A stretch of 64,000 bases of DNA from a virus: the IMG/VR virus record IMGVR_UViG_3300028901_000316, one strand, 5' to 3'. The position numbers were made by a program, and so were the translations under genes. This document shows, one piece after another, positions 1 to 64,000 of the stretch. Every line of letters begins with the position of its first letter. The first letter of the stretch is position 1. The notes under the pieces were generated by a model. The model was not told the origin of the DNA, ran no database searches, and saw nothing but the letters and a program-made list of their open reading frames with translations.

Positions 1-1
1 A

Positions 2-1675
2 ATCCAAAAGAAAAGAGACCCACCCAAGGGTGAGTCTCTTCACAAGCGGAGAGGGGGAGATTCGAACTCCCCCGCTGTATTTCTCACTCGGTTCGGCAGA
101 TTCCAAATACCCCCCGGTCCCGTCGCTCCGCGCCATTGGCTCGGACAAGTGCGAACAAGACTTCGCCAACGGCGAGCTGGCGTGCGGAACCGGGGTTTGA
201 TTCGTGAGTGTGCATGAAGTCTTGCTCGCTGACACATCTTGTCGACCATCGGTTCGCTTGTCAACGCCCTTTCCAACGCTTTCCCGAAAATTTCTCCTAT
301 CTGGCGACGTGTGGCGGGTTTGCGGCAGTGTGTTCTTCTCGGGAGTTTCGCTCCTCGGCTGATCATGTTCGCCGCGCGGCGGCGGATGCGAATCGCTCCC
401 ATCCCATGCTGGAAGCCGAGAGATTGCTGCATGCATCTCTTGTGGCGTGGGGTCAAAATACCGCTTTGTCAGCGCCGTCATGTGACGCCGCAAATACGCG
501 CACATTTCTTCGCCAACGCCCGCGACTCCGAGCGTGGTCTCGAATGTCTTCCGCATCGAGTGGAAGGTTGCGGCTCGCTTCCGCTTGTCGAACTTCGCAA
601 CGCCCGCGGCGAGCAGGTCGCGGTCGAACGTGTGATGATTCGGACGCATCAGAAACAGCAGGCCGTCGTCAAGCCGCTTCCGTTGAATCACGGTGAGCGA
701 ATCGCGATTCTTCCTGTTCGCGTCGATCATCTTCCGAAGCGGTGCGACAAGCGATGCGTGCAGCGGAAGTTCCCACTTGACGCGGTTTTTCGCGATCTCT
801 TTGCGGACGTGAATGAGCGGCGCTGCCCCATCGAGTTCGATGTCGTCCACGCGGATCTGCCAAGCCTCGCCGACACGAAGTCCGGTGTAGAACAAGAACA
901 AGTTCCAGAGCCAACGCCACCCGGCACACCGGCCGTCAAGTTGATGAGCGTCGCGGCCCGCTCTCGCGATTGCGAACACATCTCCGACCGGCAGCGCCCT
1001 TGAGCCCTCGTCTGCCTCTCCCCCGATTCCCGCGATGCCAGCGAAGGGGTCGATCTTCCACCTCTGCAAAGACATCATGGTCGTGCCGAAGGCACGAAGC
1101 CGATTGACGACTTGATCGTGTGTCTTTGACTTCCACCCCCGCTCCTCCTGTTGGCGACCGATCCACGACACGACGTGTTGACGATCTATGTCAACGTGGG
1201 TTTTCCACCCATGCGCAGTCGTGATGTCTTCCAACAGTCGCTTTGCCTTGGCGATCTCTTCAGTGCTGTGACGGAGACGACGCCGCTCGTCCGCGAAAGC
1301 TTCGATGTCGTCGCGCAGACCGCGCCCAACCTGGCTCGGCGGATTGCCCGCCGCGACCGGCGCCGGGCCCGCGGAACTGATCTGAATGTCGAGCTGGTCT
1401 GGTGTCACGCCGCCAACGGGAGCAGAAACCGACCTCAATGTCAATAGAGATTCAACCGGCTTAACATCATTGTTATCAACGGTTTGCACATTGATCCGCA
1501 CAGTGATGTTCAGCGGAATGTCAATCGGTCTCGGCACTCGCTCGATTGCCGGGAACCCCTCGGGCCTTCGCGACTTCACTTCTTTGATCGGCTCAGTTTC
1601 GCAGATCCGCGCCAACGGGACATCGACCAGCCGGAGCCGCGTCGGCTCCACGTTCCCCTGTTGCAAACCCCGCAT
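2..1675 (-). CDS. int: Tyrosine recombinase/integrase (absent from the ORF track; no stop codon inside the window; start uncertain, ATG 1675 or GTG 1681)
   Basis: Manual translation: LFYTGLRVGEA (catalytic R), KEIAKNR (K), DRDLLAAGVAKFDKRKRAATFHSMRKTF (HxxR), LRRH...LTKRYF (H, Y at 458-460). Frame is open from 1750 to base 2. Confidence 0.92.
   Translation of the reverse strand, partial: MRGLQQGNVEPTRLRLVDVPLARICETEPIKEVKSRRPEGFPAIERVPRPIDIPLNITVRINVQTVDNNDVKPVESLLTLRSVSAPVGGVTPDQLDIQISSAGPAPVAAGNPPSQVGRGLRDDIEAFADERRRLRHSTEEIAKAKRLLEDITTAHGWKTHVDIDRQHVVSWIGRQQEERGWKSKTHDQVVNRLRAFGTTMMSLQRWKIDPFAGIAGIGGEADEGSRALPVGDVFAIARAGRDAHQLDGRCAGWRWLWNLFLFYTGLRVGEAWQIRVDDIELDGAAPLIHVRKEIAKNRVKWELPLHASLVAPLRKMIDANRKNRDSLTVIQRKRLDDGLLFLMRPNHHTFDRDLLAAGVAKFDKRKRAATFHSMRKTFETTLGVAGVGEEMCAYLRRHMTALTKRYFDPTPQEMHAAISRLPAWDGSDSHPPPRGEHDQPRSETPEKNTLPQTRHTSPDRRNFRESVGKGVDKRTDGRQDVSASKTSCTLTNQTPVPHASSPLAKSCSHLSEPMARSDGTGGYLESAEPSEKYSGGVRISPSPLVKRLTLGWVSFLLD
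7..40 (-). terminator. Intrinsic terminator downstream of the tRNA 3' fragment
   Basis: Hairpin AAGAGAC-C-CACCC-AA-GGGTG-A-GTCTCTT (13-40) followed on the minus strand by TTCTTTT. Confidence 0.75.
47..74 (-). repeat. att core: duplicated 3' end of a tRNA (probably tRNA-Ser), not a complete tRNA
   Basis: Minus strand CGGGGGAG-TTCGAAT-CTCCC-CCTCTCC-G is a T-arm plus the 3' acceptor strand with a G discriminator. Upstream sequence gives no matching 5' acceptor strand, D arm or anticodon arm. Confidence 0.8.
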
Positions 1676-1988
1676 CAGCACACCCTTTTTCCAATGCGAG
1701 CCACGCCAAACCGTCCTTGGTCTGGCCACAACCGTATCCGAACTACATCCTCACAAACGCGCGCGATGTTGTCAAGCGCGCGAACAGCAACCGCCGTCCA
1801 CTTTGTGGCGACCGCAGCATCTAAACCTTGTTTCTGATTCGCCTTGCGGCACGTCCCCGGTGAAAACACCAGAATCATCCGTGCGGGCTTAGGCACTTGT
1901 GGCTTGATCTACGGCCGTCCGTGAAGGAAGTTTCAGCGTTCGGGTCTCTATTTTGTGAAACGCGACCTTTTAGGGGGAACGCCCTACA

Positions 1989-2441
1989 TCACGGCGCGAG
2001 CAGTCCGGCGGTTCGGAGCGAGCCGAGCAGCTCATTGATCTTGTTCTTCAAATCGGTCGTGGTCGGGCTGCCCGAAAGATCCGCGACAGCGGCGGCCTGC
2101 GAGCCGACGGTTTTCCAAGCGGATCCGTCGTAGCGCAGCTTCACGTTCTCGTCGTCGACCCAGAGTTCCAGCCCTTCCTGGGGCGCGATGAAGATCCATC
2201 CCGTCCCGACGTAATACGTGAACTTTCCCGCCTGACCGCTCCAGGCGCCGGTCGGGCTGCCAGCGATGAGGTATCGATCGCCCTGAGCCGGCGAACCAGG
2301 CGGGCTCGCGAGGTCGCGGTCCTTCACCCGGGGAATCACCAGAGCGTCGAGTCTCGACAGCCCCGCGTTGATATCGAGTTCGGCCGTGATCGAGGGCGGG
2401 CTGTCGAGCAGCTGCAGCGCGAGGTTGGGCGTGGTGGTCAT
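1989..2441 (-). CDS. DUF2793-family tail-associated protein
   Basis: MTTTPNLALQLL...INAGLSRLDALV...DRDLASPPGSPAQGDRYLIAGSPTGAWSGQAGK...GWIFIAPQEG. Confidence 0.85.
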   Translation of the reverse strand: MTTTPNLALQLLDSPPSITAELDINAGLSRLDALVIPRVKDRDLASPPGSPAQGDRYLIAGSPTGAWSGQAGKFTYYVGTGWIFIAPQEGLELWVDDENVKLRYDGSAWKTVGSQAAAVADLSGSPTTTDLKNKINELLGSLRTAGLLAP

Positions 2442-2555
2442 GCGCCATCTTGCCGCGCGGGCCGGATGCGCCCAACCGTCAAGTTCCGCTTGACACTTCA
2501 ACGTGTCAGCGTTGCTTACACGTTCGCGACCATTCTGGTGACGTCAACACAATGC

Positions 2556-4859
2556 TCAGATGGTCGCGGTCCCGGCGTTTCCACGCCCGACCGCCGCGGA
2601 AATCTGGTAGATCTCGATGTCGATCGGATCGCCCGGCGTGATCCCATCAAGCGTCTGGTCCGCCGCGCTGTAGCTCCACGTCTCGTCGGTCACGCGCTCG
2701 GTCCTGACGGGCGAGCCAGCAAGTTTCACCACGACGTCATACACCCGCTGATCGTCGAGCGCCGGCGCGGCCTGGAAGAGGCGCGTGATCGCCCGCGACC
2801 TGCGCTGCCACGTCACCGACAGGTTGTTCGACACGTCACGCAAGCCGCGAATCACGCATGGCGCGAAGGGCCGGAGCGTGCGACCCGAAAGGGTCAGGGT
2901 CTTGCTCGTCTGGCTCTCGACCGTCGCGCCTGCCGGCACGGCCCGGAGCTTGCGCGCGGTCCCGAGCAGCGTGTAGCTCGACGCGTTGAAGTCCACCGAC
3001 GTCGTGGTGAGCAGCACCGCTCGTTCGTTTGTCGCGTGGCTCCCCACCGCCGCGCCGGTGTCACGCAGCCCGCGGGCGAGTGTCGAAAGCGTGTACTGCT
3101 TCGAACCGTCGCCAGCGGTGCCGGTCAGGGTTGCGGTCGCGAACCCGATGATCTCGTCGCCGAGCAGCATCCAGTTCGATCCGTTGAGGACCTCGGCCTC
3201 GGTCACGCTCGCGAGTTCGCCCTCCTGCATCTCGACCGTGACGGAGTTGCCGCGATCCCAGAGCCCCAGCGGCGCGGCCGCGAGCGTCGAGGTCGCCTTG
3301 CCGATGATCGATTCGTTCGCACGCGCGCCGACGAGCGACCACGCCAGGTCGTCGGGCGATCCGTAGAGGTTGGCACCCCGCCACTTCGCCGCCGGCAGCT
3401 CGGCCGCGATCGCGGAGTAGAACCCAAAGACGGTGCAGTGGTCGTTGACGAGCGGCGGCAGGTCCATCGGCTGCCAAGTGAGGGCCGGCGCGGTATAGAC
3501 CGTTTCGCCAGTCGCGGTCGAGACATCGGACCGCACGGCCGACTTCCAAACCTGATTCTCGACCAGCACGCCCTCGCACACATACTGCCAGTTCGCGCCA
3601 CGCTCGATCTGGGTCACCCGCACCATGTAGTTGCGGCCCTTGTAGGCGATTTGCGCAATGTCGTTCTCTTCGAGATGGATGTAGCGCGGCGGCAAGGTGA
3701 AGCGTGCACGCTTGCGCTCGACCAACTCGCGGAACAGTTCCTGGCGGGCGATCCGCTTGGCCCGCACCGACGAGATGACGAGCGGTAGATTGATCGTCCG
3801 CACGTTCAGCGATCCGGATGCCCGCCGATCCGAGACCGATCCTCGCTGGCCCTCCGCGTCGGGATCGACGAAGTTGACGGTCGCGTGCGTCGGCAGAGTC
3901 GCGATGCCCGAGTCGGTCACCTCGAGCGCCGGCACCTCTTCGCCGTCGGGCGCTGCCCCGAGGTCGTCGGCATCGATCACCACCACGTCCTCGTCGCCGC
4001 GGTGGCGGAACACGATCTTTCCGTTGCTCTCGCGGCGCACGATCCGGTACGCCACCATGATGGCCTCGAGCAACTGGTTGCCCGGGATCGGGCCCGAGAT
4101 CGTGATGCCGCGGAAGCACGAGTCGATGCGCGACACGTCGACCTTTTCGCGGGGGATACCACGCGACTCGTGGATCCGCAGGATCGCTTCCCGCACGCTG
4201 ATGCCGTGCTGGCATTCGAACAGGGCGCGGAACTGTGGCAGCGCGTTGCCGAAGGGCGCGAGCGCGAGCTTTCCGATCACCGAATAGCAGGTCCCGCGAT
4301 AGGCCGGCACGGTCCCGACTCCGCCGTGCAGGGTTTCGAGCAGCGAGTTGGGCGTCTGCTCCTCGGAGCCGTAGTACATGTAGGCCGACTGGAGTACGCC
4401 CTCGTCCCACGAGGTGCCGTCGTAGATCATCTTGCCGTTCGCCCACGCGAACAGCATCTTGTTCATCGAGCCCGGGTAGGTGTGGCCCCACGCGACCGCC
4501 ACCACGCTCATGAAGTACTTCGTGTTGGTCGCGCTCGCGCCGCCCTTGCCCGCCGATGTCTCTTCCTCTTCCTTGAGGATCTCGCCCAGGTCGATGATCT
4601 GGCCATCGGTCGGCGCACGGTCGCCAAGCAGCCACGGCATCGGGACACCTTCAGAGCCCGAGACGTTGAGTTCGGTGAGCTGGGGACCGGTGCCGGTCTT
4701 CTGGCCGAACAGCGCGGGGAAGATGAGCGTGTTGTCGACGAGCCCGCCCACGATGCCGCCGATCGCTCCACCAACGGCCGCTGACGAGAGACCAAGAACC
4801 GTTCCGCCGATCGGACCACCGATCGCGGCGCCGGCAGCGTAGAGCGCGAGAGTCGCCAT
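2556..4859 (-). CDS. Phage tail/host-specificity protein (Phage-tail_3 type, related to GTA g15 but without the TIM-barrel part)
   Basis: MATLALYAAG...SEGVPMPWLLG...PAYRGTCYSVIGKLALAPFGNALPQF...GNWMLLGDEIIGFATA...YTLSTLARGLRDT...LRPFAP; lies downstream of NlpC/P60. Confidence 0.85.
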   Translation of the reverse strand: MATLALYAAGAAIGGPIGGTVLGLSSAAVGGAIGGIVGGLVDNTLIFPALFGQKTGTGPQLTELNVSGSEGVPMPWLLGDRAPTDGQIIDLGEILKEEEETSAGKGGASATNTKYFMSVVAVAWGHTYPGSMNKMLFAWANGKMIYDGTSWDEGVLQSAYMYYGSEEQTPNSLLETLHGGVGTVPAYRGTCYSVIGKLALAPFGNALPQFRALFECQHGISVREAILRIHESRGIPREKVDVSRIDSCFRGITISGPIPGNQLLEAIMVAYRIVRRESNGKIVFRHRGDEDVVVIDADDLGAAPDGEEVPALEVTDSGIATLPTHATVNFVDPDAEGQRGSVSDRRASGSLNVRTINLPLVISSVRAKRIARQELFRELVERKRARFTLPPRYIHLEENDIAQIAYKGRNYMVRVTQIERGANWQYVCEGVLVENQVWKSAVRSDVSTATGETVYTAPALTWQPMDLPPLVNDHCTVFGFYSAIAAELPAAKWRGANLYGSPDDLAWSLVGARANESIIGKATSTLAAAPLGLWDRGNSVTVEMQEGELASVTEAEVLNGSNWMLLGDEIIGFATATLTGTAGDGSKQYTLSTLARGLRDTGAAVGSHATNERAVLLTTTSVDFNASSYTLLGTARKLRAVPAGATVESQTSKTLTLSGRTLRPFAPCVIRGLRDVSNNLSVTWQRRSRAITRLFQAAPALDDQRVYDVVVKLAGSPVRTERVTDETWSYSAADQTLDGITPGDPIDIEIYQISAAVGRGNAGTATI

Positions 4860-4861
4860 CT

Positions 4862-5314
4862 TCAGTCCTCCAGTCCGCGAAGCCGAAATGCCGCGACGAG
4901 CCGAGGCGTCCACACCTCATCGAGCGACGTCTCGATCACGCGCCCAGGATCCCGATTGGTCGACGCGCGTCCGCCCTCGAGATAGCTGTGCACCATGCCG
5001 CGATCGGTCTTGATCCCGATGTGCTGCGCGATCCCCTCGGCCGCGTGCCAGTAGGCCAGCGCGTCGCCCGGGCGTGCGTCCTCGATCGAGATCTCTTCCA
5101 GCCGTGCACGCAACTCGGCAATCAGTCGATCACCCTGCGGACGCCTCGGGTAGTCGGTCACGTCGTCGAGCTGCAGGCCACACGCGCGAGCGGTTCCGAC
5201 CAGCAGCCCCACACAGTCGACGCCGCCGCCCGGACCCTTGAGCCGCCCTTGGTGGTGCCAAGGCGTCCCGATCCACGTCCGTGCCTCCGCGACGATCTGT
5301 TGGCGTGTCGCCAT
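4862..5314 (-). CDS. NlpC/P60 family phage cell-wall peptidase
   Basis: IVAEARTWIGTPWHHQGR...GVDCVGLL (catalytic C)...AQHIGI...MVHSY. Confidence 0.9.
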   Translation of the reverse strand: MATRQQIVAEARTWIGTPWHHQGRLKGPGGGVDCVGLLVGTARACGLQLDDVTDYPRRPQGDRLIAELRARLEEISIEDARPGDALAYWHAAEGIAQHIGIKTDRGMVHSYLEGGRASTNRDPGRVIETSLDEVWTPRLVAAFRLRGLED

Positions 5315-5318
5315 CTCG

Positions 5319-6167
5319 CTACTCCGGCGCTTTCAGCACCTTGTTGACGCCAGGTTGATGAGGGAACCCGCGGAAGTTCACGCGGTTCGAGAACTTGTCG
5401 CCGCACGTCGAGAAGTTGCCGTCACAGCCCGCGATGATCGTGAAGGTGTCGCCAACCTCGACCGCGAACGGCGTCGCGATCTCGAGGCGGATGTTGCCCG
5501 AGGCGGAGCGCGAATCTTGAACGTCACTCACGATCCCCGCATTCGCGCCCGTCAGCCAGGTGAGCTTGCCCGACGCGAACCACGAGTTGGCGAGCGAGCC
5601 CGACAGGTCGGTCTCGAACTCGAGGCGATCAACCAACACGGTCGCGATCGCGTGCGGCGTGTAGGTGAAGGCCGTCAGGTCCTTCGCACAGCGGGCATCG
5701 CCCAGCACCGCGTCACAGTCGCGCGAGTAGACGCGGCCGACGTTCCGGCTGAGGCGGATCGACAGCCCGTCGATCTGGGCCGCCCAGCTCTCGCCCGTCT
5801 GAACCGTCTCGGTGATCTCGTACTCGGCCCGCTCATACTCGCCCGCCCATGGGTACATCCAGTCGACAACCTGCTCCAGCACCTGTGCGCCGCGATATCG
5901 ACCCGCCGCCAGGTCGTCGTGCGTGATCTTCTCCGAGTCGAGCCCGCCCTTGAACTCGCGGTTCTGGCCGTCAAGTCCTGCCCGCTTCTGCCGTGCCGAG
6001 ATCTCGGCCGCGGCCGGCTCGAACACTTGGCCGTCGACCGTCAGCGGGGCGTCGTGATCGGTAAACCGCAGCACCACCGCGTCGGCGCGCGTGATGGTCC
6101 AGAGCGTGCACGGGCGCATGCAGCCGGACCTGATGAGACTCAACATGGGGCCGCGAAGCTTGAGCAC
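5319..6167 (-). CDS. DUF2163 / BR0599-family tail hub protein
   Basis: CTLWTITRADAVVLRFTDHDAPLTVDG...YSRDCDAVLGDARC...AGCDGNFSTCGDKFSNRVNFRGFPHQPG. Confidence 0.9.
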   Translation of the reverse strand: MLKLRGPMLSLIRSGCMRPCTLWTITRADAVVLRFTDHDAPLTVDGQVFEPAAAEISARQKRAGLDGQNREFKGGLDSEKITHDDLAAGRYRGAQVLEQVVDWMYPWAGEYERAEYEITETVQTGESWAAQIDGLSIRLSRNVGRVYSRDCDAVLGDARCAKDLTAFTYTPHAIATVLVDRLEFETDLSGSLANSWFASGKLTWLTGANAGIVSDVQDSRSASGNIRLEIATPFAVEVGDTFTIIAGCDGNFSTCGDKFSNRVNFRGFPHQPGVNKVLKAPE

Positions 6168-6199
6168 GCCCGATGAGAGCGCGGCCGGAGGGTTGCGCC

Positions 6200-6946
6200 T
6201 TAGCGACGAAGCCCGTCCGTGCCCTCTGGCGGGTCGCAGCAGCCGCGACGCTCCGACCTTGGGTCAAAGTCGCCGGGCACGACCTGGCGGGGCAGCGTGG
6301 CCCTCGGGCGAAGTTCTGGCGAGTCGGCGGGGATCCCCATCGCGATCTCGTGGAGCTTGGTCGCCAGTGCGTTGACGGGTGGACGCCGCTTAATGGGGAC
6401 GAACGGCACCTCGACCGCGTCGGGATTCCAGACCAGCGCCTCGGACAGGTCAAACGCCACCATGGCGTAGACCGCGCAGGGTGTGAGCGTCCAGAACGTG
6501 TCGATCGCGACACCGCCCCACCACTTGGGCACGAGCATCCGCAGCTCGCTCGCCTCTTCGGGCGACTGGATGATCGCCACCACGTCGAGGTCCTTGATGG
6601 GACGCGAGGGTTGCAGGACGGCCGATCCGGTCACGTAAAGGCGAGCAACCGACGCGATTGAGGCGAAGGCCTCGCGCAGCGCCGGCAGTTCGGGCGGCAG
6701 GTAGAGCCGCGTCGCGTCGAGATGCCGCCGGACCTTGATCGGGCTGTAGCGAGTGCCGTGAGCGAGGCGCCGGACCGACCAGTCGATGAAGGGCTGGGTC
6801 ACGACCCCGCCGGTGTGGCGAGGTCCTTGGGCCCGCGGGCACGCGATATCGCAGTCCACCTTCCCGACGCGCGAGACCTCACCCACCACATGGGCCATCG
6901 GGATGCAGGCGCCGCCGGGATCGAGGTGAGGACATTGGTTCGTCAT
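6200..6946 (-). CDS. Putative Pol-beta-superfamily nucleotidyltransferase-domain protein
   Basis: LYVTGSAVLQPSRPIKDLDVVAII fits the hG[GS]-x-DhD signature; ATGA overlap with the upstream gene. Confidence 0.55.
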   Translation of the reverse strand: MTNQCPHLDPGGACIPMAHVVGEVSRVGKVDCDIACPRAQGPRHTGGVVTQPFIDWSVRRLAHGTRYSPIKVRRHLDATRLYLPPELPALREAFASIASVARLYVTGSAVLQPSRPIKDLDVVAIIQSPEEASELRMLVPKWWGGVAIDTFWTLTPCAVYAMVAFDLSEALVWNPDAVEVPFVPIKRRPPVNALATKLHEIAMGIPADSPELRPRATLPRQVVPGDFDPRSERRGCCDPPEGTDGLRR

Positions 6947-7689
6947 GTCGGGCGGTTGCTCCACACAATCGTGATCTCGTCGCACCGCGCCGTCGAGTCG
7001 TAATCGTCGCCGCAGCTCGCGTCGCTCCCGCCCGTGTAGGACCAGGAGAAGGTGTGGCCCGCGCCGTCCGTAAATGTGCCGCCCGTCGCACAGCCGCAAA
7101 GGTCGACGCCGAACACGCTGCGGAACCACTCACAGCTTGCCTGCACCGAGTCGCCGACATAGAGCGAGACGAGGAAGTTCTGCTTCGCGGTGTTGTAACC
7201 CTCGATGCAGGTCGCGAACGCTTCGATTTCGAGGTCGAGGCACGGGATAGCCGAGTCGCATCCGGTCGGCGGGATCTCGTCCGACGTGCAGATCGGTTCG
7301 GTCGTCGCGCTCGAGCCCACCGCCGCGATCGCGTCGCGGGTGCCGCGCGAGTAGGTCCGCCCCGAGCCCGCCGCGCCCGTGTGGTGGATCCACTTGCCGG
7401 CGGCGGTCGAGTTCCGGACGAGCCCGAGTGTCGCGACCGACCCGCCCGCGAGCGAGAACAGCGTCGTGTCCGCCGCATCCTTCACCGCGATCGCATTCGG
7501 CCCCGAGTTGTGGAGCACGTATTGGCCGAAGCCCAGCCCGATCCGGCGGGCGTCGTCGAGCTTCACCGACTTTCCCGAGGTGGCGGCCGACACGTTCCAC
7601 GCGCGAGCAAGCCCGTAGGTCAGCTTGTGGCTGCTCGTCACCGCAAGGTATCGGCCGGCGCCGAGGAATCGTTCGCGCGAGATCGTCAT
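6943..7689 (-). CDS. Putative tail-tip protein with a Cys-rich C-terminus
   Basis: MTISRERFLG...; N-terminal ~100 aa resembles the C-terminal extension of the neighbouring DUF2460 gene; 7 Cys in the C-terminal half. Confidence 0.6.
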   Translation of the reverse strand: MTISRERFLGAGRYLAVTSSHKLTYGLARAWNVSAATSGKSVKLDDARRIGLGFGQYVLHNSGPNAIAVKDAADTTLFSLAGGSVATLGLVRNSTAAGKWIHHTGAAGSGRTYSRGTRDAIAAVGSSATTEPICTSDEIPPTGCDSAIPCLDLEIEAFATCIEGYNTAKQNFLVSLYVGDSVQASCEWFRSVFGVDLCGCATGGTFTDGAGHTFSWSYTGGSDASCGDDYDSTARCDEITIVWSNRPT

Positions 7690-7691
7690 CT

Positions 7692-8669
7692 TCAGCCCTC
7701 GCTCGCGTACACCGTCACCGCCCCGCCACTCGCGAGGCTCGCCCAAACGATCACGACCTTGCCCGCCTGGCAGGTGATCAGCGTCGAGCCGTCGTGTGTC
7801 TTGATGTCGAAGTCATTTGCACCGTCGTTGGCGACCACCAGCATGGGCCAGCCTGTCGGGCCCGTGCTCATGTCCCAGAGCGTTCCCGCCTTCCCGCTCG
7901 CGGTCGCGTTGACGCTCCAGAGCAGGCCATCGAGTGGGTCGAACGTGAAGTTGTCGGCCGTCGCGAGTTCGTACGACCCGCCGTGATTCACATCGCTCGC
8001 GACCTCGAGGCCGTCGATGATCTCCTCCATCGGCAGACTGCTGATCTCGCGCGTGCCGAAGGTTGAGCAGTCGATCGGGTTATTGCGATCGGCCGATTCG
8101 CTGAACCGCACCGGCACATCGAACTGCCCGCCCCAGGTCGGGATCACGCCCACACCCGGCGGCGACGTGAAGGTCAGCAGGCCCGTCGCGGTGTTGACAC
8201 TCCAGCCCGACATCTGCTCGACGCCGTCGAGCCCGATCCGCACCGTGCCGGCCCGCGGCTTCGTGATGTTCCGCACATACGACTGCCCGCCGTTGGTGTA
8301 TCGCTTCACGAGCTGGAACGTGGTCTTGACCCCATCGCCGACGCCCAGTTCCTGATCAAATGGAGTCGCGACCGAGCCGGGCAGTGCGCCGTGATCCGCC
8401 GACGTGAGAAAGTCGGTCCAGTCCTTCAAGCGGAAGCCACGCTCGGCACCACGCCGCGCGAAGTAGAAGCTCAGGATCGCGGCGATCTTGTCCGGAGCCT
8501 TCGCGGTCTCGCGGATGTCGTAACGGTGCACCGCGACCTGCGCGAGCGACGTGCGCTGCTCCGCGCGGTTGGGAGTCCGGATGATCGACGTGTTGAACCC
8601 AGCCCCGAACGTCGAGCCATAGCTCACGCCCTCGGGGAACAGAACTTCATCGAAAGGTCCGCTCGGCAT
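7692..8669 (-). CDS. DUF2460 (TIGR02217) distal tail protein with a C-terminal extension
   Basis: FDEVLFPEGVSYGSTFGAGFNTSI...ARRGAERGFRLKDWTDF...LGVGDGVKTTFQLVKRY...RNITKPRAGTVRI...GGQFDVPVRF. Confidence 0.9.
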   Translation of the reverse strand: MPSGPFDEVLFPEGVSYGSTFGAGFNTSIIRTPNRAEQRTSLAQVAVHRYDIRETAKAPDKIAAILSFYFARRGAERGFRLKDWTDFLTSADHGALPGSVATPFDQELGVGDGVKTTFQLVKRYTNGGQSYVRNITKPRAGTVRIGLDGVEQMSGWSVNTATGLLTFTSPPGVGVIPTWGGQFDVPVRFSESADRNNPIDCSTFGTREISSLPMEEIIDGLEVASDVNHGGSYELATADNFTFDPLDGLLWSVNATASGKAGTLWDMSTGPTGWPMLVVANDGANDFDIKTHDGSTLITCQAGKVVIVWASLASGGAVTVYASEG

Positions 8670-8727
8670 GGCCGATTGGAGCAGCTGGGAGCGGTTGCGC
8701 TTCGGTTACGCCGAGTTTGCGTCCAGT

Positions 8728-9045
8728 TCATGAGACCCCGCCCGCGCACGCAAATAGAACCAGCCACGCCGCCTTGCAAAGGATGTGCAGAAACTGGTCC
8801 TGCCCGAACGTTGTGACACGCCGCACCTTCAGTTCGTCAATCGCCGTGTGGGCCGCGATCTCCGCGAGGCCCATCGCGATCGAGCCGGTAACGAGCGAGA
8901 CCGCTGCCCCGTGGATTGTCGCGTGGCCGACTAGATGCCACAGCCGAAGTGGACCGTCCTGCTTCGCCCGGGACAGGAAATCTCCCTGGAGCGGGTAATC
9001 ACAGACAAAGTGGGCGGCCAGAAGATAGAGCGCAAGGGTCAGCAT
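8728..9045 (-). CDS. DUF3307-family membrane protein
   Basis: LLAAHFVCDYPLQGDFL...HLVGHATIHG...AHTAIDELK...DQFLHILCK. Confidence 0.8.
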   Translation of the reverse strand: MLTLALYLLAAHFVCDYPLQGDFLSRAKQDGPLRLWHLVGHATIHGAAVSLVTGSIAMGLAEIAAHTAIDELKVRRVTTFGQDQFLHILCKAAWLVLFACAGGVS

Positions 9046-9146
9046 GCTGGCATGTTGACATCCATTCAGGTTGCGATGCCAGCATCGCGGTCGATTGCTG
9101 GCATGACGGTGGCCCTCGATGTACCAATGTTCGGTACATCGGTACA
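9045..9146. promoter_or_regulatory. Operator-like repeats in a divergent intergenic region
   Basis: TGCTGGCAT at 9045-9053 and 9096-9104, inverted copy ATGCCAGCA at 9076-9084; GATGTACC...GGTACATC inverted repeat at ~9118-9140. Confidence 0.45.
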
Positions 9147-9318
9147 TTTGGACCTGCAGGCCAGACCCGCCGGCGGCTAGACGCGCCGAAGCTCGTCCCG
9201 ACATGGAGTCGACTTTCGCCGCCGGGCAGGTCCGAAGCCTGCCGAGTCGCCGTTAAACGACTCGGAAGATCCAAGCCTCAATACTGCCGCGAGCATACGC
9301 CAGGCCCTACCTTGCCAC

Positions 9319-9591
9319 ATGGCCAAGCCACCAATCTCGCCAGCGACCTGGGATCGACTCCGCGCTCTGGACTCCAGTTGCGACTTCAGGTTGCTGCGCC
9401 GCTCAACCGAGCCCAAGCCCGGAGAATCGTTCACGAGCAGTCGAAACTACCCGCGCATGTGGGTGGTAGAGATTTGGATCCAGTCCGACGAACGAAAGCG
9501 GCTCCGAATCGACGGCCCTGACCTCGCCGGCACACTTGAGACGGCGATCGAACGAGCAGAGCAACTGCTGCAGGGCCCGTGGAAGGCTTAG
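9319..9591 (+). CDS. Hypothetical protein (90 aa), one of the few plus-strand genes
   Basis: Natural-looking composition (MAKPPISPATWDRLRAL...WVVEIWIQ...ETAIERAEQLL); no minus-strand gene competes for the space. Confidence 0.6.
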   Translation: MAKPPISPATWDRLRALDSSCDFRLLRRSTEPKPGESFTSSRNYPRMWVVEIWIQSDERKRLRIDGPDLAGTLETAIERAEQLLQGPWKA

Positions 9592-9622
9592 TCCTTCTGG
9601 ACGGTGAGAAACGCATAAGCCG

Positions 9623-9832
9623 TCATGCGCCGTCAACTCGAAGAGGCATTCCCGCGGCGGCAAAGATCCGCACCGCGGTTTCCAGCGTGACATCCTTTTT
9701 TCCCGCAAGCCAGTTCGAGACGTTCGGCGCCGGGCATTTCGCTTCCCGCGCCAGCGCCGCGATGCTGATGCCGTGTTCGTCCATGTGGGCACGGAGAGCG
9801 GCCCGGAGATCGTTTGAGGTTGTTGCAGTCAA
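9623..9832 (-). CDS. XRE-family helix-turn-helix protein
   Basis: LRAHMDEHGISIAALAREAKCPAPNVSNWLAGKKDVTLETAVRI. Confidence 0.85.
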   Translation of the reverse strand: MTATTSNDLRAALRAHMDEHGISIAALAREAKCPAPNVSNWLAGKKDVTLETAVRIFAAAGMPLRVDGA

Positions 9833-10146
9833 GAGGATCCTCCCAAGAGTGCACGCAGAAGTCGTTTCCCGCCGACCGATGTTCCGACACCAAAAAGGCC
9901 AGGGTGTCGTTTGCGCAGCATCGCGACCAGTTCAGTCGCGTAGCCCATTCGTCGATGCCGATCAACCACGGTGACGTACTCAAGCACGGGTCCAAATGGC
10001 TTGGGGACGTCCCAGACCGTCGCATGGGCCACCGGATACGGCGCGTCAATGTCGTTCGCGCACGCCAAGTAGACAAGTCGGCTGCCGTGGCTATGGCGCG
10101 GGCTCGGCACCAGGCGATATCTCCATACGCGCAGACGCGGTGTCAA
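9829..10146 (-). CDS. Small GNAT-like acetyltransferase (start uncertain)
   Basis: LEYVTVVDRHRRMGYATELVAML matches the acetyl-CoA-binding motif A; TTGA overlap with the HTH gene. Confidence 0.55.
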   Translation of the reverse strand: MTPRLRVWRYRLVPSPRHSHGSRLVYLACANDIDAPYPVAHATVWDVPKPFGPVLEYVTVVDRHRRMGYATELVAMLRKRHPGLFGVGTSVGGKRLLRALLGGSS

Positions 10147-10774
10147 CGCGATCGGACGCGATGGCGGGCGACCTCGACTCGTTGACTTTCTGCGCATCCG
10201 CACGATCCTCCTGACGCAACATCCACCGCAGACGACCGACAGCACCGACGCTGATGTGCAGCAGATACGCCACGTGGGCCCGCGGGAGATCTCCGACAAG
10301 GATCTCACGCACGCCGGGAACGCGATACCAGCCGGCGTCGCGACACCGCTTGCCCACATAGGCAAGCATGGCCCGCTCGACCGCGCTGTGCTTTCGATTG
10401 TGCCGAGAGGCGAACTCCTCGATCGTCATGGTCGAGAGGTCGTCGAGCCTCGCCTGCCACCACGCGTCGGCGTCCGAGTATCGGTTATGACCAAGAAGGC
10501 GGCGCAGTCGCTTGATCGCGCCCCGGCCGATCGGCAGTTGCCAGACCGCGGCATCGCGCCGGTGGCGCTCAAGATAGTCCACGAGCGGGCGCGTCGGGAT
10601 CACGCGCGGACCGCCATATCCCTTGCCGCGAGCGCCCGCAGGCCAACCAAGCAGCACCTCAAAGCCATGGGCGGTCGGGCGTGCCTCACGCACATCCCAC
10701 GCGTCATCCCACGCGTCGTTCGCCGATCCGATGATGGTTGCGACACGCGCCAAAACCGACACGCCCGCTTTCAC
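10091..10774 (-). CDS. Conserved-looking hypothetical protein, possibly HTH-containing
   Basis: WDVREARPTAHGFEVLLGWP...GGPRVIPT...LPIGRGAIKRLRRLLGHN...WWQARLDDLSTMTIEEFA. Confidence 0.65.
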   Translation of the reverse strand: MKAGVSVLARVATIIGSANDAWDDAWDVREARPTAHGFEVLLGWPAGARGKGYGGPRVIPTRPLVDYLERHRRDAAVWQLPIGRGAIKRLRRLLGHNRYSDADAWWQARLDDLSTMTIEEFASRHNRKHSAVERAMLAYVGKRCRDAGWYRVPGVREILVGDLPRAHVAYLLHISVGAVGRLRWMLRQEDRADAQKVNESRSPAIASDRVDTASARMEISPGAEPAP

Positions 10775-10822
10775 GGGCGCACCGGACGCCCCGCCGCCCG
10801 CGGGCGACGACGGGGCAGGGAA

Positions 10823-11041
10823 TCAGGACATGACAGCGGTTTCGATCCGGGTGACCACTGCTTTCATGGCGCGGTTCTTGTTGCCGGTCGTGCCCAATCG
10901 CTGATTCAGGATTCGCTCCGCACCCTTGTAAGTGAGCTTGCGGTCGTGAACGAGAGTTGTCGTCTGTTCGTACCGCATGGGCTGCGAGCCAGAGCCGGCA
11001 GGAATGGTGTACGTCACGGTGTTGGCAATCTTCATGTTCAA
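10823..11041 (-). CDS. Hypothetical protein (72 aa)
   Basis: ATG start with AAAGGGA upstream; first gene after a promoter-like site. Confidence 0.55.
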   Translation of the reverse strand: MNMKIANTVTYTIPAGSGSQPMRYEQTTTLVHDRKLTYKGAERILNQRLGTTGNKNRAMKAVVTRIETAVMS

Positions 11042-11104
11042 TCCCTTTGCGTCCCCACGCTGCTCTCCGCGTGGCCGAGTGTCGGGCTCGTGCCTGACCC
11101 CTAT

Positions 11105-11132
11105 ACCATAGCATATCGGCTATCGTTGTCAA
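11105..11132 (-). promoter_or_regulatory. Sigma70-like promoter driving the small-gene cluster
   Basis: TTGACA-16 nt-TATGGT with a TG extension, in an AT-rich patch. Confidence 0.55.
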
Positions 11133-11207
11133 TGGATTTAGTTGCGAAACGTGAAAAAACATGCCTAAACGCGTCGGGCACGCCCCAAGTCGATCCTAAA
11201 ACGAGGT

Positions 11208-11927
11208 TTAGGCCGGAATTGCGGCCTCTGTGACGTTTCCGGCCAGCACGCGCCAATAGGGCGGCGTCACCGGCGCCTCACACGTCTTCTCGATCGCGAG
11301 ACCGTGGTTGCGTGCAAACTCGACCGGAAGATTTCTCGCCGGCTGACCGTCGCTGGTCTTCCAGTCGGAAGTAAACGAATCGATGGGATCAGGAAGCGTC
11401 TCGATCTTCATCTCGACAACGCGACCAAAGCCCTGCGACGCCTTCTTTCCGATGTGGGTGATGTGCTTGGCGAGGCGGTTCACGTTCTTCCGGAAACCGA
11501 CCGCGTAGAACACCAGCTCGGGCATCCACACGGTTTCGAGCCGACCCATCGTTTCCTTGAACCGACCCATCGTGAGCGGCACCTGCGTCGCCTTGCCCAT
11601 ATCGAGCATGTCCTCATGCTGGTGCTCGAACTTCTTGGACCAAAACTGCTGCGACGAGACGCCGAGCGGAACGACAGCGGACGCACGGAACCACCACGCC
11701 GACCCGTGCCTCATTCGGAGCAGCGGGAGCGTCACGCACTCGCACGGCTCCTGTCCCGCATCAAGCTCTGCGGTCGTGGACGGCTGGCGATGGATCTTGA
11801 CCCACGAAAGAAGCGAGTCGAAATGGATCGGGCCGCCGGAGAACACGACCGGAGCGGCCATCGTGAAGGTGATCCGCATCGGAACGGGCTTGGGAGAGTC
11901 GCCTACTCGGAGATCTTGGTGATCCAC
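11208..11927 (-). CDS. csf3: Type IV CRISPR Csf3 (Cas5-like)
   Basis: MRITFTMAAPVV...PIHFDSLL...LPL...WWFRAS...GRFKETMGRL...LVFYAVG...HITHIGKKASQGFGRV (G-rich loop)...RNLPV...PPYW; GGAGG RBS. Confidence 0.85.
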   Translation of the reverse strand: MDHQDLRVGDSPKPVPMRITFTMAAPVVFSGGPIHFDSLLSWVKIHRQPSTTAELDAGQEPCECVTLPLLRMRHGSAWWFRASAVVPLGVSSQQFWSKKFEHQHEDMLDMGKATQVPLTMGRFKETMGRLETVWMPELVFYAVGFRKNVNRLAKHITHIGKKASQGFGRVVEMKIETLPDPIDSFTSDWKTSDGQPARNLPVEFARNHGLAIEKTCEAPVTPPYWRVLAGNVTEAAIPA

Positions 11928-12775
11928 GCGGCCACCTCCTTCGCGTTGCTGGTCATGTAGGAGCGGTAGAGGTCCGTGCTGGGCAGCTGGCTCAAATCGA
12001 TTTCCGCCCGCACCCGTCCCATCCCGACCTGCAGCATGCCGCCCAGTCGCGGGTCCTCAAGCCACGACTCCACCGCGTCCCGAAGGCACGCCGCTTCGAG
12101 TTCGGTCGCGCGGCGGAGCCAGAACCCACCGACGAGCTGAGTGCCGGGGTTGAGGATCTCGGTCTCGTAGATCATCTGCACCGAATCGTCGCTGGCCGAC
12201 TGGTCGGCTGGCTTGGCGTGAGGATCGGACACCGATTGGTCCCGCCGCGTCGCCATGTTGGTGCTCAACAGTGCGTGAGCGGGCGTTTCAGACGGGACTC
12301 CGGTGATGATCGCCGTCTCGGCGCATACCGGTATGATCTGGTCCACGCTCAGCGACCCCGGCGTGATCGCTCCGTGCAACACACCGCCAAGCAGACCGAT
12401 CGCCGGCACGGCCGATCGGATCTCTCGCAGCAGGGTCACGCGGTGCGCGTGGTGCATGTCGCCCTTGTTGAGCGCGCCGCCCGAGAACAGCGTGTGGTAG
12501 ACGGGCAACGGAACTTGGGCGAGCCCGACCAGCTCCAAGGTGCGCCTGGCGATGATCCGCCGCAGCTGACCCCGCAGAGAATTTCCGGTGACGATCGGGA
12601 CTTCGACCGGCTGACCGTTGTGCATTACGGTCATGCGGCGGTACATCTTCTGATTGCCGGCGTTCTCGTCAGAAGAGTGACTTAGGGGCGCGACCGCCGT
12701 CATCCGCAACAGCAAATGGGTCGTCGTCCTGTTTTTTGTCTGCTGCCCGTCCACGACGCTTTGGGGTTGTGCCAT
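11903..12775 (-). CDS. csf2: Type IV CRISPR Csf2 (Cas7-like backbone)
   Basis: MTAVAPLSHS...VPIVTGNSLRGQLRR...TLFSGGAL...IGLLGG...GSLSV...IPVCAET...TRRD...QMIYETEILNPGT...LGGMLQVGMGRV; GAGGAG RBS. Confidence 0.9.
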   Translation of the reverse strand: MAQPQSVVDGQQTKNRTTTHLLLRMTAVAPLSHSSDENAGNQKMYRRMTVMHNGQPVEVPIVTGNSLRGQLRRIIARRTLELVGLAQVPLPVYHTLFSGGALNKGDMHHAHRVTLLREIRSAVPAIGLLGGVLHGAITPGSLSVDQIIPVCAETAIITGVPSETPAHALLSTNMATRRDQSVSDPHAKPADQSASDDSVQMIYETEILNPGTQLVGGFWLRRATELEAACLRDAVESWLEDPRLGGMLQVGMGRVRAEIDLSQLPSTDLYRSYMTSNAKEVAAWITKISE

Positions 12776-13175
12776 CGGCACGCTCCTCACGGGCGCGTCT
12801 GCGTTCGTCCGAGATTGCTCTCACGACCGAGACCACAAGTCCCGGCTGCCGACGAACACACCGCACCGCTTCCTGATTTTCAATGTGCGACATCGTCCTC
12901 GCCTCTGCGATCAGCGACTTGTCGATGAGTTGGGGGCTGACATGACACTTGGTCGCCAGCCTGAAGATCCACGAGATCGTGTCGGGCTCGTTGCCGGTCG
13001 CGCGGATTCGAGTCTCGAACCGCTGCCACACTCCCGCGCCGGCGGTCCGCCAGAGGGCTCCGTCGAAGTCGATGAGCCTCCACACGTTCACGGCCAGCAG
13101 GGCCGCGACCGATTCGGCCTTCGAAAGGCCAAGTTCCGCGAGCAGCGCCCGATCCGCTTCGCCGATGACCGACAT
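12669..13175 (-). CDS. cas11: Type IV-B Cas11-like small subunit
   Basis: 168 aa all-helical protein (AVNVWRLIDF...WQRFETRIRA...WIFRLATK) in the canonical position between csf1 and csf2. Confidence 0.65.
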   Translation of the reverse strand: MSVIGEADRALLAELGLSKAESVAALLAVNVWRLIDFDGALWRTAGAGVWQRFETRIRATGNEPDTISWIFRLATKCHVSPQLIDKSLIAEARTMSHIENQEAVRCVRRQPGLVVSVVRAISDERRRAREERADGTTPKRRGRAADKKQDDDPFAVADDGGRAPKSLF

Positions 13176-13185
13176 GACGACGCTC

Positions 13186-13851
13186 CTACCGCTTGGGTTC
13201 GATCGCGATCCCCAGCCGCTTCGCCAGCTCGACCGCGACCTCTTTGTTTGGGATGATCGGGACCATGATGCCAAACAGCGTTGTGCCCCGGGCGAGTTGC
13301 GCAAGCGCGTCAAGCCCGCGGATGTGCACAATCCCAGTCCGCTGGTAGTCGCCCGAGTCGTAGCGCCCGGACAGAATCGACTCGCGCGAGCAGCCGCGGA
13401 GGTAAAGCTCAAGGGCCGCACGCATCCAAGCCTCGTCCCGACGTCGCGAGAAGTCGGCGCTCAGCTGTTCGCACTGGACACGCCAGAAATCGCGCGACTG
13501 GGCCACGCGCTGGCGAAAGACGCCGTGCTTCTGAAACGAATGGCTCAGAAACAGGACGAACGGCGGTTCGGGCGGAAACAGCACGGTCTCCCACGCGTCG
13601 GGGATCTTGAGCGGCGCAAAGCCGCCGGCCGACACCACAAAGGCGCTGCGGGTGCGCCGGTCCGCCAAACACGCCTCGCACGCCCAACAGACGCGGTCTG
13701 AGTGCAGTTCGTCGAGGTTGGTGAACGTGTCCTTGAGCACCTTCGCGGCGGGCCTTGCCGGTTCGAGCGCACCGCAGAGGCCGCACGCGGCTCTTTCTCC
13801 ATCGTGGGGGCTGGCTCCCAGCGCCTTGGCGGTCATGACGGTCGCGCTCAT
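13186..13851 (-). CDS. csf1: Type IV CRISPR Csf1 (Cas8-like, Zn-binding)
   Basis: ACGLCG...KDTFTNLDEL...VCWACEAC...PPEPPFVLFLSHSFQKH; ATGA overlap with cysH-like gene. Confidence 0.85.
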   Translation of the reverse strand: MSATVMTAKALGASPHDGERAACGLCGALEPARPAAKVLKDTFTNLDELHSDRVCWACEACLADRRTRSAFVVSAGGFAPLKIPDAWETVLFPPEPPFVLFLSHSFQKHGVFRQRVAQSRDFWRVQCEQLSADFSRRRDEAWMRAALELYLRGCSRESILSGRYDSGDYQRTGIVHIRGLDALAQLARGTTLFGIMVPIIPNKEVAVELAKRLGIAIEPKR

Positions 13852-14609
13852 GCGTGCTCCGCAATTTGGGGGAACTCTCGCTTCATCCGCGCGAAGTATT
13901 CCGGGAAGTGGTGCTTGAGCCACGCGACGCGGCCCGAACGCGCCGCCCCGTCTGTCGTGGTCCACCCCGCGTTCCGGATTGTCTCGCGCGTCTGCCCATG
14001 CGTCTCCAAGTCGTACAGCGGCAGGTAGGGAAGGCCATTCACCGCGATGCAGGCCCAGACGTCGCGGGCCGACCAGTCGAGGAGCGGGAGGCACCGCGTC
14101 ACCCCGTCCGAATGCGGGTAGATCGCCCCCCGGGCTCTCGCGTTCATCGCGCGGGCGCCGGACTCGGCACCGCGAAGGCCCAGCGCCATCACGCCGAATC
14201 CTCGCTCGATCGCGTACGCCGTGCCCTTCGACTTCTTCAGCGACTGCACCACGGCCGCCTGTTGCGAAGCGGTCCGCTCGTGTCCGAGCCCGACTTCGTG
14301 CGTCCAGGCCAGCCGTTCCTCGATCGTCGCCATCGGAGTGCGAAAGACGCTGACGCGCATGTGCTCGGCGCACCACGCCTCAATCTCGTCGGTCCCCGGC
14401 ATGGCGGCTGGGGACGGCATGTGCAAAACCTCGGTCAGCCCGGCCCGGGCCGCGAGGTAGACCAGCACGACCGAATCCTTGCCCCAGGACGATGAGACGA
14501 GCACGCGGCCGAGCGACGCGGCCTCGGCCAGTCGTTCGGATGCACGTTCGACCGCCACCGCGTAGGCGCGGGTGCGGGCGTGGATTCTGTACTGAAGCAG
14601 AGAGGACAC
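13848..14609 (-). CDS. cysH: CysH/PAPS-reductase-like protein (type IV-B accessory)
   Basis: VLVSSSWGKDSVVL (PP-loop), LGLRGAESGAR, LPLLDWSARDVWACIAVNGLPYLPLYD; no C-terminal ECG motif. Confidence 0.85.
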   Translation of the reverse strand: MSSLLQYRIHARTRAYAVAVERASERLAEAASLGRVLVSSSWGKDSVVLVYLAARAGLTEVLHMPSPAAMPGTDEIEAWCAEHMRVSVFRTPMATIEERLAWTHEVGLGHERTASQQAAVVQSLKKSKGTAYAIERGFGVMALGLRGAESGARAMNARARGAIYPHSDGVTRCLPLLDWSARDVWACIAVNGLPYLPLYDLETHGQTRETIRNAGWTTTDGAARSGRVAWLKHHFPEYFARMKREFPQIAEHA

Positions 14610-14665
14610 GTCTCAGCGAAGACTTTCGGTCCGGTTGCGCCCCGCGATCGCGACGAGCTGGGATA

Positions 14666-17600
14666 TCAGCCCCGCAGCCCGCGCTGGATCTGCCCGGCGA
14701 CTTGGCGCCCGCTGCGGCGGAATGCGTCGGCGGAATCTCGCGTCGCCCCACGGGCATCGACGCTCACGTTGACGCTGTAGTGGTTGACCGTGCCCCCGCC
14801 ACCAATCGCACGCACGCCGAGATCCCCGTTGGGCAACCGGACCGGCTTGGCCACCATCTCGTCCCGACCGGCCTCGCCCACAACCCCGACGCGCCCGTTG
14901 TTCAGCGGGAAGATGGCCGCACTGCTGTAGATGCCTTGGTCTAGTCCGCCGCGTGCAAACGGGACGAGCGAGCCGGCGAGGATCATGTTTCCGTGCGCGT
15001 TGAACAGCGCGCTGCTCGGAATGCCCGCAGTGGGGTCCCCGCCCGCACTCGGACCAGCGCCCGGAGCCGCCGCGCCCCCCACCACCGCGCCCGCGAGTGG
15101 CATGAAAACGTTGGCCAGGCCGCGGGCGAGCGGTTGAATCGCGGCATACTGCAGGAAAGTCTGCAAGACCTGCTTCCCGGTGTCGTTCAGCGCCTTCATC
15201 GCGTTGTCCCAGGTCAGCGTCGAGTCGGTCAGGCGAGAGAACACGCCCGCGACGTCCGAGCCCAGCGCGTCCGCCATGTTGCGCGTCTCGCGCATCCGCT
15301 GAAGCGACGCCACCTGGGCCTCGACGATGCGTCCGGTTGCGTCAGCCTGTTTGTCGCTCTGGCCAGCCGCCATCGCGGCCTCGACGGCGCGGTAGGCGGC
15401 CGCACGCCGCTCCTGGGCGTCCGCGTCGAGCCCGGCAAGTTCAATCTCCTCGTCAAGGTCCCGCATCATCCGCGTCAGGTTCTCTGCAGCGGCAAGCTGG
15501 GACGCCTGCAATGCCTCGTCGGCCCGCGCGGCCTCTTCGGTCGCGGCCGTCACGTCGGCCAGCTCGGTCTTCATCTGGGCGAGAAGCTGAGTCCGCTCGA
15601 TGTATTGCGTGAGGAGGTCGAAGCCGGCAAACGTGCCCTCCTCCTCCGCGAGCTTGGTCGCCTCGATCTGCGCGATGTAGAGCGTGCGTTCCTCGGCGCC
15701 CATCCGGAGGGTGTCGATCTCCAAGTTGGTCTTGTCGATCAGGTCTTGGAGCTTCTGGCCCGCCTTGTCGGAGGCCTCCACCATGCGCTCAAGTGAACGC
15801 TCATACTCCTGGTTGGCTTTGGCCGCCTCTTGAGTCGCGTCCTTCGCCGCCTGAAGCTGGGCGGCCTGATCCACCACCTTGGTCACCATGTCGCCCAACG
15901 CGGCCTTCTGGGCGTCGGTCATGTCCTTCTCAAGCTCGCGGCGCATCGTCAGGGCCTGCAGCGCCGACGCGCTCATGCCCGCCGCCTTCTCCTCGTCCTG
16001 CATCGCGGTCAGGAGCGATTGGAGTTTCGCCCGCTGGGCCTCGATATCGGCGCCGGTGCCCTGCCGCACCTGGCCCGTCTCCTGCATCTTCTGCTTCAGG
16101 GCCTCGAGGGCTTGGATTTCGGCAATAGCGGCAGCTTTGAATTGGTCGGAAGGAACATAAGCGTTCAACAAAGCGCCCGTCGCGCCTGGGGCAGTCGCGA
16201 CCGTATCCTCGAACGTTCGTCCATTCAGCTTGCCGTTAGAGCCTTCGTACGACAGCGCATTGAACGCCGCGCGACCCTGCGGGGTCTGAATGAGGCGTTT
16301 CACGTCCTGTGCAGTCACGCCGGACATCGCCGTACCGGTCGCATCCGAGATCTTCGACCCGTCGGCGTTAAGCATGTCAAGCGTGTTCTTGATCGCCGCC
16401 AGACGCTGCTCCAAAGATGCCGCCGCCAGACTTGGGTCCTTCAGCATGGTTGCTGACTTTTGCTTCGCTTCAGCGTCCGCAAGAGCCGCCGCGATCGGCG
16501 CGAACGACTCTGCCGCTGCCTTCTGTCGCTCGATCGCCTCCGTCGCCGCGTTGGTGTTCTCGCGGAGCGACACCATCACGCCAATGACCGCCGCCGCGCC
16601 AACAAGAAGCAGTCCCCACGGATTCGACAATGTTGCAAGTCGCATAACGCCCAGTGCTCCTGTCACACCCTGAATCGCGCGGGTGATACCGAGTAGCGTA
16701 CTCACAACCTGAACGGCCGCAAGAGCTGTTAGGGCAGAAGTAACACCCATGATGGTCGCCTGAAGTGCCGGAGACTCGGTCGAAAGGCCCCGGATCGCGT
16801 CCAAAAGGCCTTTCATGACGAACGTCGCGGGCTTCACCGCACCGTCCGCCATCAGGCCGATAACGTTCTTCGCCATCTGGGACTTGGCCGCCAGGGTCTC
16901 GAATGCCTTCGCGGATTCGGCATTCAGCGCCTGTTGCCGCTCCCCCTCCTCGCGAGCTTTCTGGATCGAGACCGCGAGTTCGCCATACGCGCCTCCCAGC
17001 GTCGGCAGCACGCGCTGGATTCGGATGTCCTCAAGCCCGAGTGCCTCCAACACACCCTTCACGTCCTCGCCAGCGCGGCCCGCCGCGTTCAGTCCGCCGA
17101 TGAACCTCGCAAACTGCGCGGTCGGATCCGTGCGGAACAGATTCTCGATCTCGTCGGCCGTCTGGCCGGTCAGCTTCTGCAAGACCTGCATCTGCGGGCC
17201 TGGCTTGCGGATCGCCTTGTCGATCACGTCCATCGTGCGTCCGACCGACGTGCCGCCAACTTCGGCGTCGTTGCCGAGTGACTTCATCGCCGCGCCAAGC
17301 GCGAGCGCGTTGACCGACCCGATCCGATACTGCGCGGTCGCCTGCGCGACCGTCTCGGCGTTGCCCAGGATCTCCGACTCGCTCGCCCGCGACTCGTTGC
17401 CCAGACGCGTGATCGCGGCACCCACGGCCGTGATACTCGTCCCGACGTCCTCGCCGTTGATTCCGATCAGTCGAGCGAGCTTCTTGGCCCCGTCACCGCC
17501 CTGAATGTCCGTCGCGGCCTGGAGCTTCGCCACCGTCTCGGTGAACCTCGCCAGGTCGGCTGACCCACGCACACCGAGCTGGCCGGCCGCCTGCCCGATG

Positions 17601-18232
17601 TTGAGCAGCTCGACCGTCGCGACCGGCGTGCGCGCCGACAACTCGTCGATACGGCGCTTGTAGTCCTCGAGCGCAGCTCCGCTCAGGTTGGTCGTTTTCG
17701 CGACCCCGACCAGCGCGGTTTCGAGCTGGGCCGTGTTGGCGACCGCGGTCCTGGCCCCCATCGCGATCGAGAGTCCACCGGCCAATGCCGCGATGGTGCT
17801 GAGCATTCCGCGCAGTGAACTCGCCGCCTCGTTGTTGCGACGCGTGGACCGCTCCGTCTCGTTCCCGACATTCCGCTGCGCCTGCGCCAGCTCGACCATG
17901 CGGGTCACGGCCTGCGCCGTCACGGCGTTGTGGCGCGTCTGAACCTCAACCGCCTGAGCGACTCGTGCGACCTCCTCCGCGACCGCCTGAGCATGGTTCC
18001 GCGTCTCGGTGCGCAGTCGCTCGATTTGAGTCACCGCCTGAGCCGCCACGCGGGTGGCCCGCTCCTGCCCCGCCGCCATGCGGTTGAAGCCCGCCTCGGC
18101 GGCGCGGATCTGTCGATCGGCCAACACCACGGCCTGTTCTGCCTTGAGGCACGCGATCGTGAACGCGTCGGCCGCGCTGATCGCCTGCGAGTTGTCGATC
18201 TTCAGAATCAGTGATTCGGTTTCAGTCGCCAT
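14666..18232 (-). CDS. Tail tape measure protein
   Basis: 1188 aa, Ala-rich and helical; TP901-like core (ETALVGVAKTT...LARFTETVAKL...GTSVGR), hydrophobic segment, C-terminal FARGG...GVVGEAG...V...NG.LGV. Confidence 0.95.
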   Translation of the reverse strand: MATETESLILKIDNSQAISAADAFTIACLKAEQAVVLADRQIRAAEAGFNRMAAGQERATRVAAQAVTQIERLRTETRNHAQAVAEEVARVAQAVEVQTRHNAVTAQAVTRMVELAQAQRNVGNETERSTRRNNEAASSLRGMLSTIAALAGGLSIAMGARTAVANTAQLETALVGVAKTTNLSGAALEDYKRRIDELSARTPVATVELLNIGQAAGQLGVRGSADLARFTETVAKLQAATDIQGGDGAKKLARLIGINGEDVGTSITAVGAAITRLGNESRASESEILGNAETVAQATAQYRIGSVNALALGAAMKSLGNDAEVGGTSVGRTMDVIDKAIRKPGPQMQVLQKLTGQTADEIENLFRTDPTAQFARFIGGLNAAGRAGEDVKGVLEALGLEDIRIQRVLPTLGGAYGELAVSIQKAREEGERQQALNAESAKAFETLAAKSQMAKNVIGLMADGAVKPATFVMKGLLDAIRGLSTESPALQATIMGVTSALTALAAVQVVSTLLGITRAIQGVTGALGVMRLATLSNPWGLLLVGAAAVIGVMVSLRENTNAATEAIERQKAAAESFAPIAAALADAEAKQKSATMLKDPSLAAASLEQRLAAIKNTLDMLNADGSKISDATGTAMSGVTAQDVKRLIQTPQGRAAFNALSYEGSNGKLNGRTFEDTVATAPGATGALLNAYVPSDQFKAAAIAEIQALEALKQKMQETGQVRQGTGADIEAQRAKLQSLLTAMQDEEKAAGMSASALQALTMRRELEKDMTDAQKAALGDMVTKVVDQAAQLQAAKDATQEAAKANQEYERSLERMVEASDKAGQKLQDLIDKTNLEIDTLRMGAEERTLYIAQIEATKLAEEEGTFAGFDLLTQYIERTQLLAQMKTELADVTAATEEAARADEALQASQLAAAENLTRMMRDLDEEIELAGLDADAQERRAAAYRAVEAAMAAGQSDKQADATGRIVEAQVASLQRMRETRNMADALGSDVAGVFSRLTDSTLTWDNAMKALNDTGKQVLQTFLQYAAIQPLARGLANVFMPLAGAVVGGAAAPGAGPSAGGDPTAGIPSSALFNAHGNMILAGSLVPFARGGLDQGIYSSAAIFPLNNGRVGVVGEAGRDEMVAKPVRLPNGDLGVRAIGGGGTVNHYSVNVSVDARGATRDSADAFRRSGRQVAGQIQRGLRG

Positions 18233-18557
18233 CCTCAGCCTCCTCGGGCTTGAATGCCAACAGGTCCTGATCGAGCGCGAGCACGATCTCGGTCCAGTCC
18301 TCCCGCTGATCGGGATGGCGGATCTGCCTCAGGTTGAGATATGACTCAATGTCCCTGACGCAGATGGGGTTGGCCGCCATCCCGACCGCACGTTGCCGAC
18401 TCAGCTCGGTGAAGGCTCGCCAGACCCGCATCTCCTCTGGGCCAATCTCTGGCCGGTCCGGCACACCTTCAAGCTTCCAGCCGAGCCGGCGAAGCTCTTC
18501 AAACTGGGACGCGTACTTGCCCCACCTCAGGTCCCAGCTGAGGCGGGCACGGAGTTT
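18222..18557 (-). CDS. Tail assembly chaperone, -1 frameshift (GT) extension
   Basis: Open -1 frame from the slippery site: KLRARLSWDLRWGKY...VWRAFTELSRQRAVGMAANPICVRDIESY...IVLALDQ. Confidence 0.75.
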   Translation of the reverse strand, partial: KLRARLSWDLRWGKYASQFEELRRLGWKLEGVPDRPEIGPEEMRVWRAFTELSRQRAVGMAANPICVRDIESYLNLRQIRHPDQREDWTEIVLALDQDLLAFKPEEAEDGD

Positions 18558-19009
18558 CCCTTCGTGGCCTCAACCTGTTCATGCCGGAAATGCTCGCGTC
18601 CCGACGAGGCGACGAGAATGAACGTCCGCAGGTCCGGACATTCGCTGATGAGCCTGCGAGAGTTCTCCACGCTGTACTCGATCGGCTTTCCGTCGTCGTC
18701 GAGGAAGGCCGGCTCGCGGTCGTCCTTGCTCATTCCGCCAGGCCGGACGGGACCGCGCCAGCCGAGCAGGATCGTCTCCGAAATGACCTTGTCCCTCGCG
18801 TCGTTGAACTTTTGATTGACAAGCACGTCCTCAACTTCCGGCTTGCTCTTGGCGATGCCGGCTGCCTGCATGCTCGCATACATGGCGGCGTTATAGCGAT
18901 AGTTGTTGAGCCGGGCGATAAGCAACTCGACACCGCTCTCGAACGGCACCCACGCGCCGTTGAGTTCCTTGGACTTGTCGGTACGCAGCGAACTGAGCTT
19001 GATGGACAT
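18527..19009 (-). CDS. Tail assembly chaperone (G)
   Basis: LRTDKSKELNGAWV...LLIARLNN...ETILLGWRG...IEYSVENSRRLI; lies between tail tube and TMP. Confidence 0.8.
   Translation of the reverse strand: MSIKLSSLRTDKSKELNGAWVPFESGVELLIARLNNYRYNAAMYASMQAAGIAKSKPEVEDVLVNQKFNDARDKVISETILLGWRGPVRPGGMSKDDREPAFLDDDGKPIEYSVENSRRLISECPDLRTFILVASSGREHFRHEQVEATKGNSVPASAGT
18554..18560 (-). promoter_or_regulatory. Programmed -1 ribosomal frameshift site G GGA AAC
   Basis: X XXY YYZ heptamer in the correct phase (codons AAG GGA AAC); the -1 frame runs without a stop into the 18222-18464 ORF. Confidence 0.8.
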
Positions 19010-19125
19010 TCTTGAACCTCCGACGCGGCCCGCGCGGCATGCCCGGGCTCGCAAAACACCCGACCGGGTTTCCCCGATCGAGCGTGTGGTGCTCTGGTCA
19101 GATTGGAATCAAGACCAACGCGACA

Positions 19126-20553
19126 TCATGCGGGAAATCGCGCGATCCGGATCGTCTTCTTCTCCCCCTCGTGCATGAAGGCGCCCAACTTCATGTCGGG
19201 CTTGATGGGCGTGTTCTTGCCGCCAGCCGCGCGACTGCCGTCGGTGAACTTGGCACGCGGGATATCGATGACGTACTGGCTGCCCGATGCGTCGATGAGC
19301 CGCGCGTTGAAGTTGGTCTTGGTGTTGTTGAGGAACTTGTCGTACAGCGTCTTCGACGCGTAGTAGGCCGTGAAGCTGCCCTCGACCGCGATGTCGCCCT
19401 GGGTGTGCCCAGTCGCGCCGAGCGTGCCAGCCTCCGGCTCGTCCGCGATCTTGTTCGAGATATCGAGGTTCAGGCCGATGAACCCGAGCGCGTTGCCGCC
19501 CTCACGCGCCCCGCTGACGTTGTCGATGGCGTTCAGGATCGAGCCCGCGGGAGCCAGTAGAAGTCGACTGCCTGCCGTCGCGGTCGCGCTGACCTCGCGG
19601 GTGCCCATCAGATCGGTCGAGCCCGTGATCTTGTTCCCCGCCTCGACCTTCAGCGAGAGCTTGCTCACCTCGCAGTTGTCGAAGGTAGCGAAATCGTTGG
19701 ACAGATCGGTGTACTCACGCTCGGCCAGCAGCACGTTGGGCGTGACGCCGTTCTCGATGTAGGCACCCTGCGTAACCGTCACGGACACACCAGCGACATT
19801 GTCGACCATCGTGGCTTCGGAAACGATGATCTTGCCCGTCGTGACCGACACGATCTTGGCGAGGCCGTTGTATCCCGCACCGGCGAAGCCCGAGATCTTG
19901 ATCCACTGGTACGGCTTGAATCCCGCCGCCACGAAGTCTCCGCCGGCGGTGTTGATCGAGTTGTCACTCGCCGCCTGGCTGATGTCGGTCGCGGTCAACT
20001 TCGCCGCGGCGTTCCAGCCGGGCTCCTGGTAGATCGTGACTGCTTCGCCCGCCGCATCTGTGATGCCGATGCTGTCGATGCCGCCAAGGACCATCGCGGT
20101 CGCCTGCAGGTCATTGATGTAGGCCCAGCCCGAGACACCGCCGCCGGTGAAGCCCGACACGTAGATGCGTGCACCGAGCTTGAAACCGTCGCTGACGTAC
20201 GAGCCAGACGCACGCGAGAGCGTCTTGGTCGAGGCATTCCACGAGTGCACCGTGCCGGTGACCGACACCTCCGCGATGTTGCTGGTCGCACGCAGGACCG
20301 CCGCCATGTAGATGTCTTGCGCGCCGAACGAGAGTTCAAAGGGGATGCCGCCGCCCGCGCTCATGTTGACGCGAATGTGGTCGGTCACCTGACCGTCCGT
20401 GCGGATCTCGTCCGACTCCTGATTCTGCTGGTTGGGCTTGAGCGTCTCGCTCGTGAATCGCTGTTCAAGCAGCGGACCGCTGAACGCCGCGCCGAACGCG
20501 GACTTGCGGCCGATCGACAGTCGGGCGCGGCTGGAACTTGCACGAGTGGGCAT
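19126..20553 (-). CDS. Major tail tube protein (Phage_tube_2-like)
   Basis: EQRFTSETLK...SDEIRTDGQV...AGGGIPFELS...GDIAVEGSFTAYY...YVIDIPRAKFT. Confidence 0.85.
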   Translation of the reverse strand: MPTRASSSRARLSIGRKSAFGAAFSGPLLEQRFTSETLKPNQQNQESDEIRTDGQVTDHIRVNMSAGGGIPFELSFGAQDIYMAAVLRATSNIAEVSVTGTVHSWNASTKTLSRASGSYVSDGFKLGARIYVSGFTGGGVSGWAYINDLQATAMVLGGIDSIGITDAAGEAVTIYQEPGWNAAAKLTATDISQAASDNSINTAGGDFVAAGFKPYQWIKISGFAGAGYNGLAKIVSVTTGKIIVSEATMVDNVAGVSVTVTQGAYIENGVTPNVLLAEREYTDLSNDFATFDNCEVSKLSLKVEAGNKITGSTDLMGTREVSATATAGSRLLLAPAGSILNAIDNVSGAREGGNALGFIGLNLDISNKIADEPEAGTLGATGHTQGDIAVEGSFTAYYASKTLYDKFLNNTKTNFNARLIDASGSQYVIDIPRAKFTDGSRAAGGKNTPIKPDMKLGAFMHEGEKKTIRIARFPA

Positions 20554-20566
20554 GGTGAAACCTCCG

Positions 20567-20980
20567 TCAGGCGTACAGGTCTGATTCGAATGGGCAGGTG
20601 ACGTTCACCTGCCACAGGTCGTCGGTGCGCCCCACCGTCGCGACGGTCGGGGTCTCGTACATCACGTTGCCGTCCGTGACGGCGCGGAACCCGCTCGCGA
20701 TCGAGTCGGCGAGCGTGAGCGCCTCTGCCTCGCCGCTGTCGATGGGCGCAAACACCTGGAAGATCGCGATTCCGGGTCGGCGGAAGAGCTTCGTGGTCCC
20801 GCCCGCGGTGGCCTGGAAGGCCGTTCCGAGCCGAATCGTCAACACCACGTAGGTGCTCTTGGGTGGCGTGAAGTTCGCGTTCCCATCGAGCGATACTGAC
20901 GCGAGCGGCAACAGCGAGCCGTCGACGATGATCGTCTTGGCGCGGGTGCGGATCGCGAGATGGAGTGCGGCAACGCTCAT
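20567..20980 (-). CDS. Tail terminator-like protein
   Basis: LDGNANFTPP...YVVLTI...FRRPGIAIFQVFAPIDSG...LADSIASGF...WQVNVTCPF. Confidence 0.75.
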   Translation of the reverse strand: MSVAALHLAIRTRAKTIIVDGSLLPLASVSLDGNANFTPPKSTYVVLTIRLGTAFQATAGGTTKLFRRPGIAIFQVFAPIDSGEAEALTLADSIASGFRAVTDGNVMYETPTVATVGRTDDLWQVNVTCPFESDLYA

Positions 20981-21019
20981 CGGTGGGTGCCGGACCCTAC
21001 CGATCAAGACCAGTTGCGC

Positions 21020-21499
21020 TCAGCGACCAGCCGACACGATCTCCTGCAGGGTCAGCTTGAGCATGCCCTGCGGCGCCTGTTTGCTCGACCCGTCCTCGAG
21101 GTACTTGATGTACTTGACGTTGTTGGCCAGATAGAGGACCGTCACGCGATCAACTGCCGCGATCGCGGCTTTACCCGCCGCCAGTGCCAGTTGGGAAGCC
21201 TGCTGGGCGTTGATTCGATTTGACGCCGTGCGGTTCTTCTTCCGCTGGGCCCTGTCCTTCTTGGACCGCCCCTTCACCCGAACCGGCTCGGTGAAAGCAA
21301 TATCAAGCTCGGTCAGGATCGGCGTAATGGCCGACACCTGCCAGTTCGCGCGAGCCCGGCCGGTATCGACGGGCGTCTTTCCGACCACGCCCGCAAGCGC
21401 GTCGTTCGCGATCTTCCTCGCGGCCTGGTCGGTCTTGGCCTCGATCCGGTGCGCAAACGCCATCAGGCGGCGACCAAACTCGGCCGCGTTGGTGCCCAT
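21020..21499 (-). CDS. HK97 gp10-like neck/tail-completion protein
   Basis: TPVDTGRARANWQVS...YLANNVKYIKYLEDGSSKQAPQGM. Confidence 0.85.
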   Translation of the reverse strand: MGTNAAEFGRRLMAFAHRIEAKTDQAARKIANDALAGVVGKTPVDTGRARANWQVSAITPILTELDIAFTEPVRVKGRSKKDRAQRKKNRTASNRINAQQASQLALAAGKAAIAAVDRVTVLYLANNVKYIKYLEDGSSKQAPQGMLKLTLQEIVSAGR

Positions 21500-21502
21500 G
21501 CG

Positions 21503-21874
21503 TCACCTCAGTTGCAGTTCGTACGCCGCGACCAGTGTCCCCGACCGATACGGCTTGACCGACTCGATTCGACGCGTCTCGGTCCCGAAGGTGAGTTCCA
21601 TACCGGCCACCGGTGAGAAGGTCAGGCCCTTGGCAGCGACAAGCGCCAGCTCGTCGGTCGCCAGAACCGACACCCCGTCGATGAACTCCTTGTCGTAGCC
21701 GACCGGCGGCGAGATCTTGCGCACGACGTTCTGCGAATCGATGTCGGTGACGGTGCCGGCCACCGGATCACGCGTCTTGGTCACGACCTTGAAGGTCGCG
21801 GGGATCCCGACGCCGTCCGGGCCCTCGATCGCGTCCCACACGTCCTGCGGCGCTTCGGCATCAAGCTCCGTCAT
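21503..21874 (-). CDS. Head-closure/adaptor protein
   Basis: MTELDAE...GYDKEFIDGVSVLATD...YELQLR; ATGA overlap with the upstream gene. Confidence 0.7.
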   Translation of the reverse strand: MTELDAEAPQDVWDAIEGPDGVGIPATFKVVTKTRDPVAGTVTDIDSQNVVRKISPPVGYDKEFIDGVSVLATDELALVAAKGLTFSPVAGMELTFGTETRRIESVKPYRSGTLVAAYELQLR

Positions 21875-22398
21875 GCCAGCACCCTCCGGCCCTGCATCGA
21901 GGACCCAACCAGCAGGTTGGCGAGCGCGTTCCCGACCTCGGGATAGGTGGGCTGCTGGCTCGTTCCCGAAGTGTCGGCCCACTTCTTGCGGGTCGTGAGC
22001 GGACCGACCTTCGTCTCCTTCTCGACCAGCGCGCCGTCCTGCTTCACGTCGGGCGCGAGCGCGCCAGCCAGCGCACGCGGGGCCAGGAGGGCTTGGGCGA
22101 GCTTCCACTGGTCCGGCACCGCCGTCGAGTCGAGCAACCAGCCGTCCCGCGTGTGGGCGTTGTAACGCGGCCACGCGCGAGCCTGGGTCGGCAGCACCCG
22201 CTCTCCGCCGAGCAGCGACTCGTACGCCGCGTCCATGAAGAGTGCGGCCTGGCGGAGCGCGACCTCCTGCTGGCCGGTCGTCGCGGCCGCGAACGTCGTG
22301 TCGGTGGACCACTTTGCGAGCAGCGCGACCGCATCAGATGCCGACAGGTAGCTGTCCGCGCCCGCCACGCCCGCTCCGGTTTCGACGATCAGTGCCAT
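21871..22398 (-). CDS. Head-tail connector (DnaT-like phage family)
   Basis: MALIVETGAGVAGADSYLS...QARAWPR...VPDQWKLAQALLA...KETKVGPLT. Confidence 0.8.
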   Translation of the reverse strand: MALIVETGAGVAGADSYLSASDAVALLAKWSTDTTFAAATTGQQEVALRQAALFMDAAYESLLGGERVLPTQARAWPRYNAHTRDGWLLDSTAVPDQWKLAQALLAPRALAGALAPDVKQDGALVEKETKVGPLTTRKKWADTSGTSQQPTYPEVGNALANLLVGSSMQGRRVLA

Positions 22399-22412
22399 CG
22401 TGCGCCTCCAAT

Positions 22413-22480
22413 CGCAGGCCCGGGATTCGAACCCGGCGATGTCGGGATATGAGTCCGACGCGAGCCCAAGCCCGCCTGCT
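22413..22480 (-). tRNA. tRNA-like element (fMet-like, CAT anticodon, shrunken D arm), probably a pseudo-tRNA
   Basis: GCAGGC/GCCTGC acceptor; GGGC-TTGG-GCTC mini D arm; GTCGG-ACTCATATC-CCGAC; T arm CCGGG-TTCGAAT-CCCGG; no CCA. Confidence 0.7.
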
Positions 22481-22826
22481 TCCTGAGTGTCGTTTAGCCA
22501 TCGGGCTAAATGTCGCCCACCGTGTTCGTTTGTGCGGCCCGCGCCGGACAGTCATGGGCCAGCGCGGGCCGCCAACGTGGTGTAGTTCTGAATCGCCCCA
22601 CCGGATCGTGACTTCCGGCGGGGCTTTCGCGGGTCTCAAGTTGCTCTCTGAATGGCCCCGCCGCGCTGCAGCACGACGAGGCTGGTCATGAAAAGGGTCT
22701 GCCTCTAAATACTCCGGGCCGCCGTCCAACAGCCCGGAGCGGAGCAAGAACGTGACCCGCAAGTTGCCGACCTGACCAAAGCCTGGCCCTACACCTGCGG
22801 GTAACTCGGGCTCGGCCGCGCTTGAA
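22481..22826 (-). ncRNA. Candidate structured non-coding RNA upstream of the tRNA-like element
   Basis: ~345 nt with no credible ORF and several long hairpins (CTCCGGGCTG/CGGCCCGGAG; GCCCCGCCGGA/TCCGGTGGGGC; GCGGCCCGCGCTGG/CCGGCGCGGGCCGC; TTTAGCC/GGCTAAA). Confidence 0.4.
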
Positions 22827-23324
22827 TCACTTCTTGGCGTCGTCGGCCTTGGCCTCGGACTTCGCGCTGGGCTTCGTCTCGCCCTTCGCCGACTTGTCGC
22901 CCTTCGCGCCCGTCTCGTTGTTGGCCGCACGGCCCACAGGAGGCTGGTTCTGATCGTCCTTGATCGCCTGCGCGTCGCCGTTCAGGCCGACTTCGCGACG
23001 GACCTCGATGCCTTTGTTCGCATCGGGCGTTTCGCCGTCCGGAGCGTCTGAGTTCTTCGCTGCCTCCCAAGCGGCCCGCTTGGCTTCATGCGCCGCTTTA
23101 CGGGCGATCGCGCCAGCGTCTTCTTCTGACTTGCCCTCCGACAACGCCTTCTTGAACGCGTTGTTGCCGGCGAGCGTGTAAGCGACCTCGGGATCAGTCG
23201 TGCCCTTCGGCGGCGTCTGGGTGTAGCCCTGCGCCACGTAGGACTGCAGTTGTCCCGGCTCAACCAATACCCGCACCGGCGGGTTGTCGTTGCTCCACGT
23301 TTCGACGAGTGTTCCGTGTGACAT
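22827..23324 (-). CDS. Hypothetical capsid-associated protein (Ala/Lys-rich)
   Basis: MSHGTLVET...; GGAG RBS; directly downstream of the major capsid gene. Confidence 0.65.
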   Translation of the reverse strand: MSHGTLVETWSNDNPPVRVLVEPGQLQSYVAQGYTQTPPKGTTDPEVAYTLAGNNAFKKALSEGKSEEDAGAIARKAAHEAKRAAWEAAKNSDAPDGETPDANKGIEVRREVGLNGDAQAIKDDQNQPPVGRAANNETGAKGDKSAKGETKPSAKSEAKADDAKK

Positions 23325-23382
23325 GCGAATCTCCAAATGGGGTGAAGACAACCCCGCCACGTTTCCGCGACGGGGTGTTGAA

Positions 23383-24549
23383 TTAGCCGGCCAGTCGAGC
23401 GGCGAGTTCCGGACGCACGAGCTTTGCGCCCCAGAGGGCATCGATCTCGTACACCGTTTGCTTGCTCTGGCGAATCTTCTCGATGCGAAGCACCAGCTTG
23501 GTGACCGGATCCTGCATCGTCTGGATGTTGGGATCGCCCGCGTCGTCTTCGAGCGAGCGCATCGCGAACGCAAACGCGTCGCGATGGAACCCCATGTTGA
23601 CGACGTGAGTCGCACGCAGAGTCACCGCCTCGCCACCGGCCTTCGCCGTCTTGAGCGCCGGCGCGATCGCGACGGTGGTGTTGCCGACCGCCAGATTCAC
23701 ATCCGCCAACACCACATAGGTCTGGGGGTCGTTGGCAAACGAGATGATGTCGCCCTTCACCAGCGGAGTAGCGTTGGTCGCCTTCGCGATCGAGACCGTA
23801 CCGGTGCGCCCGCCGTCCGTGCTGCCTGCGTTGACGGCCTGCGCGCCGTTGGCCGTGCAGGCGCCGGCCGTGAGGACCGTCGAGCTATGGGTGGGAATCT
23901 GGTCCTCAGCGAACCAGTTGAGGCCGAACTTGCGACCGATGTCGCCCTCTCGCTTGGTGTCGCCATTGTCCGAAGTCTGGCTCGCATCGCTGAACTCAGG
24001 GCGGGCCAGCGCGTTCGCCTCCGCATTGGTATCGATGACGGCATTACGGAGCGAACCCCTGGGGCAGAGCTGGCGATTCAGCACCGCGCGGAGCGCCGTC
24101 GCGTCCGTGATTCCCGCGCCGAACGGCGTGGTACCCGCTGTACCGCAGTAGCCGTAAACACCCTTGTACTCCGCGAGGATGCTCGCGTTGATCGCCTCGA
24201 TCAGCGCCTTCATGCCCTCGGAGAGCTGGAGCGGCAAGAAGTGCTTGTTCTTGTCGATCTCCTTCATCTCCTTGTCGGTGAGGGCAATCGGATCGGTCTT
24301 CTTCCAGTTGTTCAGCGGGACCTGAACCAGTGCGACCTTCTGGTCCACGGGAACAGGGAGGACGTTGGAAGGCACCACGTCCTGAACGCCGACTGCCGTC
24401 GGGAGCGGGACGTCGATCGTCGATCCCTTTGCCTTTGCCTCCATCGAGTAGTCGCTGTTGACCAGGCTGGGCATCAGCACCGACTTGCGGAGCGTCTTCA
24501 TACCCGCGGCCAGAAGGCGCGGCATGATGTTGGTGTTGTCATTTGCCAT
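23383..24549 (-). CDS. Major capsid protein (P22 coat-like)
   Basis: MANDNTNIMPRLLAAG...LVNSDY...KGSTIDVPLP...GDIGRKFGLNWFAEDQ...VVNMGFHRDAFAFAMR...YEIDALWGAKLVRPELAARLAG. Confidence 0.9.
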   Translation of the reverse strand: MANDNTNIMPRLLAAGMKTLRKSVLMPSLVNSDYSMEAKAKGSTIDVPLPTAVGVQDVVPSNVLPVPVDQKVALVQVPLNNWKKTDPIALTDKEMKEIDKNKHFLPLQLSEGMKALIEAINASILAEYKGVYGYCGTAGTTPFGAGITDATALRAVLNRQLCPRGSLRNAVIDTNAEANALARPEFSDASQTSDNGDTKREGDIGRKFGLNWFAEDQIPTHSSTVLTAGACTANGAQAVNAGSTDGGRTGTVSIAKATNATPLVKGDIISFANDPQTYVVLADVNLAVGNTTVAIAPALKTAKAGGEAVTLRATHVVNMGFHRDAFAFAMRSLEDDAGDPNIQTMQDPVTKLVLRIEKIRQSKQTVYEIDALWGAKLVRPELAARLAG

Positions 24550-24634
24550 GATTCATGAACCTCATTCGTTGGGCTTGTGCCCGGTGCGTTTGACCTTCAA
24601 CACGCAGCCATCCCGGCCGTTCGGCGTCCCGCCT

Positions 24635-25429
24635 TTAATCCACAACCTTGACTGATCCGTCCGCGATCCCGTCGAAGTTCGCCTGCATCGCTTCGGCGTC
24701 GCTGCGGCTCACGGTCTTTGCAGCTCCACTGCGTGCCGCCGTGCCGCCCGACTGGCCTCCACCCGTTGCCCCGCCGCCAGAGTTCCCACTTGCTTCGAAA
24801 CACATCGCGTAGTCGCGATCGGACGCAAGTTCGTCGACGAACTCCTCGGGCGACATTGGAGCTTGCGGGTTCTTCGGGCTGATGCGCACAACGCCGTCGC
24901 CGCCAATCACCTCCGTCACGTACTTGCCATCCACTTTCCGCACCCGAAGGTGCGGACTCGCGACAGGCATGAGCAGCTTGACGTTTCCCTTCCTGGCAAC
25001 GATCGCTTGCTGGAGCTTCGATGTGCCGATCTCGCCCAGCAATTGGGCTTCCGCGGTGGCGAGCTCTTGCTTGAGGGACGCGAGTTCCTTCCCGTGCGCC
25101 GTCGCCATCTGAGACTTGATCGACTCGATCTCTTTCCTCGCCTTGTCGTCCGGGCTACCCGACTTCTGCCACTCAAGGACTTGCTCGTGGGACTTGAGGA
25201 CGTCGTCGATGCTGCGATCCCCGAGCTTCGACAGAGTCGCCTTCAGTTCCGCCGCTGCACTCCGCTCCTTCTCAAGCGCTGAGCGAAGCCCCTTTACGTT
25301 CTCCAACGCGAAGCCATCGACAGCTTCAACTTGGAGAACAAACGTCCCGTCAGCCTCCGGGGCGTACAACTCCTTCAGAGCGTCAGGGAGATCATCGATC
25401 GACTTCAACCGCGCCTTGGCCTTGGCCAT
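24635..25429 (-). CDS. Capsid scaffolding protein
   Basis: SIDDLPDALKELY...DGTFVLQVE...NVKGLRSALEKER; coiled-coil; C-terminal SGNSGGGATGG. Confidence 0.8.
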   Translation of the reverse strand: MAKAKARLKSIDDLPDALKELYAPEADGTFVLQVEAVDGFALENVKGLRSALEKERSAAAELKATLSKLGDRSIDDVLKSHEQVLEWQKSGSPDDKARKEIESIKSQMATAHGKELASLKQELATAEAQLLGEIGTSKLQQAIVARKGNVKLLMPVASPHLRVRKVDGKYVTEVIGGDGVVRISPKNPQAPMSPEEFVDELASDRDYAMCFEASGNSGGGATGGGQSGGTAARSGAAKTVSRSDAEAMQANFDGIADGSVKVVD

Positions 25430-25537
25430 ATTCAATCTCCTGCGGCTTCCCGCCGCGCAACGGGCCACGCTGGCCCGGTGACGCATCCCGCGCCACGCCC
25501 AATCACGCCCCACCCTCTCGGTTGCGCTCACGCTCGC

Positions 25538-26620
25538 TCAGCGGCCGTCGCCGATCCCGTGCCGGCGCTTGAGTTCATCAAGCCCGATCACGCGGTCCTT
25601 GTCCGCGAACTCGCCCGGGTCGAGCTTGCCGGCACGCAGCAGCCGCGCCCGCTCTGGCCCCAGCGCCTCGTCCTGCCTCGCCGCGCTCTGACGCTTGATC
25701 CACCGGGACCATGTCTGGTCGGCCGCTACTTGGCCGTCCATCGAGGCCCGCGTGCCTGCTGGCGCGTCCGCCAGGTCGATCCCAAGCTCTTTCCACGACT
25801 TGGTGACCGGCACCGGCGTGCACCGGCAGTTCATATGCGGGGCCGCGAACCCGACCTCGATGTCGTAGACCTTGCCGTCTCGCGCGCCGCAGACCTCGCA
25901 CGTGCGGGTGTCGAGGGTCGCGACCCACTTCCAGCCCTTAACCACGTCCTTGTTGGCGCGGAAGGTCCGCATCCGCGCCGCGCCCGTCACGTCGGTCGCG
26001 GCCGTCCGCACCAGCGCCTCGGCCTCCCGGCGGGTCGTCTGCAGGATCCCGTTCCCGTATTGCGCCGCCCGGGTGCCGCGGATCGCGCGGATCATCTCGT
26101 CCACGCTCTCGCCCCGCACGAGCCCTTGGTTGAGCCGCGTGATGATCCGGTCGCGGGTCCGGATCCCCAGATCCTCACTCCACTCGCTCAGGAGCTTTCC
26201 GGCCAGCGGACCGCGCTCGACCAGTTCGGCCAGAAGCGGCCTCGCGGGCAACTTGAGTTCGAGGTTGATCGGTGCGGCCGATCTGATTGCCCGCACCTGC
26301 CACGTCGCCTCAGCCTGCGCGATCTCAACCAGGTCGCGGCGAAGCCGGTTTATCGCACGCCCGACGTCTGGCGCAATGGTGGCGTCCAGATCATCGGCAA
26401 GCCGGCTGATGACTCGGCGCACCACGCCGGACGTGATGGATCGGCCCTCCAGGTCGATCAGCGCACGCGGGAGCAGATCGATCACGTCCGCGAATGCCCC
26501 GTCGTTGAGCAGCGAGATGAAGTCCCGAACCTGCTGGTTCTTGTGCCGCTCGATCAAAACCCCGCGGGCGATCGCGTCGTCCTGGAGTTGCTCGTTGGTG
26601 GTTGGCTGGTTTCGGTCCAT
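25538..26620 (-). CDS. Head morphogenesis protein (Mu F / SPP1 gp7)
   Basis: EAEALVRTA...GWKWVATLDTRTCEVCGARDGK...PHMNCRCTPVPV...TWSRWIKRQS..QDEALG. Confidence 0.9.
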   Translation of the reverse strand: MDRNQPTTNEQLQDDAIARGVLIERHKNQQVRDFISLLNDGAFADVIDLLPRALIDLEGRSITSGVVRRVISRLADDLDATIAPDVGRAINRLRRDLVEIAQAEATWQVRAIRSAAPINLELKLPARPLLAELVERGPLAGKLLSEWSEDLGIRTRDRIITRLNQGLVRGESVDEMIRAIRGTRAAQYGNGILQTTRREAEALVRTAATDVTGAARMRTFRANKDVVKGWKWVATLDTRTCEVCGARDGKVYDIEVGFAAPHMNCRCTPVPVTKSWKELGIDLADAPAGTRASMDGQVAADQTWSRWIKRQSAARQDEALGPERARLLRAGKLDPGEFADKDRVIGLDELKRRHGIGDGR

Positions 26621-26632
26621 CCGCGTCTGGGC

Positions 26633-26857
26633 TCACATGCGTTCCTGAATCCGCTCCTGTGCCCACTCGATGAGCTGCAGGCAGATTCCGGTGGTGTCGG
26701 GATAGATCGACGCTTGCGACGCGGTTATGACCGTGAGGGGAAGCTCTGTCGGCTTTGAGAATCGCTCCCGAATCAGCACCAACGCTTTCGACCGCGTCGC
26801 CAACTCCCTGATCAGGTCGTCGGTCGGCACCAGCGTGATGTCGGGCTTGCCACTCAC
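26633..26857 (-). CDS. Hypothetical protein (74 aa)
   Basis: GTGA overlap with the portal stop; LVPTDDLIRELATR. Confidence 0.6.
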   Translation of the reverse strand: MSGKPDITLVPTDDLIRELATRSKALVLIRERFSKPTELPLTVITASQASIYPDTTGICLQLIEWAQERIQERM

Positions 26858-28401
26858 GCCGCCGCTCCACTCGCGTCGCCCGCCCCGCCCGAGCTACCGC
26901 CCGTGCCCGTGCCTTGGCCCGAGCCTCCAACTGCCTGTCTGGCCGGAACGTCGAGGTGATTGCTCATCCCGCCGAGCGCCGGTCCCTCGGCCTCGATGCG
27001 CGCCATTTCCTCCGTGATGTCGAGTTCGGGGCTGAGCGTGCTGCGGCGCTGAAGCTCCTTGAGGTACGTCTCGCGCGACAGATCGCCCGCGGCCCTCGCG
27101 GCCTGTATCGAGTTCAGGTCTTGCTGCGACGCGGGCAGGATGAAGTCGCTGAAGATCCGGACCTCAAACCCGTCTGGCAGTGCGGTCCCGGCCCACTCGC
27201 ACGCATATTCGCACGCTTCGCGCCAGATCCGCTCCAGCGAGCGAATCCACCGCTGCGCGACCGACATGTCGCGGCTCTCGTCGATCGACTTCCCGGTCGC
27301 GGTCGAGGACGCGGAACGCTCTACGAACGGCCGCATCCCCAGCGTCTGCATCTGCTCCTCGAGCGCACGAAGCTCGTCAACCCCGACCTTGATCGCGTCG
27401 CCCTTCTGCTCGGCGAAATCGACCCGTGCGTCCGACTCGGGAAAGCTCAGGAAGCTCGCCGGCGTGACCTTCACCTCTTTGGGCTTGTCATTGCTGGTCG
27501 TGTCGGCCTTGGGCTTGTGGCCCGTGATGTAGAGCATCGCGATGCGGGCAAACGCGGTCGCGTAGCGCTGCGCCGCTGTGGACTGCCAGTGGGCGACGTT
27601 CAGATAGGCCAGATCCTCGTAGGGCGGCTTCGCGACCATGCAGCCTTCGCGGTCGAAGTAGCAGGTGAAGATCGGGACGCGATCGAGCGGCTTCCCGTTC
27701 TTGAGCAGCGGGACCGAGGCCTCAACCTTCCACTCGGTCTTGCCATTCTCGTCCTTTTTCTCTCGCCACACCGTCACCGATTCTGGCGTGATGACCCGCA
27801 CCGTGTTGGTGGTGGTCTCGGACCAGTCGGCCTCCACCACCGTCTCGGTCTTGCGGATCCGCACCTCGGTCACGATCGTGGTCGAGCCTCGCTGCTCAGT
27901 CCGCCACCCGATCACGTCGCGCGGGTCCACCATCACGAGTGTCGGCCGCGCCCCGACCTGCATCTCGTCCGCCCGCGTCGCGTTGTTCGGCACGGTGGTG
28001 TAGTCCACCAACAGATGGACCATCCCATACCGAGCCGCCGCACCGAACGCCTCGCGCAGCTGCTCGTCGGCCGACATTCCGGCGCCGTCGATGTTCGAGA
28101 GCAGGGACTCGAGCCACGTCTTGGCCTCGCCCTTGAGATCCTCGACGCCCTCGAACGTGACCGCTTTGGCGAACGGTCGATTGGTCGCGTCGTCGATCGC
28201 TTGGCCGAGCCCGTTGTAGAGAACCGCGAGCTTGAGCTTCGACCTGTAGTCCTCGTCGTCCTCAAGGCGCTGCTTCGGCAGGTATCGCGTTCCCAGGTCG
28301 CGCATCCGGCGCGTGCCGCCCAGCAGATCGTCGATGATCTGCCACCGCTCCGCCATAGCGGTGTAGTCACGGCAGGGCGTGTTGACGTTCGATTCAACCA
28401 T
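26854..28401 (-). CDS. Portal protein (DUF4055 type)
   Basis: WQIIDDLLGGTRRMR...YLPK...EDYRSKLKLAVLYN...KPPYEDLAYLNVAHWQS...LSRETYLKELQRR. Confidence 0.88.
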   Translation of the reverse strand: MVESNVNTPCRDYTAMAERWQIIDDLLGGTRRMRDLGTRYLPKQRLEDDEDYRSKLKLAVLYNGLGQAIDDATNRPFAKAVTFEGVEDLKGEAKTWLESLLSNIDGAGMSADEQLREAFGAAARYGMVHLLVDYTTVPNNATRADEMQVGARPTLVMVDPRDVIGWRTEQRGSTTIVTEVRIRKTETVVEADWSETTTNTVRVITPESVTVWREKKDENGKTEWKVEASVPLLKNGKPLDRVPIFTCYFDREGCMVAKPPYEDLAYLNVAHWQSTAAQRYATAFARIAMLYITGHKPKADTTSNDKPKEVKVTPASFLSFPESDARVDFAEQKGDAIKVGVDELRALEEQMQTLGMRPFVERSASSTATGKSIDESRDMSVAQRWIRSLERIWREACEYACEWAGTALPDGFEVRIFSDFILPASQQDLNSIQAARAAGDLSRETYLKELQRRSTLSPELDITEEMARIEAEGPALGGMSNHLDVPARQAVGGSGQGTGTGGSSGGAGDASGAAA

Positions 28402-28403
28402 GA

Positions 28404-31118
28404 TCAGGGCTCCGCAGTCCAGGTGCCGGTGTAGGACTTGACCCGCCAGGTGCCGGTCGTGTCGGCGATGAGCGTCACGGTGTTCCCGACCGTGTTGCTC
28501 GTGAGGTACTTGCCAGCCGCACCCGGAACGCCTGTGCTTGGCAGCGCGACCGTCTCGGTCCCGTTGGGATCGATTCGGAAGCTCTGTGCCGCCGCGACCG
28601 TGAAGGTGTACTCGTAACCCGCGCGGGCGGCAGGCAGTGTCCCCGTCACAGTTCCGCTCGCGCCCGCGTTGGTGTAGTTAGTCTGGTGCTCGCCGTAGCT
28701 GATCGTCCAATCAGCCGTCTTGGCCGCGATGCGGGTCGTCTTCTGATCGACGGCCCAGATCCAGCCCGCGGGCGCACCGGTGTAGAGGTCGCTCGTCGTC
28801 TGAGTTTCGAGCGCGATCACCGGACCGACGCCGACCGGGACACCGTTGGCCGTGAGCGTCGTGGTGGCCGTCTCGTTGTAGACGCGATCGTTCGCCTTAG
28901 GCGTCAGTCTGTTGGCCAGCACCGGGCAGTCCGGGTCGTTGATCTGGATCTTGGCCGTTCCGCTGCCGGTGAAGACTGTCGTGTAGCTGCCGACCTTCTT
29001 GAAGCCCGCACCCTGAATCCGCAGCGTGCCGGTCGTCGTCTGGAACAGAAGATTGCCGCCGAGATTCTCGCCGGTCCAGTCGTCGTAGAAGATCGTCAAC
29101 GCCGAAGAGCTGCTCTGCACCGCCGTGCCGCCGTTCTTCGTGGTCACGCCGTCAAATCGCCAAGTCTGCGGCAGCACCTGAGCGCCGTTGAGGTAATGGA
29201 CGATCGAGATGCTTGTGCGACTGCTCGGTGTGAAGGTCGCGCCGCTGGTTGATCCGGTGATCACGTTCGTGCCGTTGAACGTTCCCGACGTCGCGATCGC
29301 GAATGCCTTGTTGTTGGTGGACTCGAAGCCGCGGAATCGCCCAACCGCTCCGCTCGACGCCTGAGTGATCACCTCGTCATAAATGAAGCTGCCCGGGCTC
29401 CCGAGCGAGATTCCGAACTCCTCCCCGCTGTGATTGCCAAGTCCGTCCGTCACACAGTTGGTGAATTGGACATCGGGAATCACGTCGGTCGGGCCCCCCG
29501 CGTTGATCAACCGACCTTTCACACCCAGCGGGATGTTGCAGTTCGAAACGTTCACGCGCCCGATCCCGCCGCCGTTGCTGCTCGCGAGGTTGATCACGGC
29601 GCCGATGGTGGCGTTTGGCGTGTCGATCCCGTCGATCGTCAGGCTTTGAAGGCTCATCTGGACAAACGCCACCGCCGAGGCGGACGCCCCGATCGTCCGA
29701 TCGATCTCGATCGCGTCGTCGCTGACCCTGCGCGTCACGCGATACTGACCGATCGTCGTGTTGGTGCCGGCCGTCACCGCGATCTGATCACCCTCTTGCC
29801 ACACATAGCGGTTGAACGCGCCCGTTTTGGTCAGCCGGAGATTTGCGTTGTCCCACGAGGCGCCGGTGAAGGACAGTGGAAACGAGGCTGACCCGCTCGC
29901 GTCGTAAGTCACGGCCGACGAGAACTGGTTGCCGACTTTCACGCCACGAACCGTAATGTTCTTCGCGTTTCTCGCATTGATCTGCACCATGCCGCTACCC
30001 GGGGTCGCGAATCCGGTGACACCGATCACGTCAATCGAGTCCATGAGGCAGCCGACGAGTAGGCCTCCGACCTGATAGTCGTCGCTGAACGCCACGAGCG
30101 GACCGTTCTGCGACGTGCCATGGATCGACTTAATCTCGCCATCTCGAATCGTGTCCGTCGGCCGTCCGGTCGCACGCACGGGCTGAAACGTGTTCTGTGC
30201 ATAAACGCCGTCGATCTTGAACCAACGGATCTCGCGCGGATAGGTGTTCGAGTCGCCCGTGAGCTCCGGGTAGTAGCCGGTGAGCGTCACCTGAGAAACG
30301 TCCAGGTTGCCGCCCTCGCTCGCGATCAGAGCGACCACGTTGTCGCCGTGACCCGCCACCGCGATCGCGTGGATGTCGCTGACTTCGAGGTGATAGAGCG
30401 GCCCGTTGAAGTGGAGGAAGTCGCTGAAAAGCTGACGACCCGTGAGGCCCTTGCACTTGACGTGCGTGGCGTCGCCGATCTGAACCGCGTACTTGATGCT
30501 CGTCGAGCTGGTGTCAAACGTCAGCTCGCGGATCGACAGGTCGTCGACCCCCATCAACACGACCGTTTGGCCGCCGTAGAACTCCGGCCCCGTGTTGTCG
30601 ATCGACTGCGCCTGGTCGTTGCGGATCGTGCCCGAGCCGTAGAGCAGGATGTTGCGATTGCGACCAACCGGGTCCTTGTTGGCCAGCATGACGCGGTTCG
30701 CGCCGGCAGCCAATCGCAGCACCACCCCCGAGCCAAGTTCGAGCGATGTGTTCGACCCGATCGTGAGCGCTGCCCGGATCGTGATGCCCGAGAGCATCGT
30801 GACCGACTTGGAAGGCGGCCCGGTCGATGGCGAACCGACGAGGTACTCACCTGGCGTGAGAATCTTCACCTGACCGCCGCCCGCAGCGTCTGCCTCGTCG
30901 AGCGCGGCCTGGATCGCTGATGTGTCGTCGATCGCGTCACTCGGTGACGCGTTGACCGGGTAGTAGACCTTCCCCACCGCCACCGCATCTCGCACAGGTC
31001 CGAAGCGGAGTCGCACCTGCTGGGCGCTGGCAATGTTCGGGTTGCTGAGCAACCCCGCGACGAAGAACAGCGAGGCCGCGAGGCAGAGTCGAAGGATCCA
31101 CGAGTGAAAGAGCTTCAT
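28404..31118 (-). CDS. Large beta-helix (pectate-lyase-3/tailspike-like) protein with an N-terminal signal peptide
   Basis: Hydrophobic N-terminus ending NIASA|QQ; DDTSAIQAALDEADAAGGGQVKILTPGEYLV is a typical beta-helix cap; Gly/Thr/Ser/Asn-rich; C-terminal beta-sandwich (AKTADWTI...TGTLPAARAGYEYTF). Confidence 0.7.
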   Translation of the reverse strand: MKLFHSWILRLCLAASLFFVAGLLSNPNIASAQQVRLRFGPVRDAVAVGKVYYPVNASPSDAIDDTSAIQAALDEADAAGGGQVKILTPGEYLVGSPSTGPPSKSVTMLSGITIRAALTIGSNTSLELGSGVVLRLAAGANRVMLANKDPVGRNRNILLYGSGTIRNDQAQSIDNTGPEFYGGQTVVLMGVDDLSIRELTFDTSSTSIKYAVQIGDATHVKCKGLTGRQLFSDFLHFNGPLYHLEVSDIHAIAVAGHGDNVVALIASEGGNLDVSQVTLTGYYPELTGDSNTYPREIRWFKIDGVYAQNTFQPVRATGRPTDTIRDGEIKSIHGTSQNGPLVAFSDDYQVGGLLVGCLMDSIDVIGVTGFATPGSGMVQINARNAKNITVRGVKVGNQFSSAVTYDASGSASFPLSFTGASWDNANLRLTKTGAFNRYVWQEGDQIAVTAGTNTTIGQYRVTRRVSDDAIEIDRTIGASASAVAFVQMSLQSLTIDGIDTPNATIGAVINLASSNGGGIGRVNVSNCNIPLGVKGRLINAGGPTDVIPDVQFTNCVTDGLGNHSGEEFGISLGSPGSFIYDEVITQASSGAVGRFRGFESTNNKAFAIATSGTFNGTNVITGSTSGATFTPSSRTSISIVHYLNGAQVLPQTWRFDGVTTKNGGTAVQSSSSALTIFYDDWTGENLGGNLLFQTTTGTLRIQGAGFKKVGSYTTVFTGSGTAKIQINDPDCPVLANRLTPKANDRVYNETATTTLTANGVPVGVGPVIALETQTTSDLYTGAPAGWIWAVDQKTTRIAAKTADWTISYGEHQTNYTNAGASGTVTGTLPAARAGYEYTFTVAAAQSFRIDPNGTETVALPSTGVPGAAGKYLTSNTVGNTVTLIADTTGTWRVKSYTGTWTAEP

Positions 31119-31182
31119 GCAACGACGCCTTGATGCAAGGTGCGGATGGAAAGAACGGGCGCGTCCGTGCGCCCTGCCCGGG

Positions 31183-31773
31183 TCAGATGAACTTGAACTG
31201 GATGAACGCGGTGTTGACCGTGCCGGTGCCGGCGAGAGCGGTCTCGATCACGACGAGCAGTTGGTCACACCCGTCGCAATCCCAGGAGTGGATGAGCTGA
31301 TCCGAGGTCGTGTACTTGAACGTCCCGTCGCTCACGTCCGTCCCCGCGACCGCGAGTGTCTCCGAGACGTTGCCCCGCACGCTCTTGATCAGCTGCCACG
31401 CATCGGCGCCGGTGCGGCCGAACACCTTCACGACCGGCGCGGTCGAGACCGAAAGGCTCGCGTCGTATGCCATCCGGAGCCGCAACGTGGTGCCGCCGCT
31501 CCGCTTGATGATCGGGGTGGTGTTGCGCGTGACCTGCGTCTCGGGATTGGTGACCGTCGCGGCGTCGATTGCGTTGATCAAGGTCGTGCCGGTCTGCCAA
31601 CGCGCGGTCACGGTCATCGGAATCGTCGTCTGGCCAGGTGCACGCACGTCGCTCCCGACCTCGCTCGTCGGTGCATAGGCCGACGCGATGTTGAAGAGCG
31701 ATGGCCCGAGCACGAGACTCAGCAGGGCGAAGACGAGCAAAGTGGCACCGACGCGACTGGGCGAGCGATTCAT
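31183..31773 (-). CDS. Hypothetical exported beta-rich protein
   Basis: LLVFALLSLVLGPSLFNIASA|YA signal peptide; Thr-rich beta-strand pattern. Confidence 0.65.
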   Translation of the reverse strand: MNRSPSRVGATLLVFALLSLVLGPSLFNIASAYAPTSEVGSDVRAPGQTTIPMTVTARWQTGTTLINAIDAATVTNPETQVTRNTTPIIKRSGGTTLRLRMAYDASLSVSTAPVVKVFGRTGADAWQLIKSVRGNVSETLAVAGTDVSDGTFKYTTSDQLIHSWDCDGCDQLLVVIETALAGTGTVNTAFIQFKFI

Positions 31774-32279
31774 GGATTCTCCTTGGTTGGCTTGACGCCC
31801 CCGACGTAGAGGGCGAACTTGCTGCGTTCATCGAGGCGAGCCAGCTCGGCCCGCTGTTCGGCCTCGCGGTCGCGGAGTTCACTCACGTCCCGCGCGATCG
31901 CAGAGAGCGAGGCCTCGTGCGCGATGTCGGCCTTGGCGAGCGGCAGCACGTACGCGCTCCCAACCGCGCCGATGATCAGCACGCCGAGCGAGACGGCCGC
32001 GATCACGACCGACCAGTTGGTGTGGCTGGATCGCGACTGCTCGTCGAACTTCCCGTTGATCTGGCTGAAGACCCGCTCCATGCGGGCATCGCGGTCCTTC
32101 AGCTCGGCCCCGGTGCGCTGCTGCTGCTCAGCGACCAACGCCGCGACCTTGTCGAACCCGCGATCCACATGGCTCTGGAGGTTGCCTATCTGCGATCGGA
32201 TGTCGCCAATCTGGCGTTCCATCACCTCGACGCGGGGAGTGAGTGTGGCGGCGTCGTCGATGTCGTGGCGCTCGGTCAT
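31770..32279 (-). CDS. Coiled-coil membrane protein (single TM)
   Basis: Heptad N-terminus, TM WSVVIAAVSLGVLIIGAVGSAYVLPL, heptad C-terminus. Confidence 0.7.
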   Translation of the reverse strand: MTERHDIDDAATLTPRVEVMERQIGDIRSQIGNLQSHVDRGFDKVAALVAEQQQRTGAELKDRDARMERVFSQINGKFDEQSRSSHTNWSVVIAAVSLGVLIIGAVGSAYVLPLAKADIAHEASLSAIARDVSELRDREAEQRAELARLDERSKFALYVGGVKPTKENP

Positions 32280-32746
32280 CCCTCACCCCCAGCCGGTGGG
32301 GCCGAGGGCGGCGTGGGCGGCCTATAGCTGTCGTTGGCGTCCGCGGGATTGGGCGCGTCCCCGAATCGCCGGGGCGGAACGTAGTTCGGCGGAAGCACAA
32401 ACTTCGGCACCTCGGGTGTGTCGGGCCTGCCCGCGAGGTTGGTCGGCTGATCAGCCATCACCTGTGCGATCAGGCGATCGAGATCCTTCTCGCTCATCGG
32501 CGCTGCCGCGGCGGCGTCCTTCACCGCCTCATCTGAGGTGTGCGAGAGTACATAGGCGACTATCCATGCGATCCCGCCCGTCGCGATCTCGATTAGCGCG
32601 ATGATGTGATCGGCCTTCTGTCCCGTAATCCCCTTGCCCAGGATTGCCGTTCCGCCGACATAGAGAGCCATCCGCATCAGCCGTCCAACTGCCGCCGGCC
32701 GCAACGTCGCGATATCTCGTCCGATTCCTCGCCAGTCGATCTTCAT
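32276..32746 (-). CDS. Holin-like membrane protein
   Basis: Two hydrophobic segments (LMRMALYVGGTAILG; IIALIEIATGGIAWIVAYVL) and a Pro-rich tail. Confidence 0.5.
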   Translation of the reverse strand: MKIDWRGIGRDIATLRPAAVGRLMRMALYVGGTAILGKGITGQKADHIIALIEIATGGIAWIVAYVLSHTSDEAVKDAAAAAPMSEKDLDRLIAQVMADQPTNLAGRPDTPEVPKFVLPPNYVPPRRFGDAPNPADANDSYRPPTPPSAPPAGGEG

Positions 32747-32879
32747 GGTTCGTCTCCCTGCGCTGTCAGAAGCTGTCAAACGGGCGAAAACTGACATCTG
32801 CGAATGCCCCCGCGCCGGTGCACCGGGACGGGGACGAAACATGGGGCCACACCTGGCGCGTTGTGCCGTGGTCGCCGCG

Positions 32880-33602
32880 TTAGGGCGCGACGAGGAACTG
32901 GGCGATCTTGGTGAGTTCAGCCGCGACGCTGGGAACGACGTTCTTCAGCAGGTCGGCCGTCCGTTCGATCTGGGCGATGTCGACGGCTTTCTGCGCCTCT
33001 GCCTGCGTCTTCCAAGCGTCCTTCCACGCAATGAGACTCTGGTTGGACGAGTCGAAAGGCGTGCTTGCCAGGGTCTCGAACTTGAGGCCCTTGCCCTCGA
33101 GTTGTCCGGTCGCGGGGTTGAAAGTCAGGCTGTCGGCCGTCGCCCGCACGTCAGTGCCGCTGACGGAGTTGAACACGATGTTGCCATCGGGCTGTTTTGC
33201 GAACGCGATGTTGCGCACCACCGTGTTGTTGAGGAGTGCTCGGCTCTGCTTGCCATCCGCGAGCACGTAACCACCGGGGCCGGTGCTGCTGGTACTCACA
33301 CTTTCAACCGGCACGACGGGTTTGCCGTCCGCGCCCAGCACCGCGCCGCCGTTGGCGTCCTGCACCGCTCCGGTCGGGGTATCGACCGCGAGTGTGATGG
33401 GACCGGTGTTGCGCAGCTCCCGCTGGTTGTCGCCCTGTCGGAACGTCTGGCCGACCGTTCCACTGTTCGACGCGCACCCGCCGAGCGGGACCATCAGCCC
33501 CACGCAGGCCGCCAACGCGATCGCGATCAAGCTGCCACGGCCTGGCGAGCGGGCTGCAGACCGAGACAAACCCGCGAATCCCCACAGTCGAATGTTGCAC
33601 AT
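32880..33602 (-). CDS. Putative lipoprotein (possibly spanin-like)
   Basis: LIAIALAACVGLMVPLGG|CASNSG lipobox; helical C-terminus. Confidence 0.6.
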   Translation of the reverse strand: MCNIRLWGFAGLSRSAARSPGRGSLIAIALAACVGLMVPLGGCASNSGTVGQTFRQGDNQRELRNTGPITLAVDTPTGAVQDANGGAVLGADGKPVVPVESVSTSSTGPGGYVLADGKQSRALLNNTVVRNIAFAKQPDGNIVFNSVSGTDVRATADSLTFNPATGQLEGKGLKFETLASTPFDSSNQSLIAWKDAWKTQAEAQKAVDIAQIERTADLLKNVVPSVAAELTKIAQFLVAP

Positions 33603-33672
33603 GACGAGACTCCTTGGTGCCGAAAGACGAGAACGGACTCGCCAATCGGTACCACCGAGCCTCGGTTGTGCG

Positions 33673-35061
33673 CTAGATCGCTCCCTGCGCGGTCATCTCG
33701 CTCCCCTCGCCGACCGGGAACTGCTGGTGGATGTAGTACCCAGCGCCGTCGGAGATGTGGGTCAGGACATCGCCCTGTTTCTTGAGCAGCTCGCCCGACC
33801 CGCCCTCGACCAGCCGCACGCCCTCGAGGTCGTCGATCAGGTGTGGGCACCGCTTGGCGTCGATGATCCACCGCACCGTGCCGTCGATCGACCTGAGCCG
33901 GCTGTTGACCGCATTGACGCGCGACCGCTCGGGAGGGTTGGAGTTCGGCACCGCGTCCTCGACGTATGCGAACTTCTCGCGGAGCGTCGCTTTGACGAGA
34001 TCCCAGTCCGAGCCCTCGACCTTGGCCGAGCCCTTGTTGCCGCCCGACGCGTCGCCGAACAAGATGACCTTGCCCTTGTGATGGCCCCAATCTTGAATGA
34101 GGCGCCGGCACACCATCGGGGTGTTGGAGTGCTTTGGGATCCAGACCTCGCCGATCGCGGCGGTGTAGCGCTGGGCCCGCCGTACTCTGATCACCCGGCC
34201 GTCCTCGACCATTTCGCCCAGCATCCGCTCTGGCGCGTCGAGTTCCTGCTTCACAACCGCGACCCCAGGGCTCTCGTTGAAGTCGAAGCAGAAGAGCAGC
34301 GGGCGATCGGGGCGGTACGCGACCTCGCTGTCCGACTGCGGGAGGTTGAAGCGCCGGTCAAACTGGTAATACGCGCGACCAATGAGCGTGCGGGGATCCG
34401 CCAGGATCTCCTGCGAGTAGGTCGCGGGGTCCATCGAGGACTTGAGGCTCTCGATCTCCTGCGGGGTGTTGACATCCTCTGCCGACCAATAGAACGCGTC
34501 GAACTCGGTCTTGTTGCGCTGGCTCGCCCACTCGTTCCACAACTGCATGTGGTGGTTGAAGCCGAGCGGTTTTGACTCGATGATGGCCCAACCGTTGCGC
34601 TGTGTGAGTGCAGGGCGGAGTGAGTTGGTCCATGCTTCCTTCTTGCACGCCGCAAACTCGGTGATGATCAGTCCCGAGAGCGGACGACCTTCGCCACGCT
34701 TAGGCCTGTCGAGCCCAACGACACTGATCATCGAGCCGTTGCGGAGCCGGATCTCCATTCGGCCGTCTTTGGCCTTGCCCACCATGGCCCACTCGGGCAC
34801 GAGGGCCTTCAACCGATCCCAGAAGATGAGCCGGGCTTGGTCCTGCGTTGGGGCCGCGCAGATGTAGAGCGCGTCGACGTACGCGCACTGGGTCACCGCA
34901 GCCTTGACCAAGAACCGGAGCGATACCTCAGTCTTTCCGCTCTGCCTACCAGCGCGGATGATCCGGAAGCGGGCTGTGGAGCGCAGAAACCGGTCGCGCT
35001 CGACGTGTCGCCAGAGCGGGAACCAGCCCGCGGGCAAGAGCGATGGGTTCGCCGCCACCAT
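33673..35061 (-). CDS. terL: Terminase large subunit (Terminase_6-like)
   Basis: IIRAGRQSGKT (Walker A), GEGRPLSGLIITEFA (Walker B-like), CFDFNESP, FGDASG, HISDGAGY. Confidence 0.92.
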   Translation of the reverse strand: MVAANPSLLPAGWFPLWRHVERDRFLRSTARFRIIRAGRQSGKTEVSLRFLVKAAVTQCAYVDALYICAAPTQDQARLIFWDRLKALVPEWAMVGKAKDGRMEIRLRNGSMISVVGLDRPKRGEGRPLSGLIITEFAACKKEAWTNSLRPALTQRNGWAIIESKPLGFNHHMQLWNEWASQRNKTEFDAFYWSAEDVNTPQEIESLKSSMDPATYSQEILADPRTLIGRAYYQFDRRFNLPQSDSEVAYRPDRPLLFCFDFNESPGVAVVKQELDAPERMLGEMVEDGRVIRVRRAQRYTAAIGEVWIPKHSNTPMVCRRLIQDWGHHKGKVILFGDASGGNKGSAKVEGSDWDLVKATLREKFAYVEDAVPNSNPPERSRVNAVNSRLRSIDGTVRWIIDAKRCPHLIDDLEGVRLVEGGSGELLKKQGDVLTHISDGAGYYIHQQFPVGEGSEMTAQGAI

Positions 35062-35067
35062 CGCGCG

Positions 35068-35958
35068 TCAGACTCCGGAAGATTTTGTTTCCGCCGCCTT
35101 CACACTCGAGGGTTTGACCTCGACCACCTTTGGGGAGGACGTCTCGGTGTCGGGCGCGAGCGACGCGACTGCCGCACTGACGTGCTGCGCCATCTCCCGC
35201 ACCGCCGCACCGACCATCCCGACCGTGCCCGCGACGCTCAGGCCAGGCGACTCGTAGCCCTCGCCCGCAAAGTCCCACAGGCCCACGCGCTCAATCGCGC
35301 GGCTCGCGACCCAACGCCCGATCGTCTTCAGCACCGCAGTGTCGAGCTGGCGCAGCCGTGCCGGCGCCGGCGTGGTGACGGGATACCGAGGGCACAAGAG
35401 CGGCAGCACCAGTCGGTTCGGACCAATCGCATCGGTCGCCAGGTCGTGCGAGCCGTGCAGCCAGGTGCGGAGCCGCGCCAAGCCTTCGCCCGACGTGTCG
35501 GCGTACGGCACGTAGAGCTGATACGCGATCCCGTCGTGCGCCCGCACCGCCGGCAAGAACGGCTCGATTCGTTTGCGCATCGCGGTGTAGGTGTCGGCGG
35601 AGAGTTGCTCTTGGAACGCCCACCAGCGCGACTTCTCGCCTTCGGAGAGCAGGCCCGTGCACAACACCTTGCCGCGGAAACCGCCATCGAGGATCGCACG
35701 CCGCAGCTCCCCCGCCACCGCCGCGATCGCTTTGGGGCTCATCTTGCGGGTCGCCGACTCCCAATCGACCACGCACAGGTCGGCTCGTGGCGATAGGTCG
35801 AGCTTGAAGCCCAGCTCGCGCCGGAGCGCACCGCCGTCGAGCGACCCGGCGTACCCGAGGATCTTCTCGCTGTAGATGACGATCTGTCGCCGCACCGGCG
35901 CGGATCCGAAGTCGAAGGCCGTCTGGTCGGGCGTGATGAATGAATCGAAGATCGCCAT
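35068..35958 (-). CDS. Hypothetical protein, possible TIM-barrel glycoside hydrolase fold
   Basis: LCVVDWES, GIAYQLYVPY, LVLPLLCPRY, VGLWDF: alternating beta/alpha pattern with a DWE motif. Confidence 0.4.
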   Translation of the reverse strand: MAIFDSFITPDQTAFDFGSAPVRRQIVIYSEKILGYAGSLDGGALRRELGFKLDLSPRADLCVVDWESATRKMSPKAIAAVAGELRRAILDGGFRGKVLCTGLLSEGEKSRWWAFQEQLSADTYTAMRKRIEPFLPAVRAHDGIAYQLYVPYADTSGEGLARLRTWLHGSHDLATDAIGPNRLVLPLLCPRYPVTTPAPARLRQLDTAVLKTIGRWVASRAIERVGLWDFAGEGYESPGLSVAGTVGMVGAAVREMAQHVSAAVASLAPDTETSSPKVVEVKPSSVKAAETKSSGV

Positions 35959-35961
35959 CGC

Positions 35962-36471
35962 CTACTCCTTGTGCTTCGCCTGGCTGGCCGTGATGTCGCC
36001 GCCGAGGTCCGCGCCCAGCATCTGCCGCATCGCCTCATGCGCCTTGGTGGCGAACTCGGCCGCGCTGTCGGTCTTCTCCGCCTCGCTCGCGTACTTCGCG
36101 CTCAAGCCCAGCAGCTCGTCGATGCGTTCTTGAGCACGCAACATGTCGCGATCGGTCGCGGTCGCCTTGTGCTTCATGCGCTCGTAGAAGGCCAGCGCCT
36201 CCGCCGCCTTGTCCGCCTTCGGTGCTTTCGCGGAATCCCGGATCGCCGCCCGCGCGGCAGACATGAACCGCTCGACCTGCGACGGTGCCACACGATCTCG
36301 TTTGAGACGCTTCGCCAAGTGCCGCTTGATGGCGTGCTTCGTATGGCCTTCGCAGATCATGTCCGCGACTTCCTCGATGAGGTCGTCGGTCGTGACCGTG
36401 CGAGGCCGCCCGCGCCGACGCGATCGCTCGCGCCCGCCACTCGCGCCACCGCTGGACTTGTCCGATGCCAC
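35962..36471 (-). CDS. Probable terminase small subunit
   Basis: RGRPR + helical/HTH-like N-terminus, RAQERIDELLGL; position upstream of terL. Confidence 0.6.
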   Translation of the reverse strand: MASDKSSGGASGGRERSRRRGRPRTVTTDDLIEEVADMICEGHTKHAIKRHLAKRLKRDRVAPSQVERFMSAARAAIRDSAKAPKADKAAEALAFYERMKHKATATDRDMLRAQERIDELLGLSAKYASEAEKTDSAAEFATKAHEAMRQMLGADLGGDITASQAKHKE

Positions 36472-36596
36472 GCATACCGCCCTCGGCACACGCTCCCGTG
36501 CCCGAACGGCCCCGCGCACGCGCGCGCGACCCAGAAAGGGAGCACGCCACGCTAACCCGAGCTATTGGTTGCGCTCAACGCATATGCGGTGCTTAT

Positions 36597-37091
36597 TCAG
36601 CCCGTGAAGCGGGACTCGTCAAACCAGTCCTTCGGTCCGGTGCGTCCCTTCCAACGCGCAGCTTCGGGCAGCGCGCCCATGCTCTGGAGGATCTTGACCG
36701 CGTCGAACACCAATCGGGCCGAGTCGACTTCCGCGGCCGCCTTCGCTTGCGGCGGCACCTCGCCCGACCGGCACGCGGCCCGAACGCGCTCGGCTGACCG
36801 CACGGCGGTCGCCCAGACGTCTCCCGCAATCCGGCAGGCCTCAACTTCCGGGTCGCCGATCGCTCGCTCTTCCCGCGCCGTCTCGATCAGCGCCTCGACA
36901 TCCGCGTCCGAGATCCCCAGCACCTGCGCCGCCTCCGCGCGGGCAATCCCACCCCAGACCATGTGGTCCACCACGCGTACAAGGTCCTCGCGCGGAAGGT
37001 CTGCCGCGCTGATTCGCTTGCTCTGGATGCCGGTGAGCAGTTCGAGCACGCGCGTTTGAGTCTTCGCCGCCTTGGTGGGTTTCTTCGCCAT
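36597..37091 (-). CDS. HTH-containing hypothetical protein
   Basis: VVDHMVWGGIARAEAAQVLGISDADV HTH-like pattern. Confidence 0.65.
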   Translation of the reverse strand: MAKKPTKAAKTQTRVLELLTGIQSKRISAADLPREDLVRVVDHMVWGGIARAEAAQVLGISDADVEALIETAREERAIGDPEVEACRIAGDVWATAVRSAERVRAACRSGEVPPQAKAAAEVDSARLVFDAVKILQSMGALPEAARWKGRTGPKDWFDESRFTG

Positions 37092-37499
37092 GCCGTTCCG
37101 ATCGGTTCGGCCCGCGCCGGTCTGAATGGCTGGTGGTTGGCCGGTCGCGATCCGCCGCGCGTTGGCCGAACTGTCCGGCATATCCGGATCGTTCCGCCCA
37201 GACCGAGCGGGCGGCCGACGTTTGCCCACGCCGCGACGCCGATCCCCAAGCCCCCGCCCGAGCGACCGCCCCGCCGCTTCGCCACACGGGCCAACCACGC
37301 CCGCGACGGGCGGCAACTCGCGGCCAATTCCGGGCGCGCTGGCTCGCTCGCCCGCGCCGTAACGCACCGGCCCAAGGGATAGGCCTTGATCTGCAGAACA
37401 TGCGGCGGATCTCGCCGCAACGCCTTGCATGTCTGGCCCTTGCGCGGCTTCATGTGTCCACGCGGACCGCGAGGCCGCGAACAAGAAAGGACGCGAGCC

Positions 37500-37790
37500 A
37501 TGATGATCCGCAAGATTGAACTGACTGGGCTGCTTGAAGACGTGTCGATCCGCCGCACGAGCCACGAGGGGGGCGCGGTCGCGACGGTAATGCGCCCGCT
37601 GCCTGATGGAATGCGCGGCCCGGTGGTGATCGGCAAGTTCACCCGCGAGCACACGCGGGAACAACGGCTTGAGATCGCCGCATCGGTCGCCGAGCCCATC
37701 TACGGGCTCAACCGCCGCGGACGGGCCGACGCCCCCAACTCGTCGATTCACGAACTCCTCGACCTGATCGACCGGGTCGCCGGATTCTGA
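37500..37790 (+). CDS. Hypothetical protein (96 aa)
   Basis: MMIRKIELTGLLEDV...; first gene of a plus-strand three-gene cluster. Confidence 0.6.
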   Translation: MMIRKIELTGLLEDVSIRRTSHEGGAVATVMRPLPDGMRGPVVIGKFTREHTREQRLEIAASVAEPIYGLNRRGRADAPNSSIHELLDLIDRVAGF

Positions 37791-37873
37791 CGCCAGCCGA
37801 CCGCGAGGCGGGCTTGACGGCCCGCCCACGCGATTCCCCAGCCCAATTGGGGGCTGGCTTTGGAGAACGAGTC

Positions 37874-38326
37874 ATGAGCAAGAAGAGCAAGGGCGGCAAG
37901 TCAGCGAAGCAGGCCAAGGCGCCGAGCAAGAAAGCCAAGGTCGCGACCGGCGACGCCATCACCAAGAAGGCCCGCGCCGAGATCGCCGATCGCATCAAGC
38001 GACTCGAGTCGGACGAGACCGCGAGCGAATCGCCGACCGAGCAGCCCACCAAGCCCGCTCGCGAGCCGAAGGTTCGGCGCGAGCCCAAGCCCAAGCGGAT
38101 GAGCCTGCTCGACGCCGCGGCCTACATCCTCGCGAGTGAGCCCAAGCCGCTCGGAGCCAAGGACCTGGTGAAGCTGGTCACCAGCGCGGGCCTTTGGACC
38201 AGCCCGGGCGGCAAGACGCCCGAAGCGACCCTCTACGCCGCGATGACCCGCGAGATCGCCAAGAAGGGCGACGCGTCAAGGTTCGCCAAGGTCGAGCGCG
38301 GGCTCTTCATCGGAAAGGCGGCTTGA
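37874..38326 (+). CDS. HARE-HTH (HB1/ASXL/restriction endonuclease wHTH) domain protein
   Basis: RMSLLDAAAYILASEPKPLGAKDLVKLV...LWTSPGGKTPEATLYAAMTREIAKKGDASRFAKVERGLF. Confidence 0.85.
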   Translation: MSKKSKGGKSAKQAKAPSKKAKVATGDAITKKARAEIADRIKRLESDETASESPTEQPTKPAREPKVRREPKPKRMSLLDAAAYILASEPKPLGAKDLVKLVTSAGLWTSPGGKTPEATLYAAMTREIAKKGDASRFAKVERGLFIGKAA

Positions 38327-38328
38327 AC

Positions 38329-38583
38329 ATGGCGATCCCCTGCGAAGAGGCTTCCACGCTGCTGAATGACGTTCTCGATCTCCTCGCCGCTCGACGCGAT
38401 GGCATGCTCGACCTCGACCACTTGGTTCGGCTCTCCCGGACAGTGGCGCGATGCGGCAGGGCATCGGGACTCGAGATCAAGACTGCCGACCTGTTGACCG
38501 AGCCCGATATCGACGCCGCGATGCGAGACGAGGACCTTCGATGGGACCTGTCCAGGGACGGCGAACTGGCCGACGCCAGTTAA
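38329..38583 (+). CDS. Hypothetical protein (84 aa)
   Basis: Starts 2 nt after the HARE-HTH stop; followed by a terminator. Confidence 0.6.
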   Translation: MAIPCEEASTLLNDVLDLLAARRDGMLDLDHLVRLSRTVARCGRASGLEIKTADLLTEPDIDAAMRDEDLRWDLSRDGELADAS

Positions 38584-38588
38584 GCCTT

Positions 38589-39884
38589 TTATCCCGGACC
38601 GCAGCCCGCCCCCGCCACAGCGGGGGCTTTCTCGTTGCACTCGCTTAAGGCCGGAACCCGCTCCGCCTTGCGGCCGGTAAACGCCTCCCACCGGCGCACC
38701 GCGACCTCGACGAACACGGGCTGGATCTCGATCGCGAAGCACCTGCGGCCCTCGCGTTCCGCCGCGATCAACTGACTGCCGCTCCCCGAGAACGGTTCAA
38801 AGCAGATGTCTCCGGGCTTGGTGTGTTTCCGCATCGGCCTTGCGAAGATCTCGACGGGCTTTTGGGTCGGGTGCTCGTTTCCGACAACCCGCGACTTCCC
38901 CTCCCAGTCGATTTCCCACACAGAGTTGAACTGGTGGTCGGAATCGTGCGCAGGCATCGATCCCTTCACCCATCCCATCATGCATGGCTCGTGGCGGAAG
39001 TGCCAGAAGACACGACCGAACACGGGCGTGGGCTTGACCCAGATGACCTGCTGGTGATCCAAGATTCCAAGTTCATCCCAGATTTTGCTGATCAATGCCT
39101 GCCGCTTATGGGCGTGCCAGCAGTAAATTGCCGCGTTCTTTTCAAGCACGTGGGCCACATTGCCGAACACCCCGCGGAAGAAGCTGTCGGCATCGGTGAT
39201 GTCGATCTCGCGATAAGTTGCGGACCAGTCCTTCCCAACCCCGTCGCCTCGCTCGCCGGTGTAGTCGACCAAATAGGGCGGATCCGTAGCGACGAGCGCG
39301 GCGCGATGACCGTCCATGACGCGTTCAACATCGCGGCGGTTCGTGCTGTCTCCACAGAGCAGCCGGTGATTGCCGAGAATCCACATGTCGCCGCGGCAGG
39401 TGACTGTCGTCGCGGGCGGCTCAGGCACGTCGTCAGACTGGGTCTTTCCCATTGTCGGCGTCGCGAGCATCTCCCCGATAAGCCGGCTCGCGTCAGGCAC
39501 GTCAAAGCCCGTCAGCGCGATGTCGGTCCCGCCCTGCATCAGGCCCTGCAGCACTTCGGCCAGCTTGGCGTTGTCCCACTCGCCCGAGATCTTGTTGAGC
39601 GCGATGTTGAGCGCACGTTCCTTCGCGCCATCGAGATCGACGACACTGACCGGCGCCTCGGTTTCGCCATGGTGGAGCAGCACCGCGAGCCGCTGGTGTC
39701 CGCCCACGAGGTTGCCGGTCCGCTCGTTCCACACGAGTGTGCCCACGTTGCCAAACTCGGCCATCGAGCGTGCGAGCGATTCCCACTCGGGGTCGCCTGG
39801 TTTGAGCTGCTTGCGCGGGTTGTAGGCGACAGGGTTGATCTTGCTCAGGGGCAGCACGCGGGTTTCGGCAGTACGGATTTGCAT
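38589..39884 (-). CDS. ParB-like N-terminal domain + amino-DNA methyltransferase
   Basis: NPVAYNPRK...VWNERTGNLVGGHQR; HRLLCGDST, VATDPPY, HPTQKPVE, CFEPFSGSGSQLIAAE. Confidence 0.92.
   Translation of the reverse strand: MQIRTAETRVLPLSKINPVAYNPRKQLKPGDPEWESLARSMAEFGNVGTLVWNERTGNLVGGHQRLAVLLHHGETEAPVSVVDLDGAKERALNIALNKISGEWDNAKLAEVLQGLMQGGTDIALTGFDVPDASRLIGEMLATPTMGKTQSDDVPEPPATTVTCRGDMWILGNHRLLCGDSTNRRDVERVMDGHRAALVATDPPYLVDYTGERGDGVGKDWSATYREIDITDADSFFRGVFGNVAHVLEKNAAIYCWHAHKRQALISKIWDELGILDHQQVIWVKPTPVFGRVFWHFRHEPCMMGWVKGSMPAHDSDHQFNSVWEIDWEGKSRVVGNEHPTQKPVEIFARPMRKHTKPGDICFEPFSGSGSQLIAAEREGRRCFAIEIQPVFVEVAVRRWEAFTGRKAERVPALSECNEKAPAVAGAGCGPG
38608..38632 (+). terminator. Intrinsic terminator between convergent units
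   Basis: GCCCCCGC-CACA-GCGGGGGC-TTTCT. Confidence 0.65.
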
Positions 39885-39893
39885 GCCGCCAAC

Positions 39894-40505
39894 CTAAGCC
39901 GCAGACCCGGTTGCGCACTTCGTGCGCCGTGCACGTGTGTTGACGAGGGGCTCCACCTGCTCGCGCTCGATCGCTCGCCGCAGATCCCGCTGACCGAGTC
40001 GCAGCAGCTTCGGGTCATGATGCACGTGCGCGAAGCCACGGAGCCAATAGGGACGCAGGATCTTCGGCTTGACGTCGAGATAGCCCCATGCGGGCTTCCC
40101 GTTGATGCAGGCCCACGAGCCGGCCATAAAGGCCTCGTGTTCTTGCCGCACCCACTCGGGGATGTTGGGCCAGGTGCAGCACGCGCCGTCATGCGCCTTC
40201 GACCAATAGAGCTGGGGCGGAACGTAAAACTCATCCTCGTGCGGGTCGAAGTCGTGAATCGACTCGGCGCGGCGCCGGAGGATGTGGGCCGCGATCTTGC
40301 CCAGCGCGCGGGATTCGGTCCGGCGCACCACGCTGATGCGGCAGCCGAGCAGGACCGCGAGCTGCGATGCCTCGAGGGGATAGCCGCGGCGAAAGAGTTC
40401 GAGCACGACCTGCGGGTCGCGCATGATGTGGGTTCGCCCGCCCTTTGGGCCGGCCTGAGGTTTGAGGATCGCGAGCAGCCCATCGGGCTGGGGTTGAGAG
40501 ACCAT
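39894..40505 (-). CDS. Hypothetical protein with an HTH-like N-terminus
   Basis: DPQVVLELFRRGYPLEASQLAVLLGCRISVVRRTESRALGKI. Confidence 0.65.
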   Translation of the reverse strand: MVSQPQPDGLLAILKPQAGPKGGRTHIMRDPQVVLELFRRGYPLEASQLAVLLGCRISVVRRTESRALGKIAAHILRRRAESIHDFDPHEDEFYVPPQLYWSKAHDGACCTWPNIPEWVRQEHEAFMAGSWACINGKPAWGYLDVKPKILRPYWLRGFAHVHHDPKLLRLGQRDLRRAIEREQVEPLVNTRARRTKCATGSAA

Positions 40506-40635
40506 GGCCGTCCTTGACCGGGCTCATGCGTGACACGGAAGCGCGGCGCACCTGAGCACCGTTGGGGCCGCGCGAATCAACGTGTCTTCTCTCGGGCGTA
40601 AGTATGGCGTCAGTTCTACACCGCGGCAAGTTCGC

Positions 40636-40863
40636 TTAAATGCGCTTTGGACGCGACAGCGCCTTGGTGGCCGTGACCGCCCTGGCTTCGCCGACCACCT
40701 CACCTTTGAATGAGGTCACGACGTAGTGCGCACGAAGCCATCTGAGCTTGACGAAGAGCAGCCAGACGATGAAGTACCACACGCTGGATTCTCGCCACCA
40801 AGAACGAACCATCATCTTGGCAGTGGCGGTGATGGTCTGTTGATCTCGCACAAACAGTCGCAT
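40636..40863 (-). CDS. Small hypothetical membrane protein
   Basis: SVWYFIVWLLFVKL; GGAG RBS. Confidence 0.5.
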   Translation of the reverse strand: MRLFVRDQQTITATAKMMVRSWWRESSVWYFIVWLLFVKLRWLRAHYVVTSFKGEVVGEARAVTATKALSRPKRI

Positions 40864-40873
40864 GTTTCTCTCC

Positions 40874-41656
40874 TCAAGAGGCCGCGCTGACAAGTCCGAG
40901 CGACGCGGGTGTCGCGATCCAGTTCGCACGCCCGGTGGTCGCGAGCGCGACCGTGAGCCAGTCCTCGATCTCGTTCCCCGCCTGGTCGTGCCCGATCTTG
41001 TACCGCTTGGCGTCCGTCGCGGCCAGCCGCGTCGACTTCTCGGGGTCAGCGCGGTTCTTCTCGAACTGGTCCCAAGCCCAGGAGAGATGCTCGGCGTCGA
41101 AGATCATCCGCTCGCCGCCATTGCGCCACACCACCGCCACCACGGTCCCCATCGCGCGGAAGCCGCCCACCAGTGCAGCGAGCTGGTGTTCCTTGATCCC
41201 GTGACCGCTCTCGGGCTGGCCGTCTCGCCCCACCGCGCGGAGAACCTTGAGTGACGCGGCCCGCTCCTCGTTCGCTTTTGCCTCCATCATGATCGGGATT
41301 GGGAGAAACATCGCGGTCGGGCCGGGGATGCGGACAAGCGCGGACCCCATGTAGTCGGCGCGCTGCCGAGACGCGAGGATGCGGGCCATCCCCGAACGCT
41401 TCGGATCTCGCAACATCGAGCGAGGCGCCGGCTGGGTCTCGACCGGCAGTTTGATGATGTCGGCGCGGCGGATCTGTCGCCAGTACCGGTGGGTGAACTC
41501 GAGGTCCTGCTCGAACGAGCGACCAGTGCGCTGAGCCGCTCGACCGCCGGCAGAGCGGTTGGAACTCACCGCCTCGCCAGGCTTCGCGATCTCGACCGCG
41601 CGTCCGCCCTCGATCCGATACCGACGCTTGAACTCCTCGATCGGCATCTCGTTCAT
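40874..41656 (-). CDS. RecU-like Holliday junction resolvase (PD-(D/E)xK)
   Basis: GRSFEQDL...IIKLPVE...ADYMG...MMEAK...IKEHQLAAL. Confidence 0.75.
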   Translation of the reverse strand: MNEMPIEEFKRRYRIEGGRAVEIAKPGEAVSSNRSAGGRAAQRTGRSFEQDLEFTHRYWRQIRRADIIKLPVETQPAPRSMLRDPKRSGMARILASRQRADYMGSALVRIPGPTAMFLPIPIMMEAKANEERAASLKVLRAVGRDGQPESGHGIKEHQLAALVGGFRAMGTVVAVVWRNGGERMIFDAEHLSWAWDQFEKNRADPEKSTRLAATDAKRYKIGHDQAGNEIEDWLTVALATTGRANWIATPASLGLVSAAS

Positions 41657-42024
41657 ATCAGCCTCGCTTTGATCGTCGCGTCTGGCAACTGCACAACCAC
41701 CATCGGATACGGCTTCCTGGGTGGCCGCGGTTTGAAGTGCTGTGGGAACGCCGACGCCAGTTCTTCCTCGAGGCGTCGCGCCTCGGTCGCCGCCACGTTG
41801 GTCGAGTGGTGGTACGGATGCAACCATCCGAGTCCGACGCACAGCCAGCAGGGGACGAAGTGGAAGTCGCTCGCTGCGTCGTCGCCGTTCCGGTTGAGAT
41901 GTCGCGACGTGCGGTTCACGCCATCGCCGCCGCAGCGCGGGCATTCATGCATCGCCGCTGCATCGCCACCACGCTCGGGGTACCGCATCCTCAATCTGAT
42001 TGGTTCGTTGTTGCTCGCGTCCAT
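41653..42024 (-). CDS. Zn-ribbon hypothetical protein
   Basis: CPRCGGDG...CWLCVGLG (DnaJ-type CxxCxGxG). Confidence 0.6.
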   Translation of the reverse strand: MDASNNEPIRLRMRYPERGGDAAAMHECPRCGGDGVNRTSRHLNRNGDDAASDFHFVPCWLCVGLGWLHPYHHSTNVAATEARRLEEELASAFPQHFKPRPPRKPYPMVVVQLPDATIKARLI

Positions 42025-42034
42025 GCGCCGCTCC

Positions 42035-42283
42035 TTAGTTTTCGTCGCCTTGGTCGGCTTCAAGCTCGCCCTGTTCCGCGATTGAGCAGGTCAGGTCGAG
42101 GATGAAGAGCGACGCCGCGAACGCGATCAGCTGGTCGTCCTTGGTCGGGAAGTCGAGCTTCGTCGCCGCCACCCGCTTGGTGATTCGGTTTCGCTGTTCA
42201 GCGTCGAGAAGCGCCCACATGTTGGAGAAGGCCTCTCGCTTCTGGTCAACGATCGCCCGCATCTTGGATGTTTGCTTGCTCAA
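42035..42283 (-). CDS. Hypothetical protein
   Basis: TTGA overlap, operon context. Confidence 0.5.
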   Translation of the reverse strand: MSKQTSKMRAIVDQKREAFSNMWALLDAEQRNRITKRVAATKLDFPTKDDQLIAFAASLFILDLTCSIAEQGELEADQGDEN

Positions 42284-42516
42284 ATGTCGGCTCCTTGCTT
42301 CGCGGCTTCCTTCCTCGCCTTTAGCTCACGCATCTTCTTCCACTGATCAGGATCGACATCGCACGTGGTGCAGAATATCGATGCTTCAGATTCGGCTGCC
42401 GACATCGGTTTGTCGCATGCGGCGCACCGCTCTGCCTCGCTGGGTTCCTCGGGCTGAGTGTCGCGCTCTCCGTCGCCAAAGCCGAGCGACAACTGCGTGG
42501 GCTTCTGGTTGCTCAT
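42280..42516 (-). CDS. Small CxxC hypothetical protein
   Basis: CAAC...CTTC; ATGA overlap. Confidence 0.55.
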   Translation of the reverse strand: MSNQKPTQLSLGFGDGERDTQPEEPSEAERCAACDKPMSAAESEASIFCTTCDVDPDQWKKMRELKARKEAAKQGADI

Positions 42517-43325
42517 GCGGCCTCCTGTTTACCGCTACCCCCGCTAATTGCCGCGTCCATCTCATCGCAAATCTCTCGTAGCTCGTTGAGAGCACGCTTC
42601 ACGGCGCCGAGCCGTTTCTTGGTGACGAATTTGCGAGCTTCTGCTGCTCGATCTGCCACATCACGCGGCACATCCCATCGTGAGATTTCGATGCCAACCT
42701 CGCGCAAGGCTTTAACAACCTCTTCGGCGTGCTTCCGCTGCCGCTCAGCTTCTTTCAGGTCTGCGTCTGCTTTGCACAGTTGATCCGCGGTGATCCGAGC
42801 GATTCGCTGAGCAGCAGCATGACCGGTTTCCTTTGCGTCATACTCCGTTGCCAGCCACCGCTTCCACTTTTCAACCTCCGCAGCGCGGTCGTGTGGTTTC
42901 TCATACCACTTCCGTCCGACCTGGACCCGCGTCATGAGCACATAGGTCATCAACTCAACCGGAGGCTCGATCACGCGGTGGACCGCGGGCTTCTTCTGGA
43001 AGAGCCGACTTCCGGTCTTTGCGACCCAGAGCAGGCCGACCTCTTTCGGCAGATCGTCAGGCTTGATCAGCTCCCACGGGCACACGAAGTAGAGGCGGTT
43101 ACAGAGCGGCAGGTAGTTGTGCCACTTCGAGTCTCCGAGGAAGTCCTTGCGGCTCTTCTTGACCTCGTAACCCGTAAAGCATGGATTCGCCCACGATCGA
43201 GCCATCGCCCACGCGTCGAGCCGGAAGTGTCCGCCACCCCACGTCGGACCGTCTTTGCACTCAGGAACGAACAGATCATCGGTGTGACGCTTCCCGATCA
43301 AGTCGATGATGTCAGATGTGCTCAT
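42513..43325 (-). CDS. MmcB-like PD-(D/E)xK nuclease-family protein
   Basis: RLDAWAM...TGYEVKKSRKDFLGDSKWHNYLPLCNRLYFVCP...LPKEVGLL. Confidence 0.8.
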   Translation of the reverse strand: MSTSDIIDLIGKRHTDDLFVPECKDGPTWGGGHFRLDAWAMARSWANPCFTGYEVKKSRKDFLGDSKWHNYLPLCNRLYFVCPWELIKPDDLPKEVGLLWVAKTGSRLFQKKPAVHRVIEPPVELMTYVLMTRVQVGRKWYEKPHDRAAEVEKWKRWLATEYDAKETGHAAAQRIARITADQLCKADADLKEAERQRKHAEEVVKALREVGIEISRWDVPRDVADRAAEARKFVTKKRLGAVKRALNELREICDEMDAAISGGSGKQEAA

Positions 43326-43705
43326 GCTCCAGCCCCTCCGCCAGGGAACTTGATAACTCGGTGCCGCAGCGCCTCTTGTCGGTCGCGGATATCAGCCCGT
43401 CTCTTCTCGTCCTCTCGCAGCTTCTGCCGACGTTCTGCTACCTCGCGCGCGGCCTTGAGCAGTCGTTCCACTGGGTTGTACGGCACAAACCCACGCGGGC
43501 GATTGCAGATCTTGCAGAAGCCTTCGCGCGAGAACTTGCACTCGTGCTCGGCGAGCAGAAGCGCTGCCCGCAGCTTCTTGACCGCATTGCCAACGCCTCG
43601 GAACTGGCCCCGAGTCGGCTTCGTGACTTCCACCAACTCAACGAGAGCGCGAGCCTCCTGGAGCGTGAGGCGACGACTGCACCGCAGATCGACGTGCTTA
43701 CCCAT
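43322..43705 (-). CDS. Hypothetical protein
   Basis: GGAGG RBS; CKIC motif; ATGA overlap. Confidence 0.55.
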   Translation of the reverse strand: MGKHVDLRCSRRLTLQEARALVELVEVTKPTRGQFRGVGNAVKKLRAALLLAEHECKFSREGFCKICNRPRGFVPYNPVERLLKAAREVAERRQKLREDEKRRADIRDRQEALRHRVIKFPGGGAGA

Positions 43706-43753
43706 GATGTTCCTCCGCACCGGTTTGCTTGAATGGATCGTTCGTCTGAATCG

Positions 43754-43954
43754 TCACGGGGGCATGCTTTGACCTTTAACCCAAAGCCATATAAAGCCGG
43801 TGCGCATGACCTCTTCAATCTCCGGCTTGGTGAGTCGCCACTTGGAGAGGATCATGCCTTCGGCTCGGTGAACCGGAAGCTCCAACACCTCGGGCGATCC
43901 GCTTGGGGCTGTCAAGTTGGCGTTCTGCTGCGGGAACGGAATGGGCTCTGGCAT
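43754..43954 (-). CDS. Small conserved-type phage protein
   Basis: MPEPIPFPQQNANLTAP...LPV...SKWRLTKPEIEEVMRTGFIWLWV. Confidence 0.65.
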   Translation of the reverse strand: MPEPIPFPQQNANLTAPSGSPEVLELPVHRAEGMILSKWRLTKPEIEEVMRTGFIWLWVKGQSMPP

Positions 43955-44202
43955 TACGGTTGTCCCCCTCTCGACCCGCGACACACCGGTGGTTGATGAG
44001 TCGGCACGAGAAGATCGCCGCACCGCACGCAGCGTGAAACCACCTGCTTGTATTCGACCCACCACGATCCCGGTAGACAAGGCATGACACCCGCGACAGG
44101 TCGCGTCGTGTCCAGAGACGAACCGAACGCATTTGGGGCCGACACAGACTGTGCAATCGCGTCGATTCCGCCATAGACGGTGTTGACAGCATGACCCTTC
44201 AT
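43954..44202 (-). CDS. Hypothetical protein
   Basis: TGATG/TAATG overlaps on both sides; CVRC motif. Confidence 0.5.
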   Translation of the reverse strand: MKGHAVNTVYGGIDAIAQSVSAPNAFGSSLDTTRPVAGVMPCLPGSWWVEYKQVVSRCVRCGDLLVPTHQPPVCRGSRGGQP

Positions 44203-45227
44203 CACGCCACCCTCACTTTCGGCCATTGGCGCAGCCGCATCCGCTCCGGCAGCGTGTCAAGGTCGGTCGAGACCTTGCCCTCGTGCGGCCACTGCTTGTT
44301 GAAGACCGCGACGCCAGCCGCGCGACACTGGTCGATCACGCTCGCGGCCGCGTCGAAGAATCCTTCGTCAAAACGACTGGGGCGCAGGCCGCGCAAGACG
44401 CAGCTAACGATCAATCGGACGCGTTTCAACCATTGCTCAGGCGTCTGCGCCGTCGGCCGACGTAGTTCGCAGTCGGACCACCCTGTCTCTTTCGACTGTC
44501 GCCTCGAACCGCCTTCGAGATCGTTTGGTGCGTCACACCGTACCGCTTGGCAATAGCCGCCTGGGTTTCGGTTCCCGACGCATACATTGCCCTGATCGCC
44601 TCTATCTGTGAGTCGGTCAATTTTGCGGCGTGATTCCTTTGTCCGCTCTGATTTGCCACACGACCGACTTTGAGCACATGAACCGCGTGTTGAACGTTTC
44701 CCGCATGGCTCACAAGTTCTAGATTCTGTGGTCGGTTGTCCTTCTTGTCGCCGTTGATGTGATTGATTTGCATCATCGGAGCAATTGGCCCATTGAAGTG
44801 CATCCACACCAGGCGGTGCGCCAAGCAATAGCGCCGCACGCCACCCACCATGCGTCTTACCTGGAAATACTCGCCTTGATCGTGTTCCGCCCTCCGCCGC
44901 GCAACATGGCGAAGCGAAGCCCTTCCGTTCCAGCGGTTTCCCCTCAGTTCCGCCACTTTCCAGATTGTGCCGTCCGACATGATTTCTAGAAGACCCATCA
45001 GGACAGCAGGGTAGATCTCGGCTTCTCGATTCATTGACTTCATACATTGGATTGTACCCAATGTACACTGAGACACAATCGCGAATCACGTTGGCGCTGA
45101 AGTCGCACCAGCCGATGCCGGTCGGGTGAAGGCCCTCGGCACGCTTGACCTGCGGGAGTGACCAGGAACCGTCTGCGCTTTGCGCTGCCCGCGCGGGCGG
45201 CTTTGGAGTCTTCTTCTTGACGTCCAT
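44202..45227 (-). pseudogene. Degenerate DUF5131 (phage Gp37/Gp68) gene whose core is replaced by an HNH gene; reading frame still open
   Basis: N-terminal TGIGWCDFSANVIRDC and C-terminal SVIDQCRAAGVAVFNKQW...RLRQWP match the family termini; central region is not homologous. Confidence 0.65.
44426..45034 (-). CDS. HNH homing endonuclease with a C-terminal HTH
   Basis: LAHRLVWMHFNGPI...INHINGDKKDNRPQNLELVSHAGNVQH...AKLTDSQIEAIR...TQAAIAKRYGVTHQTISK; lower GC than flanks. Confidence 0.9.
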   Translation of the reverse strand: MNREAEIYPAVLMGLLEIMSDGTIWKVAELRGNRWNGRASLRHVARRRAEHDQGEYFQVRRMVGGVRRYCLAHRLVWMHFNGPIAPMMQINHINGDKKDNRPQNLELVSHAGNVQHAVHVLKVGRVANQSGQRNHAAKLTDSQIEAIRAMYASGTETQAAIAKRYGVTHQTISKAVRGDSRKRQGGPTANYVGRRRRRLSNG

Positions 45228-45745
45228 TACCTTCGTCCTTTCACGTGGTCGATGGTGTAGGGCACGAGTGCTGCCCTGTAGGAGACGTACAGCGGGTGGC
45301 GGGGAGACCCGTCGGCGTTGATGTGCAGAGCCATGACCGTGTGGTTCTTGACCGCGCTGAGAATCTCCAGTGCCCGCGTCGCTCTCGCGGCCGTCTGGGG
45401 ATGCGAACCCCATCCGCCCCATGCCGCGACGGTGATCGGGCACGAGTACCCACTTGCCTCTATGAGCGCGTCGGTCTGCGAGCCCACCGGATCTGCTGCC
45501 TCGCACAGTTCGTCGGGCCAACGAGTCCGGTACGCAAACAGGTTGACGATGTGCAGAGCGTCGTATCCCCATCGCTGGGCGAATCCGATACAGCGGGTCA
45601 CGGTCGCGTCGTCAACTTCTCCATCCGCCGTCGATGGATTGAGCATCAGGAAGTTGATAAAGCCCTTGTTCATAGACTCATTCCAAGTTCGCTCTAGCCA
45701 GTACCGATAGCGACCGCACGGGCTGATGGTGGCATGCTTAATCAA
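45227..45745 (-). CDS. DUF1643-domain protein
   Basis: ATISPCGRYRYWLERTW...FLMLNPSTADGEVDDATVTRCIGFAQRWGY...VNLFAYRT...AAWG...PRHPLY. Confidence 0.92.
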   Translation of the reverse strand: MIKHATISPCGRYRYWLERTWNESMNKGFINFLMLNPSTADGEVDDATVTRCIGFAQRWGYDALHIVNLFAYRTRWPDELCEAADPVGSQTDALIEASGYSCPITVAAWGGWGSHPQTAARATRALEILSAVKNHTVMALHINADGSPRHPLYVSYRAALVPYTIDHVKGRR

Positions 45746-45948
45746 CGGACACCCCTCTTTGCGCTCGACGGATAGCGCGTTTCGTACGTGTGATGCGACC
45801 GGAAGACGCCTCCGATCGATCTCCACACGGCCCGCGTGATGGTGCCGCACACGCCGCGCGTCGCCTTGCCCCAGCACATCCCTTCGTGCCCCGCCGCGCG
45901 GATGCACTGCAGGCCGCTCCATTTGTGAATCGATGGACACTTCGCCAT
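45742..45948 (-). CDS. Small Cys/His hypothetical protein
   Basis: C...QCIRAAGHEGMC. Confidence 0.5.
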   Translation of the reverse strand: MAKCPSIHKWSGLQCIRAAGHEGMCWGKATRGVCGTITRAVWRSIGGVFRSHHTYETRYPSSAKRGVR

Positions 45949-46316
45949 CAGACACCTGCCTTCATGCTGCGACGTTCGTGTTCGGCCATCAGCGCGGCTT
46001 GATTCGTCTTGCACCACTGCGGCCAGGACTCCAGCACGCGCGGCGGCTGAAGGTCACACGGGACGTATGTTGCTCGCGACGCTTGACCACCAATACGGCG
46101 ACCCGTCTTGGGGTCGCGACCGTCCCAGAAAGCGACTGACGGCTTGCCAGCCATGATGTACGCGGTGACCGCTTCTTGGTCTGTCGGCGCGTCGTTGTTG
46201 TTCAGCACGCGATGCGCTGGGCCGTTGCTCGCGACGCGCAGCATGATCGGCGTGTAGTCGACGTTGAAGATGATTCCGTCGGCCGGTCCACTCTTGATCG
46301 TTGCAGATGACTTCAT
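45948..46316 (-). CDS. Hypothetical protein
   Basis: GGAG RBS; GPADG motif; operon context. Confidence 0.55.
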   Translation of the reverse strand: MKSSATIKSGPADGIIFNVDYTPIMLRVASNGPAHRVLNNNDAPTDQEAVTAYIMAGKPSVAFWDGRDPKTGRRIGGQASRATYVPCDLQPPRVLESWPQWCKTNQAALMAEHERRSMKAGV

Positions 46317-46318
46317 GA

Positions 46319-46807
46319 TTACGCCGCTCCTTTCGTTCTGATTTCCACCTCGCGCACGACTTCGGGCGCGAGCCTCCACAATCCCTGCCGGCCGCAGAGC
46401 GGCATCGGCTCTCGCAGTGCCCGCACGTTCTTCAGGTCCCAGCGATAGCGACCAGTCGTATAGTCACCGAACGCGATCTCGCGATCCGACAGCGGTCGTG
46501 TGAGTGGATCGATTCTGACGACGTCGGAGATATCCGCGACCGCGACGATGTAGCCGCGCGGAAGCCCGCCCATTCCGATCATGCGACGCGGGTCATCGAT
46601 CGGCAGCCCGTGTTTCCTCGCCGCACGCATCCAGTGGATCCAGTCTGGCCCACGCAGGATGTTCACCATCTCGGCGGCCGTTCTGCGTTTGGCCGCGTGA
46701 ATCGCGATCGGGCCGCGATACTTGGTGGACCACGAGCGGGTCTCGCACACCTTCTCGCCGACCGCCACGAGCCACGCCCAAGGCTGCCAAAGACTCAACG
46801 CCATCAT
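46319..46807 (-). CDS. ASCH-domain protein
   Basis: ALSLWQPWAWLVAVGEKVCETRSWSTKYRGPIAIHAAKR...GRQGLW. Confidence 0.92.
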   Translation of the reverse strand: MMALSLWQPWAWLVAVGEKVCETRSWSTKYRGPIAIHAAKRRTAAEMVNILRGPDWIHWMRAARKHGLPIDDPRRMIGMGGLPRGYIVAVADISDVVRIDPLTRPLSDREIAFGDYTTGRYRWDLKNVRALREPMPLCGRQGLWRLAPEVVREVEIRTKGAA

Positions 46808-46959
46808 GCGGCACCTCTGCATTCGTCTGCACCACACTCGTGCTTCGCCCTGCAGTCCGAGCAGAGCGTCCAGCCACAGCCGTCGCACGTTGTCGCCTCG
46901 ACCTCCGGCACCACCTTGTCGCACTTGTCGCAGATCGCGACCGCTTCGTCGTCACGCAT
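46804..46959 (-). CDS. Small Zn-finger protein
   Basis: CDKC...CDGC...CSDC...HEC. Confidence 0.55.
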   Translation of the reverse strand: MRDDEAVAICDKCDKVVPEVEATTCDGCGWTLCSDCRAKHECGADECRGAA

Positions 46960-47314
46960 TGGCCACCTCCAACAGCGCGTCGGCGTGGCACGGCTTGTCT
47001 GGTCCGCACCAACACGCCAAGTTGAGGCCGCGTAGCTTGGCACGTGCGTCACTCGCGACGTGCTGGCCTTGTTTTTGCGAATAGAGCCACTCGCGATACT
47101 TGTCCACGGCGTGCGTGATGGCTTGTCGCTCTGTGTCCCACGGAACACTCGACAGCCGACGCCCGCTCGCGTCGGTCCACGCCACGATGTAGTACTTGCC
47201 TTCCCGCTCCACTCGGAACGGGTTTCCCCATGGTCCGGGCCGCGTCACCCGCACCGTGTTCGCTGGCATGCGCCAGCCCTTCTGTCGCCTCAGTTGAACT
47301 CGTGTCGGCTTCAT
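46952..47314 (-). CDS. DUF4326-domain protein
   Basis: VQLRRQKGWRMPANTVRVTRPGPWGNPF...LRGLNLACWC...CHADALLEVAN. Confidence 0.9.
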   Translation of the reverse strand: MKPTRVQLRRQKGWRMPANTVRVTRPGPWGNPFRVEREGKYYIVAWTDASGRRLSSVPWDTERQAITHAVDKYREWLYSQKQGQHVASDARAKLRGLNLACWCGPDKPCHADALLEVANA

Positions 47315-49383
47315 GCCACCGCCTCCCTGATGTCTCGCACCAACTCGGGCAGCATCGCGCCGAGCAGCGCGGCACCGTTCCGCACCGAGATCGCGTTGCC
47401 GATCAGCTTCACTGCCTCGCGCTGGTTGATCTTGCCTCTGGTGTTGATCGGCCACTTGTAATCCGGCGGGAACCCCATCGCGGCCGCCAGTTCGTGCACC
47501 TTGAGCATTCGGAACAGCACGTCGACGACGACGTAGACGATGCCGCGGATCGTCACCTCGACCATGCCGGCGGCGTTGAGGTTGACGCGATCGCCTAGGT
47601 GGGCCTTTAGCATCTTGCCGACCGTGCGGGCACGCTCGACCCACGCGGGCGAGAGTTCGCCGACGACCGGCGTTACCAGTCCGTGCCGATCGTGCGTCAC
47701 CACAGCGCCTAGTGATTCCTCAACGCGACGCGCGTTGCTGCTTGTGCCGTAATACTCAATCGCGATAGGCGCAGCGATCCCGGCATGCAAACCGCCAGCA
47801 ACAATCGTGCGCCCTGGCTGTGTGACAGGTCCGGTTTGGACCGCACCTTGATTGGCGTAGGCCATGAATGCGGTCGCGACGCCGAAGTTGTTTCCGCCGG
47901 CATGAATCGCGTTCAACGGACCATCGACCGGCAGCGCGGGCCGACCCCATCGCTTCGTGTCGTCCTGTCCGTCTCCGTGCGCCAGCACGCCCAAGACGGG
48001 TGCGACCAGCGACTGGTGCCCCTTCGTCGTGATCGTCGGCCCCGGCTCATTCGTCGGTCGGCCGTACACGTCGGTGTTCTGTGGCGCGATGACGGGGACG
48101 CACAGCCCCAGATCCTGCCGCGTCGTCTGTGTCGGCATGGTGTCTCGCACCGACCGGACGTGCCAGCCGTCGCCGTAGACCGTCGAGAGCAGGAACGGGT
48201 CGGCGTTGTTCAAGACGAAGCGAGAGATGCCTTCGCAGATCCGCCCGATCGACTTCGGCGCGAGCCCGAACGGCTTGGCTTTGGTGGCCTTGCGGACGAA
48301 GAGGCTGCGCCCGAGGTCCGACCAGTCGATGATGTCGGCGGCGGTGCGGAATGGAGTCAGTCCCAACGACCGCAATGAATCACCAGGCGACCGCGCGAGT
48401 CCGTGCTGCTGCTGTGTACCAGAACCCTCACCGACTGCCCACGCTTCACGTTTCCCCACAACTCGTGTCTGCGCCTCTCTGGAAACACGACCTGAAGAAC
48501 ACGGCTGATGCCCTCCATGTCGGCTCCATGTGCGCATAGAGGAATCCATTTCCTGCGGGGTCGAAACGTGCAACGTGCTGGCTCCATCGTTCCCAACTGG
48601 ATCCACACCTGCTTTCCAGCTCGTTTGCAATACTTCGGATCTCGCGTGCGATAGATCTTTTCCATTGCCATGCGTCACCTCCGGCCAGACGATCGGCGCA
48701 CCATCGCGCCGCATCTGGACAAACAGCCTCTTGCGACGGCTGGCCTCGCCGTAGTCCGCCGCGTCCATCACGCGCCACTCGACCACGTAGCCGAGCCGCC
48801 GACACTGACGAATCCACCGCTTGAAGTGCTGACCCTCGCGCGACCGGTCGGGCCGGAGCGCGATCTTGCCCCGATGATCCCGCACCACGCGGCCGTTCTT
48901 GTGCCGCATCGGCACGAGCGGACCCCACTTGAGCCACTCGGGGACGTTCTCGACCAAGATCAGCCGCGGGCGCACGTCGCGGATCCACCGCGCGATACAC
49001 CAGCCCAGCATGTGGACCCGCTTGCTGATCGGGACGCCGCCCCGCGCGTTGCTGTGGGTCGTGCACGCCGCGCTGGCGAGCAGCACGTCGATCTCATCGT
49101 TTCCGACCACATCTCGCGGCCGGACCTTCCACGCGTCGCCCATGTGGTGCACGCAGCCCGGAAAGTTCTCCGCGTGCGTCGCGATCGCCACCTTGCTGTG
49201 GTTGATCGCGTAGTGGACCTGGACCCCGAGTCTGCGAGCCGCCAGACCCCATCCGCCGCCGCCGGCGAAGAGGTCGACGTTCTTTGTGCCGGGGCGCAAG
49301 CGGCCAAGCCCACTCGCGAGCAATGTCGCACGCGCGGTCTGCTCGACGTGATCGAACAACGGATGGAGAGGAGCGACGGTCAC
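47311..49383 (-). CDS. C5-cytosine DNA methyltransferase with a ~100-aa in-frame insert
   Basis: VDLFAGGGG (motif I), ASAACTTHS (motif IV, PC read as AC), LVENVPEW (VI), SRRKRLF (VIII), RMLKVHELAAAMGFP...KLIGNAI (IX/X). Confidence 0.9.
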   Translation of the reverse strand: MTVAPLHPLFDHVEQTARATLLASGLGRLRPGTKNVDLFAGGGGWGLAARRLGVQVHYAINHSKVAIATHAENFPGCVHHMGDAWKVRPRDVVGNDEIDVLLASAACTTHSNARGGVPISKRVHMLGWCIARWIRDVRPRLILVENVPEWLKWGPLVPMRHKNGRVVRDHRGKIALRPDRSREGQHFKRWIRQCRRLGYVVEWRVMDAADYGEASRRKRLFVQMRRDGAPIVWPEVTHGNGKDLSHARSEVLQTSWKAGVDPVGNDGASTLHVSTPQEMDSSMRTWSRHGGHQPCSSGRVSREAQTRVVGKREAWAVGEGSGTQQQHGLARSPGDSLRSLGLTPFRTAADIIDWSDLGRSLFVRKATKAKPFGLAPKSIGRICEGISRFVLNNADPFLLSTVYGDGWHVRSVRDTMPTQTTRQDLGLCVPVIAPQNTDVYGRPTNEPGPTITTKGHQSLVAPVLGVLAHGDGQDDTKRWGRPALPVDGPLNAIHAGGNNFGVATAFMAYANQGAVQTGPVTQPGRTIVAGGLHAGIAAPIAIEYYGTSSNARRVEESLGAVVTHDRHGLVTPVVGELSPAWVERARTVGKMLKAHLGDRVNLNAAGMVEVTIRGIVYVVVDVLFRMLKVHELAAAMGFPPDYKWPINTRGKINQREAVKLIGNAISVRNGAALLGAMLPELVRDIREAVA

Positions 49384-49595
49384 GCGGCACCGCCTTTGGT
49401 TACAGCGGCCCCTAGATTTACCCATCCGCACACGATGCACCTCTTCTTGCACGGCGGGTGCTTCTTGAAGTGCGTCACCACACCGTCGTCGTCTAGCTTC
49501 ACGCATCTGCAATGCCACCATGAAGCCCAATATGCTGCTCTACGCGCGTATGCCTCATGGATTGAAAGTGGACTTCCGACATTCCCAACAGTCAT
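49380..49595 (-). CDS. Small Cys-rich hypothetical protein
   Basis: Overlapping start/stop on both sides. Confidence 0.5.
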   Translation of the reverse strand: MTVGNVGSPLSIHEAYARRAAYWASWWHCRCVKLDDDGVVTHFKKHPPCKKRCIVCGWVNLGAAVTKGGAA

Positions 49596-49825
49596 GCGGC
49601 GTCTCCTGACCTGGGCTCAAACATCGCCCGTTGGCGCGCTGCCTCGACCGCTTTCCGTTCTGCCTCTTCACCTTTCTCGGGTCGGACAATCGCGATTCCG
49701 GCAGGGGCGGTGATGAGAATCTTGACCTTCTGGTTTCCGACATGGCTCACGTCGAGCATGATCCGACGACCCGTCTCGTCGATCAGGTGAAGCTGCTGTC
49801 CGACTTCTCGTTCGATTGCAAGCAT
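49592..49825 (-). CDS. csrA: CsrA/RsmA-like translational regulator
   Basis: MLAIEREVGQQLHL...DVSHVGNQKVKILITAPAGIAIVRPE follows the CsrA pattern MLxLxRxxGE...V+IxIxAP..I.R.E; ACAAGGAG RBS. Confidence 0.75.
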   Translation of the reverse strand: MLAIEREVGQQLHLIDETGRRIMLDVSHVGNQKVKILITAPAGIAIVRPEKGEEAERKAVEAARQRAMFEPRSGDAA

Positions 49826-49845
49826 CAACAAACTCCTTGTTCGAA

Positions 49846-49925
49846 TGGCGAGCCCGGGATTTGAACCCGCACAGCCCTGCCCGCGTGTGGAGCCGAATGG
49901 GAACCCACGCCAGCCGCAGCTCGCC
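49846..49925 (-). tRNA. Second degenerate tRNA-like element
   Basis: 7-bp stem GGCGAGC/GCTCGCC followed by A; T-loop CGGG-TTCAAAT-CCCG; central GGGTT-CCCATTC-GGCTC arm; no normal D arm. Confidence 0.45.
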
Positions 49926-49961
49926 CAAGCCCGCGCGTCACACAAACGCGCGAGCGTTCAA

Positions 49962-50972
49962 TCACGCCGCCTTCTTGGAGCCCTTACCGCCCCTGGACTT
50001 CGCCGCGGCCTCGCGCTTCTTCGCCTGGCCCGCGCTCCCGCCCTGTGGGCCAGCGGGCGCGTCCTTGGTGCCGTCGCCCGTGCCCGCCAGGTCTCGCTCC
50101 TTCTCCGCGATCGCGGCCGCGAGCGGCGAGATGTCGCGGAGCGTTTCGAGCTTGCCCTCCGCAACAAACGCGGCGAGGAATCCCGCGAACGTGGCCGACG
50201 GCTCGCGCAGATGCTGACGCGCCGCCTCTTGGACAAGGAATCGCGCGACTCCGAACGGCTGGTCGCCGCCAGTCCATCCCTTCGCCTCACCGAGGAACGC
50301 GAGCGTGACCTCGTCGAGCATCGCCTTCGGGGTCGCGAGCTTGAACTTGATCGCCGCCTCGCCCACCTGGTCGGTCGTGGCAAACCACTTGCCGCCGATC
50401 TCAACATCGAGCTTTTGCTTGCGGCCAAACGGCGCCTCGTCCCAGCGCTTGGTCATCCACGACGGGATCGGACCCGCGGTGGGAACGCCCGCGTAGTCGG
50501 CCAGCATCGCGCTGTCGGCCTCGTCGATCTCCATGATGTCGTCGGACTCTGACCCGTCGCTCGGCGGTCGATCCGCAGAGGCCAACATCTGCTGGCCGTC
50601 GTCCTTGTGCTTCTTGGGCTCGGGCTTGGGCGCGACGAGCGTTCCCAACACGTCGGGATCGATGACTTCCTGCGAGCGAGTCTTGGGATCTCGGAGCGTC
50701 TTGTTGATCTGCTGATTGAGGTACTTGATCTGGCGACCAAGCTCCTCGATGTCCTTCACGACGTCGTACCACTGCTCCTTGAGTTCACGCTTCTCTTGCT
50801 CATCAGAGCACTCGCGGATCTGGTCCTCGATGCCGTCGCGCTCGACGAACTTCTCTTCGCGTTCCTTGGAGTACTTGCCCTCAAGGTCTGCCCACTCGCA
50901 AAGACGCTTCGCGACCTTCGGAGCGATCCCGAACTGATCTGATTTCACTTCGTTGTCCGTCATCTCGAACAC
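49962..50972 (-). CDS. Hypothetical acidic/coiled-coil protein (336 aa)
   Basis: Long charged ORF, coiled-coil N-terminus, Ala/Lys tail. Confidence 0.7.
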   Translation of the reverse strand: MFEMTDNEVKSDQFGIAPKVAKRLCEWADLEGKYSKEREEKFVERDGIEDQIRECSDEQEKRELKEQWYDVVKDIEELGRQIKYLNQQINKTLRDPKTRSQEVIDPDVLGTLVAPKPEPKKHKDDGQQMLASADRPPSDGSESDDIMEIDEADSAMLADYAGVPTAGPIPSWMTKRWDEAPFGRKQKLDVEIGGKWFATTDQVGEAAIKFKLATPKAMLDEVTLAFLGEAKGWTGGDQPFGVARFLVQEAARQHLREPSATFAGFLAAFVAEGKLETLRDISPLAAAIAEKERDLAGTGDGTKDAPAGPQGGSAGQAKKREAAAKSRGGKGSKKAA

Positions 50973-51026
50973 TTTCCGAGGCTGCGCCTCACCTGGGCCC
51001 GCACAAACAACGGGCTTGGTTTGTGA

Positions 51027-51944
51027 TCAGGCCGCTTGATCGACCTGCTTTGCTTGAAGTTGTGCGATCGCCTCTGCGGCACGTTGCCGCATCACGTCGC
51101 ATTGGCTTTCTCTGATGTCAACCGCGATCACACGCCGGCCGTGCAGAAGTGCGGCGTGGAGAGTCGTTCCCGACCCGCAGAAGCTGTCGAACACGACGCC
51201 GTCTGGCGGGCAGAACGACCGCACGAACCGCTCGGCAAGCTTCAACGGGAACGGAGCTTCGTTCTCGTGTGCCAGCTCGGAACCCATCCGGCCGCCCCCA
51301 ACCGCGCCGCAGTCGATGATGTTGCCGGGATTCGCGAGTTTCGGCATCGGGCGCTTGCGATCGGGACGATTTCCCTTCGCCTGGTTGATCCGTTGTCCCT
51401 CGCGCGTGCGATTCGACATCGCGCCGCCCTGCGGATACTTCGGCGGCGCACCAAATGCCGTCGCGTCGTTCCATGGCAGCTTGCCCGGGCTCGCGCAAAC
51501 GATGAACTCGTACAGGTTGGCCCACCAATCGGTGCCGCCGCTCCCGGGGATTCCGCGACGCATGTAGATCGGCGGCTTGCGAAGCTTGACGCCGGCACGG
51601 TGAAGGTCCGCCATCATCAACGCGGGCGTCTCGCTCCACACCCGACTGTCGGTGAATCCCTCCACAACCCACGCGGTCAGGCCTCGCGTTGCCCGATACT
51701 GCGCGGTGAATCGCTCGCACGCCCAGCGAACCCAGTCCTCGCCCGTGAGCTTGAAGCCGATGCCGTAGGTGCGCCGGTCCTCGTAGGGAGGCGATGTCAG
51801 CGACAGGTCGAACGGCTTGCGGTCGCCGGTCTTGCAACTCAGGTGCAGCTCGCGGCAGAGGTCGAACGAGTCGCCACACACGATTGCGTACTGAGCGCGG
51901 CCGGCCAGAACGTCGAGCGGTGAGCCTTCCTGCGGATTGATCAT
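51027..51944 (-). CDS. Amino-DNA methyltransferase (N4C/N6A, SPPY)
   Basis: LTSPPYEDRRTY...HENEAPFPLKLAERFV...VFDSFCGSGTT. Confidence 0.9.
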   Translation of the reverse strand: MINPQEGSPLDVLAGRAQYAIVCGDSFDLCRELHLSCKTGDRKPFDLSLTSPPYEDRRTYGIGFKLTGEDWVRWACERFTAQYRATRGLTAWVVEGFTDSRVWSETPALMMADLHRAGVKLRKPPIYMRRGIPGSGGTDWWANLYEFIVCASPGKLPWNDATAFGAPPKYPQGGAMSNRTREGQRINQAKGNRPDRKRPMPKLANPGNIIDCGAVGGGRMGSELAHENEAPFPLKLAERFVRSFCPPDGVVFDSFCGSGTTLHAALLHGRRVIAVDIRESQCDVMRQRAAEAIAQLQAKQVDQAA

Positions 51945-52348
51945 GACTTTGCTCCATCCGTTGGTCTGAAGATCAGCACCGCGCTGGGAAATGGCGCACC
52001 GATCCGACTCTCACCGAATCGCAATCGACCGCGCACAAAGCGAATCTCCGTCGCCTTCATCGCGATGTCGTGCCACCACGCGGTGCAGGTTCGGCTAGGC
52101 ACCAAGACGACGACTGTCTTTCCGGCGTCGCGCTCAAGGGCAACACGCTCCATCCATGGGCGGATCTCGGAATATGGCGGATTGACAAAGCATGGGCTTC
52201 CCCACTCCCGCGTGAGTCCATTCGAATCACCACCGAGCGGGCATGGGTCGTCAACAAACCCAAACTCGGCATGCAGCTTCTCGTAGAGCGCCTTTGGGGT
52301 CGGCCACTCGTCGGGCTTGCGAGAGAACATGACGCTGCTGAACTTCAC
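51941..52348 (-). CDS. Phage N6-adenine methyltransferase (Dam-like, PF05869 type)
   Basis: SRKPDEWPTPKALY...DDPC...CFVNPPYS...VVLVPSRT...IRFVRGRLRF...APFPS. Confidence 0.9.
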   Translation of the reverse strand: MKFSSVMFSRKPDEWPTPKALYEKLHAEFGFVDDPCPLGGDSNGLTREWGSPCFVNPPYSEIRPWMERVALERDAGKTVVVLVPSRTCTAWWHDIAMKATEIRFVRGRLRFGESRIGAPFPSAVLIFRPTDGAKS

Positions 52349-52542
52349 TTGTTCATTTCCTCCCACCGCTTCCACTCACGCGCCGCCGCTTCGAGAACCG
52401 CTGCCGTCACGCTGATCGGGCACGCGCGAACCAGACACACCGGGCCAAACGGCGTCATGTACTCGGCGCAATACATCGCGCCAAAGACGTCGTCCGCGAC
52501 GCGGTACACCGTCAACCCCTCTCCGTGCGACGTGCGGATCAT
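52345..52542 (-). CDS. Hypothetical protein (65 aa)
   Basis: Overlapping start/stop on both sides. Confidence 0.5.
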   Translation of the reverse strand: MIRTSHGEGLTVYRVADDVFGAMYCAEYMTPFGPVCLVRACPISVTAAVLEAAAREWKRWEEMNK

Positions 52543-53129
52543 GCCGCCTCCCCTTGGAATGCCCGCTCGGACGACACGATGTAGTCGCGGACGTTCGACA
52601 CGCCGAGGTCAAGCGCGTACGCAATCTGCGGGATGGACGGCCGCTGCGGAAGCCCAAGGCACTCCCACTCATAACGCAGGCTTCTTGCTGCGAACTTCCG
52701 CGCCGCAAGACAACGCGCGTCACGGCTGGGTGCGCCCGACTTGGCGTTGAGCGCGCACTTCGTGTTCGGGACGCCGCACGCGACGATCAGGCGAAGCGCA
52801 ACGACCTGGATCTCGCTGATCGTCAGCGCACGATCAACCGAAACGACTCCCGATGCGATCAGTTGGCGGCCCTCGTTGCGGGCTGCCTTGATCGATGATT
52901 CCGAGATCCCGAATACCACGGACCAGCTCGACGGCTTGGGGTGGTATGGCAAATCGTGTTTGGTCCAGCGCGCGTCGATCGTCGCGATGATGATCGCGCG
53001 TGCCTTGCGAAGCTCGCCGTGCCCCGGCACGCGAGCCCACAACCGATTGCCGACGAGTCGCGCCGGATCGACCTTGAGATTTGCGGCCTCGATCTTCACC
53101 GCGCGGGTGAGTTGCTCAATGTAGCTCAT
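52539..53129 (-). CDS. Hypothetical protein with HTH-like segments
   Basis: SWSVVFGISESSIKAA; SIPQIAYALDLGVSNVRDY. Confidence 0.6.
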   Translation of the reverse strand: MSYIEQLTRAVKIEAANLKVDPARLVGNRLWARVPGHGELRKARAIIIATIDARWTKHDLPYHPKPSSWSVVFGISESSIKAARNEGRQLIASGVVSVDRALTISEIQVVALRLIVACGVPNTKCALNAKSGAPSRDARCLAARKFAARSLRYEWECLGLPQRPSIPQIAYALDLGVSNVRDYIVSSERAFQGEAA

Positions 53130-55093
53130 TCGCCGTCCTCCAGCCAAAGCCACTTGACGGCCGCGACCTTGCCCTTCTCGGGGTACTTGATCAGCCCGAG
53201 CGAGCGCAGGTTGCTCAGCGTTTTCTCGTAGCCGCTGCTGCGGTCCGAGTACTCCGACTCAACCGCCAGTTGCTCGCGGGTGATCGGCTTGCCTTGCCGG
53301 TTCAGGAGGACGGCGAGCACTCGCCACATCGATTCGCTGGAGAGCACGTCACGAACGCGACGTTGAAGCTCTTCCGGGTGGACCGTTCCGTCTTGCGGCG
53401 ATACCGCGATGTCACATCCCTTCGGCGTGATCTCGACGCGCCCCGGATTGGGAAAGTCGATGAGTCCTGCACTCCGCAGATTGCTGAGCGTCTTTTCGTA
53501 TCCAGAGGACTTCGGCGAGTAGCCCGCGACGTACGCCACCATTTCGCGGAGCGTTTGGTTCCACGCGATGTCGTCCCACCAAAGCAGCGCATCGAGGACG
53601 CGGTCAGCGGCGCTGCGCTTCCCGCTTGCGGCCGAGGGGGTGGCCCGATTGCCACCCCCGCCGCCGCGCTGTTGCCCACAGACCGCACGAGACGCGCTGA
53701 CGAGGGAGCCGTTTTGCTCGTGCTGCTGCGGCTCCGCGCACACCTGGTCGGGCCGGGTTTCCCCGGCTGAGGGCGAGTGGTATTTCGTTTTTCCGACCTT
53801 CTTGCCCTTCGAAGGCGGGTAGTGATCCTCGGTGAACTTGAACTTCGGGACGCGCAGGTGATCTGGCACGCGGTCCGAGTCGCACGGGAATCGCTCTTGA
53901 ACGACTCGCTCCATCGCGCGCATGCCTGCCTCGCTCAGCTTCATCGCCTGCTGCCGGGCAGCCTCCACGAGCGGACGCTGCTCCTGGGCGACCTTGTCGA
54001 ACGAGTCGAATCCCCGACGCAGCACCTCGATGAACGCGCCGTATGCCTGGCGGACTTCTCGCTCGCCGTCGATCACATCCTGCATCTCGGCACGCTTGGC
54101 ATCCCAATCCCGATGATCGACCTCAGCCGCTGCCTTCCCCGCCGCCGCGAGCTTCTCTTCAAGCTCGCCAATCCGCTCGCGCAGCTTCGCGGGGTCGTTG
54201 GCTTCGGCCTCCGCGATCGCCTCGCCAAGTTGAGACTTGATCGCCTCGACGTCGATCGCGGCTGTGTGGACCCGATGGGCCGCGTCGCCGGCGGCGGGCG
54301 TCTTTGAGTTGTCGAACGTGTGGATCTTGCGGACGCTCTGGCGGCGAAGCACGCCGCGCTCCGGCGCGTAGAGCCAGCATTCGCCGGTCGCGAGCTTGGC
54401 GAGGCTCTCGGAGATCTGCTGCGTGACTTCCTTCGTGGCGGACGACTTGAGCCAGTCCAACACCGGCTTCTGATCAGCCGGGAAGACGAGGCGGTGCGCG
54501 ACCAATGCCTCGCACGAGCCCAACACGTCGTTGTGGAGTTTTTGCGTGCGCTGGCAGCTCACGACCAGCCGGATGCCCTTACTCCGTCCGGCGCGAGCCA
54601 GGCGGCTCGACCAGTGGACCCGCATCGACTCCTCGCCGTCGCCCGCCTTCTCCTTCGGGGCGAAGAAATCGGCTTCTTCGAGCACGAGATGCATCGGGCC
54701 CGAGTTGTGGCGGAACAACGCCTCGGCGAAGTCGGCATACCAGCGACCAGCCTCGTGAGCCTTCAGGTCCGACATGTCGATGATGACGTGCGGAAGCGTG
54801 CCCGCCCCCACCATGCGTCCGATCGCGGCGCCCGAGCTTGCGGGCAGCGGCAGATCCGCGCGGGGGCCGCCGACGATCACGAACGGCAGCCCGGCCGACT
54901 TACCGTCCGCGCTCGCCTTGAGGCCCCACCAATCGCTCTTGATCGGGTCGAGGATGCAGACGCGACGGCCAGCGGCGAACAGGTCTTCGACCATCACCTT
55001 CGCGGTATTGGTCTTGCCGCTGCCGGTCTTGCCCAGGACCGCGCTGTGAGTCTCGAACAGGGCAGGATCGAAGTTGACGATGTCAGCCTGCAT
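53126..55093 (-). CDS. HerA/FtsK-like ATPase (DUF87/DUF853 type) with tandem C-terminal winged-helix repeats
   Basis: AVLGKTGSGKT, CILDP, LVLEEAD, GRSKGI, SCQR; two SSGYEKTLSNLRSxGLI repeats. Confidence 0.88.
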   Translation of the reverse strand: MQADIVNFDPALFETHSAVLGKTGSGKTNTAKVMVEDLFAAGRRVCILDPIKSDWWGLKASADGKSAGLPFVIVGGPRADLPLPASSGAAIGRMVGAGTLPHVIIDMSDLKAHEAGRWYADFAEALFRHNSGPMHLVLEEADFFAPKEKAGDGEESMRVHWSSRLARAGRSKGIRLVVSCQRTQKLHNDVLGSCEALVAHRLVFPADQKPVLDWLKSSATKEVTQQISESLAKLATGECWLYAPERGVLRRQSVRKIHTFDNSKTPAAGDAAHRVHTAAIDVEAIKSQLGEAIAEAEANDPAKLRERIGELEEKLAAAGKAAAEVDHRDWDAKRAEMQDVIDGEREVRQAYGAFIEVLRRGFDSFDKVAQEQRPLVEAARQQAMKLSEAGMRAMERVVQERFPCDSDRVPDHLRVPKFKFTEDHYPPSKGKKVGKTKYHSPSAGETRPDQVCAEPQQHEQNGSLVSASRAVCGQQRGGGGGNRATPSAASGKRSAADRVLDALLWWDDIAWNQTLREMVAYVAGYSPKSSGYEKTLSNLRSAGLIDFPNPGRVEITPKGCDIAVSPQDGTVHPEELQRRVRDVLSSESMWRVLAVLLNRQGKPITREQLAVESEYSDRSSGYEKTLSNLRSLGLIKYPEKGKVAAVKWLWLEDGE

Positions 55094-56330
55094 GCGTTGC
55101 TCCTTGACGGCCCTCGCCGCGCTCGTCGCGCTCGGGCAGCCGCAATGTGTCGGTGGGGATCTCGATGTCGTGCCCGCAGCCCGCCGCGAGCGAACGCAAC
55201 ACGGCAAGTGAGCTGGCGTTGGGGTTGATGAGTTCGCGCGGAAGTTGGCCGTCGCGTTTCGCATCCCCGACCTTGGGCCAGGTCGTCCGCATCGCGTCCA
55301 AGACGGCGCGGCAGAATCGCCCGTAGACCGCGTCGTCGCGGTGGTGGTGCGCGAACGCGATCGCGGACCCGATGACGCGCTGACGCACCACGTCGATCGC
55401 GGCCTCTCTGGCTTCGTACTTGCGGAGCCACGGCCCGTATTGCGAGAGTTCGCCAGGGGGAAGCCGCAACAGCTTTTCCGCCCAGCAGTCCGGCCGATTC
55501 GGCTTCTGCTTCGCGGCCTGCTCCGCAATGAACCGCACCAGCGGGACCGTGACGTGCGGCAGGGCGGCGAGTTCAGCCGCGACCCGCGGCGAAGGACCAA
55601 TCGCCTCGATCTCGTCGGCGAGCTGGTTCCGACGCGTGGCGTTTATCGCCACCGTGGCGCGGGGGGTGGGTTCGTCGCCCTCGCGGGTCGGCTTGGCCTC
55701 AAACTCCGCCACACGGCGGACCGTCGGGGCCGCGGGCGTGGCTTTCGTCTTCCCGGTTTGGAACTCACCACCACCACCACCACGACCCCGGGCGTGTACG
55801 ACCGCGTCGGGTGGCACAGCGCAAGAGTCGTTTTGTGGTGGTGGTTGTTTTCTGAGTGAGTCTGGTGTTCTGGTCCACCCTTGGGCTGGACCATTATTTG
55901 ATGGAATTTGCACCCTAAGCGCGTCGGAATTGGACCCTTTCTGATCAATAAGGGTGCAGCCTTGGGGTGGACCATTACGGCGGGCCGATCGGGCTGTCGG
56001 TTGCGCTGTCGGTTGATCTCCAAAGAGGCCGGGCTCGACGCCCTCAAGCCATCCGACGTTGAGCGTGATTTGGTGGGTCGTGCCGCGACCTCCGCCGCCA
56101 CGCACGATCGAGACCGCGCCCGACCGCTCCAGCTCGTTTAGCCGCTTCATGGCCGTGTTGCGTGAGACGCCAAAGGCCTCTTGGAGTGAGGCCAGCGACG
56201 GGCTGAGCGAGAATGTGTCCCAATCCATCCACCCGACCATCGCGAGGAGCGCGTGGCGGAGCTTGGGCTCAAGCCGCGTGCAGCGGTTGATCGCCTGGAT
56301 CGCGCGTTGGGGACCGATGATGCGGCTCAT
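55083..56330 (-). CDS. Replication initiator with an N-terminal wHTH
   Basis: PSLASLQEAFGVSRNTAMKRLNELERSGAVSIVR; internal iteron-like linker. Confidence 0.75.
   Translation of the reverse strand: MSRIIGPQRAIQAINRCTRLEPKLRHALLAMVGWMDWDTFSLSPSLASLQEAFGVSRNTAMKRLNELERSGAVSIVRGGGGRGTTHQITLNVGWLEGVEPGLFGDQPTAQPTARSARRNGPPQGCTLIDQKGSNSDALRVQIPSNNGPAQGWTRTPDSLRKQPPPQNDSCAVPPDAVVHARGRGGGGGEFQTGKTKATPAAPTVRRVAEFEAKPTREGDEPTPRATVAINATRRNQLADEIEAIGPSPRVAAELAALPHVTVPLVRFIAEQAAKQKPNRPDCWAEKLLRLPPGELSQYGPWLRKYEAREAAIDVVRQRVIGSAIAFAHHHRDDAVYGRFCRAVLDAMRTTWPKVGDAKRDGQLPRELINPNASSLAVLRSLAAGCGHDIEIPTDTLRLPERDERGEGRQGATHAG
55871..55977. repeat. Iteron-like repeats, probable phage replication origin
   Basis: CCTTGGGCTGGACCATTA (55879-55896) and CCTTGGGGTGGACCATTA (55960-55977); TGCACCCT, TGGACCCT and inverted AGGGTGCA between them; locally AT-rich. 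Confidence 0.6.
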
Positions 56331-56746
56331 GCGGCCCTCCGCATCTTGGCGAGGATCACGGCCAGCATCTCGCCAGAGATCGAAAGCTCGTGCTTGCGAC
56401 GATCGAGTCGGCTGGCCTCGACCCAAGTTCTCGCTTCCGCGACCCAATGGGTCGTGTAGTCGTGGACGTAGCAAGGCGATAGCTGGAACAGATGCGACTT
56501 ACCCAATCTGTGCTCGGGCGGGATGACGATGCGATTTCGCATCGCCGACCAGCCGGACCGGCTGTCGCTCGAAGTCAGCGCGGTCCAGGCCCACACGCCG
56601 CTACCGACCTTCCACAGGCAAACGAACGGGTGCGGACCGGTGCATTCGCTGGGGCCGATCCGGGTCGCGCCCAACTGGATCAAGATCGCGGGGTCGATCA
56701 GCGACACGAGGCCAGGGCGGATGGCATGTGGCGAGACGATCCTCAT
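56327..56746 (-). CDS. Hypothetical protein, weak PemK/MazF-like pattern
   Basis: GPHPFVCLWKVGSGVWAWTALTS. Confidence 0.5.
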   Translation of the reverse strand: MRIVSPHAIRPGLVSLIDPAILIQLGATRIGPSECTGPHPFVCLWKVGSGVWAWTALTSSDSRSGWSAMRNRIVIPPEHRLGKSHLFQLSPCYVHDYTTHWVAEARTWVEASRLDRRKHELSISGEMLAVILAKMRRAA

Positions 56747-57105
56747 CGCGCCGCCCCCCTCGCGAAGAGTGGGCCGGCTTGGATCGTGGTGGGCGACGTT
56801 GGCGCCTGGGCGGACCGGCGGTCCTTCTCGGCCCTGAGCCACCGCAGCACGTTGGACGCGACCTTGCGCCAGCGTGTTTGCTCGACGTCGCCAAGTTGCC
56901 AGAAGCCGAGCTTGCCGTAGAGGTCGATTTCATCGGCACGCTCGGGCATGAAGAACGTTTCGGCCGCCACAGCCGCGACGGCTTCGACAATCTCTGGATT
57001 GAGGTCTGCCTGACCTGCCACGCGATTCCTTTCAACGCACTCGATTCGAATGGACCTCGCCGCGTTTCCGCGGCAGGGCCCAGAGGAGAGAGAGAACACG
57101 ATCAA
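56743..57105 (-). CDS. Hypothetical protein
   Basis: Overlapping start/stop on both sides. Confidence 0.5.
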   Translation of the reverse strand: MIVFSLSSGPCRGNAARSIRIECVERNRVAGQADLNPEIVEAVAAVAAETFFMPERADEIDLYGKLGFWQLGDVEQTRWRKVASNVLRWLRAEKDRRSAQAPTSPTTIQAGPLFARGAAR

Positions 57106-58304
57106 CTGGTCTTGGAACGAGTTCCGGGCTTGGGCGGGACCGCGCTCGTTCGCGGCTTGGCGTCGTCGGCCTCAGCCACCTTGGGCGCGCCCTTGAACTC
57201 ACCCGGCTGCGGATACGGCTTGCCGCCTCCTTCCGCTTCCACGATCGCGAGCGCGGCAGACTCGCGTGCGCTCGCTTCCGCCTTCTCGCGGGTCTGCCCA
57301 CTCGCCATCCGGTCCGGCATTTCCTTGGTCCAAGCCACGAATCCGCCGGCCTCGTTGTCGGGTTGCGAGAACGGCGTGTACTTCGCCGCGATCGCGCGAG
57401 CCCGAGCGAGCGGGTCGTTGGAGAAGGTCGCCTCGCCTGGCTTCGGGCCCGCGAGCTTCTTCTCTGCTTCCGCCGCGTCCTGCGCCGCCTTCGCCTCGTC
57501 GAACGCCTGCTTCTCCGCAGCGAGCGAATCGCGAGCGGCCTGCACCCGACGTTGCGCTTCCGATCCAACCTCGTCGCTGCGCCCGGAGGCGGATGGCCGT
57601 TCGTCCAAATCGACTCCCTCGTACTCCTCTTGGATCGCCACACCGAGCAAGACGTCCGGGAATACATCCCGCAGCGCCCAAGCCCGCGAGCGGAACTGGT
57701 ACATGCGCGATCGGTACTTCATCCAGGGGCCGGACTTCGTGAGCAGTCCAGCTCTCTCGGCCATGTCTTTGGTGAAGTGACGGACGATCGGTTCGGAATC
57801 CTCGACGCGCTGAACCGTGCAGATCCACGTCCCATCTGGCTGCGGTTCTTCGCGGAACATCTTCAGCTTGCCGCTCTTGCGGACCAGCGCGAGCGGCATG
57901 TCGCCAAACAGGCCAGGCCGGCCATTGACAATGAGCATCGACGACATCGCTTGCGAGTCGTTGAGCCCGAGCGTGTAGCCAGCGCTGAGTATTCCAAAGA
58001 GGTCTGCGATTGGAAGCGGCTTGTCCTTTTCATCGCCTTGCCGCGGCCCAAGGCCCGAGTTGTGATACGCAGTCGCGATGCGCCAGATGCCGTCCATGTC
58101 TTTGGGCATCAGCGACCCGCCCTCAAGCGGGACCGGCGCACGCTCGACGCGCTGCTTGTTGAGCAACGCGGCAAGCTCGTCCGCACCGACGAGCGCCTGC
58201 GGCTTCGCTTCTACCGGCTTCTGCGCCGGCCGATCGGTTGTTTGGTCAGTCTCGGAATCTCGCACGAGCGAGATATCGCTCCGATTTCCGTTCAACGTCG
58301 TCAT
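57102..58304 (-). CDS. RecT-like single-strand annealing protein
   Basis: ILSAGYTLGL..SQAMSSMLIVNGRPGLFGDMPLALVRKSG...FTKDMAERAGL...PWMKYRSRMYQFRSRAWALRDVFPDVLLG. Confidence 0.88.
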   Translation of the reverse strand: MTTLNGNRSDISLVRDSETDQTTDRPAQKPVEAKPQALVGADELAALLNKQRVERAPVPLEGGSLMPKDMDGIWRIATAYHNSGLGPRQGDEKDKPLPIADLFGILSAGYTLGLNDSQAMSSMLIVNGRPGLFGDMPLALVRKSGKLKMFREEPQPDGTWICTVQRVEDSEPIVRHFTKDMAERAGLLTKSGPWMKYRSRMYQFRSRAWALRDVFPDVLLGVAIQEEYEGVDLDERPSASGRSDEVGSEAQRRVQAARDSLAAEKQAFDEAKAAQDAAEAEKKLAGPKPGEATFSNDPLARARAIAAKYTPFSQPDNEAGGFVAWTKEMPDRMASGQTREKAEASARESAALAIVEAEGGGKPYPQPGEFKGAPKVAEADDAKPRTSAVPPKPGTRSKTS

Positions 58305-58392
58305 ACTCGGCTCCCTTCATGTTCTGCGCCACGCGGCGCGGGTTCGTCACATCACGGCCAACATCAATCGAGAAGGCAAGCGTCGCGAGCGA

Positions 58393-59265
58393 TCACGCGC
58401 CAATGCCCAGCAACGCGTTCTCTCGCCACTTGGGGATGTCGATGACAGACAACGCTCGCGAATAGCCAGGCCACTTGCCCGACTTGACGCAGTCGGCGTA
58501 CTTCTTGATCGCGAGTTCGTACGAAGCGATCGCGGTCGCCTTCCAGTCGTCGCTCGGCTCATGCACCATCAGCTCGTGCGAGCCGTTGGTCTCGACCGCG
58601 ATCCAGCGGAACGGAAGCGGCACAGATCCCAGCGCGTTCAGCCCATCGCGATACATCGCGTACTGGATGTCGTACGCGTACGTTTCCACCGAGCGAGCGA
58701 ACGCCTCGGGCCGCGCGTCATCGCATGTCTTGACGTCGGCCCAGCAGTCGCCCGTCTTGGCGATGTCAACGCGGGCCTTGCAGAGAACGCCATGCCGCTC
58801 CCAGATGAGCGTCAGTTCGGTCAGACGCTTCGAACTACCGCGTTGAGTTCGTGCGAAGTCGATGATCGGGCCCGCGATCGGGTGGGCCGCAACCTTCTCC
58901 ATGATCTTGACGCAGTGTGCTGTGTCTTCCGGATCGACCACCATCTTGCCAGGATTCGCAGCGACAAACTCGGCGTAGGCCTTGGTTTCAACGCCATACG
59001 GCTTGTTCGTCGTCTTGTTGATCGGGGGGTCGATCGTGTCCTTGAGCCGGTCTGGCTCCAACAGAACCGTGTGGACCAGACGACCAAACGCCTTGGCCTT
59101 CGAGTCCTTGTCGGCCTCGTCGAGCGATGCCAGGACGTGCGCCATGCTGCGCGTCGCACGCTTGAGCCGCGACGAGTTGATCGCCGGGATGCGCTTGTAG
59201 TCATCGAACGGGATGTTGTGATAGATGCCGGGCTTGCTGGGAATGAACGGTTCGGACATGGTCAT
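58393..59265 (-). CDS. RecE/ExoVIII-like PD-(D/E)xK exonuclease (DUF3799)
   Basis: GIYHNIPFDDY...INSSRLK...AFGRLVHTVLLEP...CKARVD...ADVKTC...YDIQYAMY. Confidence 0.88.
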   Translation of the reverse strand: MTMSEPFIPSKPGIYHNIPFDDYKRIPAINSSRLKRATRSMAHVLASLDEADKDSKAKAFGRLVHTVLLEPDRLKDTIDPPINKTTNKPYGVETKAYAEFVAANPGKMVVDPEDTAHCVKIMEKVAAHPIAGPIIDFARTQRGSSKRLTELTLIWERHGVLCKARVDIAKTGDCWADVKTCDDARPEAFARSVETYAYDIQYAMYRDGLNALGSVPLPFRWIAVETNGSHELMVHEPSDDWKATAIASYELAIKKYADCVKSGKWPGYSRALSVIDIPKWRENALLGIGA

Positions 59266-59504
59266 GCTCCTTGCTTTGCGATTCGCCGACGCAGCGACTC
59301 GCGAGATTTGCGGTACTTCTTCGGGACGGCGCATTCGGGGAGGCACGGCGGGCAGACCCATCCGCGATGCGGCAGGTTCTTCCAACCGGCTGCTGTCGCC
59401 ACTTCCTTGGTCTTGGCGAGTGTGCCCTCGGCCATGTCAGTGGCCTTCTGGCAGTTGCCGCACACCATCAGGAATCGACGCTCGATATAGCCGCGATTGC
59501 TCAC
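59262..59504 (-). CDS. Small Zn-ribbon protein
   Basis: CGNC...GWVCPPC. Confidence 0.6.
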   Translation of the reverse strand: MSNRGYIERRFLMVCGNCQKATDMAEGTLAKTKEVATAAGWKNLPHRGWVCPPCLPECAVPKKYRKSRESLRRRIAKQGA

Positions 59505-60211
59505 GCGCCACCGCCTGTCGGAACACGGCGGAGCGAGGCCTCGGGAATCAGTTCACCCGTTGATCCGTCGGCATTTACCGAGTAGATGCGGGAAGGCCAC
59601 TGAACATACGGACGCCCCTGACGTTGATTGTGAATCAGATTTGTGTAGACGCGAACACGCCCGCCGTCTTCAAACGTCACATCCACCACGAAGTCGTCTA
59701 GGGTCGCGCCCGAGCAGGTGTGCGCTGCGATCGATCCGCGCGGCGAAAGCTTCTTCGTGAGCTTGTCCACCATCGCCGAAATGTGGCGGTCAGCCATCTT
59801 GACCGCTACAGATGAAAGGTCTTTACGTCGAGCGGCGTACCCAAAGCACTCGATCCACCACCGGCGACGCCAGATATGCTCGCGCGAGCTCGTGTCTCCC
59901 TTGCAATCACGAGTCGCAAGCGTGTATGGCGACACAAATCGTCGACACTCCTCACAGGCCTCCTCCACCGTGGTCCCAGCCAACCAGCCGGGACCAAACC
60001 ACCTCGGCGTGTTCCACCGACGCGCACCAACGCTTTGATCGCCAGGCGTGGAACTCACGGCCGTCCGAATCTCAGCGTCAACTTCGCGGAGGACTTGGTC
60101 ATGGCGATCAACCATCTGACGCAGTGCAGCCAACTGCCTCGCTGCGATTGCATCCCGCATGGGTTTCAGCGCAGCCTTGATCTGCGATAGAGCGCGCGAT
60201 GGTTTGCTCAT
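59501..60211 (-). CDS. Hypothetical protein
   Basis: ATGA overlap; C-terminal YVQWPSR. Confidence 0.6.
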   Translation of the reverse strand: MSKPSRALSQIKAALKPMRDAIAARQLAALRQMVDRHDQVLREVDAEIRTAVSSTPGDQSVGARRWNTPRWFGPGWLAGTTVEEACEECRRFVSPYTLATRDCKGDTSSREHIWRRRWWIECFGYAARRKDLSSVAVKMADRHISAMVDKLTKKLSPRGSIAAHTCSGATLDDFVVDVTFEDGGRVRVYTNLIHNQRQGRPYVQWPSRIYSVNADGSTGELIPEASLRRVPTGGGA

Positions 60212-60678
60212 GCACCACCGCCTGGAATGGTGGCGAGTGCCTTCTGCGCGATCTCGCGATAGGTGTCGCGAAGCTCTGTCGCGTCTGATGACATACACGC
60301 CCCGGTACATGGCATGCATCCGCAGTCCGGACCCCTCGCAATATCGCGGAGAGCGTCGACGAGCGCTTTGTCGCAGTTGCTCGTTTGCGGCGATCCGGAC
60401 GACTCCGACTCGACTCGCAGCATCTCGTCAGCTTGCAAAATCGCATCACGAGCCATGCGGCGCTGATACGTGGTGACCATCGAATATCGCTTCGTCGCGG
60501 TCGGCAAAATGATGCTGCGACCAACCCAACTCCAGTCGCCACCCTCTTTGCCCCATTCGCCATTCGGATCCTCGACAAAGTCCTCGTCTTTGAGCGCGGG
60601 CACGTAGCCCTCTTCGCCATATGACGCCGCGATCATCGCGCACAAGACTCGCTCGGCCAGCTCGTCGCGACGGCTCAT
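60208..60678 (-). CDS. Hypothetical protein
   Basis: ATGA overlaps on both sides. Confidence 0.55.
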   Translation of the reverse strand: MSRRDELAERVLCAMIAASYGEEGYVPALKDEDFVEDPNGEWGKEGGDWSWVGRSIILPTATKRYSMVTTYQRRMARDAILQADEMLRVESESSGSPQTSNCDKALVDALRDIARGPDCGCMPCTGACMSSDATELRDTYREIAQKALATIPGGGA

Positions 60679-61958
60679 GCCCCACCCCCGACCTTCGCGG
60701 TCTCGCTGGGTGCGACCGACACGACCTCGCCGTCCTCGATCACGATCCCGATTCCATCCGCCGGATCGGCCACGCGCTCCACCCACACCTGGGCGTCGTA
60801 CTTGTGCGCGATCTCGGCCAGCTCGTCGAGCGCATCCTCGTCGAGAAGCGACCCATCGCGGATCAACATCACCTTGAGTTCATGGTTCTGCGCCAGCCCG
60901 AGCATGGCCGACACCCGAATCTTCTCGCTCGCGCTGGCCTGCTCGAACGGAACTCCGTTGAGCGTGAGGCCGTCGTCGGTGAACCGCAGGCCCTTGACCG
61001 GCAGATTGGTCGCGGCAATCCGCTGCTCGCGCTTCTCGGCGATGCGCTCGATCCGACGATCCTGCTCGCGCCACTTCGTGGTCGCGGCCTCGAGTTCGGC
61101 GACCAACTGCCGGCGGGCATTGCGGGTGCGGGCTCGCTGGTTCCGCTCCTCAAGCGTGTCGAGTTCGCTCTGGATCGCGGCCGTGTCGATGTCGTTCAGC
61201 GCGTCGATGTCCGCCGCCTCTTGGGCGATCGCCGCTCGCGTTTCGGCGAGCGACGCGCGGAACTGTTCAAGCTCGCGCTCAAGCTCGGCGATCTTCGCCA
61301 CCTGCTGCGCTTCGTTGTCGCGTAGATTCTTCAGCCAGTAGCGGAGTTCGGCGTTGTGGGCGTTCTTCTCGCCCGCCGCCTTGAAGCGAGCCAGGATCTC
61401 ACTTGCGCTCGTCTCGGCGTCTGGACCGTCGACCTCCGGAATGGCGGCCAAGCGTGACGTGAGGCTGTCCTTGTCGCGGCCGTACTCGCGCCGCAACTTC
61501 TCGGCCTCCTCGCGCTCTTTCGCGAGCGCGGCGAACTCCTCCTCAAGACCGCAGACACGCATGAGCGCGGCCACTTGGTCCTTGGACTGCATCCGCACGA
61601 ACTCAAGCGGATCGAAGGAAAGCAGCCCGCACAAGCGGTTCAGCGTGGCTTGCGGGCTCTTGATGTCAGATCCGTCCTTGGCGCGGACCGTGAGCGATCC
61701 ACCGCCGTTCGGCGTGAAGGTGCGCTTCACCGTGATGTCGCCCAGGTCGATCTCGACCTCGCCCTTCTTCGCGCCCTTCCGCAGCGGCTCGGGCGGCATC
61801 AGCTTGCCGCCGCCAATCGCCGCCTGGATCGCGTCCAGAACGCTCGACTTGCCCTGGGCGTTCCGGCCCGAGATCTCCACCAGCTCACCCTTGGGCGTGA
61901 TGTGGACGGCGCGCAGCCGCTTGAAGTTGTCGGCACTCAAACTCAGGATCTTGCTCAT
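60675..61958 (-). CDS. SMC/SbcC-like AAA ATPase with coiled coil
   Basis: NFKRL...ISGRNAQGKSSVLDAI...coiled coil...ASASEKIRVS...LIRDGSLLD. Confidence 0.88.
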   Translation of the reverse strand: MSKILSLSADNFKRLRAVHITPKGELVEISGRNAQGKSSVLDAIQAAIGGGKLMPPEPLRKGAKKGEVEIDLGDITVKRTFTPNGGGSLTVRAKDGSDIKSPQATLNRLCGLLSFDPLEFVRMQSKDQVAALMRVCGLEEEFAALAKEREEAEKLRREYGRDKDSLTSRLAAIPEVDGPDAETSASEILARFKAAGEKNAHNAELRYWLKNLRDNEAQQVAKIAELERELEQFRASLAETRAAIAQEAADIDALNDIDTAAIQSELDTLEERNQRARTRNARRQLVAELEAATTKWREQDRRIERIAEKREQRIAATNLPVKGLRFTDDGLTLNGVPFEQASASEKIRVSAMLGLAQNHELKVMLIRDGSLLDEDALDELAEIAHKYDAQVWVERVADPADGIGIVIEDGEVVSVAPSETAKVGGGA

Positions 61959-62031
61959 CTGTTCGGCTCCTTTGTCCGCAGCCACAACGGCCTCGGTCCC
62001 GCACCCTCCGTGGAGGGCGGGGTCGAGGTCG

Positions 62032-62241
62032 TCAGGCGTGTTCCGCCGCCGCCTTCTCGTCCGCGTCGTCGATGCTCTTGAAGTGACCTTCAAGCTCCTC
62101 GCGCAGACCCGGCTGCAAAGCGATCGCTGCTGCGAGCGATGAGGGGTCGACGTCGTCGATCTCGATCGCGCAGCCCGGCTTGGTCTGCTCGTTCTTCACG
62201 ATGTTGGCGTCCTTGGCCTTGATCACGATGCGGTTTGCCAT
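62032..62241 (-). CDS. Hypothetical protein (69 aa)
   Basis: ACAAGGAG RBS. Confidence 0.6.
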   Translation of the reverse strand: MANRIVIKAKDANIVKNEQTKPGCAIEIDDVDPSSLAAAIALQPGLREELEGHFKSIDDADEKAAAEHA

Positions 62242-62322
62242 GCTGAATCTCCTTGTCCGGTTGCCACAACGGCTCCGGCTCTCCCGGCCGCGCCACCAAC
62301 GCGACCGGTCGAGCGGGGGTCG

Positions 62323-62793
62323 TCAGTTCGCCAGGGCGTTCCACTTCCGCGTGAGCCACGCGACGAATCGACTCCACCTCGTTGGGTTGGGCGCGGCCTT
62401 CTGGGCTCGCTCGGTCTTGCAGCGTTCGCAGTTGCACTGCTTCGTGTCGGCGAGCGGTGCCGACGTCACATCGTGAACGAACAACGCGTTCGCCTTCACG
62501 ACTTCGAACTCGCGCACATCCGCGATCGCGCTCGCGACAATCCGGCGGCCATCGGGCAACAGCCTGTGGAGCAGCAAGACGGCGCGCGGATACGAAACCG
62601 AAGAGACTTCGATCAACACATCGCGCCACGCGGCGTTCTCGGCCGTTCCGTCTTCGGCCATGCCGGGCACCACCTGGGCCACAAGTCCGGGACCGACCCG
62701 CACGCGCTCTTTGTCACCGAGCCAACGCACCAAGAGGAGGAAGTCGCCCGTCTGCAGATCGCCATTCACTTTGTCCATCAGATCCGCCGTCAT
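62323..62793 (-). CDS. Hypothetical protein
   Basis: ACAAGGAG RBS; CNCERC. Confidence 0.6.
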   Translation of the reverse strand: MTADLMDKVNGDLQTGDFLLLVRWLGDKERVRVGPGLVAQVVPGMAEDGTAENAAWRDVLIEVSSVSYPRAVLLLHRLLPDGRRIVASAIADVREFEVVKANALFVHDVTSAPLADTKQCNCERCKTERAQKAAPNPTRWSRFVAWLTRKWNALAN

Positions 62794-63009
62794 GTTCGGC
62801 TCCTTGTTCCAAACCCCGAGGCCACACGACCTCGGGGCCGCGACGTGGGTGGTGTCCCGGGGTGCCGGGACCACGTCGCGCTACTCGTCGCCAACGCACG
62901 CGCGTCGGCTCAAAGCCGCTCGTCGCGATCTCTCGCGGCGATGCGGATCGGCGTGTACCGCGCGGAAACGCTCCGCACGGGTTGGGCGCGCACGCCGGCG
63001 CGGTTTGTG

Positions 63010-63615
63010 TCAGTCGTCGTGTGTCGCGGCATCGCGCTCGAAGAACTTCGAGCAGTCGTCGCACTCGTAACCGCCGCGATGGCCCTTGAAGTTGACCTCG
63101 GGCTCGTCGGCCGCTGGCTTCACCGACGTGAACTGGTCGCAACCGCATGTGCAGACCAACCGCATGCCCTCGACCATCACGGGCGGCTTCGGCTTGGCCA
63201 TCGATTCGCTGAGCCGCGCCAGCATCGCGTCGGTGCGGGACAGGCTCGCGTCGAGCGAGCGCTGGCCCGCGTCGAAGCACGTCTGGCACACGATCGCGAA
63301 CTTCGAACCGCTTTTCCCCACCGCGCCCGCCGGCCGCACCTTGCAGTCCATGCAAAGGGTCGCGGACGAAGCCGGGCAGGCCGAGCCCGATCGCTCAGCC
63401 TTGCCCGACGCGCATTGATCCTGATGGGCCGACGCGTCGGCGTACACGCGGGCGCCGATCCGCGCCACCACGTCGTCGATCTGGGCCTCCACCCGCGTCT
63501 CCGCGCCGTTGATCCGCGCCGCGCTGCTCGCCTGGCGGTCCACGATCGCCCTGCTGATCGCCAGGCTGGTCGAGATCGCACTGGAACCGTCACGCCGCCG
63601 CTGCGTTGCTGCCAT
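63010..63615 (-). CDS. Hypothetical protein with CxxC motifs
   Basis: CMDC, CQTC, CTCGC, CDDC; AAGGAG RBS. Confidence 0.6.
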   Translation of the reverse strand: MAATQRRRDGSSAISTSLAISRAIVDRQASSAARINGAETRVEAQIDDVVARIGARVYADASAHQDQCASGKAERSGSACPASSATLCMDCKVRPAGAVGKSGSKFAIVCQTCFDAGQRSLDASLSRTDAMLARLSESMAKPKPPVMVEGMRLVCTCGCDQFTSVKPAADEPEVNFKGHRGGYECDDCSKFFERDAATHDD

Positions 63616-64000
63616 TGCCAAGCTCCTTGCTTGTGGGTGTCGCGTCCGCGAACCCAAGTTCAGCCCGGCGGCGCGCAGCTACAGCCGCGGCCTCCTCCGG
63701 GTTTGTGAAGAGACCGAGGTACTCGTTCTTGCGGTTGTGGCGGACGATCGCCTGCCACTTGCCCGCGCCAGCGTGCCAAGAGACGCCGCGCAGTCCGCCC
63801 GCCTTGTTCCGGCGGTTGCGGTGAACGTTCTGCTGATTTTGCTGTTGGGTGACAGCGCGGAGATTTTCGCGCCGGTTGTTGAGGCGGTTCCCGTCGATGT
63901 GGTCGGAGACCTCGTCGTCAGCCAGCGGACGTCCGAGCTTGCGCTCGAGGATCAGCCGATGGAGCTTGATCTTGTCTGGTGGGGGAGCCGGATTGCGGCG
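63590..64000 (-). CDS. HNH + AP2-domain endonuclease, 5' truncated by the window edge (absent from the ORF track)
   Basis: Manual translation: KLHRLIL...SDHIDGNRLNNRRENLRAVTQQQN...LRGVSWH...KWQAIV...YLGLFTNPEEAA. Confidence 0.9.
   Translation of the reverse strand, partial: RRNPAPPPDKIKLHRLILERKLGRPLADDEVSDHIDGNRLNNRRENLRAVTQQQNQQNVHRNRRNKAGGLRGVSWHAGAGKWQAIVRHNRKNEYLGLFTNPEEAAAVAARRRAELGFADATPTSKELGNGSNAAAA

Follow-up and report, generated by a model that had tools for sequence, protein, structure and literature searches.

The question raised by this locus is what use a temperate tailed phage makes of a CRISPR-Cas effector cassette that stands among its tail genes. The window analysed here is a stretch of 64,000 nucleotides from IMGVR_UViG_3300028901_000316, a provirus record of 66,725 bp (66.7 kb) that originates from a wastewater bioreactor. 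Alone among the CRISPR-Cas subtypes, type IV-B was in late 2026 still described as unclear both in function and in the full architecture of its complex; for no IV-B system are the bound RNA, the substrate of CysH or any contact of CysH with the complex known (PMC13676074). A sequence-only reading of this DNA had proposed that five coupled minus-strand genes at positions 11208-14609 form a complete effector operon of array-less type IV-B, CysH-like enzyme included. This gene set is borne out: cysH-like, csf1, cas11, csf2 and csf3 are tightly coupled ORFs of the minus strand, and each has profile or structure matches.

13848..14609, minus strand: cysH-like gene (CasCysH), 253 aa; Pfam PF01507 (PAPS_reduct), E 2.5e-13
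13186..13851, minus strand: csf1 (Cas8-like large subunit), 221 aa; PADLOC Csf1_0_IV, E 1.3e-25; TIGR03114, E 4.6e-11
12669..13175, minus strand: cas11 (small subunit), 168 aa; PADLOC Cas11_1_IV, E 1e-5
11903..12775, minus strand: csf2 (Cas7 backbone), 290 aa; PADLOC typeIV_Cas7, E 7.3e-62; TIGR03115, E 6.2e-20
11208..11879, minus strand: csf3 (Cas5), 223 aa; PADLOC Csf3_0_IV, E 1.6e-42; TIGR03116, E 1.2e-25

The profile search which the sequence-only reading had suggested for Csf1, Csf2, Csf3 and Cas11 gave PADLOC type IV matches for all four, and every motif it had quoted (CGLCG, TFTN, CWAC, PPEPPF, QKH, GNSLRGQLRR, FSGG, QMIY, GMGRV and GKKASQGFGRV) is found in the translations. On the NCBIfam models, Csf1 (TIGR03114) reaches 42.8 bits where the curated cut-off is 140, and Csf2 and Csf3 likewise stay far short of their equivalog cut-offs; the three proteins are therefore divergent members of their families. 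In Csf1, the zinc-finger cysteines C23, C26, C55 and C58 and the K108-H109 motif are present and are conserved among 119 homologues; its comparison with solved structures by sequence gave no match. Csf2 matches the Csf2 chain of PDB 7JHY (E 1.6e-19), and Csf3 matches 8RC3_F (E 9.3e-9) and 7XFZ_B (E 2.3e-6). The cas11 gene, located between csf1 and csf2, has syntenic counterparts at related loci (104 cas11 ORFs), and a profile of 31 syntenic homologues matches the Cas11 chain of 7JHY (E 7.9e-7). The single-sequence support for Cas11 is weak (E 1e-5).

The coupling of the genes can be read directly at the cysH-csf1 junction, where the csf1 ATG overlaps the cysH stop as ATGA. The gap between csf1 and cas11 is 10 nt, and the region encoding the acidic C-terminal tail of Cas11 overlaps the csf2 start, which is placed at the ATG at 12775 with a GAGGAG ribosome-binding site (alternatives are the GTG at 12790 and 12703, the latter used by public gene calls). 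For csf3, the start is the ATG at 11879, with an alternative GTG at 11927. The positions highly conserved among 105-126 homologues are unchanged throughout in the CysH-like protein and almost throughout in the four Csf proteins. The locus is a genuine and intact effector cassette of subtype IV-B, without an array.

The lack of an array, cas6, dinG and cas1, noticed earlier within the window, extends to the whole 66,725-bp record: it contains no array-like repeats, no Cas6 (PF01881, PF10040) and no Cas1 (PF01867), and the only signal for csf4/DinG (TIGR03117), 10.8 bits, is at the chance level. The set typical for type IV-A (Csf1/Csf2/Csf3 with Cas6/Csf5, DinG and an associated array; PDB 8RC3, 7XFZ) has Csf2 and Csf3 homologous to those of the window, but its DinG/Csf4, Cas6/Csf5 and array are missing from the record, which has cas11 and the CysH-like gene instead. 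A source of guide RNA in cis was not found either: the window has no tandem or spaced repeats, mini-array, tRNA or Rfam family, and no noncoding tract beside the cassette is shared with its relatives.

The closest model of known structure is the IV-B system of the Mycobacterium sp. JS623 megaplasmid (PDB 7JHY; PMC7937560), which, together with related actinobacterial plasmid loci, has the same five components and, like the window, no array, Cas6, helicase or adaptation genes, the last two having been sought in the record as DinG and Cas1. Both Csf2 and Cas11 of the window match the solved JS623 chains, although identity with the plasmid Csf2 homologues is only ~32-34% and the window Csf2 falls into a separate clade. 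The carrier is a provirus here and a megaplasmid in JS623, and cysH is first and co-directional in the window, whereas it is divergent and upstream in the Rhodococcus and Streptomyces loci. The JS623 homologue was shown to form an RNA-bound filament (PMC7937560).

The CysH-like protein deserves separate consideration. Its match to PAPS_reduct is well above the cut-off (50.9 versus 22.5 bits), while the NCBIfam cysH models give 20-30 bits versus cut-offs of 154-254. An AF2 model (pLDDT 87.3, pTM 0.87) predicts the adenine-nucleotide alpha-hydrolase (PP-loop ATP) fold, and Foldseek relates this model to PAPS/APS reductases (PDB 1SUR, 2O8V, 6VPU) and to TtuA, a PP-loop tRNA thiolase (5B4F), which have the same fold and PP-loop. 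The family-invariant residues S41-x-G43-K44-D45-S46, G144, R146, E149, S150, R153, D183 and Y199 are kept; the PP-loop is of the S-x-G-K-D-S form, as in ATP pyrophosphatases, and the Gly/Arg/Glu/Ser/Arg motif (G144 to R153) is common to this protein, the reductases and TtuA. However, the TM scores with both groups are only 0.5-0.6 and the identities 16-22%. In PAPS/APS reductases, the C-terminal catalytic cysteine sits in an ECGLH-type motif. Residues 200-253 of the translation, which follow Y199, contain no cysteine, and we therefore reject the identity of this protein as a true sulfonucleotide (PAPS/APS) reductase. It agrees in this with the published description of CasCysH, which likewise lacks the C-terminal cysteine (PMC8175902).

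The sequence-only reading proposed three functions: sequestration of crRNAs, action through guides from the host, and the targeting of a modifying enzyme. All three are conjectures that had been published before (PMC7038947, PMC8175902). According to the first, the complex would soak up host crRNAs or small guide RNAs and blunt RNA-guided defence, CysH being accessory or unrelated. A record devoid of array and Cas6, the heterogeneous RNA found on the JS623 complex (PMC7937560) and the carriage by a phage, which fits counter-defence, all agree with such a sponge. Nevertheless, it leaves no role for a near-invariantly linked CysH-like gene with an intact active site, few of the JS623-bound RNAs came from a co-expressed CRISPR array (PMC7937560), and so complex an anti-CRISPR was judged unlikely by the authors of PMC7038947; we also consider it unlikely.

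Loading of crRNAs borrowed from the host or from a co-resident system, for use against rival plasmids or phages, appears more doubtful still. All Cascade-like subunits are present and conserved, and type IV-A systems act against plasmids (PMC7038947). However, IV-B loci are mostly found where no other CRISPR system is present (PMC8175902), and the JS623 Csf proteins did not load co-expressed I-E crRNAs (PMC7937560). Moreover, the 66.7-kb record has no repeat-like unit, and it lacks a helicase or nuclease with which a target could be attacked.

Type IV-B systems with cysH have been described before from plasmids, from prophages and from an archaeal virus, and virus-borne IV-B is common in IMG/VR, so the novelty implied by the sequence-only reading was overrated. 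Genes related to the window csf2 were found on 74 plasmids, on 72 contigs of IMG/VR and in one isolated phage, SPI1 of Skermania. In IMG/VR, these relatives were reached with an alignment query, a single-protein Csf2 scan having given no match; among isolated phages, the single-protein search found only SPI1, where the cassette is represented by the unannotated Orf40-44 of KR011061. The Fuxivirus of Bathyarchaeia (PMC10848311), SPI1 and the 72 contigs are tailed viruses with csf1-cas11-csf2-csf3 and a CysH-like gene, and they are mostly array-less. The window differs from them in several respects: Csf2 identity does not exceed 36%, the gene order there is csf1-cas11-csf2-csf3-cysH or csf1-cas11-csf2-cysH-csf3 while here cysH is first, and the Fuxivirus has a mini-array (PMC10848311) which the window record lacks.

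The window Csf2 belongs to a distinct subclade with 38-49% identity (11 loci fetched), so far found mostly on phage-like DNA, and groups with the Csf2 proteins of three phage-like contigs, L002, L003 and L004 (support 100/71). The cysH-first order occurs in all seven subclade loci with a readable upstream side. Only the five cassette genes are common to the window and these three contigs, and the integrases of the window and L002 are 29.5% identical; the five genes behave as a mobile unit between unrelated phages. In four loci of the subclade, the cassette is co-directional with structural genes and at most 60 nt from them: in this window it adjoins the tape-measure gene, in L002 it is beside a GpJ-like gene (9-nt gap), in L182 it separates the TerS gene from the TerL gene, the csf3 stop being 2 nt before the TerL start, and in L183 it is directly upstream of the TerS gene. 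The cassettes of L003 (among replication and repair genes) and L004 (after a ParB-like gene) are away from structural genes. The subclade itself, its cysH-first order, the mobility of the five genes and their placement in or against structural (late) operons represent a modest novelty.

This distribution also helps in judging whether the cassette is a decaying, non-functional relic carried passively, as might be supposed from the lack of array, nuclease and helicase and of any known IV-B function. None of the five ORFs is disrupted, their translation is coupled, the family's highly conserved residues have been preserved but for a few, and at least seven loci with unrelated phage backgrounds still have the five-gene unit at 38-49% identity, which makes decay extremely improbable.

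The claim that a prophage carries the cassette is confirmed. IMG/VR classifies the record as a provirus, CheckV gives a completeness of 100%, and the head, tail and packaging modules are complete (TerL, portal, scaffold, capsid, tape-measure and tail proteins). A serine recombinase is located at the left end of the record, and the tyrosine integrase together with the full set of modules identifies a temperate tailed phage. Its immediate surroundings of the cassette, with the integrase, are as follows.

14666..18232, minus strand: tail tape-measure gene, directly upstream of the cassette; PHROG tape-measure families, best E 1.4e-45
11105..11132, minus strand: sigma-70-like promoter, TTGACA-16 nt-TATGGT with TG; consensus match only
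8728..11041, minus strand: rest of the ~6-kb insert, with Pfam matches; includes a 72-aa gene, a 227-aa gene and a weak GNAT-like ORF
9623-9832, minus strand: XRE-type HTH gene (Pfam)
8728-9204, minus strand: DUF3307 membrane protein (Pfam)
7692..8669, minus strand: distal-tail gene (DUF2460-like, phrog_2913); 32% identity, E 6e-47, to the gene at 49221-50198 of MW202657
2..1729, minus strand: tyrosine integrase, extending beyond the left edge of the window; PF00589, E 2.1e-10

No close DNA relatives were found among isolated phages, and the planctomycete proposed earlier as a probable host is not established, since the indications of host phylum disagree and no single one settles the matter. 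In its portal and capsid proteins the phage resembles Gram-negative siphophages, in its tail module it resembles phages of Alphaproteobacteria (GTA/phiJL001 type), and the nearest Atlas clusters of the integrase belong to Verrucomicrobiota, Acidobacteriota and Planctomycetota. If the host is outside the phyla with documented IV-B, the known range of the subtype widens slightly.

In the nearest named relative, MW202657, whose tape-measure protein aligns with the C-terminus of the window one, the distal-tail gene begins 3 nt after the tape-measure gene. Because these genes adjoin there, the cassette is recognised as part of a ~6-kb insert that separates the two genes in this temperate siphovirus. 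The small genes at 8728-11041 were considered as a possible part of the Cas system and rejected, because none of them accompanies the Cas cassette elsewhere (no homologues beside it in L002-L005).

The GTG start of the cysH-like gene is 56 nt past the tape-measure stop. A scan of 8400-15200 revealed a single promoter-like site (shuffles gave a mean of 0.8), at 11105..11132, just downstream of csf3 and facing the small genes, not the Cas genes. Neither a terminator nor a promoter belonging to the Cas cassette was found; the promoter scan covered sigma-70-type consensus sites and would have passed over a promoter of another kind. Four wastewater runs labelled as RNA are probably DNA, and their coverage is even over the whole region, structural genes and cassette included. 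Given the 56-nt distance, the lack of a detected promoter or terminator and the distal-tail genes downstream, the cassette is probably read as part of the late tail operon in the lytic cycle.

Another way of reading this arrangement is that the prophage expresses the cassette from a promoter that went unrecognised, and that the cassette, like a defence island, would protect the lysogen against superinfection or plasmids. The phage is temperate, the insert looks like accessory cargo in a tail operon, and the adjoining small genes have their own sigma-70-like promoter and HTH regulator. However, the sigma-70-type scan gave no promoter-like site upstream of cysH, and the positions in L182 (between TerS and TerL) and L183 (before TerS) tie the cassette to late transcripts, so we give this possibility a low probability.

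We slightly favour, as a whole, a mobile IV-B cassette transcribed late with the tail operon, whose products would combine an RNA filament with an ATP-using CysH-like enzyme. The mechanism itself, drawn from the JS623 structure and residue conservation, is tentative. Homology to 7JHY predicts that the Csf proteins assemble on RNA into a Cascade/Csm-like filament, in which Csf2 and Cas11 would polymerise on RNA of non-CRISPR-array origin and Csf3 and Csf1 would sit at one end. The CysH-like enzyme, with its intact PP-loop and Arg/Glu motif and no reductase cysteine, may bind ATP and modify, by adenylation or in another way, a substrate that the filament holds or has close by, nucleic acid being the most plausible. 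The benefit for the phage would then lie in conflict with host defences or rival mobile elements and not in adaptive immunity.

A bolder version, which has a small chance of being correct, is that the cysH-first subclade is a phage-specific late form of IV-B, a counter-defence or modification machine and not an immune system. Made together with the packaging and tail proteins, the RNA-bound filament would position the CysH-like enzyme to adenylate or modify nucleic acid late in infection, be it host RNA or the phage's own DNA or RNA before packaging. If this is true, it would be for functional reasons, and not by accident, that the cassette is found again and again inside structural operons. 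Another phage-borne copy by itself leaves the unclear function of the subtype unchanged; a compact subclade in which five genes travel together, the CysH-like gene leads and the wiring into structural (late) operons is repeated provides a concrete and cheap experimental handle.

On the minus strand of the window at 11208-14609, five ORFs lie in a row. The csf/cysH gene set that the sequence-only reading had recognised there holds for all five members, which were identified by Pfam, PADLOC, NCBIfam and/or PDB-chain matches; PADLOC profiles for Csf1, Csf2, Csf3 and Cas11 were all matched, with E-values from 1e-5 to 7.3e-62.

Genes of the cassette (window position, strand, feature)
13848-14609, minus: cysH-like gene, 253 aa; Pfam PAPS_reduct E 2.5e-13, exceeding the gathering score
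13186-13851, minus: csf1; PADLOC Csf1_0_IV E 1.3e-25; NCBIfam TIGR03114 E 4.6e-11
12669-13175, minus: cas11; PADLOC Cas11_1_IV E 1e-5; 31-homologue syntenic profile against the PDB 7JHY Cas11 chain E 7.9e-7
11903-12775, minus: csf2; PADLOC typeIV_Cas7 E 7.3e-62; solved type IV-B Csf2 of 7JHY E 1.6e-19
11208-11879, minus: csf3; PADLOC Csf3_0_IV E 1.6e-42; TIGR03116 E 1.2e-25; matches to solved type IV-A Csf3 chains

The NCBIfam scores of Csf1, Csf2 and Csf3 do not reach the curated equivalog cut-offs, which marks these proteins as divergent members and not near copies of the seed systems. Packing of the genes is tight: cysH and csf1 overlap by ATGA, 10 nt separate csf1 from cas11, whose ATG is preceded by GGAG, and the probable csf2 start (ATG at 12775, with GAGGAG ahead of it) sits within the 3' end of cas11. 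The first ~35 csf2 codons (window 12669-12775) also encode, in another frame, the C-terminal tail of Cas11, which is acidic and of low complexity. This overlap measures ~107 nt in the window and ~113 nt in the related locus L002 (near 9926-10038), and the Cas11 tails of relatives have short hydrophobic endings such as LPLF or PDVF; the tail may be a docking peptide.

No array-like tandem or spaced repeats, tRNAs or Rfam families were found in the window, which comprises all of the single 66,725-bp record except 2.7 kb, and the whole record is likewise free of array-like repeats. Six-frame family searches of the record returned no match to Cas6 (PF01881, PF10040) or Cas1, and for csf4/DinG only one of 10.8 bits, which we read as chance. 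The reported lack of an array, cas6, dinG and cas1 thus extends from the window to the whole record, and no cognate array or cas6 lies just beyond the window within the provirus. We are highly confident that this complete provirus carries a genuine type IV-B cassette, intact and array-less.

In IMG/VR the carrier is listed as a provirus; its completeness by CheckV is 100%. It encodes a large terminase, portal, head morphogenesis protein, scaffold, major capsid, tail terminator, minor tail protein and a 1188-aa tape measure, together with a tail tip of the GTA/phiJL001 type (DUF2460-like distal tail protein, Gp84_N and BR0599 hub, NlpC/P60, host-specificity protein and DUF2793). Its further cargo includes three DNA methyltransferases, which suggest extensive self-modification against restriction, and a HerA-like ATPase.

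Recombination and modification genes of the carrier
Window 2-1729: tyrosine integrase (recombinase)
Record bases 1-2405 (L126, the left end of the record): DUF2924 gene and large serine recombinase, left of the integrase and beyond the window
Window 38589-39884, 47311-49530 and 51027-51944: DNA methyltransferases (two N6/N4, one C5)

The provirus class, the completeness, the tyrosine integrase and the packaging, head and tail modules bear out the view of an intact prophage; the phage is temperate, and "prophage" is a fair term. Metagenomes of five studies, from bioreactors, wastewater and activated sludge, contain near-identical DNA. In four wastewater runs (X5, X6, X7 and X9, labelled RNA-Seq and flagged as probably DNA), phage fragments are spread evenly across window 4001-24000, over both structural genes and cassette. 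In the tape-measure and distal-tail genes, some contigs of these runs show clusters of variants that look synonymous, which indicates that close strain variants are in circulation. Between the genes for terminase and portal, an ORF of 904 aa (window 28404-31118) is without PHROG or Pfam match. In seven related metagenome loci, the serine recombinase/DUF2924 pair comes immediately after a HARE-HTH gene, in some with an N6/N4 methylase nearby; in our record the HARE-HTH and N6/N4 methylase genes (window 37814-39884) are ~38 kb from the pair, a separation for which a rearrangement, or another mobile module at the edge of the provirus, could account.

A planctomycete host, as earlier supposed, is not established. 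The portal shows ~33% identity to portals of Pseudomonas, Xanthomonas and Stenotrophomonas siphophages; the capsid shows 54% identity to an uncultured spring siphovirus and 43% to Vibrio phages; the tail host-specificity protein matches mainly Caulobacter, Rhodobacter, Brevundimonas and roseobacter phages at ~27-31% identity; and the nearest Atlas clusters of the integrase, with very few labelled members, are labelled Verrucomicrobiota, Acidobacteriota and Planctomycetota. These similarities are weak throughout and in conflict. The isolate collection is likely to hold few or no planctomycete phages, and for this reason it is unable to decide the host.

Cassettes of this kind are already known and are common on viruses. 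Type IV-B systems with cysH have been described on plasmids and "sometimes prophages" (PMC7038947), in an archaeal virus (PMC10848311) and in reviews (PMC8175902, PMC11656645). Our searches recovered 74 related plasmids, mostly of Rhodococcus and Mycobacterium (at most 34% identity), 47 GTDB genomes and 72 IMG/VR contigs, and a library of 1.84 billion proteins gave 1082 cluster representatives at E <=1e-3. The cultured Skermania phage SPI1 (L001, KR011061.1) carries an unannotated IV-B cassette at 4810-8443: its Orf40-43, annotated as hypothetical, are csf1, cas11, csf2 and csf3 (PADLOC E 1.9e-28 to 1.2e-66), Orf44 is matched by the iterated CysH HMM, and ribonucleotide reductase, lysin and holin genes lie downstream. 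According to iterated HMMs, the usual orders among the fetched loci are csf1-cas11-csf2-csf3-cysH (n=34) and csf1-cas11-csf2-cysH-csf3 (n=24). True arrays adjoin a handful of these loci, most of them without cas11 or cysH, and the latter look like other type IV subtypes.

In a tree of 121 Csf2 sequences, the window groups with the relatives L002, L003 and L004 (support 100/71), separately from the actinobacterial clade of SPI1, Rhodococcus and Streptomyces. An exhaustive search added seven loci (L182-L188) with Csf2 identities of 38-47%, which are assigned to this subclade by identity, outside the tree. Eight of the subclade loci can be read on their upstream side, and in seven of these (the window, L002, L004, L182, L183, L187 and L188) cysH is the leading gene and runs in the same direction as the csf genes. 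The eighth, the phage-like JGI contig L003 (region 5182-8336), has no adjacent cysH; upstream of its csf genes, at a distance of ~0.6-3 kb, are two genes of the PAPS-reductase family, one with DUF3440, with a ParB_N gene as separator (an IbrA/IbrB-like pair). Only the first of the two is CysH-like by BLAST to the window protein (35% over 117 aa). Outside the subclade, L014 also has a co-directional cysH match upstream of csf1, beside the usual downstream one. The window shares with L002, L003 and L004 no clear homologues other than the five cassette genes; L002 adds a weak integrase match. This indicates that the cassette moves as a unit.

Landing sites of the cassette in the subclade
Window: between the tape-measure and distal-tail genes
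L002: cassette begins 9 nt past a GpJ-like tail gene
L182, 7469-13682 in a 65-kb phage contig: between TerS and TerL, with 2 nt from the csf3 stop to the start of TerL
L183: directly upstream of the TerS gene
L003 and L004: other contexts

The nearest named relative of the carrier, the circular 56-kb siphovirus MW202657, has its tape-measure gene (50201-55471) followed after 3 nt by the distal-tail gene (49221-50198). Its distal-tail protein aligns with that of window 7692-8669 (32% identity, E 6e-47), and the C-termini of the two tape measures align as well. In the window, the tape-measure and distal-tail genes are ~6 kb apart (8670-14665). The space between them is taken up by the Cas cassette, beyond which lie a 72-aa and a 227-aa gene, an ORF with weak GNAT similarity, an HTH gene of the XRE type and a DUF3307 protein, small genes that form a group of their own. 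Judged by this comparison, the cassette is an insertion in the tail operon. The cysH start lies 56 nt past the tape-measure stop. A sigma-70-type consensus scan found no promoter-like site ahead of cysH and only one in 8400-15200, just past csf3 and pointed at the small genes; no convincing terminator was found between the cassette and the downstream tail genes. From such consensus scans we infer as the simplest reading that the cassette is probably co-transcribed with the late tail operon. A rival explanation is a defence moron expressed in lysogeny; the position of the L182 cassette between TerS and TerL weakens it.

AlphaFold2 gave a confident model for the CysH-like protein (pLDDT 87.3, pTM 0.87). 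The top structural matches of this model (TM 0.5-0.6) are TtuA, a tRNA thiolase with a PP-loop, reductases of PAPS and APS, and the domain of FAD synthase that resembles PAPS reductase. Thirteen positions are strongly conserved in 105 csf-adjacent CysH-like ORFs (S41, G43, K44, D45, S46, G144, R146, E149, S150, R153, P175, D183 and Y199), and the window protein retains all of them. It has no cysteine C-terminal to Y199, which rules out thiol chemistry of the PAPS-reductase type, and its identification as a true PAPS reductase was rejected. In this it agrees with the published CasCysH, for which ATP alpha-hydrolase or AMPylation activity has been proposed (PMC8175902). Csf1 retains its K-H motif and all four cysteines of its zinc finger, and strongly conserved positions are kept nearly completely in Csf2 and Csf3 and mostly in Cas11. 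Csf2 has acidic D36 and E37 in the loop that holds the putative catalytic Asp of Mycobacterium sp. JS623 (PMC7937560), the equivalence of positions being approximate. Such conservation contradicts the idea of a dead relic.

In our preferred account, by homology to 7JHY, the JS623 Csf complex, Csf2 and Cas11 would form a filament on RNA of non-CRISPR origin, with Csf3 and Csf1 as its cap. Its fold and residues suggest that the PP-loop enzyme may spend ATP on adenylating or modifying a substrate at the complex, and from its position the cassette would be expressed with the late genes. We offer this modification mechanism tentatively, as a possibility with the odds against it. The complex could instead serve as a guide-RNA sponge or use crRNAs borrowed from the host; both proposals leave the conserved enzyme unexplained, and published evidence speaks against each.

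Similar loci are numerous, and this one does not settle what type IV-B systems do. The leads specific to it are a cysH-first subclade found mostly on phage-like DNA, the mobility of the cassette as a unit and its placement in structural operons.

Follow-up and report, generated by a model that had tools for sequence, protein, structure and literature searches.

The window analysed here is a stretch of 64 kb taken from a 66.7-kb IMG/VR provirus record, with a G+C content of 64.5%. The structural genes of the phage, together with all the features of the tract described below, are located on the minus strand. They comprise a portal gene (26854-28401), a Mu-F-like head morphogenesis gene (25538-26620), a scaffold gene (24635-25531), a P22-type major capsid protein gene (23383-24549) and a small post-capsid gene, which encodes 165 aa without a family match (22827-23324; GC3 about 0.8-0.9) and whose ATG at 23324 is preceded by the ribosome binding site GGAGA. 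The neck block begins with the gene of the head-tail adaptor Ad1 (21871-22398; PF20557 DnaT_2, phrog_477), downstream of which head closure, neck and tail tube genes are found. The tract under study is 428 nt long and extends from the TGA stop codon of the post-capsid gene (22829-22827), where it starts, to the ATG of Ad1 at 22398.

This tract is non-coding. Codon-position G+C bias is absent in every phase between 22815 and 22455, as compared to a GC3 of 0.84-0.9 in both flanking genes, and a six-frame tblastn of the tract against its relatives returned nothing other than matches to DNA-level blocks, which appeared in all frames. Both results agree with an earlier note on this DNA, made by reading the sequence, which had seen no credible ORF between the two genes and had placed the tract and its features at the right coordinates, the features being on the minus strand. 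An ORF of 198 codons running across the tract (22930-22334) was considered and rejected, given its flat codon composition, its Arg-rich product of the out-of-frame type and its lack of conservation. A 17-codon ORF (22689-22636, minus strand), with an AGAGG about 12 nt upstream, overlaps one of the hairpins described below (Hb).

The sense-strand RNA of the tract is predicted to be strongly structured, with a minimum free energy (MFE) of -224.6 kcal/mol and a z score of -6.88 with respect to dinucleotide shuffles, none of the 100 being as good. The antisense strand is 26 kcal/mol weaker (-198.1 kcal/mol, z -3.05). This difference is due to the G·U pairs contained in the stems (three in Ha, three in Hb, one in Hc and one in Hd), which become A·C mismatches on the other strand.

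Six stems can be recognised along the tract. H0 (22752-22805) is a long imperfect stem-loop located within the first ~85 nt past the stop codon. It is followed by three units that consist of a hairpin with the motif AUUYAGAR directly at its 3' side. In the first unit (22702-22739; -25.9 kcal/mol, z -2.8), Ha has a 12-bp GC stem with the three G·U pairs (stem proper 22739-22712), the loop GGAC and the tail UAUUUAGAGG. In the second (22645-22682, z -3.5), Hb has a 12-bp stem (stem proper 22682-22655) and the tail CAUUCAGAGA, and in the third (22576-22624, z -4.15) Hc has an 11-bp stem (stem proper 22624-22595) and the tail GAUUCAGAACUACACCACG. Hc with its tail is a tandem duplicate of Hb with its tail, with a period of 60 nt, and the motif GGGGC-N-ATTCAGA is found at exactly two places, which lie 60 nt from each other. 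The 3' arm of Hb is also able to pair with the 5' arm of Hc. Hd (22534-22572) has a 14-bp stem and an 11-nt loop, while He (22493-22510) is a weak 7-bp stem-loop, specific to the phage of the window, whose z score of -1.1 is not significant. The earlier note had counted at least five strong stems and had noticed the repeated motif; this description holds, He being the weak sixth stem. When the whole window was searched against Rfam at the gathering thresholds no match was obtained, and in E-value mode the tract gave sub-threshold matches to F6, CC3664, tRNA-Sec and mascRNA, none of which is credible. No promoter-like site was found in the tract or in its vicinity.

When viral, metagenome and genome collections were searched with Ad1, 166 loci were obtained. 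The closest relatives are two nearly identical contigs only, L001 (G001) and L002 (G002), whose Ad1 shows 89% amino-acid identity; the metagenome and genome collections added no close relative. Scans of IMG/VR based on the major capsid protein and on a CsrA-family protein of the phage did not retrieve relatives either. In L001 and L002 the spacer before Ad1 measures 247 nt, and what it has in common with the window is the first ~85 nt, that is the H0 region, then the tail UUCAGAACUACACCACG, and Hd. The H0 segment is about 75% identical and shows one double change, from A:U to C:G, in two compared sequences. Where the window has Ha, Hb and Hc, L002 carries a single, different hairpin, with UUUUCAGAAC behind it and then the same Hd; Hb and the 17-codon ORF are not present in L001 and L002, while the tail of Hc is identical. 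In the place of He and of the last part of the tract, L002 contains 62 unrelated nt with a hairpin that sequesters the Shine-Dalgarno of Ad1. In both contigs this sequence, GAGGGG, is buried in a 13-bp hairpin rich in G·U pairs (L002 2940-3000).

Hd is the core of the sole strongly conserved block of the tract, a stretch of 60 nt (22592-22533) formed by the UUCAGAACUACACCACG tail and Hd, which is 92% identical as compared to 76-83% for the flanking coding DNA. The loop of Hd and its 17-nt 5' flank are strictly conserved. Both substitutions in the Hd stem produce G·U wobbles, which preserve the pairing on the sense strand alone, in what is effectively a comparison of two sequences with no statistical covariation. 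A covariance model built on the Hd block found no copy in 85 other loci, and the conserved 17-mer searched against IMG/VR was found in the L001 and L002 contigs only, apart from three chance matches in coding sequence. A blastn search with the tract as query in 50,697 phage records gave just a 41-nt match, located in the coding flank.

The DNA of the scaffold gene, of the major capsid gene and of most of the post-capsid gene shows no similarity between 22994-25435 of the window and 6666-9038 of locus L085, while the rest is 76-83% identical. This lack of similarity between phages places the tract at a mosaic junction, at the right-hand edge of a module swap.

The boundary between head and neck genes was compared in more distant phages as well. 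In the nearest relatives of the capsid module (~60% identity), the capsid gene is followed by a small gene and by Ad1, with gaps of only 10, 49, 39 and 126 nt. A canonical terminator makes up two of these spacers, and a pair of GC hairpins is found in another one. When terminators were defined strictly, with a stem of at least 6 bp and at least 6 T in 8, one was present within 160 nt upstream of Ad1 in 8 of 74 distinct Ad1 relatives, with respect to 0-1 in each of eight other windows of 165 nt. A looser count was uninformative, the control being as high as the test. GC-rich hairpins with a U-tract of at least 5 U in 8 are found at this position in L002 and in relatives of lower G+C content. 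A terminator at the head/neck boundary is therefore a recurrent and position-specific feature. In the window itself, a scan between 21800 and 24700 for the consensus of Rho-independent terminators (at least 5 U in 8) returned 0 sites, and the hairpin tails of the tract have at most 4 U in 8. The tract is best read as an expanded, high-G+C version of the boundary terminator with weak U-tracts.

Partial termination or 3' stabilisation after the capsid genes is a familiar way to control the ratio of capsid to neck proteins, as done by the terminator Tphi of T7 after gene 10, and intercistronic hairpins with a stabilising function are known in the puf operon of Rhodobacter. The hairpins of the tract belong with such late-operon terminators and attenuators, with which they share the position of GC-rich sense-strand hairpins after highly expressed head genes and before genes of low copy number. 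They differ from them in that the U-tracts are weak and in that three to five hairpins are arranged in series instead of one. Moreover, termination by itself does not explain the AUUYAGAR tail and the Hd block, both of which are conserved; in particular, reading Hd as an attenuator does not account for the strict conservation of its loop and 5' flank.

The last 69 nt (22412-22480), judging from their alignment to RF00005 and from their cloverleaf fold, are derived from a tRNA-Met(CAU) and are not a recent copy of any tRNA that we found. The earlier note had described this element as a mimic with an intact T arm, a CAT anticodon resembling that of initiator tRNA, a 4-nt D loop and no CCA, and had noticed that a GGAGG begins 3 nt after it. 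All these traits were confirmed, the Shine-Dalgarno of Ad1 (22409-22405) starting 3 nt past G72. Of the searches that the same note had suggested, ARAGORN at default settings detected 0 tRNA genes in the window, and RF00005 aligned to the element end to end (22480-22412, all 71 model positions) with a score of 25.8 bits (E 1.2e-4 over the 66.7-kb record), which falls below the gathering cut-off of 29 bits. With the ARAGORN threshold lowered to 90%, a tRNA-Met(CAU) was reported in a different 5' register (22487-22412), at a setting so noisy that it gives 28 hits in 772 kb of unrelated loci, or about one spurious hit in every 27 kb. Taken by itself, the 68-mer (22480-22413) adopts the cloverleaf as its MFE structure, but the cloverleaf has a z score of only -1.65, and its acceptor stem is unformed in the MFE structure of the whole tract.

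The upper part of the molecule is the better preserved one. Six of the seven acceptor pairs are present and the discriminator is A, while CCA is missing. Position 1 and position 72 are unpaired as A·G, to be compared with the C·A of the bacterial initiator, and the 5' register is ambiguous. The T arm is perfect (CCGGG-UUCGAAU-CCCGG), with a 5-bp stem, a 7-nt TTCRANY loop and the G53:C61 pair, and its exact 11-mer GGTTCGAATCC is found once in the window. The D arm is truncated to a 4-bp stem with the 4-nt loop UUGG, in which the GG is kept, and in the cloverleaf register the linker at positions 8-9 is lacking. Provided that A31·C39 is tolerated, the anticodon arm presents CAU in a 7-nt loop, with a U at position 38. 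This arm is identical at 17 of 19 positions to that of a real initiator tRNA from a Pseudoduganella genome (G003), while the acceptor, D and T arms differ. The run of three G:C pairs that is typical of initiators (29-31:39-41), GGG/CCC in the Pseudoduganella tRNA, is in the element G:C, G:C and the A31·C39 mismatch.

With respect to tRNA-Met and initiator tRNA as represented by RF00005, the element is thus similar in its full-length alignment, T arm, acceptor pairs, discriminator, CAU and anticodon arm, and dissimilar in its sub-threshold score, short D arm, A31·C39, U38, missing CCA and lack of conservation in relatives. As far as the sequence can tell, it is not a working tRNA, because the D arm is truncated, the anticodon stem contains a mismatch and the score is below threshold, and these lesions rule out a working initiator. 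What is left is an intact acceptor/T-arm top half embedded in a longer transcript, with a damaged bottom half and without decoding capacity. The closeness of the anticodon arm to that of a real tRNA suggests a recent decay rather than a long selection acting on the top half only. The best matches among phage records are weak and correspond to annotated tRNA-Met genes. No near copy of the 3' two-thirds of the element and no donor tRNA within 3 mismatches was found in 401 sampled Pseudomonadota genomes, nor was there a match in E. coli, and two exact patterns of the tRNA-like element searched against IMG/VR retrieved no other copy.

The element is not present in L001 and L002, and a custom scanner for acceptor and T arms found none upstream of Ad1 in 153 more distant relatives. 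In one of the loci (L156, 2367-2454), ARAGORN at default settings reported a tRNA-Ser(GGA), which is probably a false positive, since it falls within an ORF of 106 codons whose end lies 2 nt upstream of Ad1.

When the window was compared with itself, a second tRNA-like element was found in a 136-nt spacer (49846-49925, minus strand). It has a perfect 7-bp acceptor stem, a T arm with the loop UUCAAAU, the discriminator A and, in the centre, a hairpin in which no anticodon is conserved, and it is located 7 nt before the AAGGAG ribosome binding site of the gene of a CsrA-family RNA-binding regulator of 77 aa (49592-49825, minus strand; PF02599 31.5 bits, phrog_9500). This second element is conserved in G001 with 8 differences over 80 nt, none of which breaks a pair: one A:U is changed to G·U, and one G·G mismatch is repaired to C:G. 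A 1-nt deletion removes the 'CAU' of the central loop in this comparison, so that in the conserved element the top half is the part that is kept. The csrA gene lies between two genes for DNA methyltransferase-like proteins, and GGA motifs in the leaders of the phage are possible targets of its product.

The arrangement of a stop codon, one or more hairpins, the top half of a tRNA and a ribosome binding site thus occurs twice in the phage of the window. Since the background of the loose acceptor/T-arm scanner is 0.016 hits per kb per strand, two hits directly before ribosome binding sites are unlikely to arise by chance. In a compact genome, however, any insert derived from a tRNA would also be expected to show such placements. 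We tentatively suggest, while regarding it as rather doubtful, that tRNA-shaped elements may serve this lineage of phages as a deliberate way of punctuating its mRNAs, with cutting by host RNase P and RNase Z setting the ends and the stability of the messages, as the counterpart in a bacterial virus of mitochondrial tRNA punctuation, here extended to a late structural operon. In a bolder version of this idea, the released hairpin or tRNA-like RNA may feed the array-less type IV-B complex of the phage.

Elements of comparable shape are the t-elements of plant mitochondria, which are tRNA-like processing signals within longer transcripts (Forner et al., 2007, PMC1920247), and mascRNA (RF01684). 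The elements described here resemble them in being tRNA-shaped without decoding, in an mRNA spacer at a gene border. The resemblance extends to the top half, the part recognised by the enzymes that process tRNA ends, which the second phage element has kept while losing the anticodon. They differ in the bacterial host, in the phage late operon and in that the element at 22412-22480 is found in one genome only; the likeness is structural, and the mascRNA model scores 15.3 bits on the tract as compared to a cut-off of 42.5. In the literature that we found, the shaping of messages through tRNA-like elements is described for organelles and for eukaryotic nuclear transcripts only. Should cleavage of the tRNA-like elements take place in vivo, it would provide a late-operon case of a phage that borrows the tRNA-processing enzymes of its host for its own messages.

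Taken as a whole, the tract is mostly an ordinary regulatory spacer with a lineage-specific add-on derived from a tRNA. The explanation that we prefer, and to which we assign about an even chance, is that it represents an attenuator zone at the head/neck boundary, enlarged by duplication, to which a lineage-specific pseudo-tRNA has been added as a plausible substrate of RNase P and RNase Z. The tract would be an untranslated spacer of the late mRNA between the head genes and the neck and tail genes. H0 and Ha to Hd would act as partial terminators and/or as hairpins that protect 3' ends, at the place where relatives have a terminator, and the run of hairpins would have been enlarged by the tandem duplication of a unit made of a GC hairpin and AUUYAGAR. 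The abundant capsid messages would end, or be stabilised, at these hairpins, and only part of the transcription would read on into the neck genes, which are of low copy number. At the edges of the tRNA-like element, the read-through RNA would be cut by host RNase P and by enzymes that trim 3' ends, such as RNase Z or RNase E, which would leave the message of Ad1 with a structured 5' end or with a short leader. On this reading, the tract illustrates how a simple head/neck terminator can grow when a unit is duplicated in tandem and a piece derived from a tRNA is inserted. The earlier note had proposed a signal for RNase P and RNase Z that releases a structured RNA. The processing signal is plausible, because the acceptor and T arm are intact, and a second element is conserved in front of a ribosome binding site; the release of a discrete RNA, on the other hand, is unsupported.

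The strongest competitor is that the last 69 nt are an inert remnant of a recently inactivated phage tRNA-Met gene, or else of a captured piece of tRNA, which undergoes no processing and serves no purpose, and that ordinary terminator or spacer sequence makes up the remainder of the tract. We regard this as possible, if on balance unlikely. The element is missing from the close relatives and from the 153 distant ones, so that it is dispensable and may be a recent neutral relic; L001 and L002 manage with their 62 nt and the hairpin that sequesters the ribosome binding site. Its few lesions (the shortened D arm, A31·C39 and U38) are those of a young pseudogene, and the sub-threshold scores and the missing second copy in IMG/VR (two exact patterns) are in keeping with this origin. 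Against the inert reading stand the failure to find a donor within 3 mismatches in the 401 Pseudomonadota genomes and the second element, which is placed in the same way and is conserved with changes that preserve pairs. An acceptor/T-arm minihelix is also the minimal substrate of RNase P, and since this minihelix is intact a total lack of processing would be surprising.

It is improbable that the tract, or a part of it, is released as a stable RNA acting in trans, either as scaffold or ligand of the type IV-B Csf complex or as a decoy for some host factor or nuclease whose target is initiator tRNA. Such a role would fit the very strong structure of the sense strand and the loop and flank of Hd, which are more conserved than the adjacent genes. 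The phage of the window has, in addition to the extra hairpins and the tRNA-like element, a type IV-B cassette, and type IV-B complexes do assemble on non-CRISPR RNA, the RNA that would be recognised by Csf3 not being known (PMC7937560). This co-occurrence, however, comes from a single genome, and there is neither a promoter-like site nor a match to an Rfam family, the CRISPR-DR families giving no match to the tract at E up to 10. The RNA on which the complex assembles is heterogeneous and non-specific in sequence, about 55-60 nt long (PMC7937560). G002 keeps Hd and yet shows no DNA match to the ~5.2 kb with the cassette (window about 9490-14665); at the corresponding place, near 17.3 kb of G002, the spacing of the flanking matches leaves no room for a cassette between the tape measure gene and the distal tail genes.

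The proposal of the earlier note that the tract is a candidate RNA ligand of the array-less Csf2 filament found no support, as the published type IV-B RNA is non-specific and Hd is retained in G002 without a match to the cassette. The terminators and terminator-like hairpins at the same boundary in relatives indicate that position explains the hairpins better than a link to Csf2. The tract has in common with CRISPR repeats, solitary repeat units, RNA anti-CRISPRs (Racr) and type IV crRNA-like ligands the short hairpins with a conserved 3' tail, in a phage with Cas genes. Its stems (11-14 bp) and loops are nevertheless longer than those typical of CRISPR repeats, the stem sequences of two units differ, and, unlike CRISPR or Racr elements, its core is kept in a relative, G002, that shows no match to the Cas cassette. 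No further copies of the hairpin unit were found in the window. The tract does not help to understand what type IV-B systems do.

A control of Ad1 by a leader peptide, with the 17-codon ORF governing the alternative pairing of Hb and Hc, or by CsrA bound to GGA motifs, is very improbable. The alternative pairing and the AGAGG in front of the ORF would suit the former, and the latter could draw on the CsrA-family protein encoded by the phage and on the GGA found in the loop of Ha, immediately upstream of the tRNA-like element and within the Shine-Dalgarno. But the ORF has no codon bias and, like Hb, is absent from L001 and L002, the tail of Hc is a poor U-tract, and GGA is not enriched, with about 6 occurrences in the tract (counted by hand) as compared to about 8 expected from composition.

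Lastly, that the element is a working, if unusual, tRNA-Met, initiator-like or elongator, supplied to translation is hardly credible: tRNA-Met belongs to the tRNAs that phages commonly carry, with annotated examples in phage records, and the isolated 68-mer does fold into a cloverleaf with CAU in a 7-nt loop (A31·C39 being allowed) and GG in the D loop, but the score is below the Rfam cut-off, ARAGORN at default settings is silent, the 8-9 linker is missing, the D loop has 4 nt, position 38 is U, the G:C run by which initiators are defined is interrupted by the anticodon-stem mismatch, and no relative conserves the element. A further tRNA-derived sequence, the 3' fragment that forms the att core, is found at the end of the prophage (48-115 of the window, minus strand), and its T arm and acceptor are unrelated to those of the element in the head operon.
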